From Planctomycetota bacterium (GTDB lineage: Bacteria; Planctomycetota; UBA8108; SXIK01): a DNA stretch of 64,000 bases. Below are positions 1-64,000 of this stretch, in pieces; position 1 is the first letter of the stretch; every line of letters starts with the position of its first letter. Made by a program: the position numbers and the translations under genes. The notes below the pieces were generated by a model. That model did not search any database. It saw only the letters and a list, made by a program, of their open reading frames with translations, and was not told the DNA's origin. The stretch is from assembly GCA_965223845.1 (NCBI GenBank), contig CBDCXR010000004.1, positions 5,696,001-5,760,000 of the forward strand, written 5' to 3'.

Positions 1-2808
1 GACGTCTCGGTCGACGTCGACCTCACGACCACCTATGACGGCGAGCTCGATCTTTCGAGCCGCATCGTTCTCCTCGTCGACGGGAAGCCCGCTGCGAGCG
101 ATCACGCCGTCGGCGACCAGCTCACCCTCGACCCCTGTCCGTCCGGCTGCGGCGGACCGTGCGCGGTCGGACCGGACGGCGAAGCGGGCGGTGTGTGCGA
201 GATCCAGAACGAGGATCTCTACTGCGCCTGCTCGTCCTACTCCTACGCCTCCGCGCACTTCCGGGGGATCGAGCTCGAACCGGGCGCGCGGGTCACGGCG
301 CGGCTCGTTCCCATTGGGCTCGAGCTACCCGAGCTTCCTGGCCTTCGGAAGAACGACAGCATCTCGACTACCCTCCCGATCCCGTCCTTCGGTCTTCCGC
401 ATCGCGGGCTCGATGGCAGTCACGTCGACATCTCAGGCGACAAGATCACGATCGACGTCAGTCCGGGATGCCGGACCGGCGAGGGGACCGATCCCTCGAA
501 CTGCCTTCCGCGGTTTCCCGATGTCGATTTTGAGCTCGCCTACGTGTGCGGGGAAGGCGGCTGCACCTCAGCAGATGGCGTCAAGCCGCTCGACCTCGAC
601 GGTTTCCTCTTCGTCTGCCGGTGCGACGACAACGGAGAGATCATCTACGCGAGTTGTATCCTGTGGTCGCATCCCTGGTCTGGGAACTCCCGACCCACGC
701 CCGTCGCGGGCCCCGATGGACTCCTCTATCTTTGCGTGGAGGACGAGGAGGCCCAGGAGTCGAGCTGCACTCCTTGGCCCGAGAACGCGAGGCCCGTTGC
801 CGGGCCGGACGGACTGCCGTGGTTCTGCGCGGAGGACGAAGAAACCGGAGAAGTCCTCTGCGCGCCTTGGCTTCTTCCGGTTGAGCCGATGGCGGGACCC
901 GTCGCCGGGCCGGACGGACTCATCTACATCTGTGTCCGGGACGAAAACGGCGAAGAGACCGCCTGCATCCCGGTGCCCGCGGACGTCAAACCCGCCCAAG
1001 GGATCGACGGTCTCCTCTACCTCTGCCACGAGGACGACGTGACCGGCGAACGCGAGTGCATCCCGTGGTCCCATCCCGAGAAGTCCCGGGCTGAGCCCGT
1101 CGTCGGTCCGGACGGACTCGTCTATCTCTGCGTCGAGGATAAAGAGACGCAGACGTCCGAGTGCATTCCCTGGTACGAGGAGGTCGACGTCGTCGAAGGA
1201 CCGAACGGCTTCCTCTGGCTCTGCGCGGAGGATGAACGTGCGCAGCAGTCGATCTGTATCCCCTGGCTCCCGGGCACCGAGCCCTCCGTCGGCCCGGAGG
1301 GGAATCTCAGGCTCTGCCGGAACGGGAACTGCGAGCCGAGCGCGGGAGTCGGCATCGACTTCGGACGGCCGGAATCGATCGAGGTTTGCTTCGAGGATGC
1401 GCTCGATGCGCGAGAGACACCGGAGGGAGCGTTCCTCGGTGTCGACGTGCTCTCGCCGGAAGGACGGCTTCTCGGACGTGAAACCGCACGCGACGCCGGA
1501 GACGTGTTCCGGGTCGAAGCCGATTTTTCTCCGATCGGCACGGAAGGCTATCACCTCGTCGCGGTGAAGGACGGTCAAGTCGTCGGCGAGGCCGAGAGCG
1601 GGGGACCGCGCTACACCTTGGATCAGGACTTCGCCCCCGAATGCGTTCGCTCCGCCATCGTCGAAGGCGATCTCTGCATCATGTTCTGCTGGGACGACAC
1701 CCCTCGGCCCGTGAGCGTTCGTCTTGGAGACGACGTCTTCGAGGCTGACTGCGTTCTTCTCATCTCGGTCGGCGCCGAGCCACTCGAGGCGGGGGACGTC
1801 GGGAAGATCGAGCTTCGCTTCGCCGACACCGGCCCGCGCACTATCGCAAGCGAGAGCTTCACTGCCTTCGGCGGCCGGCGGCATCGCGCGAGCGGACGCG
1901 TTCGCCCCGTGAGCCCGAACTTGATCGTAATGGAGTCGGATTCTCGCACCGATCTGGGCTCGAAACTTCAGGTCCAGCTCACCCCCCCGGCCTCCGCGTG
2001 GTCTGTCGGCTTCGATCCAAGCTACGAAATGGTCGAAGGCTCGCGACTCGGCGTCGGCGTTTCGACGATCGGCGACGAGGACGGCAAGATCCAAGACGAG
2101 TTCGTTTCTTTTGCGCACGACGGCAGCGGCATCGTCGTCCACGCCGAGTTCTCGCCATTTCCTGGCAATCACTTTAGCTCGCGTTTTTTCAGTGAGGCTT
2201 CCGTTGTCGCTGAGTATGAAGACCAAAGAGCGCCGTCCGCGCTGTCGCTCGACGGGTCAGCGCGTTTCTCCGACTGGTTCGTGATCATCGATTCGGGATC
2301 GCAGGAGAGCGACGAGATCCGCTTCCGCGCTGTTCTCTCCGGGGACCAGGAGATCTCGGTCGAAGGCGCGACGGTGATCGCCGATGCATTCGAGCTCGTG
2401 GCGGAGATCCCGCGGAAGAAGGGCGTGCCCGATGGCGCTCTCGCGTTCGACTCCTTCGAGCTCACCGTCTCGGGGATTCCCGAGCTCGCCATCGTCTCGG
2501 AGGAGTCCGTGCCCTTCGTGCCGCCCGAGGAGGACGGTTTCCTTCGAGGGGACTGCAACGGCGACGGGGAGCTCAACATTTCCGATCCCATCTTCGATCT
2601 CGAGTCGCTCTTCGGAACCGGTCGGGCATCGGGATGCCTCGAAGCCTGCGATGCGAACGACGACACGGAGCACAACATCTCCGACGCTATCTACTCTCTC
2701 TACTACCTGTTCGCGGACGGTGCAGCGCCAGGCGCGCCGTTCCCCGACTGCGGCGCGGATCCGACGCCCGACGGCGGGCTGGCCTGCGAGGACCCAGGTT
2801 GCGACTGA
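1..2808 (+). CDS. Large extracellular Cys-repeat protein with C-terminal dockerin-like domain (5' partial)
   Basis: Frame 1 is open from base 1 (DVSVDVDLTTTY...), so the start lies upstream of the window. About 8 repeats of PxxGPDGLxYxC-x10-CxPW. C-terminus FLRGDCNGDGELNISD...CDANDD...NISDAIYSLYYLF...PFPDCGADPT. Confidence 0.8.
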   Translation, partial: DVSVDVDLTTTYDGELDLSSRIVLLVDGKPAASDHAVGDQLTLDPCPSGCGGPCAVGPDGEAGGVCEIQNEDLYCACSSYSYASAHFRGIELEPGARVTARLVPIGLELPELPGLRKNDSISTTLPIPSFGLPHRGLDGSHVDISGDKITIDVSPGCRTGEGTDPSNCLPRFPDVDFELAYVCGEGGCTSADGVKPLDLDGFLFVCRCDDNGEIIYASCILWSHPWSGNSRPTPVAGPDGLLYLCVEDEEAQESSCTPWPENARPVAGPDGLPWFCAEDEETGEVLCAPWLLPVEPMAGPVAGPDGLIYICVRDENGEETACIPVPADVKPAQGIDGLLYLCHEDDVTGERECIPWSHPEKSRAEPVVGPDGLVYLCVEDKETQTSECIPWYEEVDVVEGPNGFLWLCAEDERAQQSICIPWLPGTEPSVGPEGNLRLCRNGNCEPSAGVGIDFGRPESIEVCFEDALDARETPEGAFLGVDVLSPEGRLLGRETARDAGDVFRVEADFSPIGTEGYHLVAVKDGQVVGEAESGGPRYTLDQDFAPECVRSAIVEGDLCIMFCWDDTPRPVSVRLGDDVFEADCVLLISVGAEPLEAGDVGKIELRFADTGPRTIASESFTAFGGRRHRASGRVRPVSPNLIVMESDSRTDLGSKLQVQLTPPASAWSVGFDPSYEMVEGSRLGVGVSTIGDEDGKIQDEFVSFAHDGSGIVVHAEFSPFPGNHFSSRFFSEASVVAEYEDQRAPSALSLDGSARFSDWFVIIDSGSQESDEIRFRAVLSGDQEISVEGATVIADAFELVAEIPRKKGVPDGALAFDSFELTVSGIPELAIVSEESVPFVPPEEDGFLRGDCNGDGELNISDPIFDLESLFGTGRASGCLEACDANDDTEHNISDAIYSLYYLFADGAAPGAPFPDCGADPTPDGGLACEDPGCD

Positions 2809-2834
2809 ATGGCTCGGAATGGGAGTCGTTCGCT

Positions 2835-2860
2835 CGTTCCCGTTCCCGTTCCCGTTCCCG
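2835..2860. repeat. (CGTTCC)x4 hexamer tract with degenerate complementary CGGGAA-like tract at ~2925-2960
   Basis: cgttcc cgttcc cgttcc cgttcc read directly. Related tracts at ~49727-49745 and ~53159-53220. Confidence 0.6.
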
Positions 2861-2992
2861 ATTCGGATACGTGAAACGCTTTGATCGGAATGGGTGGTCC
2901 GCGGGAAGTGAGGTGAGAGGAGTCTCGGGAACGGGGGCGGGTTTGGGGGAAGGTGTACGGACTCGCTACTCCCGCCGAATACAATCGGGTCG

Positions 2993-3676
2993 ATGAACTC
3001 CGATTCGACTTGCTGGACCGTGATTCGCGAGGCAGCTGCCGGAGGCGAAGACGCGCGGGATCGCTTCGCCGAGAGCTACACTCCAGTGGTGCGCGCCTAT
3101 CTCGGTCACCGCTGGAAGGGCACCGCTTGCGCGGACGACATCGACGACGCTCTCCAGGAGGTCTTTCTCGAGTGTTTTCGCGAAGACGGCGTGCTCGATC
3201 GAGTGGACGCCGGACGCTCGGGTGGCTTTCGTGCGTTTCTTTACGGCGTGGTTCGAAACGTCGCGCGTCGGATCGAGTCTCGGCGCTTGTCAAAAGAGCG
3301 GGAGCGCCATTCGGCGAGCGAACTCGACGCCGGCGAAATGGAACAGCGAGAACCCACTCTCTCGCGCCTCTTCGACCGCGCCTGGGCGAAAGCGCTCCTT
3401 CGCGAAGCATCCGCGCTGCAAAAGGAACGAGCGCAGTCGGGCGGCGCGAGCGCCGTTCGCCGTGTCGAGCTCCTCCTTCTCAGGTTCCAGAACGATTTGC
3501 CCATACGGGAGATTGCCAAACGCTGGGATATGGATCCCGCGCAGCTCCATCGGGAGTACGCTACGGCTCGGCGAGAGTTCAAGGACGCGCTGCTCGAGGT
3601 GGTTTCGTTCCATCACCCTGGCACTCCAGTCGAGGTGGAGCGACAGTGCTCGAACTTGTTGGCTTTCTTCGAGTGA
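2993..3676 (+). CDS. ECF-type RNA polymerase sigma factor (kinase-associated type)
   Basis: N-terminal STCWTVI, region 2 DDIDDALQEVFL...GGFRAFLYGVVRN, LFDRAWAKALL, region 4 HTH PIREIAKRWDM. Lies directly upstream of a Ser/Thr kinase. Confidence 0.85.
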   Translation: MNSDSTCWTVIREAAAGGEDARDRFAESYTPVVRAYLGHRWKGTACADDIDDALQEVFLECFREDGVLDRVDAGRSGGFRAFLYGVVRNVARRIESRRLSKERERHSASELDAGEMEQREPTLSRLFDRAWAKALLREASALQKERAQSGGASAVRRVELLLLRFQNDLPIREIAKRWDMDPAQLHREYATARREFKDALLEVVSFHHPGTPVEVERQCSNLLAFFE

Positions 3677-3681
3677 AGACG

Positions 3682-3984
3682 TTTACACGAAGTTCGCGAA
3701 GGGGGCGCGAAGGAAGACGAAGGGAAAAGAGAGTAGAGAATGAGAGTTGATTGGCAGAGAGAGAGTGAGTGAACGTGGAGATTCGCTGACCTTCGACCTT
3801 GTGCCGAGCAGCGATGTCCGCGCCGTCGAGAGCCGCCTCGAGAAGGGCGTTCTCTAATCCATTCTTTCGCCGGCTTCTTTTACAATGGATTCGCGGCCGA
3901 CTCTACGCGCGCGTCCGAGATCCATCTTCTTATTGCTCCTCTCCTTCGTCTTCCTTCGCGCCCCCTTCGCGACCTTCGTGTGAA
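3682..3984. repeat. Intergenic long inverted-repeat (hairpin/MITE-like) element, copy 1
   Basis: Left arm 3682-3723 tttacacgaagttcgcgaagggggcgcgaaggaagacgaagg pairs with 3943-3984 (42 bp, 2 mismatches). Confidence 0.85.
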
Positions 3985-4017
3985 TCTCCTCTCCGGGAGT
4001 CCATAGACGGAGAACGC

Positions 4018-7000
4018 ATGTCCGAGGGAAACACTCACGAGAGCCCCGATCGTTCGGATCAAATCGAAGGCGGCCTCCGTGCGGCCTTCGGTCCCGAAAC
4101 AGAAACCGACGGCATCGGCGCCGCGAGTGTTCTCCGACGACTCCGGAACTCGGGCGCTTCCGTCCCGCAGGTGAGCCTCCGCGATCTCGAGGAGGAACCC
4201 GTTCGCCGCATCCGAACGCGCCCGGGCGAAAAGGGCATCCCCGATCGGCTCGGTCGCTATCAACTCCTCGGGGAGATCGCTCGCGGCGGCGTGGGCGTCG
4301 TCTACAAGGCTCGCGACGTCGATCTGGGTCGCTACCTGGCGATCAAGATCCTCCTCGAGAAGCATCGCGGCCGTCCGGAGATGACGCACCGCTTCATCGA
4401 AGAAGCTCAGATCGCCGGCCAGCTCCAGCATCCGGGCGTCGCCCCCATCCACGAGCTCGGGATCATCGATTCCGACCTGCCTTACTTCGCGATGCGCCTC
4501 ATCAACGGACGCACGCTCTCCGCTCTCCTGCGCGAGCGCCCCTCCGCGCTCGACGACCGATCGCGCTTCCTCGCGGTCTTCGAGCGCGTCGCCGAAACAC
4601 TCGCTTACGCAAACGCGCGGGGCGTCATCCACCGCGATCTCAAACCCTCGAACATCATGGTCGGAGCGTTCGGCGAAGTTCAGGTCATGGACTGGGGTCT
4701 CGCGAAGGTCCTCGCCCAAGGCGGTGTGGCCGACGAAGAGCGCGCGTTTCCCGCGGAGAGCGCCGCCGGCAGCTCGATCAAGACGATCCGAAGCGGGAGC
4801 ACGATATCCGATTCTGTCGCCGGATCGGTTCTCGGAACGCCCGCCTACATGGCCCCCGAGCAGGCTCGAGGCGAGATCGGTCTCGTCGATGAGCGCTCGG
4901 ACGTCTTCGGTCTCGGAGCGATCCTCTGCGAGATCCTCACCGGTGAGCCTCCCTTCACCGGAAGCTCGAACGAGGAAGTCCACCGGCGCGCCAAAGCGGG
5001 CGATCTCGGAGGAGCCTTCCGTCGCCTCGCGGAATCGGGCGCGGACGAAGAGCTCGTCGATCTCGCGACTCGATGCCTCGCCGTCGATCGCTTCGCGCGT
5101 CCTCGCGACGCCGGCGTCGTTTCGCGCGAAGCCGCCGCGTACCGCACGTCTCTCGACGAGCGCGCACGCCGCTCGGAGCTCGAAGCCGCCGAAGCGCGGG
5201 TCAAGGCCCTCGAGGAACGCAAAGCGCGCCGGCGAACGATCGCCCTCGCGGCGACGGTTGTCGTCGCCGTCTCGCTCGTAGCGACGGTCTGGGTGTCGGC
5301 TCGGCGGCGCGAAGACTCGATCAAGGACGAGGAGACTCGCGCGGTCGAGCGGGAGCTCGGCTCGGCGAAGGATCACTGGGAGACGGCAAAGAGTGTCGAG
5401 GCGTTTCGCGCGGCGGAGTGGCGCCGCGCCGTCGAGGCCGCCCGGCGCGCCAATGAGCTTGTTACCGAGAGAGTCGACGACTCTCTGCGCACGGAGAGCG
5501 TCGAGCTCTTTCGTCAGGTGGACGCCGAGGGTCGTCTGCTCGAACAACTCGAGGAGATTCGGCTCGAGCACGCGGACGATCCGAACTGGGGGAGCCGCGA
5601 GCCCGGGTACGGCGACGCGTTTCGTGAGTTCGGCGTCGAGGTGGACGTCGAGTGGTCGAACGCCGGTCCGGTCATCGAGGAACTGCGGGCCACGGGCATC
5701 GGCCCGCAGCTCGCCTCCGCCTTCGATCACTGGGCGATGGCGCGGCGCCGGATCGCCACGGCCGCGCCCGAGACCTGGAAACGGCTGCTCCGCGTCGCGC
5801 GCGCGATCGATCCCGATCCGTGGCGGAGTCAGCTCCGAACCTCGTTCGAGAACGACAACCTCGAGGAGCTCCGGCGCCTCGCGCGGCGAAAGGAACTCCT
5901 CGAGACAGCACCTCCGAGCACGATCGTCCTCCTCGCTTCGAGCCTCATCGCTGCCGATCGACGCGAAGACGCGGAAATCCTCTACTGGCGAGCGTGGCAG
6001 CGTCACCGGGACGACTTCTGGATCAACCACGGTCTCGGCTACCTAGCGCTCACCGATCCTCAGCCGCGTCACGACGAGGCGCTTCTCTACTTCACCGCCG
6101 CGCTGGTGCTGCGTCCCCACAGCGCTCATGCGCTCCGAGACTACGGAGTGATTCTGCAGCGGCTGGGAAAGGACTCCGGCGCGAAGACCGCACTCGGGGA
6201 ATCGCTGAGCTCCGAGCGGAATCGAACGACGAACGCAGTCGCCTGGAGCCAGGGGACGACGCGAATCGAGACGGACCGATTCAGCTCCGTCCAGATGGTT
6301 GCGCTCGAAGGCGGACCCTGGGGCGATGCCGCGTTCGACCCGAAGGACTCGGAGACCTTCTTCGTCGGCGCCCGCCTCCCCGCCCAGAGAGACGACGGGA
6401 TCTACCGCGTCCGCCGCCGCGGCGGCGAGTGGATCGCAAGCGACAAGATCCTGACCGGGTCCTTTCCGTCGGATCTCAGTTTCGGGCCGGACGGCGCGCT
6501 CTGGATTGCGCGGACGATCAAACCTTACGTCTACCGCGTGACGAATCCCGGACAGCCGGCGAGCCAGGTGGTGAAGCGGATCATCGAGGAGTTCCAGACG
6601 AACGCAGACGACGATCCCATCGCGCTCGCCTTCGCTCCTCCCGGATTCGATGGTCCGGCCGCGCGTCCCGGTGATCTCATCATCGCCGACACCGCGGTCG
6701 ACGATCAGCTCGCGCCCCGACGGCTGGGGATCGCGACGTCGCTCGCGAAGTGCTTTTACGCGTTCACCCCGTCCGGCGGAGACGTCGCGCCCGACAGCTC
6801 GTCCTACCGCCGCTTCCTCGTCCGGCCCGAGACGCTGAGGAGTTACTTTCCCTACTACCTCACGGACTTCACGTTCTCTCGCGACGGTGCTTCGCTCTAC
6901 GCGCTCTTTGCGCAGGGCCGGATCTTGGAATTCGACGCCGCGGGTCGACTCGTCCGCGAGATTCCCGTTCAAGGCGACGTGGTCTTCGGCCATGCCACGG

Positions 7001-8565
7001 CGATCACGGCCGCGGCGGACGGACGACTGTGGATCTCCGACGATCATCGCGACGAGATTTGGTCCGTCGACGCCGCGAGCGGACTCGCTCGGCGAGAGAT
7101 CGCCTTCCTGAGCCCCGAGCGCCCACTCGAGCTGAGTACCGGTACGCTCACGTTCTCCCCTGACGGAAAAGAGCTCATCGTCGGAGAGCATCGGCGTGAG
7201 GGCGGACGGCTCTGGATTTTTCGCGACGATCCGACGACCGACAACCGTCGCCCCGTCGCCCGCATCGCCGAAGCTCTCGAGTCGCCCGTCGTCGTACGGA
7301 TCGGGGACGGAGCCTCTCTCACGCTCGACGGAAGTGATTCCGACGACGGCGACGGCGGCACCCAATCACTCTCGTTTCGCTGGACTCGGATTCGCGGCCC
7401 CGAGAGCGTCGCCATCGAAGACGCAGATCGTTCGACCGCAATCGTGCACTTCAGCGAACCCGGCGTGTACACCTTCGCGCTCGAAGTCGACGACGGCCGT
7501 GCTCGTCTCGGTCGGCACTCGACACAGATCGTCGTCTACGCGACGAACCAGCGGGCGGAGATCTCCGGACGGGCGGACGGACGATCGACGCGTTTCGACC
7601 GGGAGCATCTCGTTCGCGTCCTCCCGAAGGCCGCCGAGGTCGCCTTCGATCCGACGGACAACGCTCTGTACGCGATAGCCGACCGCGGTGCGGAACGCGG
7701 CGGCGGCGTTTATCGCATCGAGCGTCGGGGAGATTCCTACCGGATCGAAGATCGACTGATCGTTCAGCACAAGTACCAGGGGATCTCCTTTACGCCGAAC
7801 GGAGATCTCTGGCTCGTACGGGACCGCGAAGGCCCTCACTTAGTCGCCCTCCGCGCTCCGCTCACTCTCGCCCCTCACCGGATCGACCCGGTCATTTGGA
7901 ACTTCGGGAAGCCGGCCGACGACGACCCGCGGATCTTGGTCACCGTTCCCCCGGGATTCGTGAGCGATCGAGTGAGCCCGGGCGACCTCATCATCGGGGA
8001 CTGCGGCTTCGACACCGGATTCGGACAGTTGCGCCCGGGCGACCGCGAGGCGCTTCATGTTTACCGTCCCCGCGGCGCCGAAGCAGATGCTCGTCACGAC
8101 CTCCGAGCGTTCGATTCGCTCTTCGTCCCGCCGGACTCCCTCCGCGCCTACCACGCCCATCAACTCACGGACCTCGCTTTCGCAAGAGACGGTGCTGCGC
8201 TCTACGCACTCTACAAGAGTGGGCAGCTCATCGAGATCGATCCCCGGGGCGAAGTCGTGCGGGAGGTGCGAGCGATCGATCCGCTGACGCGCGTCGAAGG
8301 CACGGGGGCGAAGGCGCTCGCCGTCGACCCACTCGACGGGCGAATATGGATCGCGCGCGAGGTGTTCGATTCGGCGCCGCACCTGCTCTCTCTCGATCCT
8401 CAGACGGGAGAAGAACGAGTGGAGATCGTCTTCTACCGGGACGGGGCCCCTGCGTCCGAGCAAGCGCGCTTCCCTTCGCCCTCGCTGCGATTCTCGCCCG
8501 ACGGGCGACTCGTCGTCACGGACGCGAGCGGTTGGTTGTGGATCTTCGAAAAAGCGGGCTCCTAG
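4018..8565 (+). CDS. Membrane Ser/Thr protein kinase with TPR-like region, two beta-propeller modules and a PKD/Ig-like domain
   Basis: IARGGVGVVY, LAIK, HRDLKPSN, DWGLAK, GTPAYMAPEQ, DVFGLG. TM segment IALAATVVVAVSLVATVWV. PKD-like LTLDGSDSDD...FSEPGVYTFALEVDDG. ATG at 4018 with GGAG upstream preferred over the track start at 3799. Confidence 0.9.
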   Translation: MSEGNTHESPDRSDQIEGGLRAAFGPETETDGIGAASVLRRLRNSGASVPQVSLRDLEEEPVRRIRTRPGEKGIPDRLGRYQLLGEIARGGVGVVYKARDVDLGRYLAIKILLEKHRGRPEMTHRFIEEAQIAGQLQHPGVAPIHELGIIDSDLPYFAMRLINGRTLSALLRERPSALDDRSRFLAVFERVAETLAYANARGVIHRDLKPSNIMVGAFGEVQVMDWGLAKVLAQGGVADEERAFPAESAAGSSIKTIRSGSTISDSVAGSVLGTPAYMAPEQARGEIGLVDERSDVFGLGAILCEILTGEPPFTGSSNEEVHRRAKAGDLGGAFRRLAESGADEELVDLATRCLAVDRFARPRDAGVVSREAAAYRTSLDERARRSELEAAEARVKALEERKARRRTIALAATVVVAVSLVATVWVSARRREDSIKDEETRAVERELGSAKDHWETAKSVEAFRAAEWRRAVEAARRANELVTERVDDSLRTESVELFRQVDAEGRLLEQLEEIRLEHADDPNWGSREPGYGDAFREFGVEVDVEWSNAGPVIEELRATGIGPQLASAFDHWAMARRRIATAAPETWKRLLRVARAIDPDPWRSQLRTSFENDNLEELRRLARRKELLETAPPSTIVLLASSLIAADRREDAEILYWRAWQRHRDDFWINHGLGYLALTDPQPRHDEALLYFTAALVLRPHSAHALRDYGVILQRLGKDSGAKTALGESLSSERNRTTNAVAWSQGTTRIETDRFSSVQMVALEGGPWGDAAFDPKDSETFFVGARLPAQRDDGIYRVRRRGGEWIASDKILTGSFPSDLSFGPDGALWIARTIKPYVYRVTNPGQPASQVVKRIIEEFQTNADDDPIALAFAPPGFDGPAARPGDLIIADTAVDDQLAPRRLGIATSLAKCFYAFTPSGGDVAPDSSSYRRFLVRPETLRSYFPYYLTDFTFSRDGASLYALFAQGRILEFDAAGRLVREIPVQGDVVFGHATAITAAADGRLWISDDHRDEIWSVDAASGLARREIAFLSPERPLELSTGTLTFSPDGKELIVGEHRREGGRLWIFRDDPTTDNRRPVARIAEALESPVVVRIGDGASLTLDGSDSDDGDGGTQSLSFRWTRIRGPESVAIEDADRSTAIVHFSEPGVYTFALEVDDGRARLGRHSTQIVVYATNQRAEISGRADGRSTRFDREHLVRVLPKAAEVAFDPTDNALYAIADRGAERGGGVYRIERRGDSYRIEDRLIVQHKYQGISFTPNGDLWLVRDREGPHLVALRAPLTLAPHRIDPVIWNFGKPADDDPRILVTVPPGFVSDRVSPGDLIIGDCGFDTGFGQLRPGDREALHVYRPRGAEADARHDLRAFDSLFVPPDSLRAYHAHQLTDLAFARDGAALYALYKSGQLIEIDPRGEVVREVRAIDPLTRVEGTGAKALAVDPLDGRIWIAREVFDSAPHLLSLDPQTGEERVEIVFYRDGAPASEQARFPSPSLRFSPDGRLVVTDASGWLWIFEKAGS

Positions 8566-8677
8566 GCGCTCGGCGCGGAGAAAGACTCCGAACTCGCGCG
8601 CGACCCGGCTCGATTTGAACTGGAGGCTGAGCTCCACGCGAAGCGGTGAGCGCAATTCGTCGCCGGCTGCCTCGAGC

Positions 8678-11125
8678 CTACGCTCCCGGCGCCACCGGCG
8701 ACTCGGGCGTTCCATCCACCTCGACCGCATCGCGCACCGGCGCGAGCCAGAGACTCTCGATGAGTCGGTCGCGCTCGGGCGAGTCGGGCAGTCGGTCGCG
8801 CGCGTCGTAGGCGATTTCCTGCGCGCGCTCGATCGGCGCTTCGCCGCAGAGCGTCTTCGCGAGCTCGATCACATCGAGGGCTTCGACCACGTGTTCACTC
8901 GTCGGCTTCTCGACGAGTGTCTCGACGGCCTCGGCGATCATTCCCGCGAACACCTCGCGCGCAAACGATCGATCGACTTCGTAGCCGCGCTGCTCGATCT
9001 CGCCGGCGATGCTGAGCGCGCGTTTGTAGTCGGTCGGCTGACGGCTTCGGTTCTGCCGGCGGATCGCGTCCTCGAGCCTCTTTCCGAGAGTGAACTCCGC
9101 CGCAACGCGGAGCTCGGGCGGGATCTCGAAGCCGGCCGACTGAAGCATTTCCAGCGTGCGATGATGGTCTTCGTAGAGGTGCGCGTACTGCTCGGAGAAA
9201 TGCTGGATGAGATTTCCGAAGACGATCTCGGAGATCGATTGCCGCCCCTCGGGAAGAACATGCTCGAGACCGTACTCATCGGGGCCGAACTCCTCCTGCG
9301 CGATGCGAAGAAGCCGCGGGAGCGAGTCGCTCCGGAAACTCTTCCACAGACGCGACGTCGCCTTTCGCAGTCGATCCGCGCCGGGGAACGGCCGAACGAG
9401 GCAATAAAAATCGACTCCGCCAAAGTGAACGGCGGCGAAGACGGCGTCGAGCTGCTTTCCCGTTCGAATCGACTCGAGATACGCGCGGCCCGTCGCAAGC
9501 GTGAGTCGGCCGAGCTTCTCCTTGCGGAAGCTCGAGATCTGATACGAGTAGTCGCACGTTTCGCCGCGCGGCTCGACCGCCGCAACGAGGCTCGAGAACG
9601 CTAGGTGCGCCGTGATTCCCCGCCGCGTGAAGCGCGAGCGCTCGACGAATCGCCGGTAGATGTCCGCGCCGTTCCCGAACTCGGGGATGTTGCTCTCCGC
9701 CTCCGAAAGGAGCTCGAGGAACTCCTCTTCCGGAGAAGCGTATCCGAGCTCTTCGGCGAAACCGATCGCCCGCCCGGCGTACTTGAGGATCTGCAGCGTC
9801 TCGATGCCTGAGACGTCATTGAAGAACCAGCCACAGCTCGTGTACATGAGCTGCGCGTTTCGCTGAAGCTCGAGGAAGGTGAGCGCGCGCACGCGGTCGT
9901 TCGCGCGGAGATGTTTCGTCGCGTGCGAGCGAAGAAAATCTTCGGGGTGAAGTTTCCGATCGAGGAAGAGATCGATGTAACCGTTCCGCGCCGCCCACGG
10001 ATCGATGAGGAGCTCGCTCCCGTCGCGCTCGAAGACGTTCGCGGCGAAATCCCGAAGCTGATCGAGCGCCGCGCGGAGCGGCCCGCGCCACTGCTGGTTC
10101 CAGCCTTTCTGTCCGCCGGTGTGACAGCCGCAATCGCGACACCATCGCCCGACGCCGTGCGCGCAACTCCACGCCGTCCCTTCGCCGTCGGGTCCGGACT
10201 TGATCTCGACCTCGAGCGTCGGCGGATGCCGCTCGAGGTACTCGCCGTAGTTCGTTACCCAGAATCCGCGCGCGGGCGCCTCGACGTCGAGCGCGTACGC
10301 GAGTGAGCGATCGCCGAAGTGCGCGTGGTGGCCGTAGCTTTCGCCGTCGGTCGCGGTCTGCACGATGCGCCCCTCGCCCCCGTGGGCGCGAGAGAGGAGA
10401 TCGACGAGCGCCTGACTCGAGCTCAACCCACCTTCGAACGCGATCGCGCGCGCGATCGGCGCGTCGTAGAAGAAGATCGCGATCGACCGGCCCGATCCAT
10501 CCTGGTGGAGATACCTGTACGCGACTCCGGGATCGACGGATCCGTCGGAGACGTCCACCCACGCGCCGCCCGGCGTCCGAACGCGCTCAGCTTGGTAGGG
10601 CGAGAGGATGACGTAGGCGAGTCCCGCATCGATGAGATCGTCGAGCGTCGCCTGGTTGCACGCCGTCTCGGGAAGCCACATCGATTCCGGCTCGCGTTTG
10701 AAGCGATGCCGAAAGTCGGCGAGTCCCCACTCGATCTGCGTTTTTCGATCGCGGCCGTTCGCGAGCGGCAGGATGACGTGGTTGTAGGCCTGCGCGATCG
10801 CGTTTCCGTGGCCGTTGTGGCGCGCGCGGCTCTCGCGATCGGCGTCGAGGATGCGACGGTAGACGTGCGGATGCCGCGCCTCGATCCAGGAGAGAAGCGT
10901 CGGGCCGAAGTTGAAACTGATATTTGCGTAGTTGTTCGCGATGCGAGAGACGCGACCGTAGTGGTCGACGATGCGCGCGAAGGCGTTCGAGCGGTAGCAC
11001 TCGGCGAGGATGCGCTCGTTCCAGTCGCGAAACGGAGCTGCGCTCGGCTCGCGTTCGACGGCTCCCGTCCAAGGGTTCTCGCGAGGTGGTTGATAGAAGT
11101 GACCGTGAACGACGAGTGCAGTCAT
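8678..11125 (-). CDS. Glycoside hydrolase family 57 / DUF3536 protein
   Basis: HGHFYQPPRENPW, SFNFGPTLL, MWLPETA, TATDGESYGHH, AWSCAHGVGRW, MYTSCGWFF. Confidence 0.9.
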   Translation of the reverse strand: MTALVVHGHFYQPPRENPWTGAVEREPSAAPFRDWNERILAECYRSNAFARIVDHYGRVSRIANNYANISFNFGPTLLSWIEARHPHVYRRILDADRESRARHNGHGNAIAQAYNHVILPLANGRDRKTQIEWGLADFRHRFKREPESMWLPETACNQATLDDLIDAGLAYVILSPYQAERVRTPGGAWVDVSDGSVDPGVAYRYLHQDGSGRSIAIFFYDAPIARAIAFEGGLSSSQALVDLLSRAHGGEGRIVQTATDGESYGHHAHFGDRSLAYALDVEAPARGFWVTNYGEYLERHPPTLEVEIKSGPDGEGTAWSCAHGVGRWCRDCGCHTGGQKGWNQQWRGPLRAALDQLRDFAANVFERDGSELLIDPWAARNGYIDLFLDRKLHPEDFLRSHATKHLRANDRVRALTFLELQRNAQLMYTSCGWFFNDVSGIETLQILKYAGRAIGFAEELGYASPEEEFLELLSEAESNIPEFGNGADIYRRFVERSRFTRRGITAHLAFSSLVAAVEPRGETCDYSYQISSFRKEKLGRLTLATGRAYLESIRTGKQLDAVFAAVHFGGVDFYCLVRPFPGADRLRKATSRLWKSFRSDSLPRLLRIAQEEFGPDEYGLEHVLPEGRQSISEIVFGNLIQHFSEQYAHLYEDHHRTLEMLQSAGFEIPPELRVAAEFTLGKRLEDAIRRQNRSRQPTDYKRALSIAGEIEQRGYEVDRSFAREVFAGMIAEAVETLVEKPTSEHVVEALDVIELAKTLCGEAPIERAQEIAYDARDRLPDSPERDRLIESLWLAPVRDAVEVDGTPESPVAPGA

Positions 11126-11507
11126 GATGGCCTATGCGCTGAGTTCGTTTGCCGCGCACGGAGCGCGATATCGAGCAGCGTTCGGGGTTCGATTCGGAAG
11201 TGCGACAAACGACGGCTCGCACGCGGCGAACCGATCGAAGCGGCGGAAGACTTCCAGTCCGCCGTTCGCACCAGATTCTACTACGACACGGTGAGACGAG
11301 AACCGAGCATCGGATCCGTCGACTCCTTGATCCTCCATGTGGTCCGAACGCCGAAGCCGTGAGTGCGGCGCCACGTCGCGGTCAGTTCCCGCCGATCTCG
11401 GATTCAGCCGAGCGCAACGAGCGCGGAGAACGCGATGCATACGGCGGCGCTGGACAACGGCCGCAGTCCACGTCTCCGCTTTCGTCGATCGCGCGCGTCG
11501 ATGCCGG

Positions 11508-13331
11508 TCAGTCGTCCACTTGCCAGGGACAGCGTGCGCCGGCGACGAGGTCGAGGAGCCCGGCGAGCGGAACACCGACCCACGCCGGGCGGTGCTCGAG
11601 CTCGTAGCGGAGCTCGTAGCCGGCCTTCTCGATCGAGAGCACGCGCAGCCAACGGTCGAAGACGTCTCTTTTATCGGGCAAAAACCCCGCGGCCTTTGCG
11701 TTTCTCCAGTAGGCGTCGACAAACGTCGACGCGACGCCTCGCTCCCAGCCGCGCATCCAGCGCCCCTCCCGGCTGCGGTCGCCCCAGCCGCCGCTTATCG
11801 GACGATCGCCGCGGACGCGCGCGGCGTAGCCGAAGGATCGGACCATCCCCGCGACGTCGCGCAGGGGAAACGCTTTTCCTCGGCGTTCGGCGAGAGATCG
11901 GCTGGGCTCGCCCTCGAAATCGATGATCCAGAGCCGCTCGCGCGCACTCGAAACCAGAACCTGACCGAGATGAAAATCCCCGTGGACGCGAAATCGCTGC
12001 GCGGGTTGCCACGCGCCCTCGAGATCGCCGACGGCATCGGCGATCTCGTCCTCTCGAGAGAGAGCTTCGAGGACATCCTGTCGGACGGGTGAGGGGAGAT
12101 CGTCGAAGCGTTCGCGGAGTCGATCGAGCGACTCGAGGACCTCGCCTGCGATGCGTTCGGCGTCGGCCGCGAGATCCGCGCGCGTGATCGCTTCGGGAGC
12201 GAACTCGGGTGCCTCCGCTCGAAAGAGCGCGCGATGCATCTCGGCGGTCGCCACGCCGAGCTGCTCCGCGAGCTCGGCTAGGGGGCCGAGCTCGGCATCG
12301 GCCGAATGGGCGCGTCGCCCGAGGTAAGCCGATGCTTCGCTGAGAAAGACGCCCCACAGATCTTCGCTCGCCGGGAGCGCCTCGAGCGTAACGGCAACAA
12401 CGCCCGACGCCTCGACGGTGTTCCGCGCTCGACGCTGGCTCGGCGACCCCGATCCCGCCGCCTCCCGCCGTTCGATCACTTCGCCGATTCGCGGAGCGGC
12501 CGAAAACCCGCGGCGCTCGAGCTCTTCGAGCATCTCGACTTCAGGATGCGAGCCGGCGTTCCACCGGCGAAACAGCTTGAAGAACCTTCCGCCCACGATC
12601 GCGGCGCTGTTCGACTGCTCGCTCTCGAGGACTCGCGGAGAAGCGGCGCGATCCCCGCTTGCGGACAGGTCTCCGACTCTTCTCGTCGCGAACGCCGAGC
12701 TCACCGATCCGGAGCTGAACTCACCGCGAACGAGACTCTCGTAGAAGGCGCGCGCGTTCGATCCAGTCGCGAACGCGTCGATGAGAACGCGGCCGTCCGC
12801 GAGCCGCGCCAATTGAAAGCGTCTGGGAACTCCCTCCACGCTCTCGGCGAGGACGAGCGGGACGACGTAGGTCTCGGGGTCCGAGTGTTCCGCCTCGACT
12901 GTGACGAAGAGTACGACCGAAGGATCCCCGTCTTTCGCCACCCGAACGAGTCCGTCGACGATGCGGGCGCAAAGCCGCTTCCCCGTCGCGCCGCACCAGC
13001 GCTGGACCGCGAGAAACGCGGGCAGCGCCGACCGAGCGAGGAACTCGCGGGCGGGCGGGGTGAGAAGCGCGGCCGGTGCGGCGGCTTCGCCGACGAGTCG
13101 TCGCGGAAGCTCGGGGAGCTCGTCCTCGACGATCGAAGCGTTGGGACGCTCGGACTCGCTCGTCACGTCAGTCCCTCCTTCGAATTTCGACCCGCGTCCG
13201 AACAATGATTCTACTTCGGCGCCGCGCTTCCGAAGAGAGCGGCTCTCTAAGTTCTTATCGGCTGCAGCCGCCGCCGGCCCCTTGCCCTTCTTCCCCACCG
13301 GCTCCGTCGTCGCTCCTAGAGCAAGGGACAA
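11508..13331 (-). CDS. Maltokinase (Mak/Pep2-like, APH-fold); start uncertain
   Basis: EQSNSA, RVHGDFHLGQVLV, IIDFEGEP, LRDVAGMVRSFGYAA, EKAGYELRYELEHRPAW. Confidence 0.85.
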   Translation of the reverse strand: MSLALGATTEPVGKKGKGPAAAAADKNLESRSLRKRGAEVESLFGRGSKFEGGTDVTSESERPNASIVEDELPELPRRLVGEAAAPAALLTPPAREFLARSALPAFLAVQRWCGATGKRLCARIVDGLVRVAKDGDPSVVLFVTVEAEHSDPETYVVPLVLAESVEGVPRRFQLARLADGRVLIDAFATGSNARAFYESLVRGEFSSGSVSSAFATRRVGDLSASGDRAASPRVLESEQSNSAAIVGGRFFKLFRRWNAGSHPEVEMLEELERRGFSAAPRIGEVIERREAAGSGSPSQRRARNTVEASGVVAVTLEALPASEDLWGVFLSEASAYLGRRAHSADAELGPLAELAEQLGVATAEMHRALFRAEAPEFAPEAITRADLAADAERIAGEVLESLDRLRERFDDLPSPVRQDVLEALSREDEIADAVGDLEGAWQPAQRFRVHGDFHLGQVLVSSARERLWIIDFEGEPSRSLAERRGKAFPLRDVAGMVRSFGYAARVRGDRPISGGWGDRSREGRWMRGWERGVASTFVDAYWRNAKAAGFLPDKRDVFDRWLRVLSIEKAGYELRYELEHRPAWVGVPLAGLLDLVAGARCPWQVDD

Positions 13332-13334
13332 CGT

Positions 13335-14549
13335 TCACCCGAGGTCGAATGCCTGCGAAGCGCGATCGACGATCTCCTCGGCGATCGCGAGCGACGCGGT
13401 GGCGGCCGGCGACGGTGCGTTGACGACGTGCAGCGAACGCGGAGAGTCGGCGATGGCGAAATCGTCGACGAGCTCGCCCTTATCCGTGAGCGCCTGAGCG
13501 CGAACACCCGCTCCGCCCGGGCGCAAATCCTCGGCACGAATCTCAGGGACGAGGCGGGCGAGACCTCGTACGAACGCCGATTTGTTGAACGACCGATACA
13601 TCTCACCGATGCCCGTCCGCCAGTGGCGAAACGCTAGACGCCAGAATCCAGATGAGCCGACGAGCTCCCCGAGATCCTGCAGCCGAATATCGCGCCGCCG
13701 GTACCCCTCGCGTGCGAACGCGACGACGGCGTTCGGTCCCGCTTCGACGGACCCGTCGATCACGCGAGTGAAGTGCACGCCGAGAAACGGAAAGCGCGGA
13801 TCCGGGACCGGATAGATGAGTCCGCGGACGAGCTCGCGTCGTTCGGGAACGAGCTCGTAGTACTCGCCGCGAAAGGGGGCGATCGAGACGCCGGGGTCGA
13901 CTCCCGCGAGCCCGGCGAGACGATCGGACTGCAGCCCGCCGCAGGTGATGAGGTAGCGAGAGTGGACGACGCCGTCGTTGACGGCGAGAACCATCTCGCC
14001 TCGCTCCCCGCGGATCCCGACGACTTTCGCTCCGAGTCGAACATCGCTGCCCGTCTCTTCGAGCTCTCGCTTCAGCGTCTCGCACACGACGCGGTAATCG
14101 ACGATGCCGGCGCTCGGAACGAAGAGCGCTCGTGGTCCGCGCGCGTGAGGTTCGATGTCTTTCAGCTCCTCCGGACCGATCGTGATCGTCCCCGGAACAC
14201 CGTTCGCCGCCGCACGGCGAGCGAGCTCGTCGAGAGCCGGAAGCTCTCGCTCCTCGGTGGCGACGACGACCTTACCGCACACTTCGTGAGGAATATCGCG
14301 CGCGCGGCAAAACTCCTTCATGAGCTCCGCCCCGCGCACACAGTTGCGCGCCTTGCTCGACCCGGGGCGATAGTAGATTCCGGAATGGATGACACCGCTA
14401 TTGTGCCCGCTTTGATGCGCGGCGACGCGATTCTCCTTCTCGAGGAGAACCAGATCGAGGCTCGGGTGACGAGCGCGGAGTCGATGGGCCGTCGCGAGGC
14501 CGACGATCCCCCCGCCGACGATCGCGACGTCGTGAATCGGTCGCGTCAT
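13335..14549 (-). CDS. lhgO: L-2-hydroxyglutarate oxidase
   Basis: GGGIVGLATA, HQSGHNSGVIHSGIYY, IYPVPDPRFPFLGVHFT, GVRAQA, NAPSPAATASLAI. Confidence 0.9.
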   Translation of the reverse strand: MTRPIHDVAIVGGGIVGLATAHRLRARHPSLDLVLLEKENRVAAHQSGHNSGVIHSGIYYRPGSSKARNCVRGAELMKEFCRARDIPHEVCGKVVVATEERELPALDELARRAAANGVPGTITIGPEELKDIEPHARGPRALFVPSAGIVDYRVVCETLKRELEETGSDVRLGAKVVGIRGERGEMVLAVNDGVVHSRYLITCGGLQSDRLAGLAGVDPGVSIAPFRGEYYELVPERRELVRGLIYPVPDPRFPFLGVHFTRVIDGSVEAGPNAVVAFAREGYRRRDIRLQDLGELVGSSGFWRLAFRHWRTGIGEMYRSFNKSAFVRGLARLVPEIRAEDLRPGGAGVRAQALTDKGELVDDFAIADSPRSLHVVNAPSPAATASLAIAEEIVDRASQAFDLG

Positions 14550-15364
14550 CGGGACTCGTCCGGCGTCTTGTGGTAGCCGCGGCCGCGGACGAAGCGCGCC
14601 ATTCCCGCTTCGTAGAGGCCGCGCGGAACCGAGCGCAAAAGCTTGAGCGGGTACGTCAGTCGCCGCGGAAAGTGGATCTCGCGCTTTCCGCGCGCGAGTC
14701 CGTCAACGATGCGCACCGCCGCGCGCTCGGGCGACTGGAGGAACGGCATCGGGAAGCGATTGCGATCCGTCATCGGTGTCTTGACGAATCCCGGTGAAAC
14801 CGTCGTCAATTGGACTCCGCTCCCGCGTGTATCGACGCGGAGGCTCTCGAGAAATGTCGAAAGCGCCGCCTTGCTCGCGCAGTACGGGGCCGCGGTCGGA
14901 AGGCCGCGCACGGCGGCGATGCTCGAGACGCACGCGATGCGACCCGCGCCGCGCTCGAGCATCCCGGGGAGAAGCGCGGCGAGACCGTAGACCGCGCCGA
15001 AAACATTCACCGCGAAGATCCGTTCGATGAGATCGACATCGAAGTTCCTCTCGGGGAAAAACGAATCCCCGATGCCGGCATTGAGAATCGCGGTGTCGAC
15101 AGTGCCTAACGCGTTCTCTGCCTCCGCAATCGCCGCGGTTACGGCCGCCCGATCGCGCGCGTCGCCCGGCTGAACGAGATACGTCTTCGCCGGCGCGAGC
15201 GTCGCGAGCTCTCCGGCGAGCTCGCACAGCTTCTCTCTGCGGCGAGCGAAGAGAGCGACATCGCAGCCACGACGGGCGAGCTCGCGAGCGAGCGCCGCGC
15301 CGATCCCGCTCGACGCGCCGGAGAGCCAGACGCGCCAGCCGAGCTCAGAGGCGGCGCGAGCCAT
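14546..15364 (-). CDS. SDR family NAD(P)-dependent oxidoreductase
   Basis: SGASSGIG, NAG, catalytic YCASK, PGFVKTPMT. 4-nt overlap with the lhgO start. Confidence 0.9.
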   Translation of the reverse strand: MARAASELGWRVWLSGASSGIGAALARELARRGCDVALFARRREKLCELAGELATLAPAKTYLVQPGDARDRAAVTAAIAEAENALGTVDTAILNAGIGDSFFPERNFDVDLIERIFAVNVFGAVYGLAALLPGMLERGAGRIACVSSIAAVRGLPTAAPYCASKAALSTFLESLRVDTRGSGVQLTTVSPGFVKTPMTDRNRFPMPFLQSPERAAVRIVDGLARGKREIHFPRRLTYPLKLLRSVPRGLYEAGMARFVRGRGYHKTPDESR

Positions 15365-15532
15365 GTGTCGCTACATCGAGTTTGGCCATGATTCAGCGAG
15401 GAGCGGGAGAGAGGGGGTCGCCGAAGACAAGCCGCGAGGAGGACGCCGCGCTGGACGGCCTCCTCGTCGGAACGCAGCGACGGCGTCGGCGAGTCTCGGA
15501 TTCCCGGAGGGTGATTCTCAACCCGAATCGAA

Positions 15533-17176
15533 TCACCGCTCCGGCGCGCGACGAGGAGTCACCGCGGGAACGGCCGTGTCCCGCGACCTCGCTCGGCGCT
15601 CGTACGTTCGCCCGGCATCGTCAGGATCATTCCGCGAAGCGAGTGCCTCGGCGTAGAGACGGTTGCCGCAGTCCGTCGGATAGCGCCCGGTGAGGCATCC
15701 GAGACAGAGCTCGTCTCGCTTGTACTCCATCGCGTCGACGAGCTCGGAGACAGTGAGGTACTCGAGGCTGTCCGTTTCGAGCTCTTCGGCGAGGCGCGCG
15801 ACGTCGCTCGGTCGGTGCTCGCCCTCGTCGTCGAGCTCGATGAACCGCGGCGCGAAGAGCTCCTTCACCGTGGACATGTCGATCCCATAGCTACAAGGAG
15901 CCATGATCGGCGGACACGCGACCCGCACGTGAACCTCCTTCGCGCCGCCCTTTTCGCGCAGCATCTTGACGATGACGCGAAGCGTCGTCGAGCGCACGAT
16001 GCTGTCCTCGACGAGGAAGACGCGCTTTCCCTTGAGGACTTCCGGCAGAGCGGTGAACTTTCGCATGACTCGCTCCTTCCGGTTCTGCCCCTCGATGAAC
16101 GTTCGCCCGACGTAGCGATTGCGAATGAGGCCTTCGCGCGACGGGATGCCGAGCTTGTACGCCATCGCGTCGCACGCCGCTTTCGCGGTATCGGGGACGG
16201 GCACCGCGACGCAGTCTTCGGGATCGACCGGATAGCGCTCCTTTGCCGCGAGTGCTTCACCGAGTCGGGTGCGCGTGAGGTAGACCGAGCGGCCGTTCAG
16301 GTTCGAAGCGACGTTCGCGAAGTACACGCCTTCGAAAAAGCAGAACGAGCGCCGGGGCGCCGTCGCAAAGGTCTCGCGATGGATTCCTTCGCGCGTGACG
16401 TGAATGAGCGTGCCCGGTGCGACGTCGCGGATCTCGTCGAAGCCGCGGTTCTGAAGCGCGATGCTCTCCGAAGCGGCCGCGAAGAGATTTCCCTTCATGC
16501 TGTAGCAGAGCGGGCGGAAGCCGTACGGGTCGCGCGCGAGGACGAGGTCGCCGGCGGCGTTGAGGAACGCGAGGCTGAACGCCCCGTCGATGTAACTCGC
16601 GACCTGCGCGAAGACCTGGCGAAAGGACGGCTTTTGATCCTGCTCGAGCGCATAACACAGATGATGCATCAAGAGCTCGGTGTCGCCGTCGCGGACGAGG
16701 TGATAGTCGCCCTTCCCGAGGAGCTGCTCGCGAAGCTCGTAGTAGTTCGCGATGTTGCCGTTGAAGCAGAACGCGAACCATTTCCACTTGCGACCGTGGT
16801 GAACCTCGAACGGTTGCGCGTTCGCGGCCTCCTCCTTGCCGCAGGTCGCGTAGCGCGTGTGGCCGATCCCCGCCCGACCGGTGTAGCGGCTCATGATGGC
16901 CTGGAACTTCGACGGGTCTGGGTGCGTGAGCTTGAAGACGTCGCTCACGCTGCCCACATCTCGGTGGGTGTCGATGATCTGCGCCTCGGCGGCGTTGTAC
17001 CGCGTGACGCCCGAGGAGAGCTGTCCGCGATTCTGCAGATCGATCAGCATGTCCGGGATCAACCGGACGGCGTTGAAGCTCTCGGGGAGGATGTCGCCGG
17101 GCGTCGCGCCCGGGAGGGGACGGTCGGTGCGGTAGACGGCAGCAACACCGCACTCGTCGTGAACAGGGTCGAGCAC
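15533..17176 (-). CDS. purF: Amidophosphoribosyltransferase
   Basis: HDECG N-terminal nucleophile, LQNRGQ, GHTRYAT, NGNIAN, DPYGFRPL, VPVPD, NRYVGRTFI, VEDSIVRSTT, YGIDM, CLGC. GTG at 17176 preceded by GAGGA. Confidence 0.93.
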   Translation of the reverse strand: MLDPVHDECGVAAVYRTDRPLPGATPGDILPESFNAVRLIPDMLIDLQNRGQLSSGVTRYNAAEAQIIDTHRDVGSVSDVFKLTHPDPSKFQAIMSRYTGRAGIGHTRYATCGKEEAANAQPFEVHHGRKWKWFAFCFNGNIANYYELREQLLGKGDYHLVRDGDTELLMHHLCYALEQDQKPSFRQVFAQVASYIDGAFSLAFLNAAGDLVLARDPYGFRPLCYSMKGNLFAAASESIALQNRGFDEIRDVAPGTLIHVTREGIHRETFATAPRRSFCFFEGVYFANVASNLNGRSVYLTRTRLGEALAAKERYPVDPEDCVAVPVPDTAKAACDAMAYKLGIPSREGLIRNRYVGRTFIEGQNRKERVMRKFTALPEVLKGKRVFLVEDSIVRSTTLRVIVKMLREKGGAKEVHVRVACPPIMAPCSYGIDMSTVKELFAPRFIELDDEGEHRPSDVARLAEELETDSLEYLTVSELVDAMEYKRDELCLGCLTGRYPTDCGNRLYAEALASRNDPDDAGRTYERRARSRDTAVPAVTPRRAPER

Positions 17177-17850
17177 CGGAGTCCTCGTCGTCGGGTCGAA
17201 GGGACCGGAAGGAAACGGCCGAAAGGTGGGTGGTCTCGGGAAAGACCGGTACGCCCGCGGACCTCGCCGGGGCGGGTTCGAAACTCCCGCAGAGCTTGCC
17301 CAGATTCCTGCTGAGATTCTACTCCGCCGCCGGATGGCGCGGGCGTCCGTTCGCGACACGAATGTCGCGCCGGTTACCGGGTTCGCACCGCACCGCTCGT
17401 CCTAACAGCGCACGTCCTTGTCGCATCGGGTCTTACGACGACCTCGAACGCCGTTCGGACGGAGCTAGTCGAAGGATCCGAACCAGCTCGGCGTGAGCAT
17501 AGCACAGTCGCGCGGGGACTCAACTGTTGCGCGGCGCGCGGGGGAATCGCCGAGCGGCTGCTATCCGCCGCGCGAAAGTCATGAACGCGCGATTGCCGTT
17601 CGCGAGCCGGACTGCGTGCCGGTCGACCTCGGAGAGAAGAGGGAATACGGATTTCCCGTGTCATCTCCAGCTTCGTCGTTCTTCAGACCCTGTAGACGAC
17701 CGTATATCCGGGTCACGACGCGTTCGAAAAGCGATCGGATCTTCAGTTTTCTGCAGCCGGTGAAGTGCCGGTCGCGTTCGGTGGAGGCGGTCGCGACATT
17801 CATTCGGGAGGCGGCGTGGGGTCGCTTCTGATCTCGGTCCGTCCTGACGG

Positions 17851-17856
17851 AAGGAG
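17851..17856 (+). promoter_or_regulatory. Shine-Dalgarno site of the Cys-rich precursor gene
   Basis: AAGGAG located 8 nt upstream of ATG 17865. Confidence 0.8.
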
Positions 17857-17864
17857 CCCATCCA

Positions 17865-18812
17865 ATGTTCGATGTCAGAGATCTAGGAGTCACCGTGTTG
17901 CCGGGCATGGGTTGCGGGGGATTTACCTGTCTCGGAGGCTCGTGTCTCGCGGGGAGTTGTCCGGGCGGTAGCTGTCCGGGAGGAACCTGCCAGAACGCGA
18001 CCTGCTTCGCGACGTGCGTCGGATTCACCTGCCTAGGCGCGACGCAAGGGTGTGCGCAGGCGACCTGCCCTGGAGGCAGTTTGTGCATCCAGCCATCGCA
18101 TTGCGCCCCGCCGACGTTCTGCGCTCAGCCTACGCACTGCGCGCAGCCCACACATTGCGCGTCACCCACGTTTTGCGCGCCACCGACTTCGTGTGCCCAG
18201 CCGACACTTTGTGTCCGACCGACGGTCTGCACCGATCCAACCCTCTGCGTCCAGCCGACGCACTGCAAACAGCCGACGGTGTGTTCCGATCCGACGCTCT
18301 GTATCGAGCCAACCCGCTGCGCGCCGCCCACCTCGTGCTCCGATCCGACGTTCTGCATCCAGCCCACGGTGTGTCCCGACCCCACGGTCTGCATACAGCC
18401 AACGCGATGCGCGCAGCCGACGATGTGTCCCGATCCGACGCTCTGTCTCACTCCCACCCACTGCAAGCAGTTCACGATCTGCACTCAACCCTCTCTCTGT
18501 CCTCGCCCGTCGATCTGCATCGAGCCGACGCTCGATTGCCCGGCAGCCAGCGTTCGGTGCCCGGGAGGCACGTGTGAGTTCGGCAGCGTTTGCGGCGGTG
18601 GAAGCTGCGCCGGAGGATCGGTGTTGACTGCCGACCCGAGCCGAATCGCGAGCCTCGACGAGCTCAAGTCCGAGCTCCAGCGAACACTGGCTCGAATCGA
18701 AGAAGTCGAGGCGCGAGAGCCGGATAGCGTCGACGAGATCGATGCCCGTATCGAAGGATTACAGGTTGAGATCGATCGCCTGAAGCAACTCCGCCAGGAA
18801 CTCGAACGATGA
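17865..18812 (+). CDS. Putative giant lanthipeptide-type RiPP precursor: 41 Cys in C-x-x-x-[S/T] repeats plus C-terminal coiled coil
   Basis: Strong RBS. 16-aa N-peptide, then pentapeptide units (CPGGS/T), ~25 CxxP[T/S]x units, more Gly-rich units and a 62-aa helical tail. Stop overlaps the next start (ATGA). The RiPP role is inferred from the neighbouring enzymes. Confidence 0.8.
   Translation: MFDVRDLGVTVLPGMGCGGFTCLGGSCLAGSCPGGSCPGGTCQNATCFATCVGFTCLGATQGCAQATCPGGSLCIQPSHCAPPTFCAQPTHCAQPTHCASPTFCAPPTSCAQPTLCVRPTVCTDPTLCVQPTHCKQPTVCSDPTLCIEPTRCAPPTSCSDPTFCIQPTVCPDPTVCIQPTRCAQPTMCPDPTLCLTPTHCKQFTICTQPSLCPRPSICIEPTLDCPAASVRCPGGTCEFGSVCGGGSCAGGSVLTADPSRIASLDELKSELQRTLARIEEVEAREPDSVDEIDARIEGLQVEIDRLKQLRQELER
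18084..18536 (+). repeat. 18-bp-period coding tandem repeat (CxxP[T/S]x hexapeptides)
   Basis: 24 consecutive hexapeptides CIQPSH...CPRPSI plus CIEPTLD. Codons are diverged while C, P and T are retained. Confidence 0.9.
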
Positions 18813-19993
18813 CGAGCGTCGAGACGTTCGAGTCGGCACGGCTCCGCTCCGCGCGATTTCGCGCGAATCCGGATTATTCGCTCGTGCCGTTCGATCGGCT
18901 CGACGGGTCGGAGCGCGGCTCCCTTGAGGAGCTGCGCCCCGACCCGGAATTCTATGGCGTGATGAAGCCGGTCGAGGGGTCGCGAGGGAACGTCAAGAGA
19001 GTCGACCCGCACACTGCGCTTCTTCTTCTGACGCTCGACGATCCCGGCGGACTACCCAGCTACGTTCTCGCCCGTTTGGGCGAAGATCTAAGGCCTGTTG
19101 CACAGCTCTTGCTTGAGGGCCTACTCGAGATCGAACGAAACGGGATCTTCGTAAGTGGTCCGGAGAGCCTCGACGGACTTCGTTCGGGAACGAAGCTCTC
19201 TCGTCCGATTCGGTCCTTCCTCGCGGCTCTCTCGGAGCGCGCGGTCCGACTCGCTCAGGACTTGCCGACTTCGGACGCCCAGAAGATCGCAGCTCGTCTT
19301 TATATGTACCACCGGCTCCCCGCCACATCGCGCTGGCGCGACGAACTGGGAAACGACGAGGGAGTCGAGAAGGCGCTCGGGCTCGATCGAAATTCAGTGC
19401 GCCACCTGCTCAACCGGCATTGGCAGCGAATCGATACGCCTCCACCGAACGACCATTGGCTCGCCTGGTCGGCCGCACCAGCGCGTGCTCAGAGACCGAC
19501 CCAGGGCCCGACCTACAAATTGTACGTAAGTCCTCACCCCGACGACCTAGGTGAGGTATTCGAACGCACGGTGGAGATCTTGACCGAACAGAACGTGCAG
19601 TCGTTCAAGATCGGTCGCGATACGGGAGGACTCCTCAGGCCTGACAAATTCGTCGCGTACTTCTGGGATCGCGCGCAGCTCTTCGAGACCGGAGAGCGAA
19701 CTGCCGCAGCTCTCAGCGGATTTCGCGCGCACGGCGTCCCGTTCACCGCCGCTCTCGACGATCGGGGCATGGTCTCGTGGGGAGTTGATCCCGACCGGCC
19801 GGAGTTTCAAGTGCGGTGGCTCTCGGACGAAAGCTGGAGACTACGTGTCACACGGCGGCTCGCGACCGCACTCGTAGATTGCCGAGACGCGCCGAGTGGC
19901 GCGATGGAACCGTGGGAGTTCGCCCTCGAGCGCGTGCGTCTCGAAGGGATCGACGTCGATACCTGGACGCCCGAGGAGGCGAAGAACCAGTGA
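18809..19993 (+). CDS. HopA1/OspF-like phospho-Ser/Thr lyase with N-terminal RRE-like domain
   Basis: YKLYVSP, SFKIG, RPDKFVAYF, GVPFT, SWGVDP, ESWR resemble LanL/HopA1 lyase motifs (WKLHVS/FK/GKFITVY-like). Coupled to both neighbours (ATGA, GTGA). Confidence 0.7.
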   Translation: MTSVETFESARLRSARFRANPDYSLVPFDRLDGSERGSLEELRPDPEFYGVMKPVEGSRGNVKRVDPHTALLLLTLDDPGGLPSYVLARLGEDLRPVAQLLLEGLLEIERNGIFVSGPESLDGLRSGTKLSRPIRSFLAALSERAVRLAQDLPTSDAQKIAARLYMYHRLPATSRWRDELGNDEGVEKALGLDRNSVRHLLNRHWQRIDTPPPNDHWLAWSAAPARAQRPTQGPTYKLYVSPHPDDLGEVFERTVEILTEQNVQSFKIGRDTGGLLRPDKFVAYFWDRAQLFETGERTAAALSGFRAHGVPFTAALDDRGMVSWGVDPDRPEFQVRWLSDESWRLRVTRRLATALVDCRDAPSGAMEPWEFALERVRLEGIDVDTWTPEEAKNQ

Positions 19994-22365
19994 CTTCCCC
20001 TGACACGACGTACGTCCTACCGCCCGACGTGTTGGTGATTCCGGCCGGAGACCTCGACGGCGATGTGCGCTCGCGGATGGAGATGAGCGACCGAGAATTC
20101 GCTCTGACACGCCCTCGGGCGCGGATTCCATCCAAAGTCGTCGATGCAGACACCGCTCGCCTACTCGAGCAGTTTCGGGAGCCAAGCTCGATCGTGGAAG
20201 CGGTCGTGCGGTATTCCACGCCACGCCACCTCGATTCGGAGCACGTGCTCGAGGCGGCTTATCCTATGCTCCGGGGCTTGACCGAGGCTCGTTTACTCCT
20301 GCGCGACGGCGAGGAGGGTAGCGAACCCATCGAAGCCGCTTTTCATCCGGGCGATCGCTTCGCGGGATTCGAGGTTCTCCGCCTCGTCCACGTATTCGAG
20401 GACACCGAACTCTACCGTGCGCGCCAATCCACCGGACAGGAGGTCGCGTTGAAACTCGCGCGTCCGCCTCATGCCGATACGATGCGCTCGGCACTTCAGC
20501 GTGAGGCCGCCCTTCTCGAGGGGCTCGCCAATGCGGCAACGCCCGGCGTCGTCGCCTTCGGAGAGGAGGACGGACGTCCGTATCTTGCGTTGGAGTGGAT
20601 CGACGGAGTACCTCTCGCGCAAGCCGCCCACTCGCTGCGCGGCGGTGCGTCCGCGCGCGCTCATCTTCTCGACCTCGCTGTCCGCGTCGTCGAGACGTAC
20701 GCCGAACTCCACGCCGCGCACGTGCTTCACTCGGACGTGCACCCGGGAAACGTGCTCGTGGACAAAGCCGGGTCCGTCGTACTTCTCGACTTCGGACTCA
20801 GCCGCCGAACCATCGCCGGGGATCCTCTCGCTTCTGCCGGACGCGGGGGAATCTCGACCTACTTCGAGCCGGAATACGCCGCAGCCGTCCTCAACGGACA
20901 GACCGTCCCGCCTTCCACCGCGGAAGGTGAGCAATTCAGCGTCGCGGCGCTCGTCTACTCCGTGCTGTGCGGACAGTCGTATGTCAACTTTCCTTTCCAT
21001 CAGCGCGACTTGCTAAGGGCGATCGTCGAACAGCCCGTTCGGGCATTCAGTGACTGGGGTCAGGAACCTTGGTCGGACGTCGAGTCCGTCCTCTCGCGAG
21101 CTCTAGCGAAGTCCCCGGCGGACCGCTTTCCCTCCATGGCTGCATTCGCTGACGCGCTAGGAGCAGCGCGTTCGACGACGAAGATCCGAAGAACGGGAAA
21201 CGATCTGGAGAGCGAGGTCCAGGCAACGGCGGAAGAAATCGTCGCTCGCACGGTGGAGCGGGCTCGGCCGAACGGCGAACTCGGTCGCACCGGCTTCATC
21301 GAGCCGCCCCGAAGCTCGGTGAACTTTGGGGCCGCTGGCCTCGCCTACGCGCTCCTACGCATGGCGACGATCCGCGAAGACGGAGAGTTGCTCGCCCTCG
21401 CGGATTATTGGTCTGCCCGCGCGGTTCAAGACTCAGAGCGCGACGGCGCGTTCTACAATCCTCAACTCGATCTCCCGCGAGAGATACTCGGGTCCAACAC
21501 GCTCTACCACACAGCCTCGGGTGTATGGCTCGTCCGAGCCTTGGTGGCTAGAGCGCAGCTCGATCAAACCGAGCTCAACGCGGCGCTTCAGTCGTTCGGG
21601 CAAGCGGCGAACACCGAGACCGACAACTTGGACGTCGCCCTCGGCCAAGCAGGGATCATTCTCGGCTGCGCCTTGCTGGCCGAGGTGGAAACCGACGTCG
21701 CCGGGCTACGGGAGTTCGGTGACGGTCGCGTCACCGCGTTGTGGAGAACGCTCGAGGGCGCGAGCCCGAGGCGACGCGAAGAGCGTCGGCTCAACCTCGG
21801 AATGGCGCACGGCTGGGCCGGAGTGCTTTTCGCCACTCTACGTTGGGCTCGAGCCGTGGGAGCTCAACTCCCGGCCGGGTTCGAAGCGAATCTCGGAGAG
21901 CTGGTCGACTGCGGCATTCCGGCGGGCGACGGGATGCGTTGGCCTTGGTTCGACGGAGGTTCTCCGAACCGGTCAAGCTCGATGGTCGGCTGGTGTAACG
22001 GGAGCGCTGGTTTCGTATTCCTTTGGTCCCTCGCGAGTCGGCATTGGCCCGACGGCCGCTGGCTCGAACTCGCTCGAAGAACGGCTCAACACGCGTTCGA
22101 CGGTCGAGATGGTGCGGTCAGCCTGTGCTGCGGCGCCCTCGGCAGCGCGTGGGCGATGCTCGATCTCGCTCGCGCGGGGGGAGGAGACGAGTGGGTCAAG
22201 CGTGCTCAAGAGCTCTTTCTGCTCGCGGCCGCACGAGCGGACCAACTCCAAGACCAGCGGGACAGCCTGTACAAGGGCGAGTTGGCGCTCGCTCTTCTGG
22301 CCGCCGAGATCTTGCGCCCCGAAGACGCATGTATGCCCATGTTCGGTGAACTAGAGCCGCATTGA
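19990..22365 (+). CDS. Ser/Thr kinase-LanC cyclase fusion (lanthipeptide synthetase lacking a fused lyase), N-terminal RRE-like domain
   Basis: Kinase VALK, REAALL, HSDVHPGNVLV, LLDFG. LanC GAAGLAYAL, GQAG, GMAHGWAG, GWCNGSAG, SLCCG, SLYKG. GTG at 19990 with GAGGAGG RBS. Confidence 0.88.
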   Translation: MTSPDTTYVLPPDVLVIPAGDLDGDVRSRMEMSDREFALTRPRARIPSKVVDADTARLLEQFREPSSIVEAVVRYSTPRHLDSEHVLEAAYPMLRGLTEARLLLRDGEEGSEPIEAAFHPGDRFAGFEVLRLVHVFEDTELYRARQSTGQEVALKLARPPHADTMRSALQREAALLEGLANAATPGVVAFGEEDGRPYLALEWIDGVPLAQAAHSLRGGASARAHLLDLAVRVVETYAELHAAHVLHSDVHPGNVLVDKAGSVVLLDFGLSRRTIAGDPLASAGRGGISTYFEPEYAAAVLNGQTVPPSTAEGEQFSVAALVYSVLCGQSYVNFPFHQRDLLRAIVEQPVRAFSDWGQEPWSDVESVLSRALAKSPADRFPSMAAFADALGAARSTTKIRRTGNDLESEVQATAEEIVARTVERARPNGELGRTGFIEPPRSSVNFGAAGLAYALLRMATIREDGELLALADYWSARAVQDSERDGAFYNPQLDLPREILGSNTLYHTASGVWLVRALVARAQLDQTELNAALQSFGQAANTETDNLDVALGQAGIILGCALLAEVETDVAGLREFGDGRVTALWRTLEGASPRRREERRLNLGMAHGWAGVLFATLRWARAVGAQLPAGFEANLGELVDCGIPAGDGMRWPWFDGGSPNRSSSMVGWCNGSAGFVFLWSLASRHWPDGRWLELARRTAQHAFDGRDGAVSLCCGALGSAWAMLDLARAGGGDEWVKRAQELFLLAAARADQLQDQRDSLYKGELALALLAAEILRPEDACMPMFGELEPH

Positions 22366-22731
22366 GAAGCGGTTGCGTCGTCCGATTCTGAACGCAATTT
22401 GTTGGCCGACGATGGCGATCGTGAAGACGTACTCGCACTCTACCTCGACCCGTCCCACCCCATCCCCGTGTTCTCGACCTCCAAGACACTCGTCTCGGAA
22501 TCGACGACCGCGTTGACGATCTCGAAACGTCGAGCACGGTGTGAATCGCACTGCGCTGCGGGGCGGATTGAGTCGCCGATCGCCTTCGTCCTCGTTCAAC
22601 CGGCAGAGAGCAAAGTCGCTCGTTCGTGCCCATCGAAGTGCTCCGCCGGGATCGCCGCGAAGACGTAATTCCATCGCGGTGCAAGCCCGGTCTTTCCGCC
22701 TCGCAATCGAGCGCCCAGGAGGTCGGTCTCG

Positions 22732-23781
22732 TCATCGTCCTCTTTCAACCGCATCCCGATACCGCTCGACCCACGCCGCCAGCCGCCGCCCGGGACAGGT
22801 CGTCGCGCCGAGACCGTGCTCGTGGCGCACCTCCGCGTGAGTGAACACGCGCGCGCGTGAAATCGAATGCTCCTCCCGAAGCGCATCGATCAGTCGCTCG
22901 AGCGAGTTCGCCTGGGCGAGAGTGAGCTTCTGTCGGTCGAAGCTCCCGAGAACGAGAACGCCGAGATTGTGCTCGTTCGCACCCGACCCTGCGTGTGCGC
23001 CGACCGAGCGCTCTTCGCGGCCCTCCCAGATGCGACCGGCTCGGTCGACGACGTAGTGATATCCGATATCGACCCACTTCCGCATCTGCTGATGGTTCTT
23101 CTGGACCGAAAGAAGAAGCGCCGCGGTTTCATTCTTGTCGCTCGTCTCAACGGGTTCGTCCCCGAAGTGGTGGATCGTGATTCGATCGGCGCCGTCGAGA
23201 GCTCCGGTCGGCGCGGTCGGCTTCCGCGCGCGCCAACTCTCTCTCGCGAGAATCTCGACTGCGCCTTTTCGGATGACCGGTGGTTCCGTTTCCGAAGCGT
23301 CCGACGAGACCTGCCTTCGCGGCGGCTCGGCGGGATCGCGATGCGTCTCGACGACATAGAAGGTCACCGCGATAGCGGCGACGAGTGCGAGCGGGACGAG
23401 AGCCAGGGGAGAGGGAGGACGACCGCGTCCGAGATCTGCCGAGGAAGACGGTTCGATCGGAGCTCGAACCGACGCCGAACCTCCGGACGCGCGGGCAACA
23501 CTCGTCGGCTCGGCGGGGAGGTCGGCTCGAGACGGTTCCTTCTCCCCACTTTCGTCCGCGGGATCCGGGTACGCACACACGGAATCCTCTCGCTCCCGAC
23601 GGGACAGTCCCCCGCCGGTCTCCTCTTGTTCCCTCACCTCGACTCCCTCGCGGCTCCACTTTGCTCGCGGCCCTCGGACGGGACGCGCGGCACCGATTGT
23701 ACTCCGGCGAAAGGAATCTCGAAGAGGGGATCGAAATCGCGAATGCTCGCGCCCGCCGAGAGACCCGACCGGAGTGGTCAC
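22732..23781 (-). CDS. Membrane-anchored N-acetylmuramoyl-L-alanine amidase (PGRP/Amidase_2); start uncertain
   Basis: ARESWRAR, ITIHH, WVDIGYHYVVDRAGRIWEGR, GAHAG, FTHAEV, TCPG. TM segment LALVPLALVAAIAVTFYVV. Confidence 0.85.
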   Translation of the reverse strand: MTTPVGSLGGREHSRFRSPLRDSFRRSTIGAARPVRGPRAKWSREGVEVREQEETGGGLSRREREDSVCAYPDPADESGEKEPSRADLPAEPTSVARASGGSASVRAPIEPSSSADLGRGRPPSPLALVPLALVAAIAVTFYVVETHRDPAEPPRRQVSSDASETEPPVIRKGAVEILARESWRARKPTAPTGALDGADRITIHHFGDEPVETSDKNETAALLLSVQKNHQQMRKWVDIGYHYVVDRAGRIWEGREERSVGAHAGSGANEHNLGVLVLGSFDRQKLTLAQANSLERLIDALREEHSISRARVFTHAEVRHEHGLGATTCPGRRLAAWVERYRDAVERGR

Positions 23782-24099
23782 TGAAGTCGGGATCGCGCGA
23801 GGCTTCAGCTGGACGGCTGCCGCTTTTCTACGTACGATGCTGCTTAGTTGTGTGTGTTTGAGCGGTCCCTTCGAACGACGCGTCGCCGCGAGGCGCGCTG
23901 AAGCCGGATCGCTTCACCGGAGTTCGCGAATGAGGGGCGATCGATGATGCGCACTCGACGGGAGCGCCGTAGGCCGATGCCCTCGCTCTCGGCAAACGCA
24001 GTGGTGTTCGTCTAGGAATCATCCGGCACGGCGGAGGTGGGATGCGGTGTGTGGGTCCCACGATCGCCTCGTGCGCAGGAAGCTACGTGGGATGGCAAC

Positions 24100-25362
24100 A
24101 TGACCGACATCTATCAGGCGATCTGGGACGCGGATCAGGCGGAGAACGGCATTCGACCGATTCTCGATACCGACGACGGCGACGACGCATCCGGGTTCGT
24201 CTCGGTCAACAGCCGACTTTCGGCTGACGACCCGGCTCTCCGCGTTCTTCCTGAAGCGGTGATTCCGCCTTCGAAGCGACCGACCTACGACCTCTGTCTC
24301 CAGCTCTTCGACAACTACGCACTCCGCGAGCGCGACGAAGAGATCGAGACCCCCGCCGAACGGGAAGAAGTGCACGAGCTCGTTCAGGCCATGATCGAGA
24401 CCGCGCCCATGGAGGTCGCGCGCGAGTACGTCGCGACCCAGACGGGCACGGGCGTCAGCCGGGAGCGCTGGTACACGACGATCATGGAGATGTGGTTCCG
24501 ACGCTTCACGATGGGAGGCGATCCGGACCTAAGCGGCTTCGAGCACGTCGTCGTCGGAGAGCAAGAGGGCTCGAAAGCGCAGGGCTATCACTTTTGGTAC
24601 AAGTACTATCTCGACGACGGTTTCGCCGGGGAGCTCGACGGCGATCACTCGGACGATTTCCCCAATCTTCCGAACGATCGCATCGCGTATTTGGGATCGC
24701 GAATGGCCACGGGACAGAGGCAGTTCCCGGAGACGGTCACCATTTCGTACCGCTGGCTCGCGCCCGACTACGACCGCGGCGCGATGAGGCCGCTCACGAA
24801 ACCGACGGGCGGATTCTTCGTGGGCTGCAGCGTGGAGGGACTGCTCGCGATCGGGACGATCCGCGCGCACCGCGGCGTCCAGGCGCCCACCAAGGCTGTG
24901 ATCAACGGGGCGAAGTACTCGCTCGCGATGTACACGAGCCAAAACGGACGACACGTTCGAACCTTCTATCCGAAGTTCCTCGGAGAGGCCCCGGCGCCCG
25001 GCGATGAAGGCGGCGGAGTCGTTCCCCCGGTTCGTGCTGTCGAGAGCGTGCGGCTCGTCGCCGCCCTCGTCAATCCCGAAGGACACGACCCCGGTCTCGA
25101 GACGGTGACCCTGCTCAATCGCTCGGCGAGCCCGGTGTCGATCGAAGGCTGGAGCGTCGTCGATCGAAATCAGCGCGCGACGACGCTCGGGGGAACGATC
25201 GGCCCCGGCGACGCCGTTCGCGTTCGTCTCGACGGTCGGGGCGCGCAGCTCTCGAACTCGGGCGGAGAGATTCGGCTCCGCGATGCCTCGGGGACCACGA
25301 TCCACTTCGTCACGTATTCCCGAGCCCAGGCGCGAAAGCAGGGCACGACCATCGTTTTCTGA
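24100..25362 (+). CDS. XendoU/EndoU-family ribonuclease fused to a lamin-tail (LTD) domain
   Basis: IWDADQ, LFDNY, SGFEHVVVGE, GYHFW, KPTGGFFVGCS (His-His-Lys triad). C-terminal AALVNPEG..ETVTLLN...IEGWSVVD...LSNSGGEIRL. Confidence 0.8.
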   Translation: MTDIYQAIWDADQAENGIRPILDTDDGDDASGFVSVNSRLSADDPALRVLPEAVIPPSKRPTYDLCLQLFDNYALRERDEEIETPAEREEVHELVQAMIETAPMEVAREYVATQTGTGVSRERWYTTIMEMWFRRFTMGGDPDLSGFEHVVVGEQEGSKAQGYHFWYKYYLDDGFAGELDGDHSDDFPNLPNDRIAYLGSRMATGQRQFPETVTISYRWLAPDYDRGAMRPLTKPTGGFFVGCSVEGLLAIGTIRAHRGVQAPTKAVINGAKYSLAMYTSQNGRHVRTFYPKFLGEAPAPGDEGGGVVPPVRAVESVRLVAALVNPEGHDPGLETVTLLNRSASPVSIEGWSVVDRNQRATTLGGTIGPGDAVRVRLDGRGAQLSNSGGEIRLRDASGTTIHFVTYSRAQARKQGTTIVF

Positions 25363-25400
25363 TCGAAACACGGCAAGCGAAACCCGGTGGGAGGTTCTCC

Positions 25401-26915
25401 ATGCTTCGTTACATCAAGAAACTCACGAGCGAAAAGCAGCCCTACACGACTCCCCTCTACAAGCGCGCTTCGGGCGACGACCATTCGATCGAGCTCCTGT
25501 GGGGAGATCGCGTGCGCGTTTTGGACTCGAGCGGGAGCCGCTTCCGCGTTCGCGCGCGCGGCAAGACAGGCTTCGTCAAAAAGAATCGACTCCAGACGAA
25601 GTCGCTGCTCGAGCTCTACTTCATCGACGTCGGTCAGGGAGACGGTGTGCTCGTGCGAACTCCGGACGACCGCCACATTCTCATCGACGGAGGCTGGCCG
25701 CGCCGAAGTCAGCCGACGGGAAAGAACGCAGCGGATTTCGTCGACTGGAAGTTCGTCAAAGACTACGAACGAAAAACCGTCCATCTCGACGCCATGATCT
25801 GCTCGCACAACGATCAGGATCACTACGGCGGTCTATGGGACTTGCTCGACGTGAAGCAAAAGGACGAGCTCGACGCCGAGGGGGTGACGGTCGAGAACTT
25901 CTATCACGCGGGACTGTCGTGGTGGAAATCCGGCGGGAAGCGAGTCTTGGGACCGTCGATCGAGACGTCCAAGGGCAAGATGTGGACCCGGCTGCTCGAC
26001 GATCGCGCGAGTCTCGAGAAGGGCCTCAAGACGTCGGGAAGCCATCCGAAGCTGCAGGGCGAGTGGGCGAGCTTCCTCCGATCCGTGCGTGACGCGAAGA
26101 GCTCGGGCGGCGCTCCGACCCCCGTAGAGCGCCTCAGCAGCGCGACCGGAGTCTTGCCGGGATTCGACAGCTCCGATCTTCGCATCCACGTCTTGGCGCC
26201 GGTCGAGTTCGACGTGGACGGGAAGTCGGTCATCCGCAAGTTCCCCGACGGGAACAGCAAGAACACGAACGGCAACAGTGTCCTTCTCCGGCTCGACTAC
26301 AAAAAGTCGCGGATCCTTCTCACCGGCGACCTCAACCTCCACAGTCAAACATCGCTCCTCGCGGACTACGGGCGGAACACGGACGTTTTCTTCAGCGATG
26401 TCGCGAAGGCGTGCCACCATGGAAGCGGCGACGTCTCGATCTCCTTTCTCGAACGGATCGAGCCTGCGTGCACCATCATTTCGTCGGGCGACAGCGAAGG
26501 ACACGATCACCCGCGACCGGAGATCATCGCGGCGAGCGGCCTCACCGGAAAGCGAGAGACGCGAGGCGACAAGCTCGTCACACCCCTCGTCTATTCGACG
26601 GAACTCGCGCGCAGTGTGGCGCTCGGACGCGTCACGAAGATCGAGGAGCTTCGAGCGAGCGGAACCGTTCAAGAGACGTACGAAGAGGACGAGCTCAAGA
26701 AGCTGAAGGCTTACTTCAAGGTTGTCGACGCCGGTGCTCGAGCCCCGAAGAGTGGCTCCGCTCGTGTCGCCCACCGTCGGCTGGCGGCGAGCACCACTTA
26801 CGGGTTGATCAACATCCGCACGGACGGCTCGACCATCGTGGCGGCCGCACTCAACGAAAAAGAGTTCAAGTGGAACGTCACGTCGTTCAAGGCGCGGTTT
26901 CCCGGAGTCGGCTGA
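25401..26915 (+). CDS. ComEC/Rec2-like MBL-fold metallo-hydrolase with N-terminal SH3-like segment
   Basis: FIDVGQGDG, LIDGG, SHNDQDHYGG, NGNSVLLRL, LTGD, KACHHGS, HDHPR. GGAGG RBS. Confidence 0.85.
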   Translation: MLRYIKKLTSEKQPYTTPLYKRASGDDHSIELLWGDRVRVLDSSGSRFRVRARGKTGFVKKNRLQTKSLLELYFIDVGQGDGVLVRTPDDRHILIDGGWPRRSQPTGKNAADFVDWKFVKDYERKTVHLDAMICSHNDQDHYGGLWDLLDVKQKDELDAEGVTVENFYHAGLSWWKSGGKRVLGPSIETSKGKMWTRLLDDRASLEKGLKTSGSHPKLQGEWASFLRSVRDAKSSGGAPTPVERLSSATGVLPGFDSSDLRIHVLAPVEFDVDGKSVIRKFPDGNSKNTNGNSVLLRLDYKKSRILLTGDLNLHSQTSLLADYGRNTDVFFSDVAKACHHGSGDVSISFLERIEPACTIISSGDSEGHDHPRPEIIAASGLTGKRETRGDKLVTPLVYSTELARSVALGRVTKIEELRASGTVQETYEEDELKKLKAYFKVVDAGARAPKSGSARVAHRRLAASTTYGLINIRTDGSTIVAAALNEKEFKWNVTSFKARFPGVG

Positions 26916-26978
26916 GCCGCATCGCGCGGGAACCCAGGTACTCGCGCCCGAGGACTCGCCCGCAGAGGGGGCGAATCC

Positions 26979-28970
26979 TCAGCGCGATCCGCGCCAAGGA
27001 AACGCGTAACTCGGCTGGTGCACAAAGCGGGAGAGATCGACACGAACTCGGCCCACTGCTCCGGGGGCGAGCTCGATCTGAAGGTGCTTTCCCCCGACGG
27101 AGAGTTCTGCTCCCCCGCCTCGAGCTCGATCGAAGCGGTGTTCGCCGAACGCACCCGCCTGAACGAGAACGACACGCGGTTCGCTGGGCTCGGTGTTCAC
27201 AAGGACGAGTTCGAGGCCCGCATCGGTCACCTTGTCGACCAAGGCCGCGACGCCGGGAGGCAATCCGGGACGACGTCGCTCCGGATCGAAGTGACGAATC
27301 TGGGAGTGGAGGAGGCCGCCGTGGTAAATGTGATTCGGCGCGCCGGTGGTGAGCTGAACGAGGCCTTCGAGAACGACCGGATTGAGCTGCTGCCAGTGAT
27401 GCACATCCTGCTCGTCGACCGTCGTTCGATCGGCGCGGATCTTCGCCAGCCGCCGGAGCGACTCGCGGTAGGTGTCGATGAGAATCGCATCGGGATAGTC
27501 CGGATTCTCGCCGCGAAGGAAGCTCAGCCAGCCTTCCTCGTTGCTTGAGTCGCCTTTTCCTTTCGAGTACCTGGCCCGAGACCAGGACGCCACTTCCGCA
27601 ATTTTCTCGATGCGCTCCCAATCGTCCGCGCGCCGAGAGAGACACCAGAGCTTGATCGGACACTCGGGGTCGAGTGGGCGATAGGCGTACCAACCGCGCT
27701 CGTCGTGCTTGTGCGGAACGACGCGCCGTCCGTTCTCGAGGCGGCTCTGCTTGAGCACAACGTCGATCTGCGATCGCGGCAGCTCGAGATAGCTTGCGTC
27801 TCCGCTCACGAGAAGCGCGTTCGACGCGGCGATCGTAGTCGACTCGAGCAGATTGAAGAATCCGTGGGGCCAGCGCCAGCCGTAGTAGCCGCCCCACCAT
27901 TTCCCGCTGGTGTACTCGCCGATCTCGCCGGAGAGTCCGACGTTGTCCGGGATGATCCCGCCGTTTCGCCGCGTCCGCTCGATCCATGCCGCGACGTATT
28001 CGAGAACCCAGCGGCGATATTTCTCGTCCCCGGTGTAGAGATACGCGTTCACCATCAAGCTCGTCGCGGTCAGATTGAGCGGCACGTCGCCCCGCATCAT
28101 GCGTTCGTTGAGCGCGCGCAGAATGAAGGGAAACTTCGCGTCGTCGACCCATGCGCTGCTGTCGTCGACGTTCGGAATGTCGTCGTACGGCAAGGGGTAG
28201 TGAGCGAGAACGGGTCGGTGCGTCACCCAATCCTCAGCCGAGTTGACGAAACGCGGCCCGCGGCTGCCGTTCAGCGGTGAGCGGATGAGCTTTCGCTCGG
28301 CGTCCCAGTTCGGCGCCTCCGGGTCTTCGTTCAGGTAGAGCCCCGCGAAACGGATCGCGCGTTCGCGATCCTTCGACACGGTCGGATCGGCGAGCCCGAA
28401 GAAGTAGAAATACACGTAGCTCTCGCCGTGGTGCATCCAGTCGTAGTAGGCGTCGAACTCGTTGTGAATTTGTCCGTAGCGAGTGAATTGAAGCGTGACG
28501 GCGTTCCACAGCTTCCGCGAGAGCGCGTGGATCTCTTCGGGACCACCGAGCACATAGTAGAGGGGAAAGTTGTAGAAGCTCTCGTAACCGTCGTCGGAAC
28601 CGTCCATTCCGGGCCAGCGGTCGCGCCAGATGATCGAACCGTCGGGGCGCGTGTACTTCTCGACGAACTCTCGCGCCGCGCTCGCGAGGTGATCGAAGAG
28701 AAAACGCTGGCGGAGCGCCCAGCTCGGCGGCGGAGCCGCGGTGGTGATGCGAAGCGTCGGATACTCGGCCGGCGAGGAAGCGACCGGAGGCTCGATGCCT
28801 TGGCCCGAGCTCGGAATGTCGGCGGAGATCGAAACGAGGGAAGTCGCTGCACTCAGAAGGAGTGCGACCAGAGTGATTCGCCGCGAGCGGATTTCGTTCA
28901 ACTCCGCGATCCTTTCGAACCGGTCACGATGCCGACGCGCACTCGGCGACAGTCGGTTTCGGCGTTTCAC
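26979..28970 (-). CDS. Conserved hypothetical secreted protein, possibly (alpha/alpha)-barrel glycoside hydrolase/lyase-like; start uncertain
   Basis: Long protein-like ORF with signal-like segment ITLVALLLSAATSLV and acidic motifs DGSDDGYESF, YDWMHHGES, GIIPDNVG. The fold is inference. Confidence 0.6.
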   Translation of the reverse strand: MKRRNRLSPSARRHRDRFERIAELNEIRSRRITLVALLLSAATSLVSISADIPSSGQGIEPPVASSPAEYPTLRITTAAPPPSWALRQRFLFDHLASAAREFVEKYTRPDGSIIWRDRWPGMDGSDDGYESFYNFPLYYVLGGPEEIHALSRKLWNAVTLQFTRYGQIHNEFDAYYDWMHHGESYVYFYFFGLADPTVSKDRERAIRFAGLYLNEDPEAPNWDAERKLIRSPLNGSRGPRFVNSAEDWVTHRPVLAHYPLPYDDIPNVDDSSAWVDDAKFPFILRALNERMMRGDVPLNLTATSLMVNAYLYTGDEKYRRWVLEYVAAWIERTRRNGGIIPDNVGLSGEIGEYTSGKWWGGYYGWRWPHGFFNLLESTTIAASNALLVSGDASYLELPRSQIDVVLKQSRLENGRRVVPHKHDERGWYAYRPLDPECPIKLWCLSRRADDWERIEKIAEVASWSRARYSKGKGDSSNEEGWLSFLRGENPDYPDAILIDTYRESLRRLAKIRADRTTVDEQDVHHWQQLNPVVLEGLVQLTTGAPNHIYHGGLLHSQIRHFDPERRRPGLPPGVAALVDKVTDAGLELVLVNTEPSEPRVVLVQAGAFGEHRFDRARGGGAELSVGGKHLQIELAPGAVGRVRVDLSRFVHQPSYAFPWRGSR

Positions 28971-30279
28971 CTTCGCCGAACAGGAATCCGAGAAGCCGCA
29001 GCGCGTCCGCGATGTTCACATCGCCATCGGAGTTCGAGTCGGCGGCGCCGCGGCACGACAGCTCCGCGCCCGCGCCAAACAGCCAATTGAGAACCGCGAG
29101 GACGTCGCTGATGTTGATCGCCTCGTCGCGGTTGGCGTCTCCGCGCAGAGCGGCATCGTCCAGGTGGCTCCGGTTGAGATACACGACGACCGTGTTCTCC
29201 AGCTCCGCCGTCGAGGCGAAGTCATCGCGGCCGTCTTCGTCGAAATCGCCGACGGCGATCCCCCACGGTCCCTTCTCGTGCGGAAACGATTCTGGTGCGG
29301 CGAAGCACCCCTCGCCGTCGCCACGAAGCACGCTGACGGATTCGTCACGCCAATTGCCTGCGACGAGATCGACGTTGCCGTCCTCGTCGAGATCGATCGC
29401 CACGACGGTGAGCGCGTGCGAGGCGAGCTCGTAGTCGTCCCGGCGTTTGAACTTCCGATCCGATAGAGCGGCGACGATGGTCAGCGCGTCGCCGTGGGCC
29501 ACGGCGAGATCAAGGATGCCATCGCCGTCGAAATCGTGCGGTAAGACAAAGTGAACATTCTCGAAGCCAGCGATGTCGTCCCGCGCGAAACTGCCGTCTC
29601 CGCGTCCCCAAAGAAGCGTCGCCGATTCGCTGTACGCGTTCGCGACCGCGAGATCGACGTTGCCGTCGCGATCGATATCGCGGGCGGCGAGTCCCGTAGG
29701 CCCGTCGCCCACCTCGATCGAGGCGGGCAGAGCGAAGCCTCCCTCGCCATCCCCGAGTAAGATCGCGACGTCGTCGTCGTTTCGAACCGGTCCGGCGAGG
29801 TCAGGGTTGCCGTCGCCGTTGAAATCCGCGGTCACGGTCCGCAGGGCGAAATTCCCGATCGGATGCCGGCGCAGATTCGATAGCACGCCCGTACCGTCTC
29901 CGGAGAGAACGTAGAGCTCGCCGTTCGTGTGACTCGACGACGCGACATCCAGGTGTCCGTCGCCGTCGTAATCCGCGATCGCGAGTGAGAGAACGTGGGA
30001 GTCCTCCGTGCCCTCGACGAACACCGGCTCGAGAGGCGTAAACGTCGCGTCGCCGTAGCCGAGATAGACGCGGATGTCGTAGCTGTGGTGGCACGCGACG
30101 ACGAGGTCGAGGTGTCCGTCGGCATCCATGTCCGCGGCATCGATCGTCGCGGGACAGATTCCGGTCGGGAATGACTCGATGTCGAAGCGAACTCGTCCGT
30201 CGGCGGACGCGTGAGTGCCCTGAACGATCGCGAGAGCGAATCCACCCGCCGCCGCGATGAGCTTAGCTCTGGTCGACAT
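28924..30279 (-). CDS. Secreted FG-GAP/VCBS repeat protein with C-terminal dockerin-like domain
   Basis: Signal peptide. Seven DxDxDGxxDL-type repeats. LRGDANRDEAINISD...ADSNSDGDVNIAD. Confidence 0.88.
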   Translation of the reverse strand: MSTRAKLIAAAGGFALAIVQGTHASADGRVRFDIESFPTGICPATIDAADMDADGHLDLVVACHHSYDIRVYLGYGDATFTPLEPVFVEGTEDSHVLSLAIADYDGDGHLDVASSSHTNGELYVLSGDGTGVLSNLRRHPIGNFALRTVTADFNGDGNPDLAGPVRNDDDVAILLGDGEGGFALPASIEVGDGPTGLAARDIDRDGNVDLAVANAYSESATLLWGRGDGSFARDDIAGFENVHFVLPHDFDGDGILDLAVAHGDALTIVAALSDRKFKRRDDYELASHALTVVAIDLDEDGNVDLVAGNWRDESVSVLRGDGEGCFAAPESFPHEKGPWGIAVGDFDEDGRDDFASTAELENTVVVYLNRSHLDDAALRGDANRDEAINISDVLAVLNWLFGAGAELSCRGAADSNSDGDVNIADALRLLGFLFGEGETPKPTVAECASAS

Positions 30280-30405
30280 TCGCTTCTCTCCCTACGCGAT
30301 GCGTTCCGCGAGACGTTCGCCATTTTCGCGTGATAGAGTGACGAGAGCGAGGAAATCTCGCGCGGCATCGTCTCGGCGTACCGACTTTCACGCGAGGAGG
30401 TCTCT

Positions 30406-31908
30406 GTGTACCGACCCGTGGTTTCCGTCCTCGTTCTCTTCTGTTTCTCTCGTACCGTCGCGCAGGAAGCGGCCTCGCTACCGGCAAGAAAACCGAACGT
30501 CCTTTTCATCGCGATCGACGATCTGAACGACTACGTCTCACCGCTCGACAACCACCCCGGAATCAAAACGCCGAACTTCGATCGTCTCGCCCGGCGGTCG
30601 GTGAATTTCACGAACGCCCACTGCGCCGCGCCCGCCTGCCATCCGTCGCGCGTCGCGGTGATGACAGGCGTTCATCCGACGCGCTCGGGGATCTATCGCA
30701 ATCTCTTTGGCGCGCATGGACCGAGGTGGCGACACGAATCTCCGGTCCTCGAGAAGGCGGTGGTCCTCTCGCAGCACTTCCGCGACCACGGATACCGCGC
30801 GGTCGGAGGCGGCAAGATCTTTCACGCTCTCCAGTGGACTCCCGGTGACTCGCAGAACGATCCGGACGCGTGGGACGATTACTTTCTCGATCCCCTCGAT
30901 CCGATCTCTTCGATCTGGCCGCGCCCGAAGCTCGTTCCGGACGCGGAGGCGGGCCTCACGCCCGGACGACCTCTCGGCGGCCGCTCGCAGCTCTTCGGTG
31001 CAGCGCCGCTCGATTTGCCCGACGACAAGACGGGCGATCACATAGTCGTCGATTGGGCGATCGGAGAGATGAACCGGCCGCAAGAGAAGCCTCTCTTTCT
31101 CGCCGTCGGACTCTTTCGACCGCATATCCCGTGGGAAGTGCCGACGCAGTGGTTCAATCTCTACCCCGAAGCCGAGGTGAAGCTCCCCGAGCATCGCGAA
31201 GGCGACCTCGAGGATGCGCACTCGCACGGCCGCGAAGCGTGGCATCGCTGGGTCACGGGGAACAAGCAGTGGCGACATCTCATGCGCGGCTACCTCGCGA
31301 GCGTGAGCTACGTCGACGGCCAGCTCGGACGACTGCTCGACGCACTCGACACCTCGCCGCTTCGCGGAAAGACGATCGTCATCCTCTGGAGCGACCACGG
31401 CTTCCACATCGGAGAGAAGGAAAACTGGGAGAAGTTCGCCCTCTGGGATCAAACGACGCGCGTGCCACTCTTCATTCACGCCCCGGGAATCAGCAAGGAC
31501 GGCGCGAAGACGCGCGAGCCCGCGACGCTCACCGATCTCTATCCGACTCTCTGCGAGCTTGCCGGACTTCCCGTTCCTTCGCAGTGCGGCGGAGCTTCGC
31601 TTGTGCCGCAGCTCGAGAACCCGAAAGCCGCGCGCGATCGCACGTCGCTAACGTCGTTTCAGTTTCGTGGCGAGAAAACTCCGTCCCACGCCGTCAGCGA
31701 CGCGCGCTACCGCTACATCCGGTACGGGAACGGATTCGAAGAGCTCTACGACCTCGAGAACGATCCGCACGAGTTCTCGAATCGCGCCGGGGACCCATCG
31801 CTCGCGGAGACGAAGAAGCAATTGGCGAGCGCGATCCCTGCGCACGTCACGCCGATGCGGCCGATCCCGAAGAGCTCGCCGTACCAGCGAGTGCGGCGGC
31901 GCGAGTAG
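30406..31908 (+). CDS. Sulfatase (formylglycine-dependent, iduronate/choline-sulfatase-like)
   Basis: KPNVLFIAIDDL, CHPSRVAVMTG (CxPxR), GKIFH, RPHIPW, WSDHG, ELYDLENDPHE. Confidence 0.92.
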   Translation: MYRPVVSVLVLFCFSRTVAQEAASLPARKPNVLFIAIDDLNDYVSPLDNHPGIKTPNFDRLARRSVNFTNAHCAAPACHPSRVAVMTGVHPTRSGIYRNLFGAHGPRWRHESPVLEKAVVLSQHFRDHGYRAVGGGKIFHALQWTPGDSQNDPDAWDDYFLDPLDPISSIWPRPKLVPDAEAGLTPGRPLGGRSQLFGAAPLDLPDDKTGDHIVVDWAIGEMNRPQEKPLFLAVGLFRPHIPWEVPTQWFNLYPEAEVKLPEHREGDLEDAHSHGREAWHRWVTGNKQWRHLMRGYLASVSYVDGQLGRLLDALDTSPLRGKTIVILWSDHGFHIGEKENWEKFALWDQTTRVPLFIHAPGISKDGAKTREPATLTDLYPTLCELAGLPVPSQCGGASLVPQLENPKAARDRTSLTSFQFRGEKTPSHAVSDARYRYIRYGNGFEELYDLENDPHEFSNRAGDPSLAETKKQLASAIPAHVTPMRPIPKSSPYQRVRRRE

Positions 31909-32223
31909 ACGGCGCCCTGGCGCGACTTGCGCGTGAGCATGCCGAACTCTCGACCCCGGTCGCTTGATGCGCGTGCCTTGCCGAGCCCCTGGCAGCAGTT
32001 GCACATGCGTGCGAGGAGAGTCCGCTCTCCCGGCTCCTGCAACCGGCAATCGTTGCTGCACTTAGCGACGGGGCTCGCCCGTGGCACGAGATTCGCGGCC
32101 TACTCGACAGAGAGATCGATGTCTCGATCTGGCCGGGAAGCGATCGGCGTCGTCGCGCCAGTCGAGAGGTCATCGCCTCGTTCGCTCGCCCAGCGACGAT
32201 CGCGTAAGACGCGGGGGTTCGAC

Positions 32224-32916
32224 TTGATTGCACCGATTCAGAAACTCGCCGGCTTCGTCCTTCTCGGCTCGCAGACGCTTCTCGCGAGCGGTTGTGCATG
32301 GTGGGAGTTCTTGGAATTCGAAGGCTACGTCGTTAACGCGCACGGACTCGGGGACACGGGAGTCCCAGAGCGCTTTCGGTATTTGAACTTTGAATTCCCT
32401 TATACGCCGAAAGTCGAGACGATTGCCGAGGGCAGAAAGACCACGATTCTGGCGATGTGGGAACCTCCCCGTGGCGCACCGGGACTTTGCGTCGTTCTCG
32501 CCTTGAACCACGAACGAAGAGTTCGTACGAAGGGCATCGTTCGATTCCGCACGACGGATTTGTCGCTGTATGCCGTACTTGTTAGACAAAACAGCGCCGT
32601 GTGGCCGATCGAGTACAACTTCCTCGACGAAATCCCGAATGGACACGAACTGCTTCGTCACGTGGCCGCGGGAAGACTTAAAGGGCCGAATCTCTTCGAA
32701 CTGGAAGGACGAGTCGATATCGACTTCCGCCGAGGCGAGATTCAGGGCATGAACTTGTGCCTGAGAACCGTCCGGGCAATGGCAGTCGACGAGGGTTTTC
32801 GCGACCGATACCGACAGGACTGGTTCGGTGGCGCCCTCGGCAATCAGGACGGCGTCTCGGCCCAATGCGTCATCTCCGGTGAGGTGACCCGCGTCAGGCT
32901 GTACGACGGATTCTAG
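32224..32916 (+). CDS. Hypothetical lipoprotein; start uncertain
   Basis: Lipobox-like LLASGC after a hydrophobic stretch. Visibly more AT-rich codons than neighbours. No recognised domain. Confidence 0.5.
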   Translation: MIAPIQKLAGFVLLGSQTLLASGCAWWEFLEFEGYVVNAHGLGDTGVPERFRYLNFEFPYTPKVETIAEGRKTTILAMWEPPRGAPGLCVVLALNHERRVRTKGIVRFRTTDLSLYAVLVRQNSAVWPIEYNFLDEIPNGHELLRHVAAGRLKGPNLFELEGRVDIDFRRGEIQGMNLCLRTVRAMAVDEGFRDRYRQDWFGGALGNQDGVSAQCVISGEVTRVRLYDGF

Positions 32917-33022
32917 TCTGAACCTAACATCGGCTTCCGCTACGCCCCAGAATCCCGCCTTCGATCCAGCGGACGGAGCGGGCAAGGCCGTCACGCTTGG
33001 ATTCGCGTAGCGTCGCTCCGCG

Positions 33023-33583
33023 CTATCCCGCCCCCGCGTACTGAGGAAGCCGCTCCTCGATCTCCGCAAGCCGCGGATTCTGCGCGTCCTTGTCCGACAG
33101 CACCGGATCCGAGATCGGCCACTCGATCGCGACTTCCGGGTCGTTCCAAATCACCGAGAGCTCGCCCTCGGGGCAGTAGATGTCGGTGCACTTGTACTCG
33201 ACTTCCGCGGTATCGCTGAGGACGCAGAAACCGTGAACGAAGCCGACCGGGATATAGAGCTGGCGGAAGTTCTCGGCGGAGAGCTCGTAACCCACCCAGC
33301 GCCCGAAGGACGGAGAGCCGCGACGCACATCGACCGCGACGTCGAAGATGGTTCCCTGGATCGCGCGGACGAGCTTCCCCTGCGGATGCTCGATCTGGGA
33401 GTGGAGTCCGCGCAAGGTTCCGCGCCGCGAGCGCGAGTGATTGTCCTGGACGAACTCGACGTCGATTCCTCCTTCGCGATACTTCTCGGCGTGATACGTC
33501 TCGAGAAAGAATCCGCGCTCGTCCCGAAACACTTTCGGTTCGACGAGGATCACGTCCGGGATCTCGCTCCGGATGAACTCCAC
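33023..33583 (-). CDS. rfbC: dTDP-4-dehydrorhamnose 3,5-epimerase
   Basis: [43 protein letters not shown]. Confidence 0.95.
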
Positions 33584-33586
33584 CAG

Positions 33587-34465
33587 TCAGTCCCTCATCC
33601 CTTGTTCGACGCGCGCGAGGAGGTACTCGCCGTACGAGTTCTTCTTCAGCTTCTCGGCGAGCCGCTTCACCTGATCGATGTCGATGTAGCCCATCCGGTG
33701 GGCGATCTCTTCGAGGCAGGCGACGCGGAGCCCCTGTCGCTCCTCGATCGCCTGGATGAAGTTCGACGCTTGGAGCAGCGATTCGTGAGTTCCAGTATCG
33801 AGCCAGGCGATCCCCCGGCCCATGCGCTCGACGGCGAGCTGTTCCCGCTTCAGATATTCGATATTGACGTCGGTGATTTCGAGCTCGCCGCGCGGAGACG
33901 GCTTTAAGTTCGCCGCGACGTCGAGAACCGAATTGTCGTAGAAGTAGAGCCCCGTGACCGCGTAGTGGGAGCGCGGCGCAGTGGGCTTCTCTTCGAGCGA
34001 GATCGCATTTCCGTCGGCGTCGAACTCGACGACACCGTAGCGCTCGGGATCGCGAACGCGATAACCGAACACCGTCGCGCCGTGCTCGCGCGCCGCGGCC
34101 TTCGCGAGGAGCTCGGGAAACCCGTGCCCGTAGAAAATATTGTCGCCGAGCGCGAGGGCCACTCGGTCGCCCCCGACAAACTCACGCCCGATGATGAACG
34201 CCTGGGCGAGACCGTCGGGGCTCGGCTGGACCGCGTACGAGATCTCGATCCCGATCTCGTTCCCGTCGCCGAGAAGACGCTGGAAGGATTCCTGATCTTC
34301 CGGCGTCGTGATGATGAGGATCTCCCTGATTCCCGCCAGCATGAGGGTCGAGAGCGGGTAGTAGATCATCGGCTTGTCGTAGATCGGGACGAGCTGCTTG
34401 CTCACCGCCTTCGTGATGGGGTGGAGACGCGTCCCGGATCCCCCGGCGAGAACGATGCCCTTCAT
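33587..34465 (-). CDS. rfbA: Glucose-1-phosphate thymidylyltransferase
   Basis: [48 protein letters not shown]. Confidence 0.97.
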
Positions 34466-34597
34466 GATGACTCCTCAATGTCGGCGGTTTCGGCAGCGCA
34501 CGAGCGTGCCGCGCTCGCGCGGGCGGATCGATACGCCGGTCTTGTTCCCCCACACTCGCCGTCGTTTTGCGCTCGACTGCGAAACGGCAGCGCATCT

Positions 34598-35737
34598 TCA
34601 CAAAGACGTGGCCGCCGCCTCCTCAGCGGATCTATCGGCAGCTTTTTCGGCCATCGTTCGCCTTGCGTCCGATAACGGAAGGGTACGCAGTCGATTCTCG
34701 ACGCGTTCGGACTTTCCGAGCGCGTCCTCGAGAGCAGTGTCGCGGCGCGCGACGATGAGCTCGACGCCGAGCTCGCGCGCCTGCGAGTCCCACTCCGCCA
34801 CCCCTCGAGATCCAGCGGCGCTGAACGTCGCGACCGACTCGAGATCGAGCAAGACTCCGAGGCCCTCGCGAAGAAACCCCTCGATCGGGGCCGCGAGCTC
34901 GACCACGGTGCCCGCGTCGAACGTCCCGCTCACATGAACGATGACGGCGTCCGCGGCATCCAGTCGCTCGATCGCGATGGCGTCTCCGCAACCGTCCTGC
35001 GCCGTGACGCCCGCGGCCTCGCGACGCGTGGGGAACACCGAACGACCGGTCCAGATGCGGCCGAGCACGAAGCGCGCGAGCGTCAGCGCACCGTAGCACC
35101 CGCCGCCCGGAACGGTCGTTCGAGCGATGATCGCGCGGCGAAGATCCTCCGCCGTCTCTCCGGGAAAGTCGGTGTAGCACCGGCCCACCGCATCGAGAAA
35201 GTGTCCGTCCGAACATCCCACTCGCGCCCGGTCTCCCGCGCGGCGAGCCGCCTTTCGATTGGCGAAAAACTCGGTGAAGTTCGAGTTCTTCGTCTCGATC
35301 GCGTCGAACGGCAGTGTTTCGATCAGATCCCCGACGCCGAGGAGACCGCGCCAGCGAAGCCACGATGTATAAGGATGCGCTGCGATCGCGAGTCCGCCCT
35401 GCGCGTGGATTTCGTCGATGGTCTCACGCGCGTTCAAGCCGGGCGGTACGCGACGCTCGAGAAAGAGTCCGAGCACGTGACCGTCGCGCGAGCTCACCTC
35501 TTCGCCGACGATGACCTCGAGGTTGGGGAAGCGGGACCGCCCGTGAACGAGCGCCCGCGCCTCGAGAGCACCGTCGATCGTGTCGTGATCCGTGATCGCG
35601 AGAACGCGAAACTCCGGCTCGCGCGCGAAGCGCTCGAGCACTTCGACCGGGCTCGCGGTCCCGTCGCTGTGATGCGTGTGGATGTGGAGGTCCGCGCGCG
35701 AGTGGCCTGCGCGCGGGAGCGGTCGTCGTCTCGGCAT
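34598..35737 (-). CDS. PHP-domain phosphoesterase fused to a STAS (anti-anti-sigma-like) domain
   Basis: DLHIHTHHSDG, AITDHD, GEEVSS, AAHP, SDGH. C-terminal VHVSGTFDA...LLDLESVATFSAAG. Confidence 0.8.
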   Translation of the reverse strand: MPRRRPLPRAGHSRADLHIHTHHSDGTASPVEVLERFAREPEFRVLAITDHDTIDGALEARALVHGRSRFPNLEVIVGEEVSSRDGHVLGLFLERRVPPGLNARETIDEIHAQGGLAIAAHPYTSWLRWRGLLGVGDLIETLPFDAIETKNSNFTEFFANRKAARRAGDRARVGCSDGHFLDAVGRCYTDFPGETAEDLRRAIIARTTVPGGGCYGALTLARFVLGRIWTGRSVFPTRREAAGVTAQDGCGDAIAIERLDAADAVIVHVSGTFDAGTVVELAAPIEGFLREGLGVLLDLESVATFSAAGSRGVAEWDSQARELGVELIVARRDTALEDALGKSERVENRLRTLPLSDARRTMAEKAADRSAEEAAATSL

Positions 35738-35757
35738 CGCAGTCGTCCGGCGCTCCG

Positions 35758-36840
35758 TCAATCCTGCTTCGTCGAGAGGCCGAGCCGCTCGCGCCGGTAG
35801 TTGCCGGACTGGACGTTCTCGCACCACGCGAGGTTGTCGAGGTACCAGCGCACGGTCTTCGCCATTCCGTCATCGAACCCGAGCGAGGGCTTCCAGCCGA
35901 GCTCGTCGCGGATCTTCGTCGCGTCGATGGCGTAGCGCTTGTCGTGGCCGGGACGATCCTTCACGTAGGTCTTCAGCTCGGAGTACGATTTGATCTTCCC
36001 GCCGAGCGCACTGTTCTCGGGCGCCGGAGAGTACTCGTCGAGGAGCTCACAGATGCGATCGACGACCTCGATGTTCTTTCGCTCGTTCAGCCCGCCGATA
36101 TTGTATTTTTCGCCGAGCCGCCCTTTCTCCAGCGCGAGCAGGATGCCCGAGCAGTGGTCCTCGACGTAGAGCCAGTCGCGCACGTTGCTCCCGTCGCCAT
36201 AGATCGGAAGCGGTTTTCCGTCGCGCGCGTTCAGAATCATGAGCGGAATGAGCTTCTCGGGAAACTGGTACGGTCCGTAGTTGTTCGAGCAGTTCGTGAG
36301 GACCGTCGGTACACCGTACGTCTCGTAGTACGCGCGCACGAAGTGGTCCGCCGCCGCCTTCGACGCCGCGTACGGAGAGTTCGGCGCGTACGGAGTATCC
36401 TCGGTGAAGAGTCCGGTGTCGCCGAGCGTGCCGTAAACCTCGTCCGTCGACACGTGGAGGAAGCGAAAGCGATCTCGATCCGCGCCGTCTTCGAGGTAGC
36501 GACGTGAAACTTCGAGCAGCTCGAACGTTCCACCGACGTTCGTATCGAAAAAAGCGCGCGGCCCGTCGATCGAGCGGTCGACGTGGCTCTCCGCCGCGAA
36601 GTTGACGACGGACGTGGGACGCGACTCGCGAAACAGCTCCGCCATCGCCCGGCCGTCGCAGATGTCCGCCTCGACGAACTCGAGGCGCGGATCCTGAAGA
36701 ACGGAGTTCAGGTTCCCGAGATTTCCGGCGTACGTGAGCTTGTCGACGACGACGACGCGCGCCTCGGTCTCCGCGAGCACGTAGCGAACGAAATTCGAGC
36801 CGATGAATCCGGCTCCTCCGGTGACCAAGATCGTCGTCAT
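35758..36840 (-). CDS. rfbB: dTDP-glucose 4,6-dehydratase
   Basis: [60 protein letters not shown]. Confidence 0.97.
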
Positions 36841-37325
36841 CGTTTTGTAGATCTCCGTTGAGTGAATCCGCTCGCCACGTCCTAGCCGCGGCGAGCGAAG
36901 GGATTCCCCTCCCTCTTTCTTCGGTGAGTCGCCTCTCCGACTGAGTGGTCTTGAGTCGGCGAACTTCGGTGCGCAAACCGTACGGAGAGCGATCCTGCCG
37001 ATCGGAACGACCGGACGGCCGGAGGAAGGTAGAGGGTGTTATCAGCCCACGCGGCACATTCCGTTCGACTCGCTCGGCAGGACGGGATTCGATCCGCGCT
37101 CGGGCAGACCCGTCATTCTGCCGGATGGAAGAGTCGTCCCGAACCCCGTTTCCGGGGAAGGATCGACCGTGAGCCGCAAAACTGCGGGAAGGCAGCCGCG
37201 GCGAGTTTCACGCGGGATCCCCCGATCAGTCAACGCAACTTCAGTTGCGAGCGCATTAAAATCGAATAAACTCGAGCGCTCTTTCGTCCAAGAGAGACGC
37301 GCGACCGCTTCCGATCGACTGAACC

Positions 37326-39353
37326 ATGGACCTCGCCTACACTCCCGGGAAACGCTCGCGGACCTACAACATCCTTCTCGTCGTCGTGGACGATTTGAGA
37401 GCGCGCCAACTCTCCGCCGGCGGCTATCGGCGGGAGACGACGCCGCTCCTCAGCGCACGCCTTCCGTCGGCAACGTATTTCCGAGGCTGCCACTCGCCGG
37501 TCGGCTGGACTCTTCCCGGGTGCGCATCGATCGTTACCGGGCAATACCCGGACGATCACGGCCTCTTCGATCACAACCAGAAGTTTCGCCAGCCGAAAAT
37601 CGGACACTATCTTTCCGAGTACTACCGCTTCGGCATCGGAAACAACGGGAACGTCGTCACCGACTCGATTCCGCGTGAGACGCTCGAGCGCCTCGGCTTC
37701 GAGCGCCGTCCGGCGAAATGGAAGTTCTTCGGCTGGGATGACGGTTTCGATCGGTACGAGTGGCACCCGCGCGAGGACGACGACCCTCCGTTCGAGTCCG
37801 CCTGCGCGTTTCTCGACGAGATGAACGGCGGCGGGACAGCGCGACGTCACGGCGCGCGCGAGGGACGCCCGTGGTTCTTTTTCTTCCACACGAACGTAGT
37901 CCACGACTACCACCTGGAGCGTCCGTACTACTTGGACGTCCGCCGCTGGGTGGATGACGACCTTCACCCCGGTCTCCGTTCATTCCGCGACGGGCCGGAG
38001 ATTTGGCGCGATCCGCCGGATGGTATCGACGAGGACGAACAGATTCGGCAGATCGTCGCGAAGTACGACGCCGGGATCTATCACGCCGACCGAAAGCTCG
38101 AGGCGATTTTCCGCCGCGTCGACTTCGACGACACGATCGTCGTCTTCGCGAGCGATCACGGCGAGGGCTTCGAGCCGAGCATCGGTCGCGTGCACCACTG
38201 CGGGCGGCTCCACGGCGATCTCACCCACGTTCCGCTCGCGATTTGGCTCCCGCCGGAGCTGCACGCGCGCTACGATCCGCCCGCGATCGAAGAGCGCGCT
38301 TGCTCGACGATCGACATCGTGCCGACGCTCCTCACGCTTCTCGGCGACCCGGTCGCCGGGCTCCCCGGGAAGTTCCTCTACGACCTCCCGCAGCACCGTA
38401 TGCTCGAAGGGCAAGACCGCGGCTACATCTACTGGAACGAAGACTGCGTACGGGAGAGCTACGACACGGCGCGCATTCACATCACGAGCGAGTTCACGTA
38501 TCCCATCAAGCACATTCGAACCCGAAAGAACGACACGACTCGCGAATCGGCTTACAACCTCGCCTACGATCCGGAAGAGCACGACAACCTCGCCGAGGCG
38601 CTTCCGGTACCGCTGCGCCGGAAGGAACCGATCTCGTTCGTCGTCGCCGTGAACGACGAGGAGGAGCTGCGAAACAACCTCCTCTTGAGCCCCGTGGCTC
38701 GCTCGCGCGATCACGAGTGGCTCTTCATCGACAATCCCGACAACTCGCGCTTCGATAGCATCTCCGCTCTCTACCAGCACGCGATGCGTCGGGCGGAGCA
38801 CGAGCTCGTCTTTTTCGTGCACCAGGACGTCTACCTGCCACCCGGTTGGGAAGAGCGCATGTTCCTCGCGCTTGAGGCGCTCGAGGACACCGATCCCGAG
38901 TGGGGAGTCGTCGGCGCCGTCGGAGCGCTGCCGCCCGACCCCGATCGCCCGAAGCAGCTCAAGGGCCGCTGGTGCGATCCGAGCGGGTACCACTACTACG
39001 GCCCGCTTCCCCACGAGGTCCAAAGCCTCGACGAGCAGTGGTTGGGAGTCAAAAAGTCGAGCGGAGTCGGTTTCGATCCGGCGCTTCCCGGATTCCACTG
39101 CTACGGCATGGATCTCTCGCTCACCGCGCGAGAGAAGGGGCTCAAGACCTACGCGCTAGACGCCTTCGTCTGGCACAAGTACCGCGACTCGAGCGGACAC
39201 CTCGTCTCGTGCCGCGACGACTCCGACAAGATCCGCCGGCGGTGGTCGGACGAATTCATGGCCGAGTTTCAACCCTCCGCGGATTACGTCGAGGAGAAAT
39301 GGCGGAAGTATCTCCCCTTCCAGACGACGTCTTGGAACTGGGACGCCGACTGA
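37326..39353 (+). CDS. Sulfatase/alkaline-phosphatase-fold domain fused to a GT2-like glycosyltransferase domain
   Basis: NILLVVVDDLRA, WTLPGCASIVTG, ASDHGE, THVPL, DIVPTLL, YNLAYDPEE. C-terminal FVHQDVYL, VQSLDE, GFHCYGMDL. Confidence 0.8.
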   Translation: MDLAYTPGKRSRTYNILLVVVDDLRARQLSAGGYRRETTPLLSARLPSATYFRGCHSPVGWTLPGCASIVTGQYPDDHGLFDHNQKFRQPKIGHYLSEYYRFGIGNNGNVVTDSIPRETLERLGFERRPAKWKFFGWDDGFDRYEWHPREDDDPPFESACAFLDEMNGGGTARRHGAREGRPWFFFFHTNVVHDYHLERPYYLDVRRWVDDDLHPGLRSFRDGPEIWRDPPDGIDEDEQIRQIVAKYDAGIYHADRKLEAIFRRVDFDDTIVVFASDHGEGFEPSIGRVHHCGRLHGDLTHVPLAIWLPPELHARYDPPAIEERACSTIDIVPTLLTLLGDPVAGLPGKFLYDLPQHRMLEGQDRGYIYWNEDCVRESYDTARIHITSEFTYPIKHIRTRKNDTTRESAYNLAYDPEEHDNLAEALPVPLRRKEPISFVVAVNDEEELRNNLLLSPVARSRDHEWLFIDNPDNSRFDSISALYQHAMRRAEHELVFFVHQDVYLPPGWEERMFLALEALEDTDPEWGVVGAVGALPPDPDRPKQLKGRWCDPSGYHYYGPLPHEVQSLDEQWLGVKKSSGVGFDPALPGFHCYGMDLSLTAREKGLKTYALDAFVWHKYRDSSGHLVSCRDDSDKIRRRWSDEFMAEFQPSADYVEEKWRKYLPFQTTSWNWDAD

Positions 39354-40201
39354 TCGGCGATCCCGTTTTCCTCATCGGCTGCGCTCGCTCCGGGACTTCG
39401 ATCTTCGGCGAGACGATCGCGGCGCATCCCCGCGTCGCGTATCTCTTCGAGGCGAGCAAGATTTGGAACACGCTCGTCCCCGACCGCCCGGACCATCGTC
39501 TGACCGCGGAAGACGCGAGCCCCGACGTCGCCGCGGCGATCTACCGCGCTCTCGGCGAGGCCCGCAATGATCTCGAGGGCGATGTCCTCGTCGAGAAGAA
39601 TCCGAAGCACGTCCTCCGGATACCGTTTCTCCGCGCGCTCTTTCCGCGCGGGCGATTTCTTCACATCGTTCGCGATGGCCGCGATGTCGTTTGCTCGCTC
39701 ATGTTTCGCAATCGCGGCTCCGAATGGGGGCATCTCGAAGTCCCCGGATGGCGGGAGATTCTCGCCGCACATCCCGACGCGAATCACATCCGCTGCGCGC
39801 TTCAGTGGAAGTCAGCGGTCGCGACAGCGAGAAGCGACGCGGCAGACCTTCCGAACGGAGCGTATCTGGATCTTCGGTACGAAGATCTCGTCACCGATCC
39901 GGCGTCGGCGATGGCGTCCGTGTGGCGCTTTCTCGGTATGGACCCGCCTTCGGACGCGGAGTCCGTCCTCGCTCGAATTCAAGACGAAACGAGGGGGAGC
40001 TACCACGCGCGGCGTCAAATCCGCCACTACGTCGAGAATCATGCGCGGCGGATCGGACGCTACCGAGAGAATCTAGACGATCGCCAGCTCGAAGACGTGC
40101 TCGGGGTGGCGGGCGAGCTTCTCGCGGAGCTCGGTTATGTTTCCTCGAGCGCACACCGCGACGAAACGGCGAAGAGCGCGAAGGACGGCGAGAAAGAGTA
40201 G
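39299..40201 (+). CDS. Sulfotransferase (PAPS-dependent); start uncertain (39299 or 39332)
   Basis: PVFLIGCARSGTS (5'-PSB loop), VEKNP, HIVRDGRDVVCS (3'-PB), LRYEDLVTDP. Confidence 0.88.
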   Translation: MAEVSPLPDDVLELGRRLIGDPVFLIGCARSGTSIFGETIAAHPRVAYLFEASKIWNTLVPDRPDHRLTAEDASPDVAAAIYRALGEARNDLEGDVLVEKNPKHVLRIPFLRALFPRGRFLHIVRDGRDVVCSLMFRNRGSEWGHLEVPGWREILAAHPDANHIRCALQWKSAVATARSDAADLPNGAYLDLRYEDLVTDPASAMASVWRFLGMDPPSDAESVLARIQDETRGSYHARRQIRHYVENHARRIGRYRENLDDRQLEDVLGVAGELLAELGYVSSSAHRDETAKSAKDGEKE

Positions 40202-40226
40202 TGAGAAGAGAGGAGCTCGTTCGTCG

Positions 40227-41621
40227 GTGACACCAATCGATCGGTTCAAACCCCGTTCCTCTCTCTCGATTCGCGGAGTGATCGCAGCCGTCGCGATCGC
40301 CATCGTGGGATCCGCGGGAACGGCCGGCGACCGTCCACTCGACGACGCGCTCGCGAGAGCCGCCGACATCGTGCGGGAGGAGTACCGACGAGACTACGCC
40401 AGTCGAGACCCCGCGGTACGCCGGCACCTCGCGAAGAAGCTCGTCGAGCGAGCCGAACGCAGCCGGCGAAGAGACGTCGAGAACTTCTTTCTCCTCGAGG
40501 AGGGAAGCCGACTGTTCGCGCAGAGTGGTGAGCTCGACTCGTCGCTCGACGCCGCAGAGAAGCTCGCTCGCGCTTTCCGGATCGACTCGTTCGACCTCAA
40601 GTGGGAGAACGTTCGCCATCTCGCGAACTTCGCGGGAAAGAGCGGCAAGAAGGAAGGGGCGATCATCGCCTACTACGAATCGCTCGCCGGTGAAGCCTGG
40701 ATGCGCCGGGGATCGAAAGACGGCCTCAATACGAACGCGGCCCTCGAGCGAGTGGCGAAACGGACACGAAACGCATTTCTCGCGAGTCGCGTCGCTGAGT
40801 GGAAGAGACGAACGCGGTCACTCCGTAGCGAGATCGACCGCGCGCACAAAGCGTGGAACCAACTCGCGGAGACACCGGACGATCCCTTCCTAGCCGCCGA
40901 GATCGGCGCGTTCCGCTGCTTTCACCTCGATGATTGGAAGCGCGGCCTCTCCGACCTCGCGAAGAGCCCGGAGCCGGGGATCAAACGGGCGGCGGTTCGC
41001 GATCTCGCAAGCCCGGACACTCCAGAGGACCAACTCGCCGTTGCTCTCGCTTGGGAAAAGGAGGCCGGACGGCGGAAAGACGCGAAGGCGAGCGCGCTCC
41101 TCGCGCGAGCGTGCGCGTGGTACGAGAAGGCTAGATCGGGACTCAGCGCCGCCGACCGCAATCAACTCGACGAGCGATTGGGCGCACCGCCCGCACGAGA
41201 CCTCGCTGACCTGGCCGTGTTCGACGTTGTCGTCGGTTGGGGAGAATACTGCCGCAATGGCTCCCTTCACACGGAAGGCCCGCTCACCATTCTCGGTTAC
41301 CACGATACAGAGGGCGTGCTCCTTCACCCGGACGAATCCGCCCCGTCCGTCGCGAAGTACCGATTGCACGGAGCGTACAGAAGATTCTCCGGCTGGGCGG
41401 GTCTTCCCGATCGCGGCGAAGCCTTTGCCGGTGCACTCAGCTTTTCGATCCACGGAGACGGACGAGAGCTCTGGCGCTCGAAGCGAGTCACGACGGCCCG
41501 AGAGTACCAGCCGTTCGCGGTTAGCGTGAAAGGCGTCGACGTGCTCGAGCTGCGCGTGGACTGCCACGGCGCGGAGGCCCATGCGATGGCGACCTGGGTG
41601 AAGTCGCGCTTCTCGCGCTAA
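40227..41621 (+). CDS. Secreted helical protein with C-terminal NPCBM/NEW2-like carbohydrate-binding domain
   Basis: Signal-like N-terminus. C-terminal VGWG...GVLLHP...YRRFSGWAG...FSIHGDGRELWRS...VSVKGVDVLELRV. AGGAG upstream. Confidence 0.7.
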   Translation: MTPIDRFKPRSSLSIRGVIAAVAIAIVGSAGTAGDRPLDDALARAADIVREEYRRDYASRDPAVRRHLAKKLVERAERSRRRDVENFFLLEEGSRLFAQSGELDSSLDAAEKLARAFRIDSFDLKWENVRHLANFAGKSGKKEGAIIAYYESLAGEAWMRRGSKDGLNTNAALERVAKRTRNAFLASRVAEWKRRTRSLRSEIDRAHKAWNQLAETPDDPFLAAEIGAFRCFHLDDWKRGLSDLAKSPEPGIKRAAVRDLASPDTPEDQLAVALAWEKEAGRRKDAKASALLARACAWYEKARSGLSAADRNQLDERLGAPPARDLADLAVFDVVVGWGEYCRNGSLHTEGPLTILGYHDTEGVLLHPDESAPSVAKYRLHGAYRRFSGWAGLPDRGEAFAGALSFSIHGDGRELWRSKRVTTAREYQPFAVSVKGVDVLELRVDCHGAEAHAMATWVKSRFSR

Positions 41622-41835
41622 AGCCGGGGACCGCCGCGGGATCGAAGACGCCCCGCTCGAGCCACAGCGCTCGAGAAAAGCCTCCATCACTTCGCCTATC
41701 CGCGAAAACTCGTACGAACTCCGTGCGGCGGCGCCATACAATGCGGGCAGTCAACTCGAGGGAAGTTGTCTAGCCGTCCTCATCGCCGGGAAGCGCGGTA
41801 CCGTCGACGCGTCCGGCCCAGCAGGAACTGCCGCC

Positions 41836-42672
41836 ATGCGCAACGTACTCGTCAGCATTGACCAAGTCCTCCGCGGCACCTTCACCCGGCGCGAGTCGCT
41901 CTCGCGCGGCGAGGTCGGAATCTCCTTCGGCGTCCTGCTCGGTTCGACGATCGCGCTCGGTGCGATCTACGGCCTATTCATGGGCCTCTACGGAATCCTT
42001 CGCACGCTGAATCCCACGCCGCTTCAGCTTCTGGCGTCGGTCGCGAAGATCCCGCTCCTCTTCATTCTCACCCTCGGCGTCACGTTCCCGTCGCTCTACG
42101 TTTTTTCGGCGCTCCTCGGAAGCCCTCTTCGATTCTCGCAGTGCCTTCGGCTTCTTCTCATCGGGATCGTCGTCAACCTCGCTCTCCTCGCGAGCTTCGG
42201 CCCGGTCGTCGGGTTTTTTACGCTCAGCACGGAGAGCTATCCGTTCATGGTGGTTCTCAACGTCGTCTTCTGCGGCGTCGCTGGAATCGCAGGCCTCATT
42301 TTCATGTACCGCGCACTCGACGCCGCGCTCGACTCGGCATTGCTCGAGAGCCGAGACTCTGCGGCCGAGCCCACCGAGTCGCCGGGAACCGTCGACCCGG
42401 ACGAGTCCTCCCCGAGTGAGGACGCCCCGGCGAAGAAGGAAGGCGGCGGAAGCTCGATCTACGCCGGCTTCGCGCCGGCTTCGCGGGACGGCCGGGGCCG
42501 CATTCTCTTCGCGATTTGGATGGTGATCTACGGCTGCGTCGGCGCACAGATGGGCTGGGTGCTTCGCCCCTTCATCGGGCATCCCAACATCGAGTTTTCG
42601 TTCTTCCGCGAGCGCACGTCGAACTTCTTCGAGGCGATCTTGATCGCGCTTCGCGAGCTCCTCACCTCATGA
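41836..42672 (+). CDS. Multi-pass membrane protein (Yip1-like), paralog A
   Basis: Five hydrophobic helices. KIPLL...TFPSLY, QMGWVLRPFIG. Confidence 0.7.
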   Translation: MRNVLVSIDQVLRGTFTRRESLSRGEVGISFGVLLGSTIALGAIYGLFMGLYGILRTLNPTPLQLLASVAKIPLLFILTLGVTFPSLYVFSALLGSPLRFSQCLRLLLIGIVVNLALLASFGPVVGFFTLSTESYPFMVVLNVVFCGVAGIAGLIFMYRALDAALDSALLESRDSAAEPTESPGTVDPDESSPSEDAPAKKEGGGSSIYAGFAPASRDGRGRILFAIWMVIYGCVGAQMGWVLRPFIGHPNIEFSFFRERTSNFFEAILIALRELLTS

Positions 42673-43334
42673 TCCAAGTCGTCGAAGATCTCCTCCGCTC
42701 GGATCGCCGATTCGCGCTTCGGGGAGACAAGGCGCCGCTCATCCTGCTCGCCTTGTGTGTTGCCATCGGCGGGGCGATCTACGGTGCCACGATGGGAGCT
42801 CACGGCGTGATCACCGCGCACGGCGCTCGTCCGCTCCAAGCGCTCTACTCGGCGATCAAGGTCCCTCTTCTCCTCGGGGTGACGACCTTTCTCTGCCTTC
42901 CGAGCTTCTTTGTCCTCAACACGCTCCTCGGGCTCCGTCGCGACTTTCGCCGCGCGCTGCAGGCAATCGTCTCCGGTCAAGCGGTGATGGGCGTCACCCT
43001 CGGAGCGCTCGCGCCGGTCACGATCGTCGCCTATCTCGCGATCGGCGAGTACGTGAACGCGACCATGTTCAACGGAGTGCAGTTCGCCATCGGGGCGTAC
43101 ACGGCGCAAGTCCTCGTCGGTCGTCACTACGGCGAGCTCGTGCGATCGAATCCACGTCATCGGATCGCACGACGAGCGTGGGGGATCCTCTACGTCCTCA
43201 TCGCCATCCAGGCCGCGTGGGTGCTCCGTCCGTTCGTCGGCGCCCCCGGTCTCGAGACCGGTTTCTTTCGCGAAGACGCGTGGACCAACGCGTACGTCCT
43301 CATCGGCGAACGAGTTCTGGATCTCCTCCGGTGA
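42669..43334 (+). CDS. Multi-pass membrane protein (Yip1-like), paralog B
   Basis: ATGA overlap with paralog A. KVPLL...CLPSFF, QAAWVLRPFVG...FFRE. Confidence 0.7.
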   Translation: MIQVVEDLLRSDRRFALRGDKAPLILLALCVAIGGAIYGATMGAHGVITAHGARPLQALYSAIKVPLLLGVTTFLCLPSFFVLNTLLGLRRDFRRALQAIVSGQAVMGVTLGALAPVTIVAYLAIGEYVNATMFNGVQFAIGAYTAQVLVGRHYGELVRSNPRHRIARRAWGILYVLIAIQAAWVLRPFVGAPGLETGFFREDAWTNAYVLIGERVLDLLR

Positions 43335-43553
43335 GCGCGCGGTCGGGCCGGAAGCCCCCGCCCGGAAGGGCCACCGGCGAAACCTGGGCCCCCTAACACT
43401 TCCCGCCCTCAGCGGAACGGCGGAGATGTCTGAGCGAACCGAGGCTTGCGCGCTTGCCGCGCCGAACCTGGTGCGCTATCGTCGTACCGGGTCATCCCCT
43501 CTCTAAAGAGCAGCGATTTGGGTGTCGCAATCATGGGCGAAAGGAGTATCGCT

Positions 43554-44381
43554 ATGCACAGAACGTCTCTGGGCGGACCTCTCCGGTTCGCTGTATGCCT
43601 CGCGGCTGCCGTGCTCGTGACGGCCGCCGTCCAGGCTCAGAACTCGATCGGCGTCAGCTTTTCGAGCGACCGGGGTTTTCCCGACTCCGCGCTCGCAGCC
43701 GACGACGTCGCCGGTGTCGTTCCCCAGTCGAACTGGAACGTGAACGACGGCGGAGCCGATGCGGCGGCCGCGGCGAGCGGAACGACTGCAGACATCACCG
43801 GGCCGAACGCGATGTCGCTCACGGACAGCACCGGCGCGGCGACCGGAGCGACGGTCGAGTGGGCGTCGAACGGTACGTGGAATACCACGAACGGAACCGC
43901 GACGGGCGATGCGAAGCTGATGAACGGCTACATCGACGCGATCGGCGCGGATTTCTTCTGCGACGTCACGATCGACAACATCCCCTACGAGAACTACAAC
44001 GTCATCGTCTACATCGGTTCGGACGGCAACGGTCGCACGGGCTGGGTGACGAACGGAGCGTCGACCTACTCGTACGCCACGTTCTCGAACGATCCGTCGG
44101 GTGGCGGTGGATTCACCGACGCCGACTACGTGCAGACGACGGACACGGGGAACGCTCACCCGAACGCCAACTATGCGACGTTCTTCGGTCAGTCGAGCAG
44201 CGTGACGATCGAGATCATCCGCGGGTCCAACAACTCGGGAATCCACGGAATTCAGATCGTCGAAGCGGACGGGCCGCCGTCGGTTCCGCTCTCGCCCTAT
44301 CCCTTCCTCGCCGTGTTCCTCCTCGGCGGGATCTGGGCGCTTCGCCGGAGATCGGTGAAGCTCGCGAGGAGCTCGGCCTAG
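43554..44381 (+). CDS. Secreted surface protein with PEP-CTERM/IPTL-like C-terminal sorting signal
   Basis: AAGGAG RBS. Signal peptide ending VQA-Q. G/T/N/D-rich body. C-terminus VPLSPYP-hydrophobic-LRRRS. Confidence 0.75.
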   Translation: MHRTSLGGPLRFAVCLAAAVLVTAAVQAQNSIGVSFSSDRGFPDSALAADDVAGVVPQSNWNVNDGGADAAAAASGTTADITGPNAMSLTDSTGAATGATVEWASNGTWNTTNGTATGDAKLMNGYIDAIGADFFCDVTIDNIPYENYNVIVYIGSDGNGRTGWVTNGASTYSYATFSNDPSGGGGFTDADYVQTTDTGNAHPNANYATFFGQSSSVTIEIIRGSNNSGIHGIQIVEADGPPSVPLSPYPFLAVFLLGGIWALRRRSVKLARSSA

Positions 44382-44423
44382 CTCAGGCTTGATCGCGCGC
44401 TCGACCGGCGCGCGGTCTAAGCG

Positions 44424-44464
44424 AAAGCCCGAGGATCGTGTGAAGCGATCCTCGGGCTTTTTTT
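44424..44464 (+). terminator. Rho-independent terminator (possibly bidirectional)
   Basis: aaagcccgaggatcg-tgtgaag-cgatcctcgggcttt followed by tttt, between convergent genes. Confidence 0.9.
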
Positions 44465-44520
44465 CGTCTCGGCGCCGGTGCCTCGCAACGGATGCGGCGA
44501 GAAGTTCCACCGCCCGCAAG

Positions 44521-47500
44521 TTACGGCTGCGTGAGCTCGACGGCGCCGCGATGATTCCCGGGATGAGATGACGTCGTCCCGTCGGGCCAACGAACGGTGA
44601 TCTTCTGGACCGCAGGCTGTCCGCCGAGGCCGAACGACACATCCGCACTCGACTGCGCGAGGTATCCTCCGCCCGCGTAGACCTCCGCCGAGCGCGTCGA
44701 GCCGCCCTCGAAGTGGACGGTCACTCGCGCACCCGTCGCGCGCAGGTTGCCGTCCCGACCCGCGAGGCGCACGGTGAGTCGCGGCGGACTCGCCGAGACG
44801 GACGACGCCTCGAACGCGACGAGTTCGCCGTTGTTGATTGCGACGACGAAGTCCACCGCGCCGTCCCGGTTGAGGTCGGTGCGAGTGAGGCTCCGCGCGT
44901 CCCCCGGGACGATCAGGCCACTCTCGCGCGGCCACACCGCCGCGAACGTTCCGTCCGCGCTGCCGCGGAGGAGAACGCTCATGCCGCTGTCGTACGGGCC
45001 CGTTTCGAATTGCGGCTGGAAGAAATTCTGCGCGCAGTAGAGATCGAGGTTCCCGTCGCCATCGAAATCGACGAACTCGATCCCGAAGACCGGCGAAAGC
45101 TGAACGAGAGAGGGCAAGGGACGAAACTCGAAGCGCCCTCCGCCGTCGTTCACGAACACTCCGCTCTCGAGCGTGTTCGCTTCGAACCGCCGGGCTTCGT
45201 CGAGACACTTCGGCTCGTAGATCTCCTCGAGGCCCGCGATGGCGAAATCATGGAAGGTCTTGAACTTGTCGCGAAGGTGCGGCATCGCCGCGCTCGAGCA
45301 ACTTCGCCCCCGGATGGGGAAAAGCGTCTCGTTCTCGAACTCCGCTTCGACGAGCCGCTTCGTTCCGTCGCCGGCGTAGTCGCCGTAGTAGAGGAGCACG
45401 GGCTTTTTCGCGGACGCGTGGTACTTGCTGTTGAGTCCCTGGTTTCCGACGGCGTAGTCGGTGTCACCATCCCCGTCGATGTCTCCGGCGGAGATGCTGT
45501 TCCACCAGCCGAGAACGTTGGCGACTCCGGTCTCGGGCGTCGCGTCGACGAGACGTCCCTCTTCGTTCCGGTAGAGCTTCACGGGTCCCCACTCGTGCGT
45601 GACGAGGAGATCGATCCAGCCGTCCGCATCGGCGTCCGACCACACCGCGCTCGTCACGAGCCCCGAGTGAGTCAGCTCGGGCACGACGTCCGGAGCGGCG
45701 TCGACGAAGCGCGGCGAGCCCGGAGTCGATTCGTTCCGGAGGAGATGGCTTCGACCCGACAGCGGATACTCTCCCGGTACGAGTCTCCCTCCGACGAAGA
45801 GATCGAGATCGCCGTCGCGATCGAAATCCGCGGCGCAGACGACGCTCGCCGAGTCGCGCGCGGGGGGCAGCGCCCCCTCCGGCGCCGGTACGAATCGCCC
45901 CGTGCCGTCATTGAGGTAGAGTCGATCGGCGAGCTGGGGTGAGTCCACCTCGTACTCGTAGCTTCCGCTCGCGACGTAGAGATCTTCATCGCCATCGCGA
46001 TCGGCGTCGAAAAAGAGCGCGCCCATGTCTTCCGCGTCGGCGTGGGCTTCGAACGCGGCGCGTGGCGCGACTCGGAATCGCGCGGCTCCGTCGGGCCCGG
46101 GGCCGTCCGCGACGAGCACGGCGCCCGCGCTTCCCCGCCCAGCTCCGATGAAGACGTCATCGTCTCCGTCGCGGTCGACATCCGCCCACGCGACCCCGGG
46201 TCCGAGCTGCGAGTACTTGTTCGGAAGTAGCGGCTGCCGCACAAAATCCTCGTACACCCGTTCGACGTGCCTCACGCCGCGTAGCGCTCGAGAACGAGCG
46301 AAGTGAGGCTTCGCTTCGCCCTCGCGCGGACGCCGCTTCGGTTTCGCGGCCCCCCCCGGCTCCGAAACGATGAAGGCGCGGTCGACCGGGAGATCGGTGA
46401 AGGTCTGCTCGGCGCCGCTCGGCCACTCGATGCGGAGCTCAGTAATCGTTTCTGCCGCGCCGAGCCCGAAGTGAACCTCGGGCTGGTTCGAGGAGAGATA
46501 GCCCGAAACGGGCACCTGCTCGGCAGCGTAGACACCCGAAGCCGTCTTCACGCGTACGTACGCTCCGACGCCCCAACGGTTCTGCGCGCGACCGCGAAGG
46601 CGAACAATCGCAGCGTGCGCGGCAGCGGTCGACTGGTTTCGATAGACGCTCACGGGCTCATCGAGGTTCACGACGACGAGATCGAGGTCCCCGTCGGCGT
46701 CGAGATCGCCGTGTGCCGCCGCGTAACTCATCCCGGTGTGATCGAGCCCCCAAGCCGCGCTCACATCGTCGAATCGCAGATCGCCTCGGTTTCGAAAGGC
46801 GATGTTCTGCTCGCGCTTCGCCGGCAGGTGTTCGTAGAGATCCCAGATGTTCCGGCCGATCAAGAGCTGCTCGCTGAAGGGGACGTCGGAGTTGTTGAAG
46901 TCGCGCGCCGCACCGTTCGAAACGAAGAGGTCGTTCCAGCCGTCGCCGTCGAAATCGCGCAGCTTCGCCGCCCAGGACCAGTCGGTGTTCGCGATGCCGG
47001 AATACACCGCAGACTCGAGAAAACGTCCGGTACCGGTATCGATGTAGAGTGCGTTTCGCATCACTTGGCGCGGCTGCGTCCGTTCGATGACTCGGCGGAA
47101 CTTTCCCATCTCGCCCATGCTCATCTTCGACTTGTAGTGGGTCGTCGCCGCCATATCGAGAACGACGAAGTCGAGCGCGCCGTCTCCGTTCACGTCGCCG
47201 ACGTCCGCCCCCATCGAGAACCACGGAGTGTGCGGAACGACGTTTGCGAGCACGTCGGTGAAACTCCCGTCGCCGTTGTTGCGGTAGAGCTGATCCGGAT
47301 CCGCGAAATCGTTCGCGACGTAGATGTCGGGCCAACCATCGCGGTCATAGTCCCACCACGTGGCTGACAGACCGTAGCCGTGAATCGAGACGCCCGCTTC
47401 TTTCGTTACATCAGTGAATCGCGGCACCCCGTCCGCCCCCGGGCCATCGTTCCTGAGCAGATAGTCCGGACGCGCGACCTCGTCGATCTCGTACTTCTGC

Positions 47501-48309
47501 CCGTCCTTCCTCAGGTAGTAGTACTTCGCGAACTCGGGCTTCACGTACATGAGGCCCGTTCTCGGATCTTGCTCGACGGGCGGAGACGACGGGCGTCCCC
47601 CCTCGCGGTAGTACCGATTCGTGAGCACGAACACGTCGAGGTCGCCGTCACGATCGAAATCGCAGAACGTCGGGAGGAGAGAGGCGTCGGTGAGATCGAG
47701 CCCGGAGCCCTTCGCGCGTTCAGTAAATCGCCCCGATCCGTCGTTCACAAAAAGTTGGTTCGGCGCGTCGTAGTTGCAGACGTAGAGATCGAGATCGCCG
47801 TCGCCGTCGACGTCCGCCATCGCGCCGCCGGTCCCCCATCGGTCTCCTCCACCGACGCCGGCCGCCTCGGTGACGTCTTCGAAGCGGAACGTGTCGCGCT
47901 GGAGGTAGAGACGGTTCGCCTTCGGGCCACTCACGAAGTAGAGATCGGGTCGACGATCTCCGTCGACGTCACCGATCGCGCAACCACCACAGACGAACCC
48001 GGAGTGATAGAGGCGTTTCAGGGGATGGGACGTGTCGATGGGATTGAGAAAATCGACGCCGGAGTCCGCCGGCGCGATGCGCTCGAAGAGAGGCGTTCCG
48101 TCCGGATTCGAAGCCGGTCGCGGCGAAAGAGCGACGATCTCGATCCCGCCGGGATCGTCCTCGTCCGTGCGCGTACAGGACGTCAGCACAACAACGAGCG
48201 CGGCAGATGCGATGCACGCCTTCGCGAAAGGAAAGTCCAGCGACCGATTCGATCGGACGCCCGGCCGATGATTGCGGTAACTTCTGAGCATGTTCCAACC
48301 CGGACTCAC
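44521..48309 (-). CDS. CRTAC1/ASPIC-UnbV FG-GAP repeat lipoprotein (two modules); start uncertain
   Basis: Lipobox LTSC. Many DxDGDGDLDL repeats. ASPIC motifs GYLSSNQPEVHFGLG...IEWPSG and GYLAQS...FGLG...VRWPDG. Confidence 0.88.
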   Translation of the reverse strand: MSPGWNMLRSYRNHRPGVRSNRSLDFPFAKACIASAALVVVLTSCTRTDEDDPGGIEIVALSPRPASNPDGTPLFERIAPADSGVDFLNPIDTSHPLKRLYHSGFVCGGCAIGDVDGDRRPDLYFVSGPKANRLYLQRDTFRFEDVTEAAGVGGGDRWGTGGAMADVDGDGDLDLYVCNYDAPNQLFVNDGSGRFTERAKGSGLDLTDASLLPTFCDFDRDGDLDVFVLTNRYYREGGRPSSPPVEQDPRTGLMYVKPEFAKYYYLRKDGQKYEIDEVARPDYLLRNDGPGADGVPRFTDVTKEAGVSIHGYGLSATWWDYDRDGWPDIYVANDFADPDQLYRNNGDGSFTDVLANVVPHTPWFSMGADVGDVNGDGALDFVVLDMAATTHYKSKMSMGEMGKFRRVIERTQPRQVMRNALYIDTGTGRFLESAVYSGIANTDWSWAAKLRDFDGDGWNDLFVSNGAARDFNNSDVPFSEQLLIGRNIWDLYEHLPAKREQNIAFRNRGDLRFDDVSAAWGLDHTGMSYAAAHGDLDADGDLDLVVVNLDEPVSVYRNQSTAAAHAAIVRLRGRAQNRWGVGAYVRVKTASGVYAAEQVPVSGYLSSNQPEVHFGLGAAETITELRIEWPSGAEQTFTDLPVDRAFIVSEPGGAAKPKRRPREGEAKPHFARSRALRGVRHVERVYEDFVRQPLLPNKYSQLGPGVAWADVDRDGDDDVFIGAGRGSAGAVLVADGPGPDGAARFRVAPRAAFEAHADAEDMGALFFDADRDGDEDLYVASGSYEYEVDSPQLADRLYLNDGTGRFVPAPEGALPPARDSASVVCAADFDRDGDLDLFVGGRLVPGEYPLSGRSHLLRNESTPGSPRFVDAAPDVVPELTHSGLVTSAVWSDADADGWIDLLVTHEWGPVKLYRNEEGRLVDATPETGVANVLGWWNSISAGDIDGDGDTDYAVGNQGLNSKYHASAKKPVLLYYGDYAGDGTKRLVEAEFENETLFPIRGRSCSSAAMPHLRDKFKTFHDFAIAGLEEIYEPKCLDEARRFEANTLESGVFVNDGGGRFEFRPLPSLVQLSPVFGIEFVDFDGDGNLDLYCAQNFFQPQFETGPYDSGMSVLLRGSADGTFAAVWPRESGLIVPGDARSLTRTDLNRDGAVDFVVAINNGELVAFEASSVSASPPRLTVRLAGRDGNLRATGARVTVHFEGGSTRSAEVYAGGGYLAQSSADVSFGLGGQPAVQKITVRWPDGTTSSHPGNHRGAVELTQP

Positions 48310-48591
48310 CAGACTCTATTGCACCGCCGCTTCGCTCACCGAATCTGGTGAGAGCTCCGGGCGAAGCGCTGTCGGCGGAACCAGGCCCCGTCGATGCTTT
48401 CGGCTCGATGCGGTCCGAAAATGTAGGCTCCCGATTCGACCCCGGACGGGAGGTGGACTTCGATAGGGTATGCGACCGCTCGGCCCGAGGCCACTTCGGG
48501 CGAGAGGCGAATCGAGCGAGCGCCGGTCGATCCGTGCCGGAGATTCGGTTGGATCTCGCGCCCGCGGCCCGTTCGAGTATCCTGTGCGCCC

Positions 48592-49722
48592 ATGAATGAG
48601 ACCGGGAACCGTCCCACGCGAACCGTCCACCTCAATACCGAGCCGACGTGGCGCGGCGGCGAGCAACAGACGCTCTATCTTCTCGAAGGACTCGTCGCTC
48701 GCGGCCACGAAGTGCTTCTCTGTGCACAGAGGGGAAGCCCTCTCGTCGAGCGAGCGCGCGCCAAGGGGATCGACACGGAGGCGGTTCGGATGCGCGGCGA
48801 GATCGACCCCTTCGCCGTCGCGAGGCTCCGCGGGATCTTCAAACGGTTCCGCCCCGAGATCGTTCACTTTCACACGTCGCACGCGCACACGCTCGGTGTG
48901 GCGGCCGCGGCGCTCCTCGGGCGAAACCGCCCCCGAACGCTGCTCACTCGGCGCGTCGATTTCTCGATTTACCGTCATTCGTTTTTCGGCCTCAACGGGA
49001 TCAAGTACCGGCACGTCGATCACATCGTGGCGATCAGCCGCGCAATCCGCGAGGTGTTGGTCGACGACGGACTCGATCCCGCGGGAATCGATCTCGTTCC
49101 GAGCGGGATCGACACGAGCCGATTCGACGTCGAGCCGACCGATCTCCGGGCGGAGTTCGGGCTTCCCGAAGATACCGTGATCCTCGTCAACGTCGCGTAC
49201 TTCGCGCCGCACAAGGGTCAGACGTATCTCGTCGAGGCAACACCGCGCATCCTCGAAGAGTCACCGAACTGCGCGCTCGTCTTCATCGGAGACGGCGAGT
49301 TGCGCGCAAGCTTGGAAGCGCGAGTTCACGAGCTCGGTGTTTCCGAGCGTGTCTTCTTCGCGGGATTTCGTACCGACGTGCCCGCCGTCCTCAGGGGAAG
49401 CGACATTTGCGTGATGCCGAGCTTCAAGGAAGGACTCGGCACATCCGTCCTCGATGCGCTCTGGTGCGGGCTTCCGGTCGTCGCGGCGGCGACCGGAGGG
49501 ATCCCGGAGATCGTTCATGACGGTGAAAACGGAATTCTCGTGCCCCCGCGCGATTCGGAAGCGCTCGCGAATGCCATTCTCCGCTTGCTGAAGGATCCGG
49601 AAGAGCGGGCGAAGCTCGGACGCGGAGGACCGGCGGTCGTCGAGAGCGGGTATACGGTCGATCAGATGATCGAGGGGAACATCGCGGTCTATCGGCGCAT
49701 GCTCGCAAATTCGCGCGGGTAA
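48592..49722 (+). CDS. GT4 family glycosyltransferase
   Basis: WRGGEQQ, IVHFHT, PSGID, HKGQ, FAGFRTDV, PSFKEGLG, GGIPEIV. Confidence 0.9.
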   Translation: MNETGNRPTRTVHLNTEPTWRGGEQQTLYLLEGLVARGHEVLLCAQRGSPLVERARAKGIDTEAVRMRGEIDPFAVARLRGIFKRFRPEIVHFHTSHAHTLGVAAAALLGRNRPRTLLTRRVDFSIYRHSFFGLNGIKYRHVDHIVAISRAIREVLVDDGLDPAGIDLVPSGIDTSRFDVEPTDLRAEFGLPEDTVILVNVAYFAPHKGQTYLVEATPRILEESPNCALVFIGDGELRASLEARVHELGVSERVFFAGFRTDVPAVLRGSDICVMPSFKEGLGTSVLDALWCGLPVVAAATGGIPEIVHDGENGILVPPRDSEALANAILRLLKDPEERAKLGRGGPAVVESGYTVDQMIEGNIAVYRRMLANSRG

Positions 49723-49934
49723 CTTCGCCCGGTCCCGGTCCCGTTCATCAGCTCAGAACGCGAAAACCACCCCCGGCGTTTCCCGGTTCTGCCGAGTTCC
49801 AGGGGCAAACCTGGACGTGACCTCGACCTCCTGCTCACGCTACGATGTCGATTTCCTCGAGCCGTCCGCGGGCGCGAGCGGATCGGGGCGTCGATCTGGG
49901 CCATCTCTCGTCCTGTCGCACTCCGGGGAGCAAC

Positions 49935-50948
49935 ATGCAACGAGACTCTGTCCGCTTACCTCCGTTCGCGAGAACGTCTCCTCTCCTTCTCGTGCTCTCC
50001 GCCGCCGCGTGCGGACCTCTCGATACGACCGCGACTCCGCTGGCGGGCGGTACCGAACCCGAGCTCGTCCTCGAGAGCGGAGCGGGTGAAGGTCCCGCGT
50101 GGCACCCCGACGGATTCCTCCTTTTCAGCGGTCACGGCTCGATCCTCCGTTGGGACGGATCAGCGGATACACCCGAAGTCCTTCGGCAGGGTGCGGGCAC
50201 GAACGGACTGCTCTTCGACCGCAAGGGACGGCTCCTCGCCTGCGAGCCGGGGCAGAGACGCGTCACGCGTACCGATCTCGAGTCGGGCGAAGTTACCGTG
50301 CTCACCGGATCCTTCGGAGGAAAACGCTACAACACACCGAACGACATCACGATCGACGCCGACGGCCGGATCTTTTTCTCCGATCCGCGCTACGGAAGTC
50401 GCGACGGCATGGAACTTCTCGACGCCGACGGGCGAGCGATCGAAGGCGTTTACCGCATCGATCTCGACGGCTCGGTAGCGCGCGTCATCACGCACGAGGT
50501 CGATCGCCCGAACGGCGTCCTCGTGTCGAAAGACGGCCGCTACCTCTTCGTCGCCGACAACAACAACAACGACGTCGGCGGCGCGCGAAAGCTGTGGCGC
50601 TTCGATCTCTCCGCGGGCGAAGTCGACCTCGGCTCGAAGCGCCTCCTCTTCGACTGGCTCTCTTCGCGGGGCCCAGACGGGATGGTTCAGGACGAGCTGG
50701 GAAACCTCTACGTAGCGGGCGGGCTCAACAAAGACAACCTCCCCGCGGAGACCGCCGATCCCTACCGCGGCGGGATCTACGTTTTCACGCCGGGTGGACG
50801 ACGCATCGACTTTGTCGCGATCTCGCGCGACGAGGTGACGAATTGTACGTTCGGCGGGCCGGAACGCCGCACGCTCTACGTGACCGCAGGCGGAACACTT
50901 TGGGCCATAAAAACCCGCGTGCGCGGGTGGCTACCGTGGCCACCGTAG
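49935..50948 (+). CDS. SMP-30/gluconolactonase family lipoprotein
   Basis: EGPAW, TNGL, NTPNDI, FSDPRYG, RPNGV, PDGM, TNCTFGG. Lipobox AAAC. GGAG RBS. Confidence 0.88.
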   Translation: MQRDSVRLPPFARTSPLLLVLSAAACGPLDTTATPLAGGTEPELVLESGAGEGPAWHPDGFLLFSGHGSILRWDGSADTPEVLRQGAGTNGLLFDRKGRLLACEPGQRRVTRTDLESGEVTVLTGSFGGKRYNTPNDITIDADGRIFFSDPRYGSRDGMELLDADGRAIEGVYRIDLDGSVARVITHEVDRPNGVLVSKDGRYLFVADNNNNDVGGARKLWRFDLSAGEVDLGSKRLLFDWLSSRGPDGMVQDELGNLYVAGGLNKDNLPAETADPYRGGIYVFTPGGRRIDFVAISRDEVTNCTFGGPERRTLYVTAGGTLWAIKTRVRGWLPWPP

Positions 50949-51004
50949 TTGAGCGTGGTGTGAGAGGCTTCCGGTGTCTGCAGGCTCGCCGAGCAAGAGA
51001 ATTG

Positions 51005-51188
51005 CACACGAAGAGCGCGAAGGGGATGCGAAGGAAGACGAAGGAAAGATGGGGCGAAATCTCTAGCGCATACACCACCGATGATTCGAAGGTGGACGCT
51101 CCCGCTCCCTCTGCCTCCTCAATCCTCATCCACCTCGTTCTTGCTCTTCCTTCATCTGTCTTCGCATCCCCTTCGCGCTCTTCGTGTG
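51005..51188. repeat. Intergenic long inverted-repeat element, copy 2
   Basis: cacacgaagagcgcgaaggggatgcgaag from 51005 is perfectly complementary over 29 bp to the arm ending at 51188, extending imperfectly to ~43 bp. Confidence 0.85.
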
Positions 51189-51259
51189 AACCTCTTTTTC
51201 GGAATGGATGAGAAGACTACGCTCTGGCGGCGTTCAAGCGCGCTCTCGATCTTCAGCTC

Positions 51260-52117
51260 TCAATCTTCGTTCAACACCCGTTCGAAGAGCCAGAGCTGGT
51301 CGTCGCGACCGAATTCTTCCTCGCCGCTCATGAGCGCGGGTGCAGCGAAGAGTACGCCGCGCTTGTAGACGACGGCTCCGCTGATTGGCGCGCGATCGTA
51401 TCCGAGCAGATCTTCGCCGAGAACGACGTCCGCAACCGATTCGGGGAGCGCGTCGACGAACTCCCGCGCGAGTTCTAGGTGCGGCGATCTCGGTAATAGG
51501 CAGTAGCGAACGGGCATGCTCGTCGCGAGCTGCCACGGCTGCTTCTCGGCCACAAACTTCCGCCTCCGCGTGAGAACCTTTTCCACCGTCCAATCTCGAT
51601 CGTTGAACTGGTCGAGCACAACGCACAGTAAGAGCGTCGGCTGCTCGTCGTTCACCGTGAGCCGAAAGGTCGATCCGCCGGCTCCGCGCAGCTCGAGATC
51701 TCCGACCACGCGAACCGCACGCTCCAGCGATTCCCGCCAGCCGCCGAGCTCGTCTCCGCCACGGGTTTCGGTCGACTGGACGCGTCCAGTCGACTCGTCG
51801 AAGACGACCTCGAAGTACGTGACCGACGGGCCGAACAGCGAACGAAAGTTGAACCGCGGGTACGTCCACTCACGCCGGCCGGAAACTCCGGTCGCCCCGC
51901 CCCAAAGGGCGCGAGAGAACGGGGGGCCGAGGAGGTCGCGCACCGCGTCCTGCGACATGCCCGCCCGGACTTCCTCGTATCGTTCGCTCGAAAACCACTC
52001 CGAGGTCAGGTCGTCGGTTCGTGCGAGCGGCCAAGCTCGATACGCCGCGAACCCGAGGCCCAGAGCCACGAGTGCAACGAGTCCGATCACCCCGAGCCGC
52101 CGAGTGCTTGCTGCCAT
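51260..52117 (-). CDS. Membrane-anchored protein with SmpA/BamE-like domain
   Basis: N-terminal TM. EVRAGMSQDAVRDLLGPP...WTY...VVFD. Confidence 0.6.
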   Translation of the reverse strand: MAASTRRLGVIGLVALVALGLGFAAYRAWPLARTDDLTSEWFSSERYEEVRAGMSQDAVRDLLGPPFSRALWGGATGVSGRREWTYPRFNFRSLFGPSVTYFEVVFDESTGRVQSTETRGGDELGGWRESLERAVRVVGDLELRGAGGSTFRLTVNDEQPTLLLCVVLDQFNDRDWTVEKVLTRRRKFVAEKQPWQLATSMPVRYCLLPRSPHLELAREFVDALPESVADVVLGEDLLGYDRAPISGAVVYKRGVLFAAPALMSGEEEFGRDDQLWLFERVLNED

Positions 52118-52225
52118 GTGCGGAATCTCTAGCCTGGATCTCCTCGCGATCGGCCCCCTGCCCGAATGTCAACGATGGGGTAGTCGCTGCCCGCGGACCG
52201 CACTTTCAGACTATCTCGCGCGGCT

Positions 52226-53113
52226 CTACCGCTGAATCGCCCGCGTCGTAAACGCCGCCTCCGTCAGGTTCCTTCGCGGCTTCCCCGTGCGCTGGCTCTT
52301 GTAGAGCGAGAGATTGAGAAATTGCTTCGACTGGACGAGAAGGGTTCGCTTTCCGGTCTGGTGATTCGTCATCTCGATCGCCTGCGAACGCCAGAATCGC
52401 CCGTGGCGAAGCTTCCAGTCTCTCGAGTCCCGCGTCTTCAGGTGGCGTCCAGCTTTGTCGAAATACTCGATCCTCTCTTGTCGCCAGTGCTCGCGATGGA
52501 TGTAGACGACGAGGCGTGAATACCCCGTGTCCTCGTAGGTCGGCTTCGCGTCGAGCTTGTAGACCGGTAGCGTGTCGCCGCCTCGCTTGATCGTCGTCTC
52601 CTCTACGAAACGCCACTCGTACTCTCGCGGATCGATCGTCGCCAAGTCTTCGTAGGTGAATTCGGTGCCTTGGAAGCTCGCGGTGTTGTTCGCCCCCGAG
52701 ATTCTTCGCACACGTTTGCTCGACGGCAAGTAGAGCCAATTGTCATCCGAGCTCCCCGGGTTTTCGTGAGTGAGCGCGGCGACACCCTTGATCTCCGCCG
52801 GAGTGAGGAATTTCGTGATGTACTTGTCGCCCTCCTTCACTCGCTCGTAGCTCATGCGGAGGAACGATCGCCGAACGGAGTCGCCGCCGGCATCGTAGAG
52901 AGTCATCGTTCCTTGGGAGATTTCGTCCACCCAGCCTTGATCGTAGCGGTCGGCGTAGTCGGCGATCGCTCTTCCGTAGGCCTCCGAGTCGGACCGGTCG
53001 AACGCCGGAAGCGGCGGGACCGGAACTCCGCTCGTGTTCGGATCGGCTAGAGCGACGTTCGCTGCGAGTGCAGAGGACAGTAAGGCGATCGCGATCGACG
53101 GTCGCAGTTTCAT
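52226..53113 (-). CDS. Outer-membrane lipoprotein-sorting (LolA-like) protein
   Basis: Signal peptide. FLTPAEIKG, WLYLPSSKRVRRIS, SFQGTEFTYEDL, IEYFDKAG..LK. Confidence 0.85.
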   Translation of the reverse strand: MKLRPSIAIALLSSALAANVALADPNTSGVPVPPLPAFDRSDSEAYGRAIADYADRYDQGWVDEISQGTMTLYDAGGDSVRRSFLRMSYERVKEGDKYITKFLTPAEIKGVAALTHENPGSSDDNWLYLPSSKRVRRISGANNTASFQGTEFTYEDLATIDPREYEWRFVEETTIKRGGDTLPVYKLDAKPTYEDTGYSRLVVYIHREHWRQERIEYFDKAGRHLKTRDSRDWKLRHGRFWRSQAIEMTNHQTGKRTLLVQSKQFLNLSLYKSQRTGKPRRNLTEAAFTTRAIQR

Positions 53114-53255
53114 GAGGAGACTCCTTGAGACGGGAAGTTCAGAACAAATTGAGGAGATCGGTAACGGTTTCGGGTCGGAGTTCGCGGTATCGGAAGAAGT
53201 ATCGGGAACGGGAACGAAGAATTCCCGTTTGCGGCAGACGGCTTTGATTTTGGCG

Positions 53256-54692
53256 CTAGAATTCCCATCGGAGAGCGACTGCGATCGACGAGTTGTTCGG
53301 AAAGAAGTCGAACAGACTCCGTCCCGTCTCCGGCGGATCGAACACTTGCGCCTGGATCCGCAGCTTCAGATCTTCGTGAATGAAGCGGAGCTGCCGCTCG
53401 GCGACGAGCTCGGCGATCACCTCGCTCGAGTCGAAGTCGAAGATTCCCCGGAGCTCGACCGAGCTCCGCGCGAAGTCATTCGCCTCCCAGAGGAAGCGGA
53501 GTACGATGTCGTTCTCAAACGGCCGCAGCCTCGCGGCCGGATCGTCCGCGCCTTCCTCGCCCGTGTACTCTACGGTCGCGGTGAGCTGATCCTGATCGAC
53601 GATCACATCGTAGAATTCTCGATCGACTCCGGCGACGTAGGCGACGTAGTCGTCCGGCCGGGAGATCGGCGAGCCCGAGAACCTGTACGGCCTTCGGTAG
53701 ACGACCTCGGTCTTCAGAGTGAACGTCGAGAGAAACTGGCCCAGGACATCCTCGTTCGGAACGGCCCGGAAGCCGAGCCCAGCCGTCGTTTCGCCGAAGT
53801 AGACGGGGACGAGGTCGCCGTCGGCAGCGAACGCGAGACTCGGCGTTCGTCCTGGCCCACGCGCGACGAGGTATTGGAGGTCGGCGTTCACCGGACGCGT
53901 CGTGAGAGTGTGTTGAAACCGCGCTCCGACAAAGCCTCGCTCTTCGATTCCGGACGGTTCGAAGCCATCGTTCTCGTCGAACTCGGCGACATCCGAATCG
54001 AACGAGAAGCGCTGGTTCTCGGGCGGGAACAGCGTCTCCCGCCACACCGGGAGCACGTAGAAGGAAGCCGTCGGCTCGCCGATCGTCTCGTTTCCCGCGA
54101 AGAGAAGGCGGAGCCTCGCTCCGAACTCGCCGAGTCGATCCGGATCGAGAAAGTCCGTGGCGAAGTCGCGGCGGTTCACGACGTCGATCGGATTGTAAGT
54201 GTCGACGATGCCCCAGTTCTCGACCAGCTGGCCTGCGCGCAGATCCCAGGTCTCTCGCTCGTACGTCAAGTACGCTTCCAAGGGTTCGAATCGCTTCAAG
54301 TCTCCGTCGAGCGTGTCGACAAACACGCGCGGCCGAAAGTACCCGCTCACGCTCTCGTGGAAGCGAAAGTCGAGCTCGAGCTCCGCCTCGAAGAGAAGCT
54401 GTTCGTCGTTCTTGCCGTCGTCGCGATCCGATAGATAGATCCGCGGCTCGAGCGAAACGAATCCCTTCAACCCGGTAAGCGGAGAGTTGGAATCTCTCGC
54501 TTCCGACTCGCCAATCTCCGTTGCGGCACCTCCCTCTAGGAGCTCGTCGAGGCCATCGTCGAAGAGCTCCTCGCCCGGCGCTTCGCTCGCGAGATCCGTC
54601 GCGCCTTCGTTCTCGACCGCGTCGCTCCCGCCGAACACCGCGCCGACGAGGGAGAAGAGTAGAAACAACGTCGTCACCGGCTCGCGTCTCAT
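53256..54692 (-). CDS. Putative outer-membrane beta-barrel protein
   Basis: Signal peptide. EAYL...LRAGQLVENWG...NPIDVVN. Amphipathic strands and C-terminal LRWEF. Confidence 0.7.
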   Translation of the reverse strand: MRREPVTTLFLLFSLVGAVFGGSDAVENEGATDLASEAPGEELFDDGLDELLEGGAATEIGESEARDSNSPLTGLKGFVSLEPRIYLSDRDDGKNDEQLLFEAELELDFRFHESVSGYFRPRVFVDTLDGDLKRFEPLEAYLTYERETWDLRAGQLVENWGIVDTYNPIDVVNRRDFATDFLDPDRLGEFGARLRLLFAGNETIGEPTASFYVLPVWRETLFPPENQRFSFDSDVAEFDENDGFEPSGIEERGFVGARFQHTLTTRPVNADLQYLVARGPGRTPSLAFAADGDLVPVYFGETTAGLGFRAVPNEDVLGQFLSTFTLKTEVVYRRPYRFSGSPISRPDDYVAYVAGVDREFYDVIVDQDQLTATVEYTGEEGADDPAARLRPFENDIVLRFLWEANDFARSSVELRGIFDFDSSEVIAELVAERQLRFIHEDLKLRIQAQVFDPPETGRSLFDFFPNNSSIAVALRWEF

Positions 54693-57600
54693 CGCACGCC
54701 CGCCTTACCGACTTCGGCCGGCATGTCGATCCGCGCCCTCGGCGCTGCCTCGCGATCATCGAAGCTGAGCACCGCTCCCGTGATCACGAAATCGGCGATC
54801 CATGCGAAGCCGATCATGACTCCGGCGAGCGCGCCCATTTGAAAGTTCGGCGCAAAGTCGCTGAGAAGCAGAGTCGCGAAGCCGATGATGAGGACGATCG
54901 TCGTCACCGACATCGCGGTCCCCGCTTCCGTGAACACCCGGACGAGGGCGTCGCGAGCGCCGAGCCCTCCCTTTCGACCGCGGTCGTACTTCGTAAAGAA
55001 GTGAATCGTATCGTCGACGCAGACGCCGAGCGCGACGGAGGCCGCGAAGACCGCCGGGCCGTCGAGTGGGATTCCGGCGAGACCGAGAACCCCGAGTGGA
55101 AGAATGATCGGGAGGACGTTCGGGATCAAGCTGATCAGTGCGAATCGCGCGGACCGGTAGATGAAACCAATGAGGACCGTAATCACGAGTAGGGCCGCAC
55201 CCATCGATTTGACAAAACCTCGCGCGAAGAGATCCGACGTACGCGCAAAGAGAAGCGTCTTGCCACTGATCGTAAAGTCTGAAAGCGCGGGCCCGGAAGC
55301 GCTCGACGTTCCCGCTTCTGCGACGGACGCGGCGAGCTCGGGAAACTCGGTCCGTGCGATCTCCTCGATCCGCCGAAACGCCCGGAGGTGCGCGACCGAC
55401 GACGCCTGCGCGACTCGCCCCTGGACGCGTACCTGCGTGCGATCCGCGCTGAGCTGCGTCGTAAGATTCTCGCCGGGACGCGCGCCGTTCTCGTACTGAA
55501 GGTAGTACTGAGCTACGAGACTCGAGCCGCTCTGCGCTGGAGTGAGCGACCACTCTTCCGTCCATTCGTCGAAGTTGAGCTGAGGAGCTCGAGACTCGCC
55601 CGCGACATCGGCCTCGCGCGGAACGCGGTACGCGTCCGCCCGGTTTTCGTTCTGAACTTGATGGATCTTTCGAAGGATATCGAGCGGGCCGACGAGATCG
55701 CTGAGAACGGCGAGAGGCGATGCCGGATCGGCCATCTCCTCGCGCAGCCGCGCCTCGAAACGGTCGAGCGAATCGAGGAAGGCCGGCGAGATTCCGATTC
55801 GCGGTGCGTTCCACGCCGCCCGCTTGTCCCTGAGCGCGCTCAGCTCGGCCGCTTCGCCTGACGAGAGCGCCGCGAACTCGTTCGGCTGCGCCGCCGCACC
55901 CGCTTCTCGGAGAGCGAGCTCGGCGAGACGCGATTCCTCGTCTGCCGTGAGCTCGACCGCCGACTCACCGCGTCCGCGAAACACGATTTCGAGGTCGCCG
56001 ACGCCGCCCATTCGGTCTTCGATCCAGTTGAAGTCGGACATCGTCGGGTTGTCGTCCGGGAACATGTTGCGAAAATCGCTGTCGATCTCCACGCGAAGGA
56101 GCCCCGCGACCGAGACGACAAAAAGCGCGGCGGCGACGGCGACGACGCCTCGCCGCCGTTCGACGATGAAGTCGACGATCCGTCCGGAGCAGGCTTCGCT
56201 AAAGAGAGTCGTGACGAGCAGTCGCTTTCCCCGCTTCCGGCGAGCACCGGAGTGCGGAACGAGCGAGAGCAGTGCCGGGACGACCGTCATCGACAGCGCC
56301 CACGCGAGGAGCGTTCCGAGTGCCGCCATCGATCCGAGCATGCGCACCGGCTCGAGCCCGCTCAGCGTCAGCGAATAGAAGCCCACCGCTGTCGTCACGG
56401 AAGTGAGAAACACGGGCAGCGCGTTTCTCCGTACCACTTCGATCATCAGCTCGCGCTTGTCGTCGTACTTCCCGCGAAGGATGACCCACGCTGCGATCAG
56501 ATGAATCGCGTCGGCGATGCCGACGGCCGTCAGCATGTTCGGCGACATTATGGTGAGGTTATTGAGGAGATCGCCGCGTGCGAGCGCGAATCCGATCATG
56601 CCCACGATGCTCCCGAACACGACGATCAGCGGAAATCCGACTCCGGCGACACTGCGAAAGACGAACGCGAGGACGACGATGATCACGAGAAACATGAGCG
56701 GCACGTACTTCGCATCGGCGAGCCCGACGATCTCGAAGTTCCGCTCGAAGAGCGGCACGCCGCCGAGGCGAAACGCGTACGGGCTGAGCGGCTCGGGCCG
56801 GAAGTCGCCCGGTGCCGAGACGACGCTTGAAGGTTCCGATCGGTCGACAAAGCCGCCTTTCGGTGACGGGTCGTACTCGAAGAACTTTCTCCGCAGGACA
56901 CCGCCCCCATCGCGCATGAAATTCCGACGCGGATCGTCGAGCTCGAGCCGGCGGGCCCTCCGCTCTTCGCCGGCGGGCAGTGACTCGATCCACTCGACTA
57001 GGTGGACTCGCTCCGGCGTCGGCACGGCGAGCCCCTTCTCGACGCGAAGGAAGTGCTCGATTCCGCGAAGCGCCGCACGCTGCTTCTCCACCGAGTGGAG
57101 GATCGGAGCCGACCGGCGCTCGTCGGGGTCGTCGAAGTTCGCTTCGGTGACCGTCTCGTCCAGCCGCGGGCGAAGCACCTGCACCTGAATCGCGGTCGTC
57201 GTTCCCGCGGAGTTTACGATCGTTCCGACGAGGCGCGGCTCCCCGATGAAGTCACTCAGATCGGCGTCTCCGATGACCTCCCGAACGCGCTCCTCGCCCA
57301 CCCGAGCGATCGCGCGCTCGGCACCGAGGACGGCGATCATTCTCTCAACGAGGTCTCGATCCGTGAGCTCGGTGGGATCTCCTTCGACGAGATCGGAGAT
57401 GATGAGCCCTTCCTCAGAACTCTCTTCATCCGCGATCGTTCCCCAGCGGATCCATGGGTTGTAGGTCAAGCTCCGGACGTGCCGGACTCCCGGGACCGTG
57501 AGGAATCGCTCCGTCAGCCGCGCCGTCGCCGCCAGTGCGCTGCGGCTGAACACGCCGAGCTCCGAGTCCTTCTCCTCGAACGTCACCATGACGAAATCCT

Positions 57601-57892
57601 CGGCGACGAACGTATCCTCGATTTCGTAGTACGTCCGCACCGAGACGTCCTCGTCTCCGAACCAGACGTCCATGCTCGGGTCGAACGCGAGCGGCTTCAC
57701 GGCCGCCGTTCCGTTCGATGTGTCCTCGAGACTTGCGACCGCGGCGGAAAAGCGCGCCACGCGTCCGGCGCCGATGACGAAGGGCACGGCGACGAGCGCG
57801 ACCACGACGAGCGACAGCCACCACCTCGAGCGGTAGATCCATTCCGCCCAGCCCCGTCCGCCCGCGTGTCCATTCCTCGACGCACTGTTCAT
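54689..57892 (-). CDS. MMPL/RND family transporter
   Basis: Two TM bundles with AVGIADAIHL and ALGVCVDDTIHF, TSVTTAVGF, large periplasmic loops. Confidence 0.9.
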   Translation of the reverse strand: MNSASRNGHAGGRGWAEWIYRSRWWLSLVVVALVAVPFVIGAGRVARFSAAVASLEDTSNGTAAVKPLAFDPSMDVWFGDEDVSVRTYYEIEDTFVAEDFVMVTFEEKDSELGVFSRSALAATARLTERFLTVPGVRHVRSLTYNPWIRWGTIADEESSEEGLIISDLVEGDPTELTDRDLVERMIAVLGAERAIARVGEERVREVIGDADLSDFIGEPRLVGTIVNSAGTTTAIQVQVLRPRLDETVTEANFDDPDERRSAPILHSVEKQRAALRGIEHFLRVEKGLAVPTPERVHLVEWIESLPAGEERRARRLELDDPRRNFMRDGGGVLRRKFFEYDPSPKGGFVDRSEPSSVVSAPGDFRPEPLSPYAFRLGGVPLFERNFEIVGLADAKYVPLMFLVIIVVLAFVFRSVAGVGFPLIVVFGSIVGMIGFALARGDLLNNLTIMSPNMLTAVGIADAIHLIAAWVILRGKYDDKRELMIEVVRRNALPVFLTSVTTAVGFYSLTLSGLEPVRMLGSMAALGTLLAWALSMTVVPALLSLVPHSGARRKRGKRLLVTTLFSEACSGRIVDFIVERRRGVVAVAAALFVVSVAGLLRVEIDSDFRNMFPDDNPTMSDFNWIEDRMGGVGDLEIVFRGRGESAVELTADEESRLAELALREAGAAAQPNEFAALSSGEAAELSALRDKRAAWNAPRIGISPAFLDSLDRFEARLREEMADPASPLAVLSDLVGPLDILRKIHQVQNENRADAYRVPREADVAGESRAPQLNFDEWTEEWSLTPAQSGSSLVAQYYLQYENGARPGENLTTQLSADRTQVRVQGRVAQASSVAHLRAFRRIEEIARTEFPELAASVAEAGTSSASGPALSDFTISGKTLLFARTSDLFARGFVKSMGAALLVITVLIGFIYRSARFALISLIPNVLPIILPLGVLGLAGIPLDGPAVFAASVALGVCVDDTIHFFTKYDRGRKGGLGARDALVRVFTEAGTAMSVTTIVLIIGFATLLLSDFAPNFQMGALAGVMIGFAWIADFVITGAVLSFDDREAAPRARIDMPAEVGKAGVR

Positions 57893-57923
57893 GGCTCGAT
57901 CTCACTCAGATACTAGCAAACGA

Positions 57924-57946
57924 ATTAGGAACCAAACGGTCCATAA
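57924..57946. promoter_or_regulatory. Putative TetR operator upstream of the MMPL operon
   Basis: attaggaaccaaacggtccataa matches the site at 58624-58646 at 20 of 23 positions. Confidence 0.75.
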
Positions 57947-57960
57947 TGGGCCAAAAAAAC

Positions 57961-58554
57961 TCACGCGGCCTCCTCCGTGAGCGTCGAGAGTCCCAGCGCG
58001 ACGAGCCGCTCCGTGCGCGCACGCGGGGGCGAGCTCTTCGACGCCGCGACGAGCCCAGCTCCGTAGACCACGACGAATTCCGCGAGCTCACTCGCCGGAC
58101 GATCGGTGCGGAACTCGCCGAGCTCCTGCCCGAGCGCGATCGTCTCGGCAAAGACTCTCGCAACACGCTGAAACTGCCGCCTGAGGAGCCCGCCGATCTC
58201 GTCGTCGTGCGGACCGAGCTCCACGAGAGTATTGAGCGCAAAACACCCGCGGCAAATCTCCTGCTCGTGACAGAGGCCCACGACCGCACGAAACCACCCT
58301 CGGATCGCTTCGAGGGGCGAGTTCACCGCCCCGAGAAGCTCGCGAAACTGGCCGAGGTTCTGGTCCATGTACCGCGTGAGAACTTGAACGAAGAGGCTCC
58401 GCTTGTCACCGAACGCTTTGTAGAGGCTGCCCTTCTGAAGACCCGTCGCCGCGATGAGATCGGCGATCGATGTGGCCTCGTAACCCCGGTCCCAAAACGC
58501 CTGAGTTGCGGCGTCGAGGGCTTCGTCGAGATCGAACTCGCGCGGGCGGGCCAT
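57961..58554 (-). CDS. TetR/AcrR family regulator (NemR/ComR-like)
   Basis: MARPREFD, FWDRGYEATSIADL, GLQKGSLYKAFGDK, GCFALN, GQELGEF. True start is ATG at 58554. Confidence 0.92.
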   Translation of the reverse strand: MARPREFDLDEALDAATQAFWDRGYEATSIADLIAATGLQKGSLYKAFGDKRSLFVQVLTRYMDQNLGQFRELLGAVNSPLEAIRGWFRAVVGLCHEQEICRGCFALNTLVELGPHDDEIGGLLRRQFQRVARVFAETIALGQELGEFRTDRPASELAEFVVVYGAGLVAASKSSPPRARTERLVALGLSTLTEEAA

Positions 58555-58623
58555 GTCGTGAGGATCCTTCTTCGTACGGAACTTGAAACGCTTTGCCGTA
58601 ACGCTCGTCTTGGAAGAGTAGCG

Positions 58624-58646
58624 ATTAGGAACCGATCGGTCCACAA
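58624..58646. promoter_or_regulatory. Putative TetR autoregulatory operator
   Basis: attaggaaccgatcggtccacaa with perfect palindrome ACCGATCGGT. Overlaps a minus-strand TGGACC-N17-TACTCT promoter-like spacing. Confidence 0.75.
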
Positions 58647-58863
58647 CTAAATCGAAAAAGCGCCCCGGCGATCTGCCAGACCGGCAGAAGACCGCCGGAG
58701 CGGCAGGTTGAGGACGACGCGGGAACTGAGCTAAAGCCTTTTTTCGTCGGGAATTAAACCCCTTCCCGCGCGATTGGCACCGCGTGTGCAACTCAGAACC
58801 GTTACCAGATTCCTCTGGCCCCCGTTTTCCGTTCGCCGCGCCGAACATCGGAAGGAAAGCATC

Positions 58864-61242
58864 ATGGAACAGCACGACCCCGCCCCGCTCGGCAATGAAT
58901 CTCATTCTCAGCTCACGCTTCCTCTCCTCCCCTTGAAGGGCGGGGTGATGCTCCCGGGGACGACCCAGACGTTCACCGTCGGCCGCCCCATCTCGCTCGC
59001 CGCCATCGAGAGCGCGACGCAGAGCGAAGAAGGCGAGGTCTTCGTCGTCGCTCAGCGCGATTCGACCGTCGAGGAGCCGCGCGCGGGAGACCTCTATACC
59101 GTCGGCACGCGGGCGACCGTCCGGCGGTCGACGCGACTTCCAAACGGCCTCGCCCAAGTGCGGCTTCGCGGGCTCGATCGCGCCGTTCTCCTCAAGCTCG
59201 AATCGACCGAACCGTTCCTCGCGGCTCGCGTGCGCGTACAGCCGATTGCGCAGGAAGGCGGCACTGAGGTCGAAGCCCTCCTCGGCGAGATTCGTCGCGT
59301 CGTCGCTAGCATTCTCGAGGTGACGGGAGAGCGCTCGCCCGCGAATCTCGATCGCGCCCTGAGCGACAAGAACAACCCTATCGACATCGCCTACGCACTC
59401 GCGTCCATCCTCGGACTCGAGCCGGAAAAGGAGCAGGAAATCCTCGCTGCGACCGCGGAGAAGGAAGCGCTCTCGACGCTTCATGCGCACCTCGCGCACG
59501 AGCTGCGCGTCCTCGAGGTCCGAAGCAACATCGCGAGCCGAGCGCAAGGCGAGATCAGCCGCGAGCAACGGGAGTACGTTCTTCGCCAGCAGCTCCGCGC
59601 GATCCAGGAGGAGCTCGGAGAGGGCGGCGGCTCCGGCGATGTCGCGAAGCTCCGCGCTCGTCTCGACGAGCTCGAGCTTCCGGAGGAAGCGCGCGGAGAG
59701 GTCGAACGCGAGCTGGGCCGCCTCGAGTCGATTCCCGACGCCTCCCCCGAGTCCGGAATCCTTCGTACGTGGGTCGAGTTCGTCCTCGACCTTCCGTGGC
59801 AGGCAGAGAAGGAGAGCGAGCTCGACTTGGCCCGTGCCAAGGCGGTCCTCGACGAGGATCACTTCGGACTCGACGAGGTCAAGGAGCGCATCCTCGAGCA
59901 CCTCGCCGTCCTCAAGCTGAACGCTTCGGCGAAAGCGCCGATCCTCTGCTTCGTCGGTCCCCCCGGTGTCGGCAAGACGTCGCTCGGCCAGTCCGTCGCG
60001 CGCGCGATGAGCCGCGAGTTCACTCGTCTCAGCCTCGGAGGGCTCCACGACGAAGCGGAGCTCCGCGGTCACCGCCGAACGTACATCGGCGCGATGCCCG
60101 GACGCATCCTCCAGGCACTCCGCCGCGCGAAGGTAAAGAACCCGATCGTGATGCTGGACGAAGTCGACAAGCTCGGTCGAGATTTCCGCGGCGATCCCGC
60201 GGCGGCTCTTCTCGAAGTGCTCGACCCCGAACAGAACTGCGAGTTCCGCGACAACTACCTCGATCTTCCGTTCGATCTCTCGAAGGTTCTCTTCATCACG
60301 ACCGCGAACTCGCTCGATACGATTCCGGGCCCGCTTCTCGATCGACTCGAGGTGATCCGGCTCACGGGCTACAGCGAGGAGGAGAAGGTCGAGATCGCCG
60401 AGCGCTATCTCATTCCGCGCGAGATCGCAGAGTCCGGTCTCGACTCGACGCAGTGCGAAATCGCGGCGAGCGCCGTGCGCCGCCTCATCGCCGGCTACAC
60501 GCGCGAAGGCGGCGTCCGCGAGCTTCAGCGAACGCTCGGGAAGCTCATTCGAAAGATCGCCCTCCGCGTCGCTCGTGGAGAGGAAGCGTCGGCATCGATC
60601 AGTGAAGACGATGTCGCCGAACTCCTCGGTCCCGAACGCTTCTTCCTCGATCGCGCGCGGAAGGATTTGCCGCCGGGTGTCGCCGTCGGGCTCGCGTGGA
60701 CTCCGACCGGCGGTGAGGTCCTTCACGTCGAGGCGACGCTGCTTCCCGAAACGGAGGGGCTCACGATCACCGGTCAGCTCGGCGACGTGATGCAGGAGTC
60801 GGTGAAGACGGCACGAAGCTACATCTGGTCGAACGCCGATCGACTCGGCATCGATCCCCGGCGGTTTAGGAAGGCGGGGCTGCACCTTCACGTTCCCGCC
60901 GGCGCGATTCCGAAGGACGGACCGTCGGCAGGAATCACGCTCGCCACCGCGCTCACGTCCCTCTACACGAAGCGTCCCGTTCGTCCGGACACGGCGATGA
61001 CAGGGGAAATTACGCTCACCGGACTCGTGCTCCCGGTCGGGGGCGTAAAGGAGAAGGTGCTCGCGGCGCGGCGTGCGGGGAAGACGCGCGTGATTCTCTC
61101 TCGCGAAAACGAGAAGGACCTCCGCGACTTGCCGGACTACGTGCGCCGGGACGTCGAGTTCGTCTTAGTGGATCGGGTGGACGACGTGTTCCGGGAGGTT
61201 TTGCTTCCCGGGCGCGAGTCTTCGGCTCCGGTGGCGGTTTGA
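58864..61242 (+). CDS. lon: ATP-dependent protease La
   Basis: [71 protein letters not shown]. Confidence 0.97.
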
Positions 61243-61305
61243 TGATTGTGCGGCTCAGCCGGTCTAGAGAAGAGTTAACATGTGCGACAGTTCGACCGAG
61301 CGACT

Positions 61306-63801
61306 CTAGCCCCCGACGTGCTTGAGCCTCACCCCGACGCCCCCCGCCCCTGAGTTTCGCACTTGGTCGACCGCGTAGTAAGCGGCAGGAAGGTCCGTCG
61401 CCCGCCGCCACTGGATGAACTCGAGGTCATCGACCACCAGCACCGAGTCGTTCTCTGAAGGCGGCGTGAGACCGAGATAGAACATTGCCATATTCGGCTC
61501 GAGGTCGCCCGTGCTCGCGAAGAGCGCCGCAGGAAGATCGAGCTCGACTCGATGCCATTCGCCGTCGTTCTCGATATCGAGCGGGTAGTCGACCGAGCGG
61601 ACGAGCCGCGATTCCGGATCGGCCGTTGGGTCGGTGTCGTCGAAGTCGTAGATGTCGAAGCGCACGTGCGGTGACCCACCGCCGTTCAGTCGTGCGGTGA
61701 GAAAGAGCGAGTAGCTCGGCTCGCCGTCGACCGGGTCGATGCTCGTCGCGCCTTCCTCGAATAGATCGTGACGCCGAAACGGTGTCCGAGCGACGGGCCG
61801 GACGAGGGTCCTCTGCGAGTTCGTCTCCGAACGACGCAGTCGGAGCGCCCGCACACCGGACGGTGCGCCCGACGGGATGACTTCGATCCGTTTGTGAGAC
61901 GCATCGGCCTTCCAGTAGTGACCACCTTCGGGCTCGCCGTCGGCGGAAAGATCTTCGAAGCTCCCCCAGCCGAAGAGATCCCGACCGAACTCGATGTCCG
62001 TAAGATCTCCTCCGTCTGCCGCGCGGGCGTGAGTCAGCTTCGTCCCATCGATCGCCGCGACCTCACCGGCGCCCAGTGCGAGATCGGCCGTCGTCGGCGG
62101 ACGGGGCGCATCCCCGATGCGTCCGCTGCCACGCTCCCAGACGAAGTCCGCAGGGACGACTCCGAGAGGTGGATCGCGAAGAACCTTGACCACCTCGCCG
62201 TCGAGCCGCTCGGAGCGAACGGGAAGAACGGAGCCCGCGTGAATCGTCCGAATGATCCGCTCGGCGGCCTTTCCGCCGATCGGGACGGGGCGGTACCGAT
62301 CGATCGCGACGGGAAGACAACGCGCTTCGAGGATGTCGGTCTCTTCGAAAACCACGCGAAGAACGACCGTCGGAAACGTCGCGAGAAAATCCTGGTCGAA
62401 GATGAGGTTCCCGAGGCTGTAGGCGATGAGGCTCCCGTCGTACCACTCGAATCCTTGGAGTACATGAGGATGGTGGCAAACGACGAGGTCGGCGCCCGCT
62501 TCGATTGCGCGGTGAGAAGCCTTCTCGGTCAGCTCCGACTTTACCTCGAAGAACTGAAAACCGGTGTGGAGCTGAACGACGACGAGATCGCAGCCGCTCG
62601 CGCGAAGAGCCGCGATGTCCGCCTCGACTTGATCCTTGTCGTAGGGATTCGCGCCGCCGTGCCCCCTTCGCGCGACCCAGTCCTGCATCTCGGGGTACAC
62701 CGTCTCGACAGCGGTCCAGTAATCGGCGATCTCGCCCGCGGTCGGGATCGCCTTCTCGGCAGTCTTGAAGAGCTGCCACACATCGCCGATGCGCCGGTCC
62801 TCGCGCGGAACGCTCACGGTCGGCCCCGAGAACTCGAAGGAGCGAAGCTCGTACTGCCACTCCTCGGACGCGGGCAGGTCCGGCGGCACGACGACGCTCG
62901 GCCCCGACGGCAGACGATCGTTCACGAAATCTCCGTTCACGCTCGTGTAGGAGAGAAAACCGACGCGGTAGCCCCCCGCCGCGTGATCGACGAACTCGAC
63001 CGCCCGCGCGTCGTCGATGTCGATCCCTCCGCCGACGTACGGAAGTCCCGCGAGCGCGAGGGCATCGACGGTCGACTCGACGCCGACGTCCAGCCAATCG
63101 CGCGTGTGGTTGTTTCCGAGCGTCACGATGTCGATCCCGAGCTCGTCGAGTAGGTCGAGAACCTCGGGGGGAGACTGAAGGAGGAAACGCTTCTTCGGAT
63201 ACGCACTCGCCATCGAAAGCGTACCGACGACCGTTTCGAGATTGATCGAGCGTACGTCCGAGGCGAGGAAAAGCGGAGAGAGCGCGGAGACGACCGCGCG
63301 CGCCGAGACTCCTCCGTCGCCGGTGATGACGATCGCGGTGTCGCCGCGCGTGGGCTCGAGGTAGCGGCGGCCGAGCATCGCGTCACCGCCGAAGTGAAGA
63401 ACTAGGCGCCGCTCACCACCCGGACCGAGCTCCGCGAGGAGCGGAACCGGGATCGACGTCCCCGCCGCCGAACGATCGACGACGACCGGCTCGGGAAGAA
63501 AGCCCGGCGCGCGGACGACGAGGAGTGTCGGCTGGACCAGCTCCAGGAGCTCGATCTCCCCGGCAGGGGACGCGTCGGCAACCGCGCCGCCCGGAAGCTC
63601 GACGCTCGCGGTACCAACGGGAGAGCCGATCTCATCTACGATCGAGAGCGTCACCGCGTACGCCGGTACCGCCGCGACGGGCGGATCGGCGGGATCGGAA
63701 CTCGACCGCGTTCCACAGCCCGCTACCAAGATCGCCCCGAGCGCGAGCGCGGCCATCGGGCCGCTCCAGTTTCCCTCGATCGACACTTTCGGACGCTCCA
63801 T
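61306..63801 (-). CDS. CapA family (PGA synthesis/metallophosphatase) lipoprotein with extra domains
   Basis: Lipobox VAGC. FGGDAMLGR, INLET, LGNNHTRD, VQLHTG, HHPHVLQG, YSLGNLIFDQ. Confidence 0.88.
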   Translation of the reverse strand: MERPKVSIEGNWSGPMAALALGAILVAGCGTRSSSDPADPPVAAVPAYAVTLSIVDEIGSPVGTASVELPGGAVADASPAGEIELLELVQPTLLVVRAPGFLPEPVVVDRSAAGTSIPVPLLAELGPGGERRLVLHFGGDAMLGRRYLEPTRGDTAIVITGDGGVSARAVVSALSPLFLASDVRSINLETVVGTLSMASAYPKKRFLLQSPPEVLDLLDELGIDIVTLGNNHTRDWLDVGVESTVDALALAGLPYVGGGIDIDDARAVEFVDHAAGGYRVGFLSYTSVNGDFVNDRLPSGPSVVVPPDLPASEEWQYELRSFEFSGPTVSVPREDRRIGDVWQLFKTAEKAIPTAGEIADYWTAVETVYPEMQDWVARRGHGGANPYDKDQVEADIAALRASGCDLVVVQLHTGFQFFEVKSELTEKASHRAIEAGADLVVCHHPHVLQGFEWYDGSLIAYSLGNLIFDQDFLATFPTVVLRVVFEETDILEARCLPVAIDRYRPVPIGGKAAERIIRTIHAGSVLPVRSERLDGEVVKVLRDPPLGVVPADFVWERGSGRIGDAPRPPTTADLALGAGEVAAIDGTKLTHARAADGGDLTDIEFGRDLFGWGSFEDLSADGEPEGGHYWKADASHKRIEVIPSGAPSGVRALRLRRSETNSQRTLVRPVARTPFRRHDLFEEGATSIDPVDGEPSYSLFLTARLNGGGSPHVRFDIYDFDDTDPTADPESRLVRSVDYPLDIENDGEWHRVELDLPAALFASTGDLEPNMAMFYLGLTPPSENDSVLVVDDLEFIQWRRATDLPAAYYAVDQVRNSGAGGVGVRLKHVGG

Positions 63802-64000
63802 CGTCCGAAGGCTACGATGCTCGGCGTCGATCTGTCGAACGACCCCTCGCGCGCAGAGGTTCGGGCGAAGTCTCGCCGCTCCCCCGAGAGGTCACTGCCC
63901 GCGGATGGCGTCGATCGGCTGCTTTTGCACGGCGCGGTACGCCGGAAGAAAACTCGCGGCGAGGCCGATGAGAACGGTCGGGACAATAATGAGCACGATG

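Follow-up and report, generated by a model that had tools for sequence, protein, structure and literature searches.

This locus raises the question of what becomes of a protein in which almost every cysteine is followed, at one fixed distance, by a serine or threonine, and whose gene sits beside genes for lanthionine-type enzymes. The window, i.e. the whole 64,000-nt stretch of Planctomycetota DNA analysed here, holds the precursor gene and two enzyme genes on the forward strand (Table 1).

Table 1. Features of the precursor gene and of the two enzyme genes downstream, with positions in the window.
Feature	Position	Strand	Details or basis
Shine-Dalgarno-like GAAGGAG	17850..17856	+	8 nt 5' of the ATG; read from the sequence
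Precursor (substrate) gene, 315 aa	17865..18812	+	N-terminal motif, Cys/Ser/Thr repeat core and C-terminal helical tail
N-terminal motif MFDVRDLGVTVLP	17865..17903	+	Conserved; putative recognition segment; motif HMM
Core, Cys17-Ser252	17913..18620	+	41 Cys, 40 with Ser/Thr at i+4
Central hexapeptide array C-x-x-P-[T/S]-x, residues 74-223	18084..18533	+	
C-terminal helical tail (SLDELKSELQRTL...EPDSVDEID...LKQLRQELER)	18621..18809	+	Precursor alignment
Stand-alone protein, 394 aa, predicted phospho-Ser/Thr lyase fold (HopA1/LanY-like)	18809..19993	+	AF2, Foldseek
Kinase-LanC fusion, 791 aa from GTG 19990	19990..22365	+	Pfam, NCBIfam
Hanks-type Ser/Thr kinase domain	20413..21132	+	Pfam; intact Lys, HxDxHxxN loop and DFG
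LanC-like cyclase domain	21319..22212	+	His607 (HGWAG), Cys669 (WCNG), Cys713-Cys714 (CCG)

The earlier note on this DNA had counted Ser/Thr at exactly i+4 for 40 of 41 Cys, and our recount of the ORF agrees (Cys17 to Cys248). The sole unit that breaks the rule is, as it had said, CFAT: in CFATC, Cys47 is followed by Thr at i+3, and position i+4 is another Cys. The spacings also confirm its fixed Cys-to-Ser/Thr distance of 4 with a gap of 0, 1 or 2 residues before the next Cys. Its limits for the array held at one end only; the first residue of the array is Cys17 (nt 17913) and the last is Ser252 (nt 18618-18620), and an end at 18623 adds the codon of Val253.

Within the core, consecutive Cys are 5 (10 times), 6 (26 times), 7 (3 times) or 4 residues (once) apart. 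Measured from Ser/Thr to the next Cys the offset varies (+1, +2, +3); from Cys to Ser/Thr it is constant at +4. We found that 26 of the 41 Cys have Ser/Thr at -2 as well (T-x-C), a register that is as regular as +4 in the hexapeptide units. Shuffling the 236-residue core gave a mean of 8.4 matches at i+4 and a maximum of 19 in 100,000 shuffles, relative to 40 observed, and these 40 are not independent of each other because the core is a tandem array.

Both ends of the core are made of pentapeptide units (CxGG[S/T]-like). The whole core has 26 six-residue units, all with Cys and with Ser/Thr at +4 (26/26 each) and most with Pro at +3 (23/26); their other three positions hold 8-9 residue types each. 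At the DNA level, the eighteen-base units are all distinct (26/26) with a mean pairwise nucleotide identity of 55%, the units draw on both Cys codons and on four Thr codons, and TRF found only weak repeats (72-78% matches). The core array is not a recent DNA amplification. Since the units are distinct and diverged, and Cys and the Ser/Thr at +4 are kept, the register is held by selection. The core contains 17% Cys, 8 Phe and 5 His, and it has no match in Pfam or NCBIfam.

The gene that follows has an ATG that overlaps the stop codon of the precursor gene (ATGA at 18809). The AF2 model of its 394-aa product has a mean pLDDT of 88.8, and Foldseek against the PDB placed it closest to HopA1 (4rsx, E 6.2e-8) and, as second-best match, LxmY (9dk1_B, E 9.8e-8), with further matches to LanL and LanKC lyase domains (CuvL, ThurKC, SalKC, PneKC), SpvC and OspF; the TM scores of these fold matches are moderate (0.33-0.42 on the query). 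By sequence, Pfam RamC_N reached 17.2 bits, under its cut-off of 27, and we found no Pfam HopA1 match. A sequence profile searched against the PDB retrieved no solved lyase, and its one match, to a GGDEF protein (E 0.082), was dismissed as chance. The predicted relationship to lyases is visible at the fold level only. The spacing of K219-R229-Y236 in CaoY recurs as K267-R277-Y284 here, and by this equal spacing the residues may correspond.

More than 1,000 homologues of the lyase are known, of about 400 aa and all annotated as hypothetical. No copy was found in 60 related genomes (0/60), and the cassette is patchy in this lineage. The nearest relative (P0002) is 64% identical, and a metagenome scan with it as query gave no match. 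P0002 may lie with a PurF homologue on one 10,958-nt contig, which would hint at the same neighbourhood.

The kinase-LanC gene starts in a GTGA overlap with the lyase stop codon and has GGAGG upstream; in the longer ORF, homology to its relatives sets in at residue 59-65. Pfam identified Pkinase (4e-17) and LANC_like (2.6e-18), with APH weaker (2.2e-7). In the alignment of the fusions, the kinase residues K155, H247, D249, H251, N254 and D267 (DFG) are invariant, and the kinase domain matches the fold of PknB (TM 0.85 on the target). The three zinc-site motifs HG, WCxG and CCG are present together in 65/65 full-length homologues. The genome has no other LanC-like domain than this one. Among solved sequences, LanCL2 and LanCL1 come nearest to it (E 3.7e-28 to 9.9e-25), and the matches include a LanCL1 entry named glutathione S-transferase.

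About 125 residues precede the kinase domain, and they have no Pfam match; ESM Atlas gave no usable match for the N-terminal 120. This domain may be RRE-like, going by how strands and helices follow one another in its model and by the topology of RRE domains. The fold search with the whole fusion model matched kinase domains only.

The lanthionine context that the earlier note had proposed is real: lyase-fold and kinase-LanC genes are translationally coupled 3' of the ORF, and the cassette is conserved elsewhere. A kinase homologue lies 3' of the lyase in 79/80 genome loci (71 of these extend to the LanC C-terminus), a precursor-like ORF lies upstream of the lyase in at least 70 of the 78 loci with enough upstream DNA and the same three-gene order recurs across phyla. 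Gene order, domain content and catalytic motifs, like the family-wide counts given below, are direct observations. Relatives are encoded by 348 stretches among representative genomes of 185,579 species and by at least 546 stretches in metagenomes. The cassette also occurs in two named strains, Bacillus pfraonensis 70b (L036) and Amaricoccus macauensis DSM 101730 (L055), neither of whose records carries a metagenome-assembled label.

The precursors of the family are about 60-315 aa long and share a motif at the N-terminus and a helix at the C-terminus; the core between them is hypervariable and has about as many Cys as Ser/Thr. Searching directly with the precursor sequence gave no match at E <= 0.001, so we reached the family via the neighbouring lyase gene. 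Both ends of the 315-aa precursor align with precursors from homologous cassettes. The family consensus of the N-terminal motif is M-x-F-K-V-K-D-L-M-I-x-V-L-P, with F2 invariant and D6 and L7 nearly so in the precursor alignment; its HMM scores 13.6 bits on the precursor and at least 8 bits at 58/78 genome loci and 54/73 metagenome loci. By-eye reading of the precursor's N-terminal sequence revealed no signal peptide. In the organism's own genome, a profile of the precursor alignment matches this locus only (E 1.2e-17); a second match (L002, E 2e-6) was rejected because it is a PTFAAF run of low complexity whose reading frame is improbable.

The tail of the precursor is homologous to the family tail L-x-x-L-K-x-Q-L / P-Q-T-x-x-E-V-D, and its residues L271, L275 and P286 are nearly invariant in the precursor alignment. 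Possibly, it is a follower-type recognition element or an oligomerisation element. Predicting a complex of the tail with the kinase-LanC fusion gave an ipSAE of 0.47 (runs 0.47, 0.44 and 0.51; best of 3 controls 0.00), with partner pLDDT at least 67 and at least 55% of contacts shared between runs. In calibration, 58/80 solved complexes and 2/110 mismatched pairs reached the mark, and values at or below 0.60 comprised only 7 of the 80 solved complexes yet both of the passing mismatches; the prediction lends weak support to a contact between tail and fusion.

Regular-expression screens missed many loci (45/81 and 39/78), and the motif HMM was used instead. For pooled statistics, we combined the HMM precursors with regex-only candidates from 13 further loci, left out candidates at least 1,000 nt upstream or at least 330 aa long and removed near-duplicates (>50% shared 6-mers) before counting. 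Sequences with fewer than 6 Cys were left out of the counts, and those with fewer than 3 Cys out of the end-effect counts.

The earlier note had suggested checking whether Cx3[S/T] is conserved in homologues, and the answer is mostly yes: Ser/Thr at Cys+4 is enriched in two sets, although several homologues are without the register. In the genome set, we found 308 matches versus 128.2 expected (2.4-fold; 664 Cys in 47 sequences, which include the 41 Cys and 40 matches of the studied protein itself). The separate set of 31 other sequences had 311 versus 137.1 (2.27-fold; 624 Cys). Isolated Cys have Ser/Thr at +4 more often than at any other offset in both sets (97/203 and 48/76, against a baseline of 21% Ser/Thr). 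Few matches at i+4 occur in L008 (4/29 Cys), L025 (5/30) and L017 (5/20), and the top Ser/Thr offsets of L090 are +5/+1/-3. CTxxC arrays (L008, L090) and CSxxxC arrays (L025, L116) have the classical Ser/Thr-first spacings. The i+4 rule, judged by sequence, is not universal in the family.

The ends of the cores are informative about direction. Every first Cys has Ser/Thr within 5 residues downstream (63/63 and 34/34 sequences), only 23/63 and 8/34 have one within 5 residues upstream and the last Cys has a downstream Ser/Thr in 56/63 and 33/34. Cys and Ser/Thr counts of the cores are correlated (r = 0.92), with near-equal pairs such as 41/49, 33/34, 32/34, 30/32, 29/29 and 28/28. The enrichment at +4, along with a downstream partner for every first Cys and few partners upstream, favours Cys-first pairing across the family.

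From these sequences, we infer that the protein is modified, by which chemistry and with which ring polarity. Our main reading, with a probability of about 0.5, is that the precursor is the sole substrate of a three-gene lanthionine cassette and most likely forms about 41 Cys(i)-Dhx(i+4) rings. The Hanks-type kinase domain would phosphorylate the Ser/Thr at position +4 from each Cys, the HopA1/LanY-like lyase would remove the phosphate to leave Dha/Dhb and the CCG-type zinc LanC domain would add the Cys thiol to Dha/Dhb. The product would be a run of about 41 five-residue (methyl)lanthionine rings, none overlapping the next, in which 40 Cys are linked to i+4 and one to i+3, with 0-2 residues between neighbouring rings. 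The N-terminal motif and helical tail may serve enzyme recognition, and perhaps oligomerisation. Since 41 even Cys/Thr pairs lie directly 5' of thioether-ring enzymes, the protein is probably a chain of about 40 small rings.

The same cassette and chemistry might instead make rings that are Ser/Thr-first or mixed, for example Dhb(i) to Cys(i+2) in the hexapeptides, adjacent or longer links in the pentapeptides, or overlapping rings; we regard this as rather unlikely but as an alternative with real weight. In known lanthipeptides, as summarised in PMC11251773, this classical polarity dominates: in the great majority of bridges, the Ser/Thr precedes its Cys by at least three residues. The T-x-C register of the studied protein (26/41 Cys) would suit this polarity, and the CTxxC and CSxxxC homologues, which are without Ser/Thr at +4, have the spacings Dhx-x-x-Cys and Dhx-x-x-x-Cys. 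However, the T-x-C and T-C links of the studied protein fall under that three-residue norm, and Ser/Thr-first pairing needs three ring sizes in one protein (+1, +2, +3), whereas Cys-first pairing needs one. It would also leave Cys17 without a nearby partner and Ser252 unused, and it sits poorly with the family, in which first Cys rarely have an upstream Ser/Thr and isolated Cys prefer +4 to every negative offset.

Improbable, in our judgement, is that the protein is a kinase and lyase substrate without local Cys rings, in which Dha/Dhb persist or take an external thiol, or phosphorylation is the only modification, and the Cys remain as free thiols, as metal ligands or in disulfides. The closeness of the LanC domain to the eukaryotic LanCL proteins, including the entry named glutathione S-transferase, is in line with this, as are the 17% Cys of the core and flanks without recurrent export or protease genes. 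It gives no reason, however, for the near 1:1 ratio of Cys to Ser/Thr or for the fixed register, and the zinc-site motifs are invariant and each substrate has its own thiols beside the acceptors. Least probable, and disfavoured, is a Cys-rich repeat protein of metallothionein-like or disulfide-rich type that receives no modification and is a chance neighbour of lanthionine-type enzymes. Its Cys content, regular repeat and core outside any Pfam family would fit, but chance does not account for overlapping start and stop codons, a three-gene order kept across phyla, conserved terminal segments around hypervariable cores and Ser/Thr counts that track Cys counts. The Phe and His residues of the core also speak against a metallothionein, in which such a content is atypical, and the gene lies in synteny with kinase, lyase and LanC genes, whereas a metallothionein would match its family and be without modifying enzymes.

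The main reading, Cys-first rings, has precedent: Cys lies N-terminal to its dehydro partner in ring A of mersacidin and in cinnamycin/duramycin. Those are single Cys-first rings in otherwise classical topologies, whereas here the orientation would be the rule, about 40 times.

Among characterised enzymes, class IV LanL (VenL, SgbL, CuvL) is alike in joining a Hanks-type Ser/Thr kinase, whose motifs are present in the fusion, to a zinc-type LanC cyclase. It is also alike in dehydrating by phosphorylation and an OspF/SpvC-fold lyase, and the 394-aa protein matches the lyase domain of CuvL in fold. However, LanL is one lyase-kinase-LanC polypeptide, whereas the lyase here is on a separate ORF, has an extra N-terminal half and best matches HopA1 and LxmY. 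The NCBIfam LanL model (NF038150) is the best-scoring model on the fusion but, at 158.9 bits (1.8e-46), stays below its equivalog cut-off of 650, and it aligns only from model position 191. The zinc ligands of SgbL are reported as Cys-Cys-His (Cys769, Cys814 and His815; PMC8341899); in place of His815, the fusion has Cys714, beside His607, Cys669 and Cys713. LanL substrates have an N-terminal leader, unlike the precursors here with conserved segments at both ends.

Class V LanK/LanY systems (LxmK/LxmY, CaoK/CaoY) are alike, at the fold level, in having a stand-alone HopA1-like lyase and a separate kinase. In the accounts of PMC11186320 and PMC9486802, the class V kinase is aminoglycoside-phosphotransferase-like and characterised pathways often have no known LanC-type cyclase, whereas here the kinase is Hanks-type (Pkinase and PknB best) and fused to LanC. 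Class III LanKC has a cyclase without zinc ligands and S-x-x-S-x(2-5)-C labionin substrates, in contrast to the zinc-type motifs here; the NCBIfam LanKC model gives 77.8 bits versus a cut-off of 575, on the kinase part only. The class II enzyme ProcM shares the CCG cyclase, a motif linked to substrate promiscuity (PMC13509491), and the prochlorosins share conserved recognition segments flanking hypervariable Cys/Ser/Thr cores. However, here there is one substrate gene per genome, each product would have tens of rings, against a few for the prochlorosins, and Pfam found no LanM dehydratase domain; TIGR03897 (LanM) matches the cyclase part only, at 51.1 bits versus a cut-off of 304.

Eukaryotic LanCL1 and LanCL2 are stand-alone, have CHG and use an external thiol, whereas this LanC domain is kinase-fused and beside a Cys-rich substrate gene. 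Walker et al. place human LanCL proteins in a clade of kinase-linked class IV LanC domains (PMC7268733). Canonical LanA precursors are short (30-120 aa in mining) and have an N-terminal leader and a C-terminal core, unlike this 315-aa precursor with both ends conserved. We found no description of this architecture, in which a stand-alone lyase of class V type is paired with a kinase-LanC of class IV type, nor any account of the cassette or its precursors, in the full-text collection searched, from which most subscription journals are absent.

If the rings form as proposed, the protein would have about 40 thioether rings, mostly in the rare Cys-first orientation. Known lanthipeptides have up to seven bridges according to PMC11251773, and about 40 is probably far more than in any described lanthipeptide. 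Since Walker et al. discarded ORFs of more than 120 aa in lanthipeptide mining (PMC7268733), and many precursors of this family are longer, such genome-mining pipelines would miss them. The missed precursors could explain orphan 'class IV lanthipeptide' clusters of soils and peat (e.g. 73 in PMC13642348). The C-x-x-x-S/T unit and a CCG cyclase of the type associated with promiscuity would make a compact protein-stapling tool, and the cassettes of the two named strains would bring direct tests within reach.

When the flanking ORFs were clustered all against all (crude calling that took the longest ORFs, with a minimum of 120 aa), no protease or transporter family recurred, which, with the conserved helical tail, points indirectly to a non-secreted product. 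Tentatively, and as a joint proposal that we hold to be doubtful in its full extent, this locus may be the founding example of 'lanthionine proteins', i.e. protein-sized, non-exported substrates with a reverse-polarity ring chain, made by a previously unrecognised split synthetase and having a material or scaffold role. In such proteins essentially every Cys would be tied to the Ser/Thr at +4, giving about 41 contiguous thioether rings on a coiled-coil tail. The synthetase, a LanY-like lyase with a kinase-LanC with a CCG zinc site, would be widespread, with Acidobacteriota, Chloroflexota and Eremiobacterota among its hosts, and its product would act inside or on the cell, and not as an antibiotic.

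By direct count, the window protein contains 41 Cys, all within residues 17-248, and 40 of these have Ser or Thr at i+4; the sole exception is Cys47 (CFATC), whose Thr sits at i+3. Shuffling the core gave a mean of 8.4 such matches and a maximum of 19 in 100,000 trials, so the 40 of 41 claimed in the earlier note was confirmed and lies far beyond chance, with the matches being non-independent events because the array is tandem. Cys-Cys spacings are 6 residues (26 times), 5 (10 times), 7 (3 times), and 4 (once). Hence, the gap from Ser/Thr to the next Cys varies while the distance from Cys to Ser/Thr is constant, as the earlier note had also claimed.

The eighteen-base units of the array are all distinct (26/26, mean pairwise identity 55%), draw on both Cys codons and four Thr codons, and give only weak DNA repeats by TRF. 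Cys and Ser/Thr are each conserved in 26/26 units and Pro at +3 in 23/26, and the three 'x' positions hold 8-9 residue types apiece. Hence, units and codons have diverged yet Cys, Ser/Thr, and Pro are constant, so selection keeps the register, and the array is, judging by its sequence, old despite its tandem layout.

Coordinates of features in the window and at one example locus
Feature	Location	Position	Strand	Remarks
1,588-aa ORF	window	3799..8565	+	N-terminal Ser/Thr kinase domain, TPR, beta-propeller-like repeats, PKD-like domain
GAAGGAG box	window	8 nt upstream of precursor ATG	+	read from sequence
Precursor ORF	window	17865..18812	+	315 aa; holds the whole repeat region
394-aa lyase-fold ORF	window	18809..19993	+	ATG overlaps precursor stop; own stop overlaps GTG 19990
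Kinase-LanC ORF	window	GTG 19990	+	791 aa; GGAGG precedes GTG; homology to relatives starts there
XendoU and lamin-tail ORF	window	24037..25362	+	XendoU endoribonuclease domain 4.7e-32, lamin-tail 2.5e-10
MBL-fold protein	window	25401..26915	+	resembles ComEC/Rec2, anti-phage Avs1a and 6A-MBL; all below NCBIfam cut-offs
FG-GAP/dockerin protein	window	28924..30279		
Sulfatase	window	30406..31908		
~1,180-aa flanking proteins	L024	2928-6497 and 10501-14067		example locus

The reading of the array as a lanthionine substrate found strong support in its gene context, since genes for a lyase-fold protein and a kinase-LanC fusion adjoin it. The 394-aa protein belongs to a family of hypothetical proteins of about 400 aa with at least 1,000 homologues, and it matches no Pfam family above cut-off (RamC_N is a weak match at 17.2 bits, cut-off 27). 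An AlphaFold2 model built from 26 family members was confident (mean pLDDT 88.8), and the PDB folds that it matches best all belong to phospho-Ser/Thr lyases or relatives thereof, namely the HopA1 effector (4rsx, E 6.2e-8) and LxmY (9dk1_B, E 9.8e-8) from the lexapeptide dehydratase of class V, and further the lyase domains of CuvL, ThurKC, SalKC, and PneKC as well as SpvC and OspF. Residues K237, Y239, K267, R277, D279, K280, and Y284, among others, are invariant across the family. K267-R277-Y284 have the same 10- and 7-residue spacing as K219-R229-Y236 of CaoY, described as catalytic or phosphate-binding in an excerpt of PMC9486802, and by this spacing, not by structural alignment, the two sets would correspond.

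In the fusion, a Hanks-type kinase (Pfam Pkinase 4e-17, PknB-like fold) precedes a LanC-like domain (Pfam 2.6e-18) that is the only one in the 7.9-Mb genome. The N-terminus comprises roughly 125 residues, the first ~100 modelled as three short strands and four helices. The top NCBIfam model is class IV LanL (158.9 bits vs a cut-off of 650), which aligns from model position 191 onwards, leaving its lyase part unmatched. The kinase Lys, HxDxHxxN loop, and DFG are invariant in 21 aligned relatives, as are cyclase His607 (HGWAG), Cys669 (WCNG), and Cys713-Cys714 (CCG), and all three cyclase motifs occur in 65/65 full-length homologues. Going by the residues listed in part of PMC8341899, NisC (His212, Cys284, Cys330, His331) and class IV SgbL (His710, Cys769, Cys814, His815) have His at the third ligand position, whereas the window's kinase-LanC has Cys. 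Its CCG is like that of ProcM, a motif linked to substrate promiscuity in an excerpt of PMC13509491. The solved structures nearest the cyclase domain by sequence are eukaryotic LanCL2 and LanCL1 (E 3.7e-28 to 9.9e-25).

The precursor-family profile matches one locus in the genome, that of the window, and the genes flanking the cassette are unrelated: PurF, a short-chain dehydrogenase, and an FAD oxidoreductase on one side, and an opposite-strand amidase, then the XendoU-LTD and MBL-fold proteins, on the other. The nearest named relatives of PurF are planctomycetes (67-69% identity), which makes Planctomycetota the probable phylum of the host, and the 1,588-aa kinase/TPR ORF, sulfatase, and FG-GAP/dockerin protein seem typical of planctomycete gene content; the pairing of XendoU and lamin-tail in one bacterial protein seems unusual. 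For the closest lyase homologue (P0002, 64% identity) and a PurF homologue (P0153, 69%) alike, the longest contig listed is 10,958 nt; therefore, a related organism may keep PurF beside the cassette.

Scanning the lyase alignment against one genome per species gave 348 stretches with a relative, and 80 were kept. A kinase homologue lies downstream of the lyase on the same strand in 79/80 loci and reaches the LanC C-terminus in 71 of these 79; at least some of the eight shorter ones are cut by contig ends, and the single locus that lacks a kinase homologue, L077, lies on a contig that stops 52 nt past the lyase. In 78 loci the DNA extends 250 nt or more upstream; the N-terminal-motif HMM found a precursor-like ORF there in 58 of them, looser patterns added 12 (70/78), and some of the rest, e.g. 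L021 and L041, show candidates by eye. According to their records, the hosts are Acidobacteriota (Terriglobia, Bryobacterales, Thermoanaerobaculia, Vicinamibacteria, Holophagales), Chloroflexota, Eremiobacterota, Armatimonadota, Actinomycetota, and Planctomycetota, and include the named strains Bacillus pfraonensis 70b and Amaricoccus macauensis DSM 101730. The lyase was found in 0/60 relatives of the window's genome; hence, the distribution is patchy. Among genes flanking the cassettes, no family of proteases or transporters turned up repeatedly.

Two loci (L012:5782-6817 and L038:2366-4061) have two tandem precursor genes before the lyase, with differing cores and the same termini, and L038 also has a gap of about 1 kb between lyase and kinase-LanC. 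A frameshift seemingly splits the precursor at L034:6495-6861 into a 46-aa frame with the N-motif and a second frame with the tail and the Cys-rich core, the cause being an assembly error or else decay to a pseudogene. Thermoanaerobaculia loci (e.g. L024, L042, L046, L053, L058, L072) have ~1,180-aa proteins on one or both sides of the cassette, with two tandem Ser/Thr kinase domains and a repeat-rich C-terminus that is TolB-like by eye; their precursors are short (66-110 aa), without a long coiled-coil extension.

Aligned precursors share a three-part layout: the motif M-x-F-K-V-K-D-L-M-I-x-V-L-P at the N-terminus, a hypervariable core with abundant Cys, Ser, and Thr, and a C-terminal helix (L-x-x-L-K-x-Q-L) usually prolonged by a P-Q-T-x-x-E-V-D...K-L...E-L segment; the window protein likewise carries N-motif, variable core, and C-terminal helix, and no signal peptide was seen by eye in its N-terminal sequence. 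Setting aside the 46-aa L034 fragment, precursors span 61-315 aa and 2-50 Cys, and one from a metagenome (L088) has 50 Cys and 51 Ser/Thr, so the window protein is large for its family, not extreme. In L088 (443-1351), these residues lie in CTxCTx and CSDGCT units. Another metagenome precursor (L127:1107-1844) has a many-copy CGGLTP array with the period of 6 and Ser/Thr at +4 of the window protein, its Pro being at +5 instead of +3. Core Cys and Ser/Thr counts correlate (r = 0.92; e.g. 33/34, 32/34, 30/32, 29/29, and 28/28), as intramolecular pairing of Cys with dehydro residues predicts.

Ring polarity was assessed in precursors with at least six Cys from genomes (set 1: 47 sequences, 664 Cys, including the window protein with 41 Cys and 40 matches) and, without overlap, from metagenomes (set 2: 31 sequences, 624 Cys). 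Ser/Thr at Cys+4 numbered 308 vs 128.2 after shuffling in set 1 (2.4x) and 311 vs 137.1 in set 2 (2.27x). Offsets +1 (1.87x and 2.55x), +4, and +5 were enriched in both sets, +3 was at 1.17x in one and depleted (0.52x) in the other, and the highest negative offset reached 1.29x and 1.27x. Offset +2 was strongly depleted (0.16x and 0.2x; 7/203 and 4/76 isolated Cys), a bias that may stem from the specificity of the kinase or the cyclase, or from a competing ring being avoided. Because periodic arrays confound +a with -(period-a), isolated Cys (no other Cys within 6 residues) were counted separately, leaving the window protein out of set 1 here and in the counts of first and last Cys. Against a baseline Ser/Thr frequency of 21% in cores, Ser/Thr stood at +4 of 97/203 isolated Cys in set 1 (48%; runners-up 60 at +3 and 57 at -4) and 48/76 in set 2 (63%; runner-up 24 at -3). 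In sequences with at least 3 Cys, the first Cys has Ser/Thr within 5 residues downstream in 63/63 and 34/34 sequences and upstream in 23/63 and 8/34, and the last Cys has it downstream in 56/63 and 33/34. Arrays thus generally start with Cys and end with Ser/Thr, and pairing each Cys with a preceding Ser/Thr would leave both ends unpaired.

That opposite polarity would also need three ring sizes in the window protein (+1, +2, +3), vs one for Cys-first rings. Hence, family offsets, end effects, and the single ring size favor Cys(i)-Dhx(i+4), where Dhx is Dha or Dhb. In most bridges of known lanthipeptides, the Ser/Thr partner precedes its Cys by at least 3 residues, as stated in a portion of PMC11251773, and some homologues would suit this order: the +4 register holds at only 4/29 Cys in L008, 5/30 in L025, and 5/20 in L017, the top offsets in L090 are +5, +1, and -3, and such sequences carry CTxxC or CSxxxC, classical lanthionine spacings if read Ser/Thr-first. 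Further homologues use +3 (CYASGGG, CTPSPP). Hence, either several registers are allowed within the family, or its polarities are mixed. The Cx3[S/T] register proposed in the earlier note is therefore enriched in two sets and absent from some members, and its Cys-first polarity is favored by family-wide statistics, short of proof; for the window protein, we consider Cys-first rings about two times as likely as the alternatives, and no more than that.

The predicted complex of tail residues 245-315 (with alignment) and kinase-LanC gave an ipSAE of 0.47 (0.47, 0.44, 0.51), vs 0.00 for the best of three controls, with partner pLDDT at least 67 and at least 55% of contacts shared between runs. In calibration, the mark was passed by 58/80 solved complexes and 2/110 mismatched pairs, and passes at 0.60 or below comprised 7/80 solved complexes and both mismatches, counts that are only rough here because self-made alignments were used. 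These results weakly suggest that the C-terminal tail contacts kinase-LanC. We take its L-x-x-L-[KQ]-x-Q-L to resemble the leader-helix motif found in substrates of classes III and IV, and by analogy one idea is that the tail would serve as a follower instead of a leader.

In the full-text literature outside most subscription journals and supplements, we found no account of the cassette, no stand-alone LanY-like lyase paired with kinase-LanC, and no such precursors. The largest precursor-mining study, according to a section of PMC7268733, dropped ORFs >120 aa, a ceiling that would exclude many of these precursors, and assigned class III or IV by requiring LanC-like and Pkinase Pfam matches. 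In an excerpt of PMC13642348, a peatland survey counts 73 clusters as 'class IV lanthipeptide' and takes their analysis no further, and known lanthipeptides have up to seven bridges by the survey excerpted from PMC11251773. On sequence grounds, we rate the window system as probable lanthionine biosynthesis by a split class IV/V-hybrid synthetase with protein-sized repeat substrates, and its kinase-LanC would be labelled 'class III or IV' by automated pipelines.
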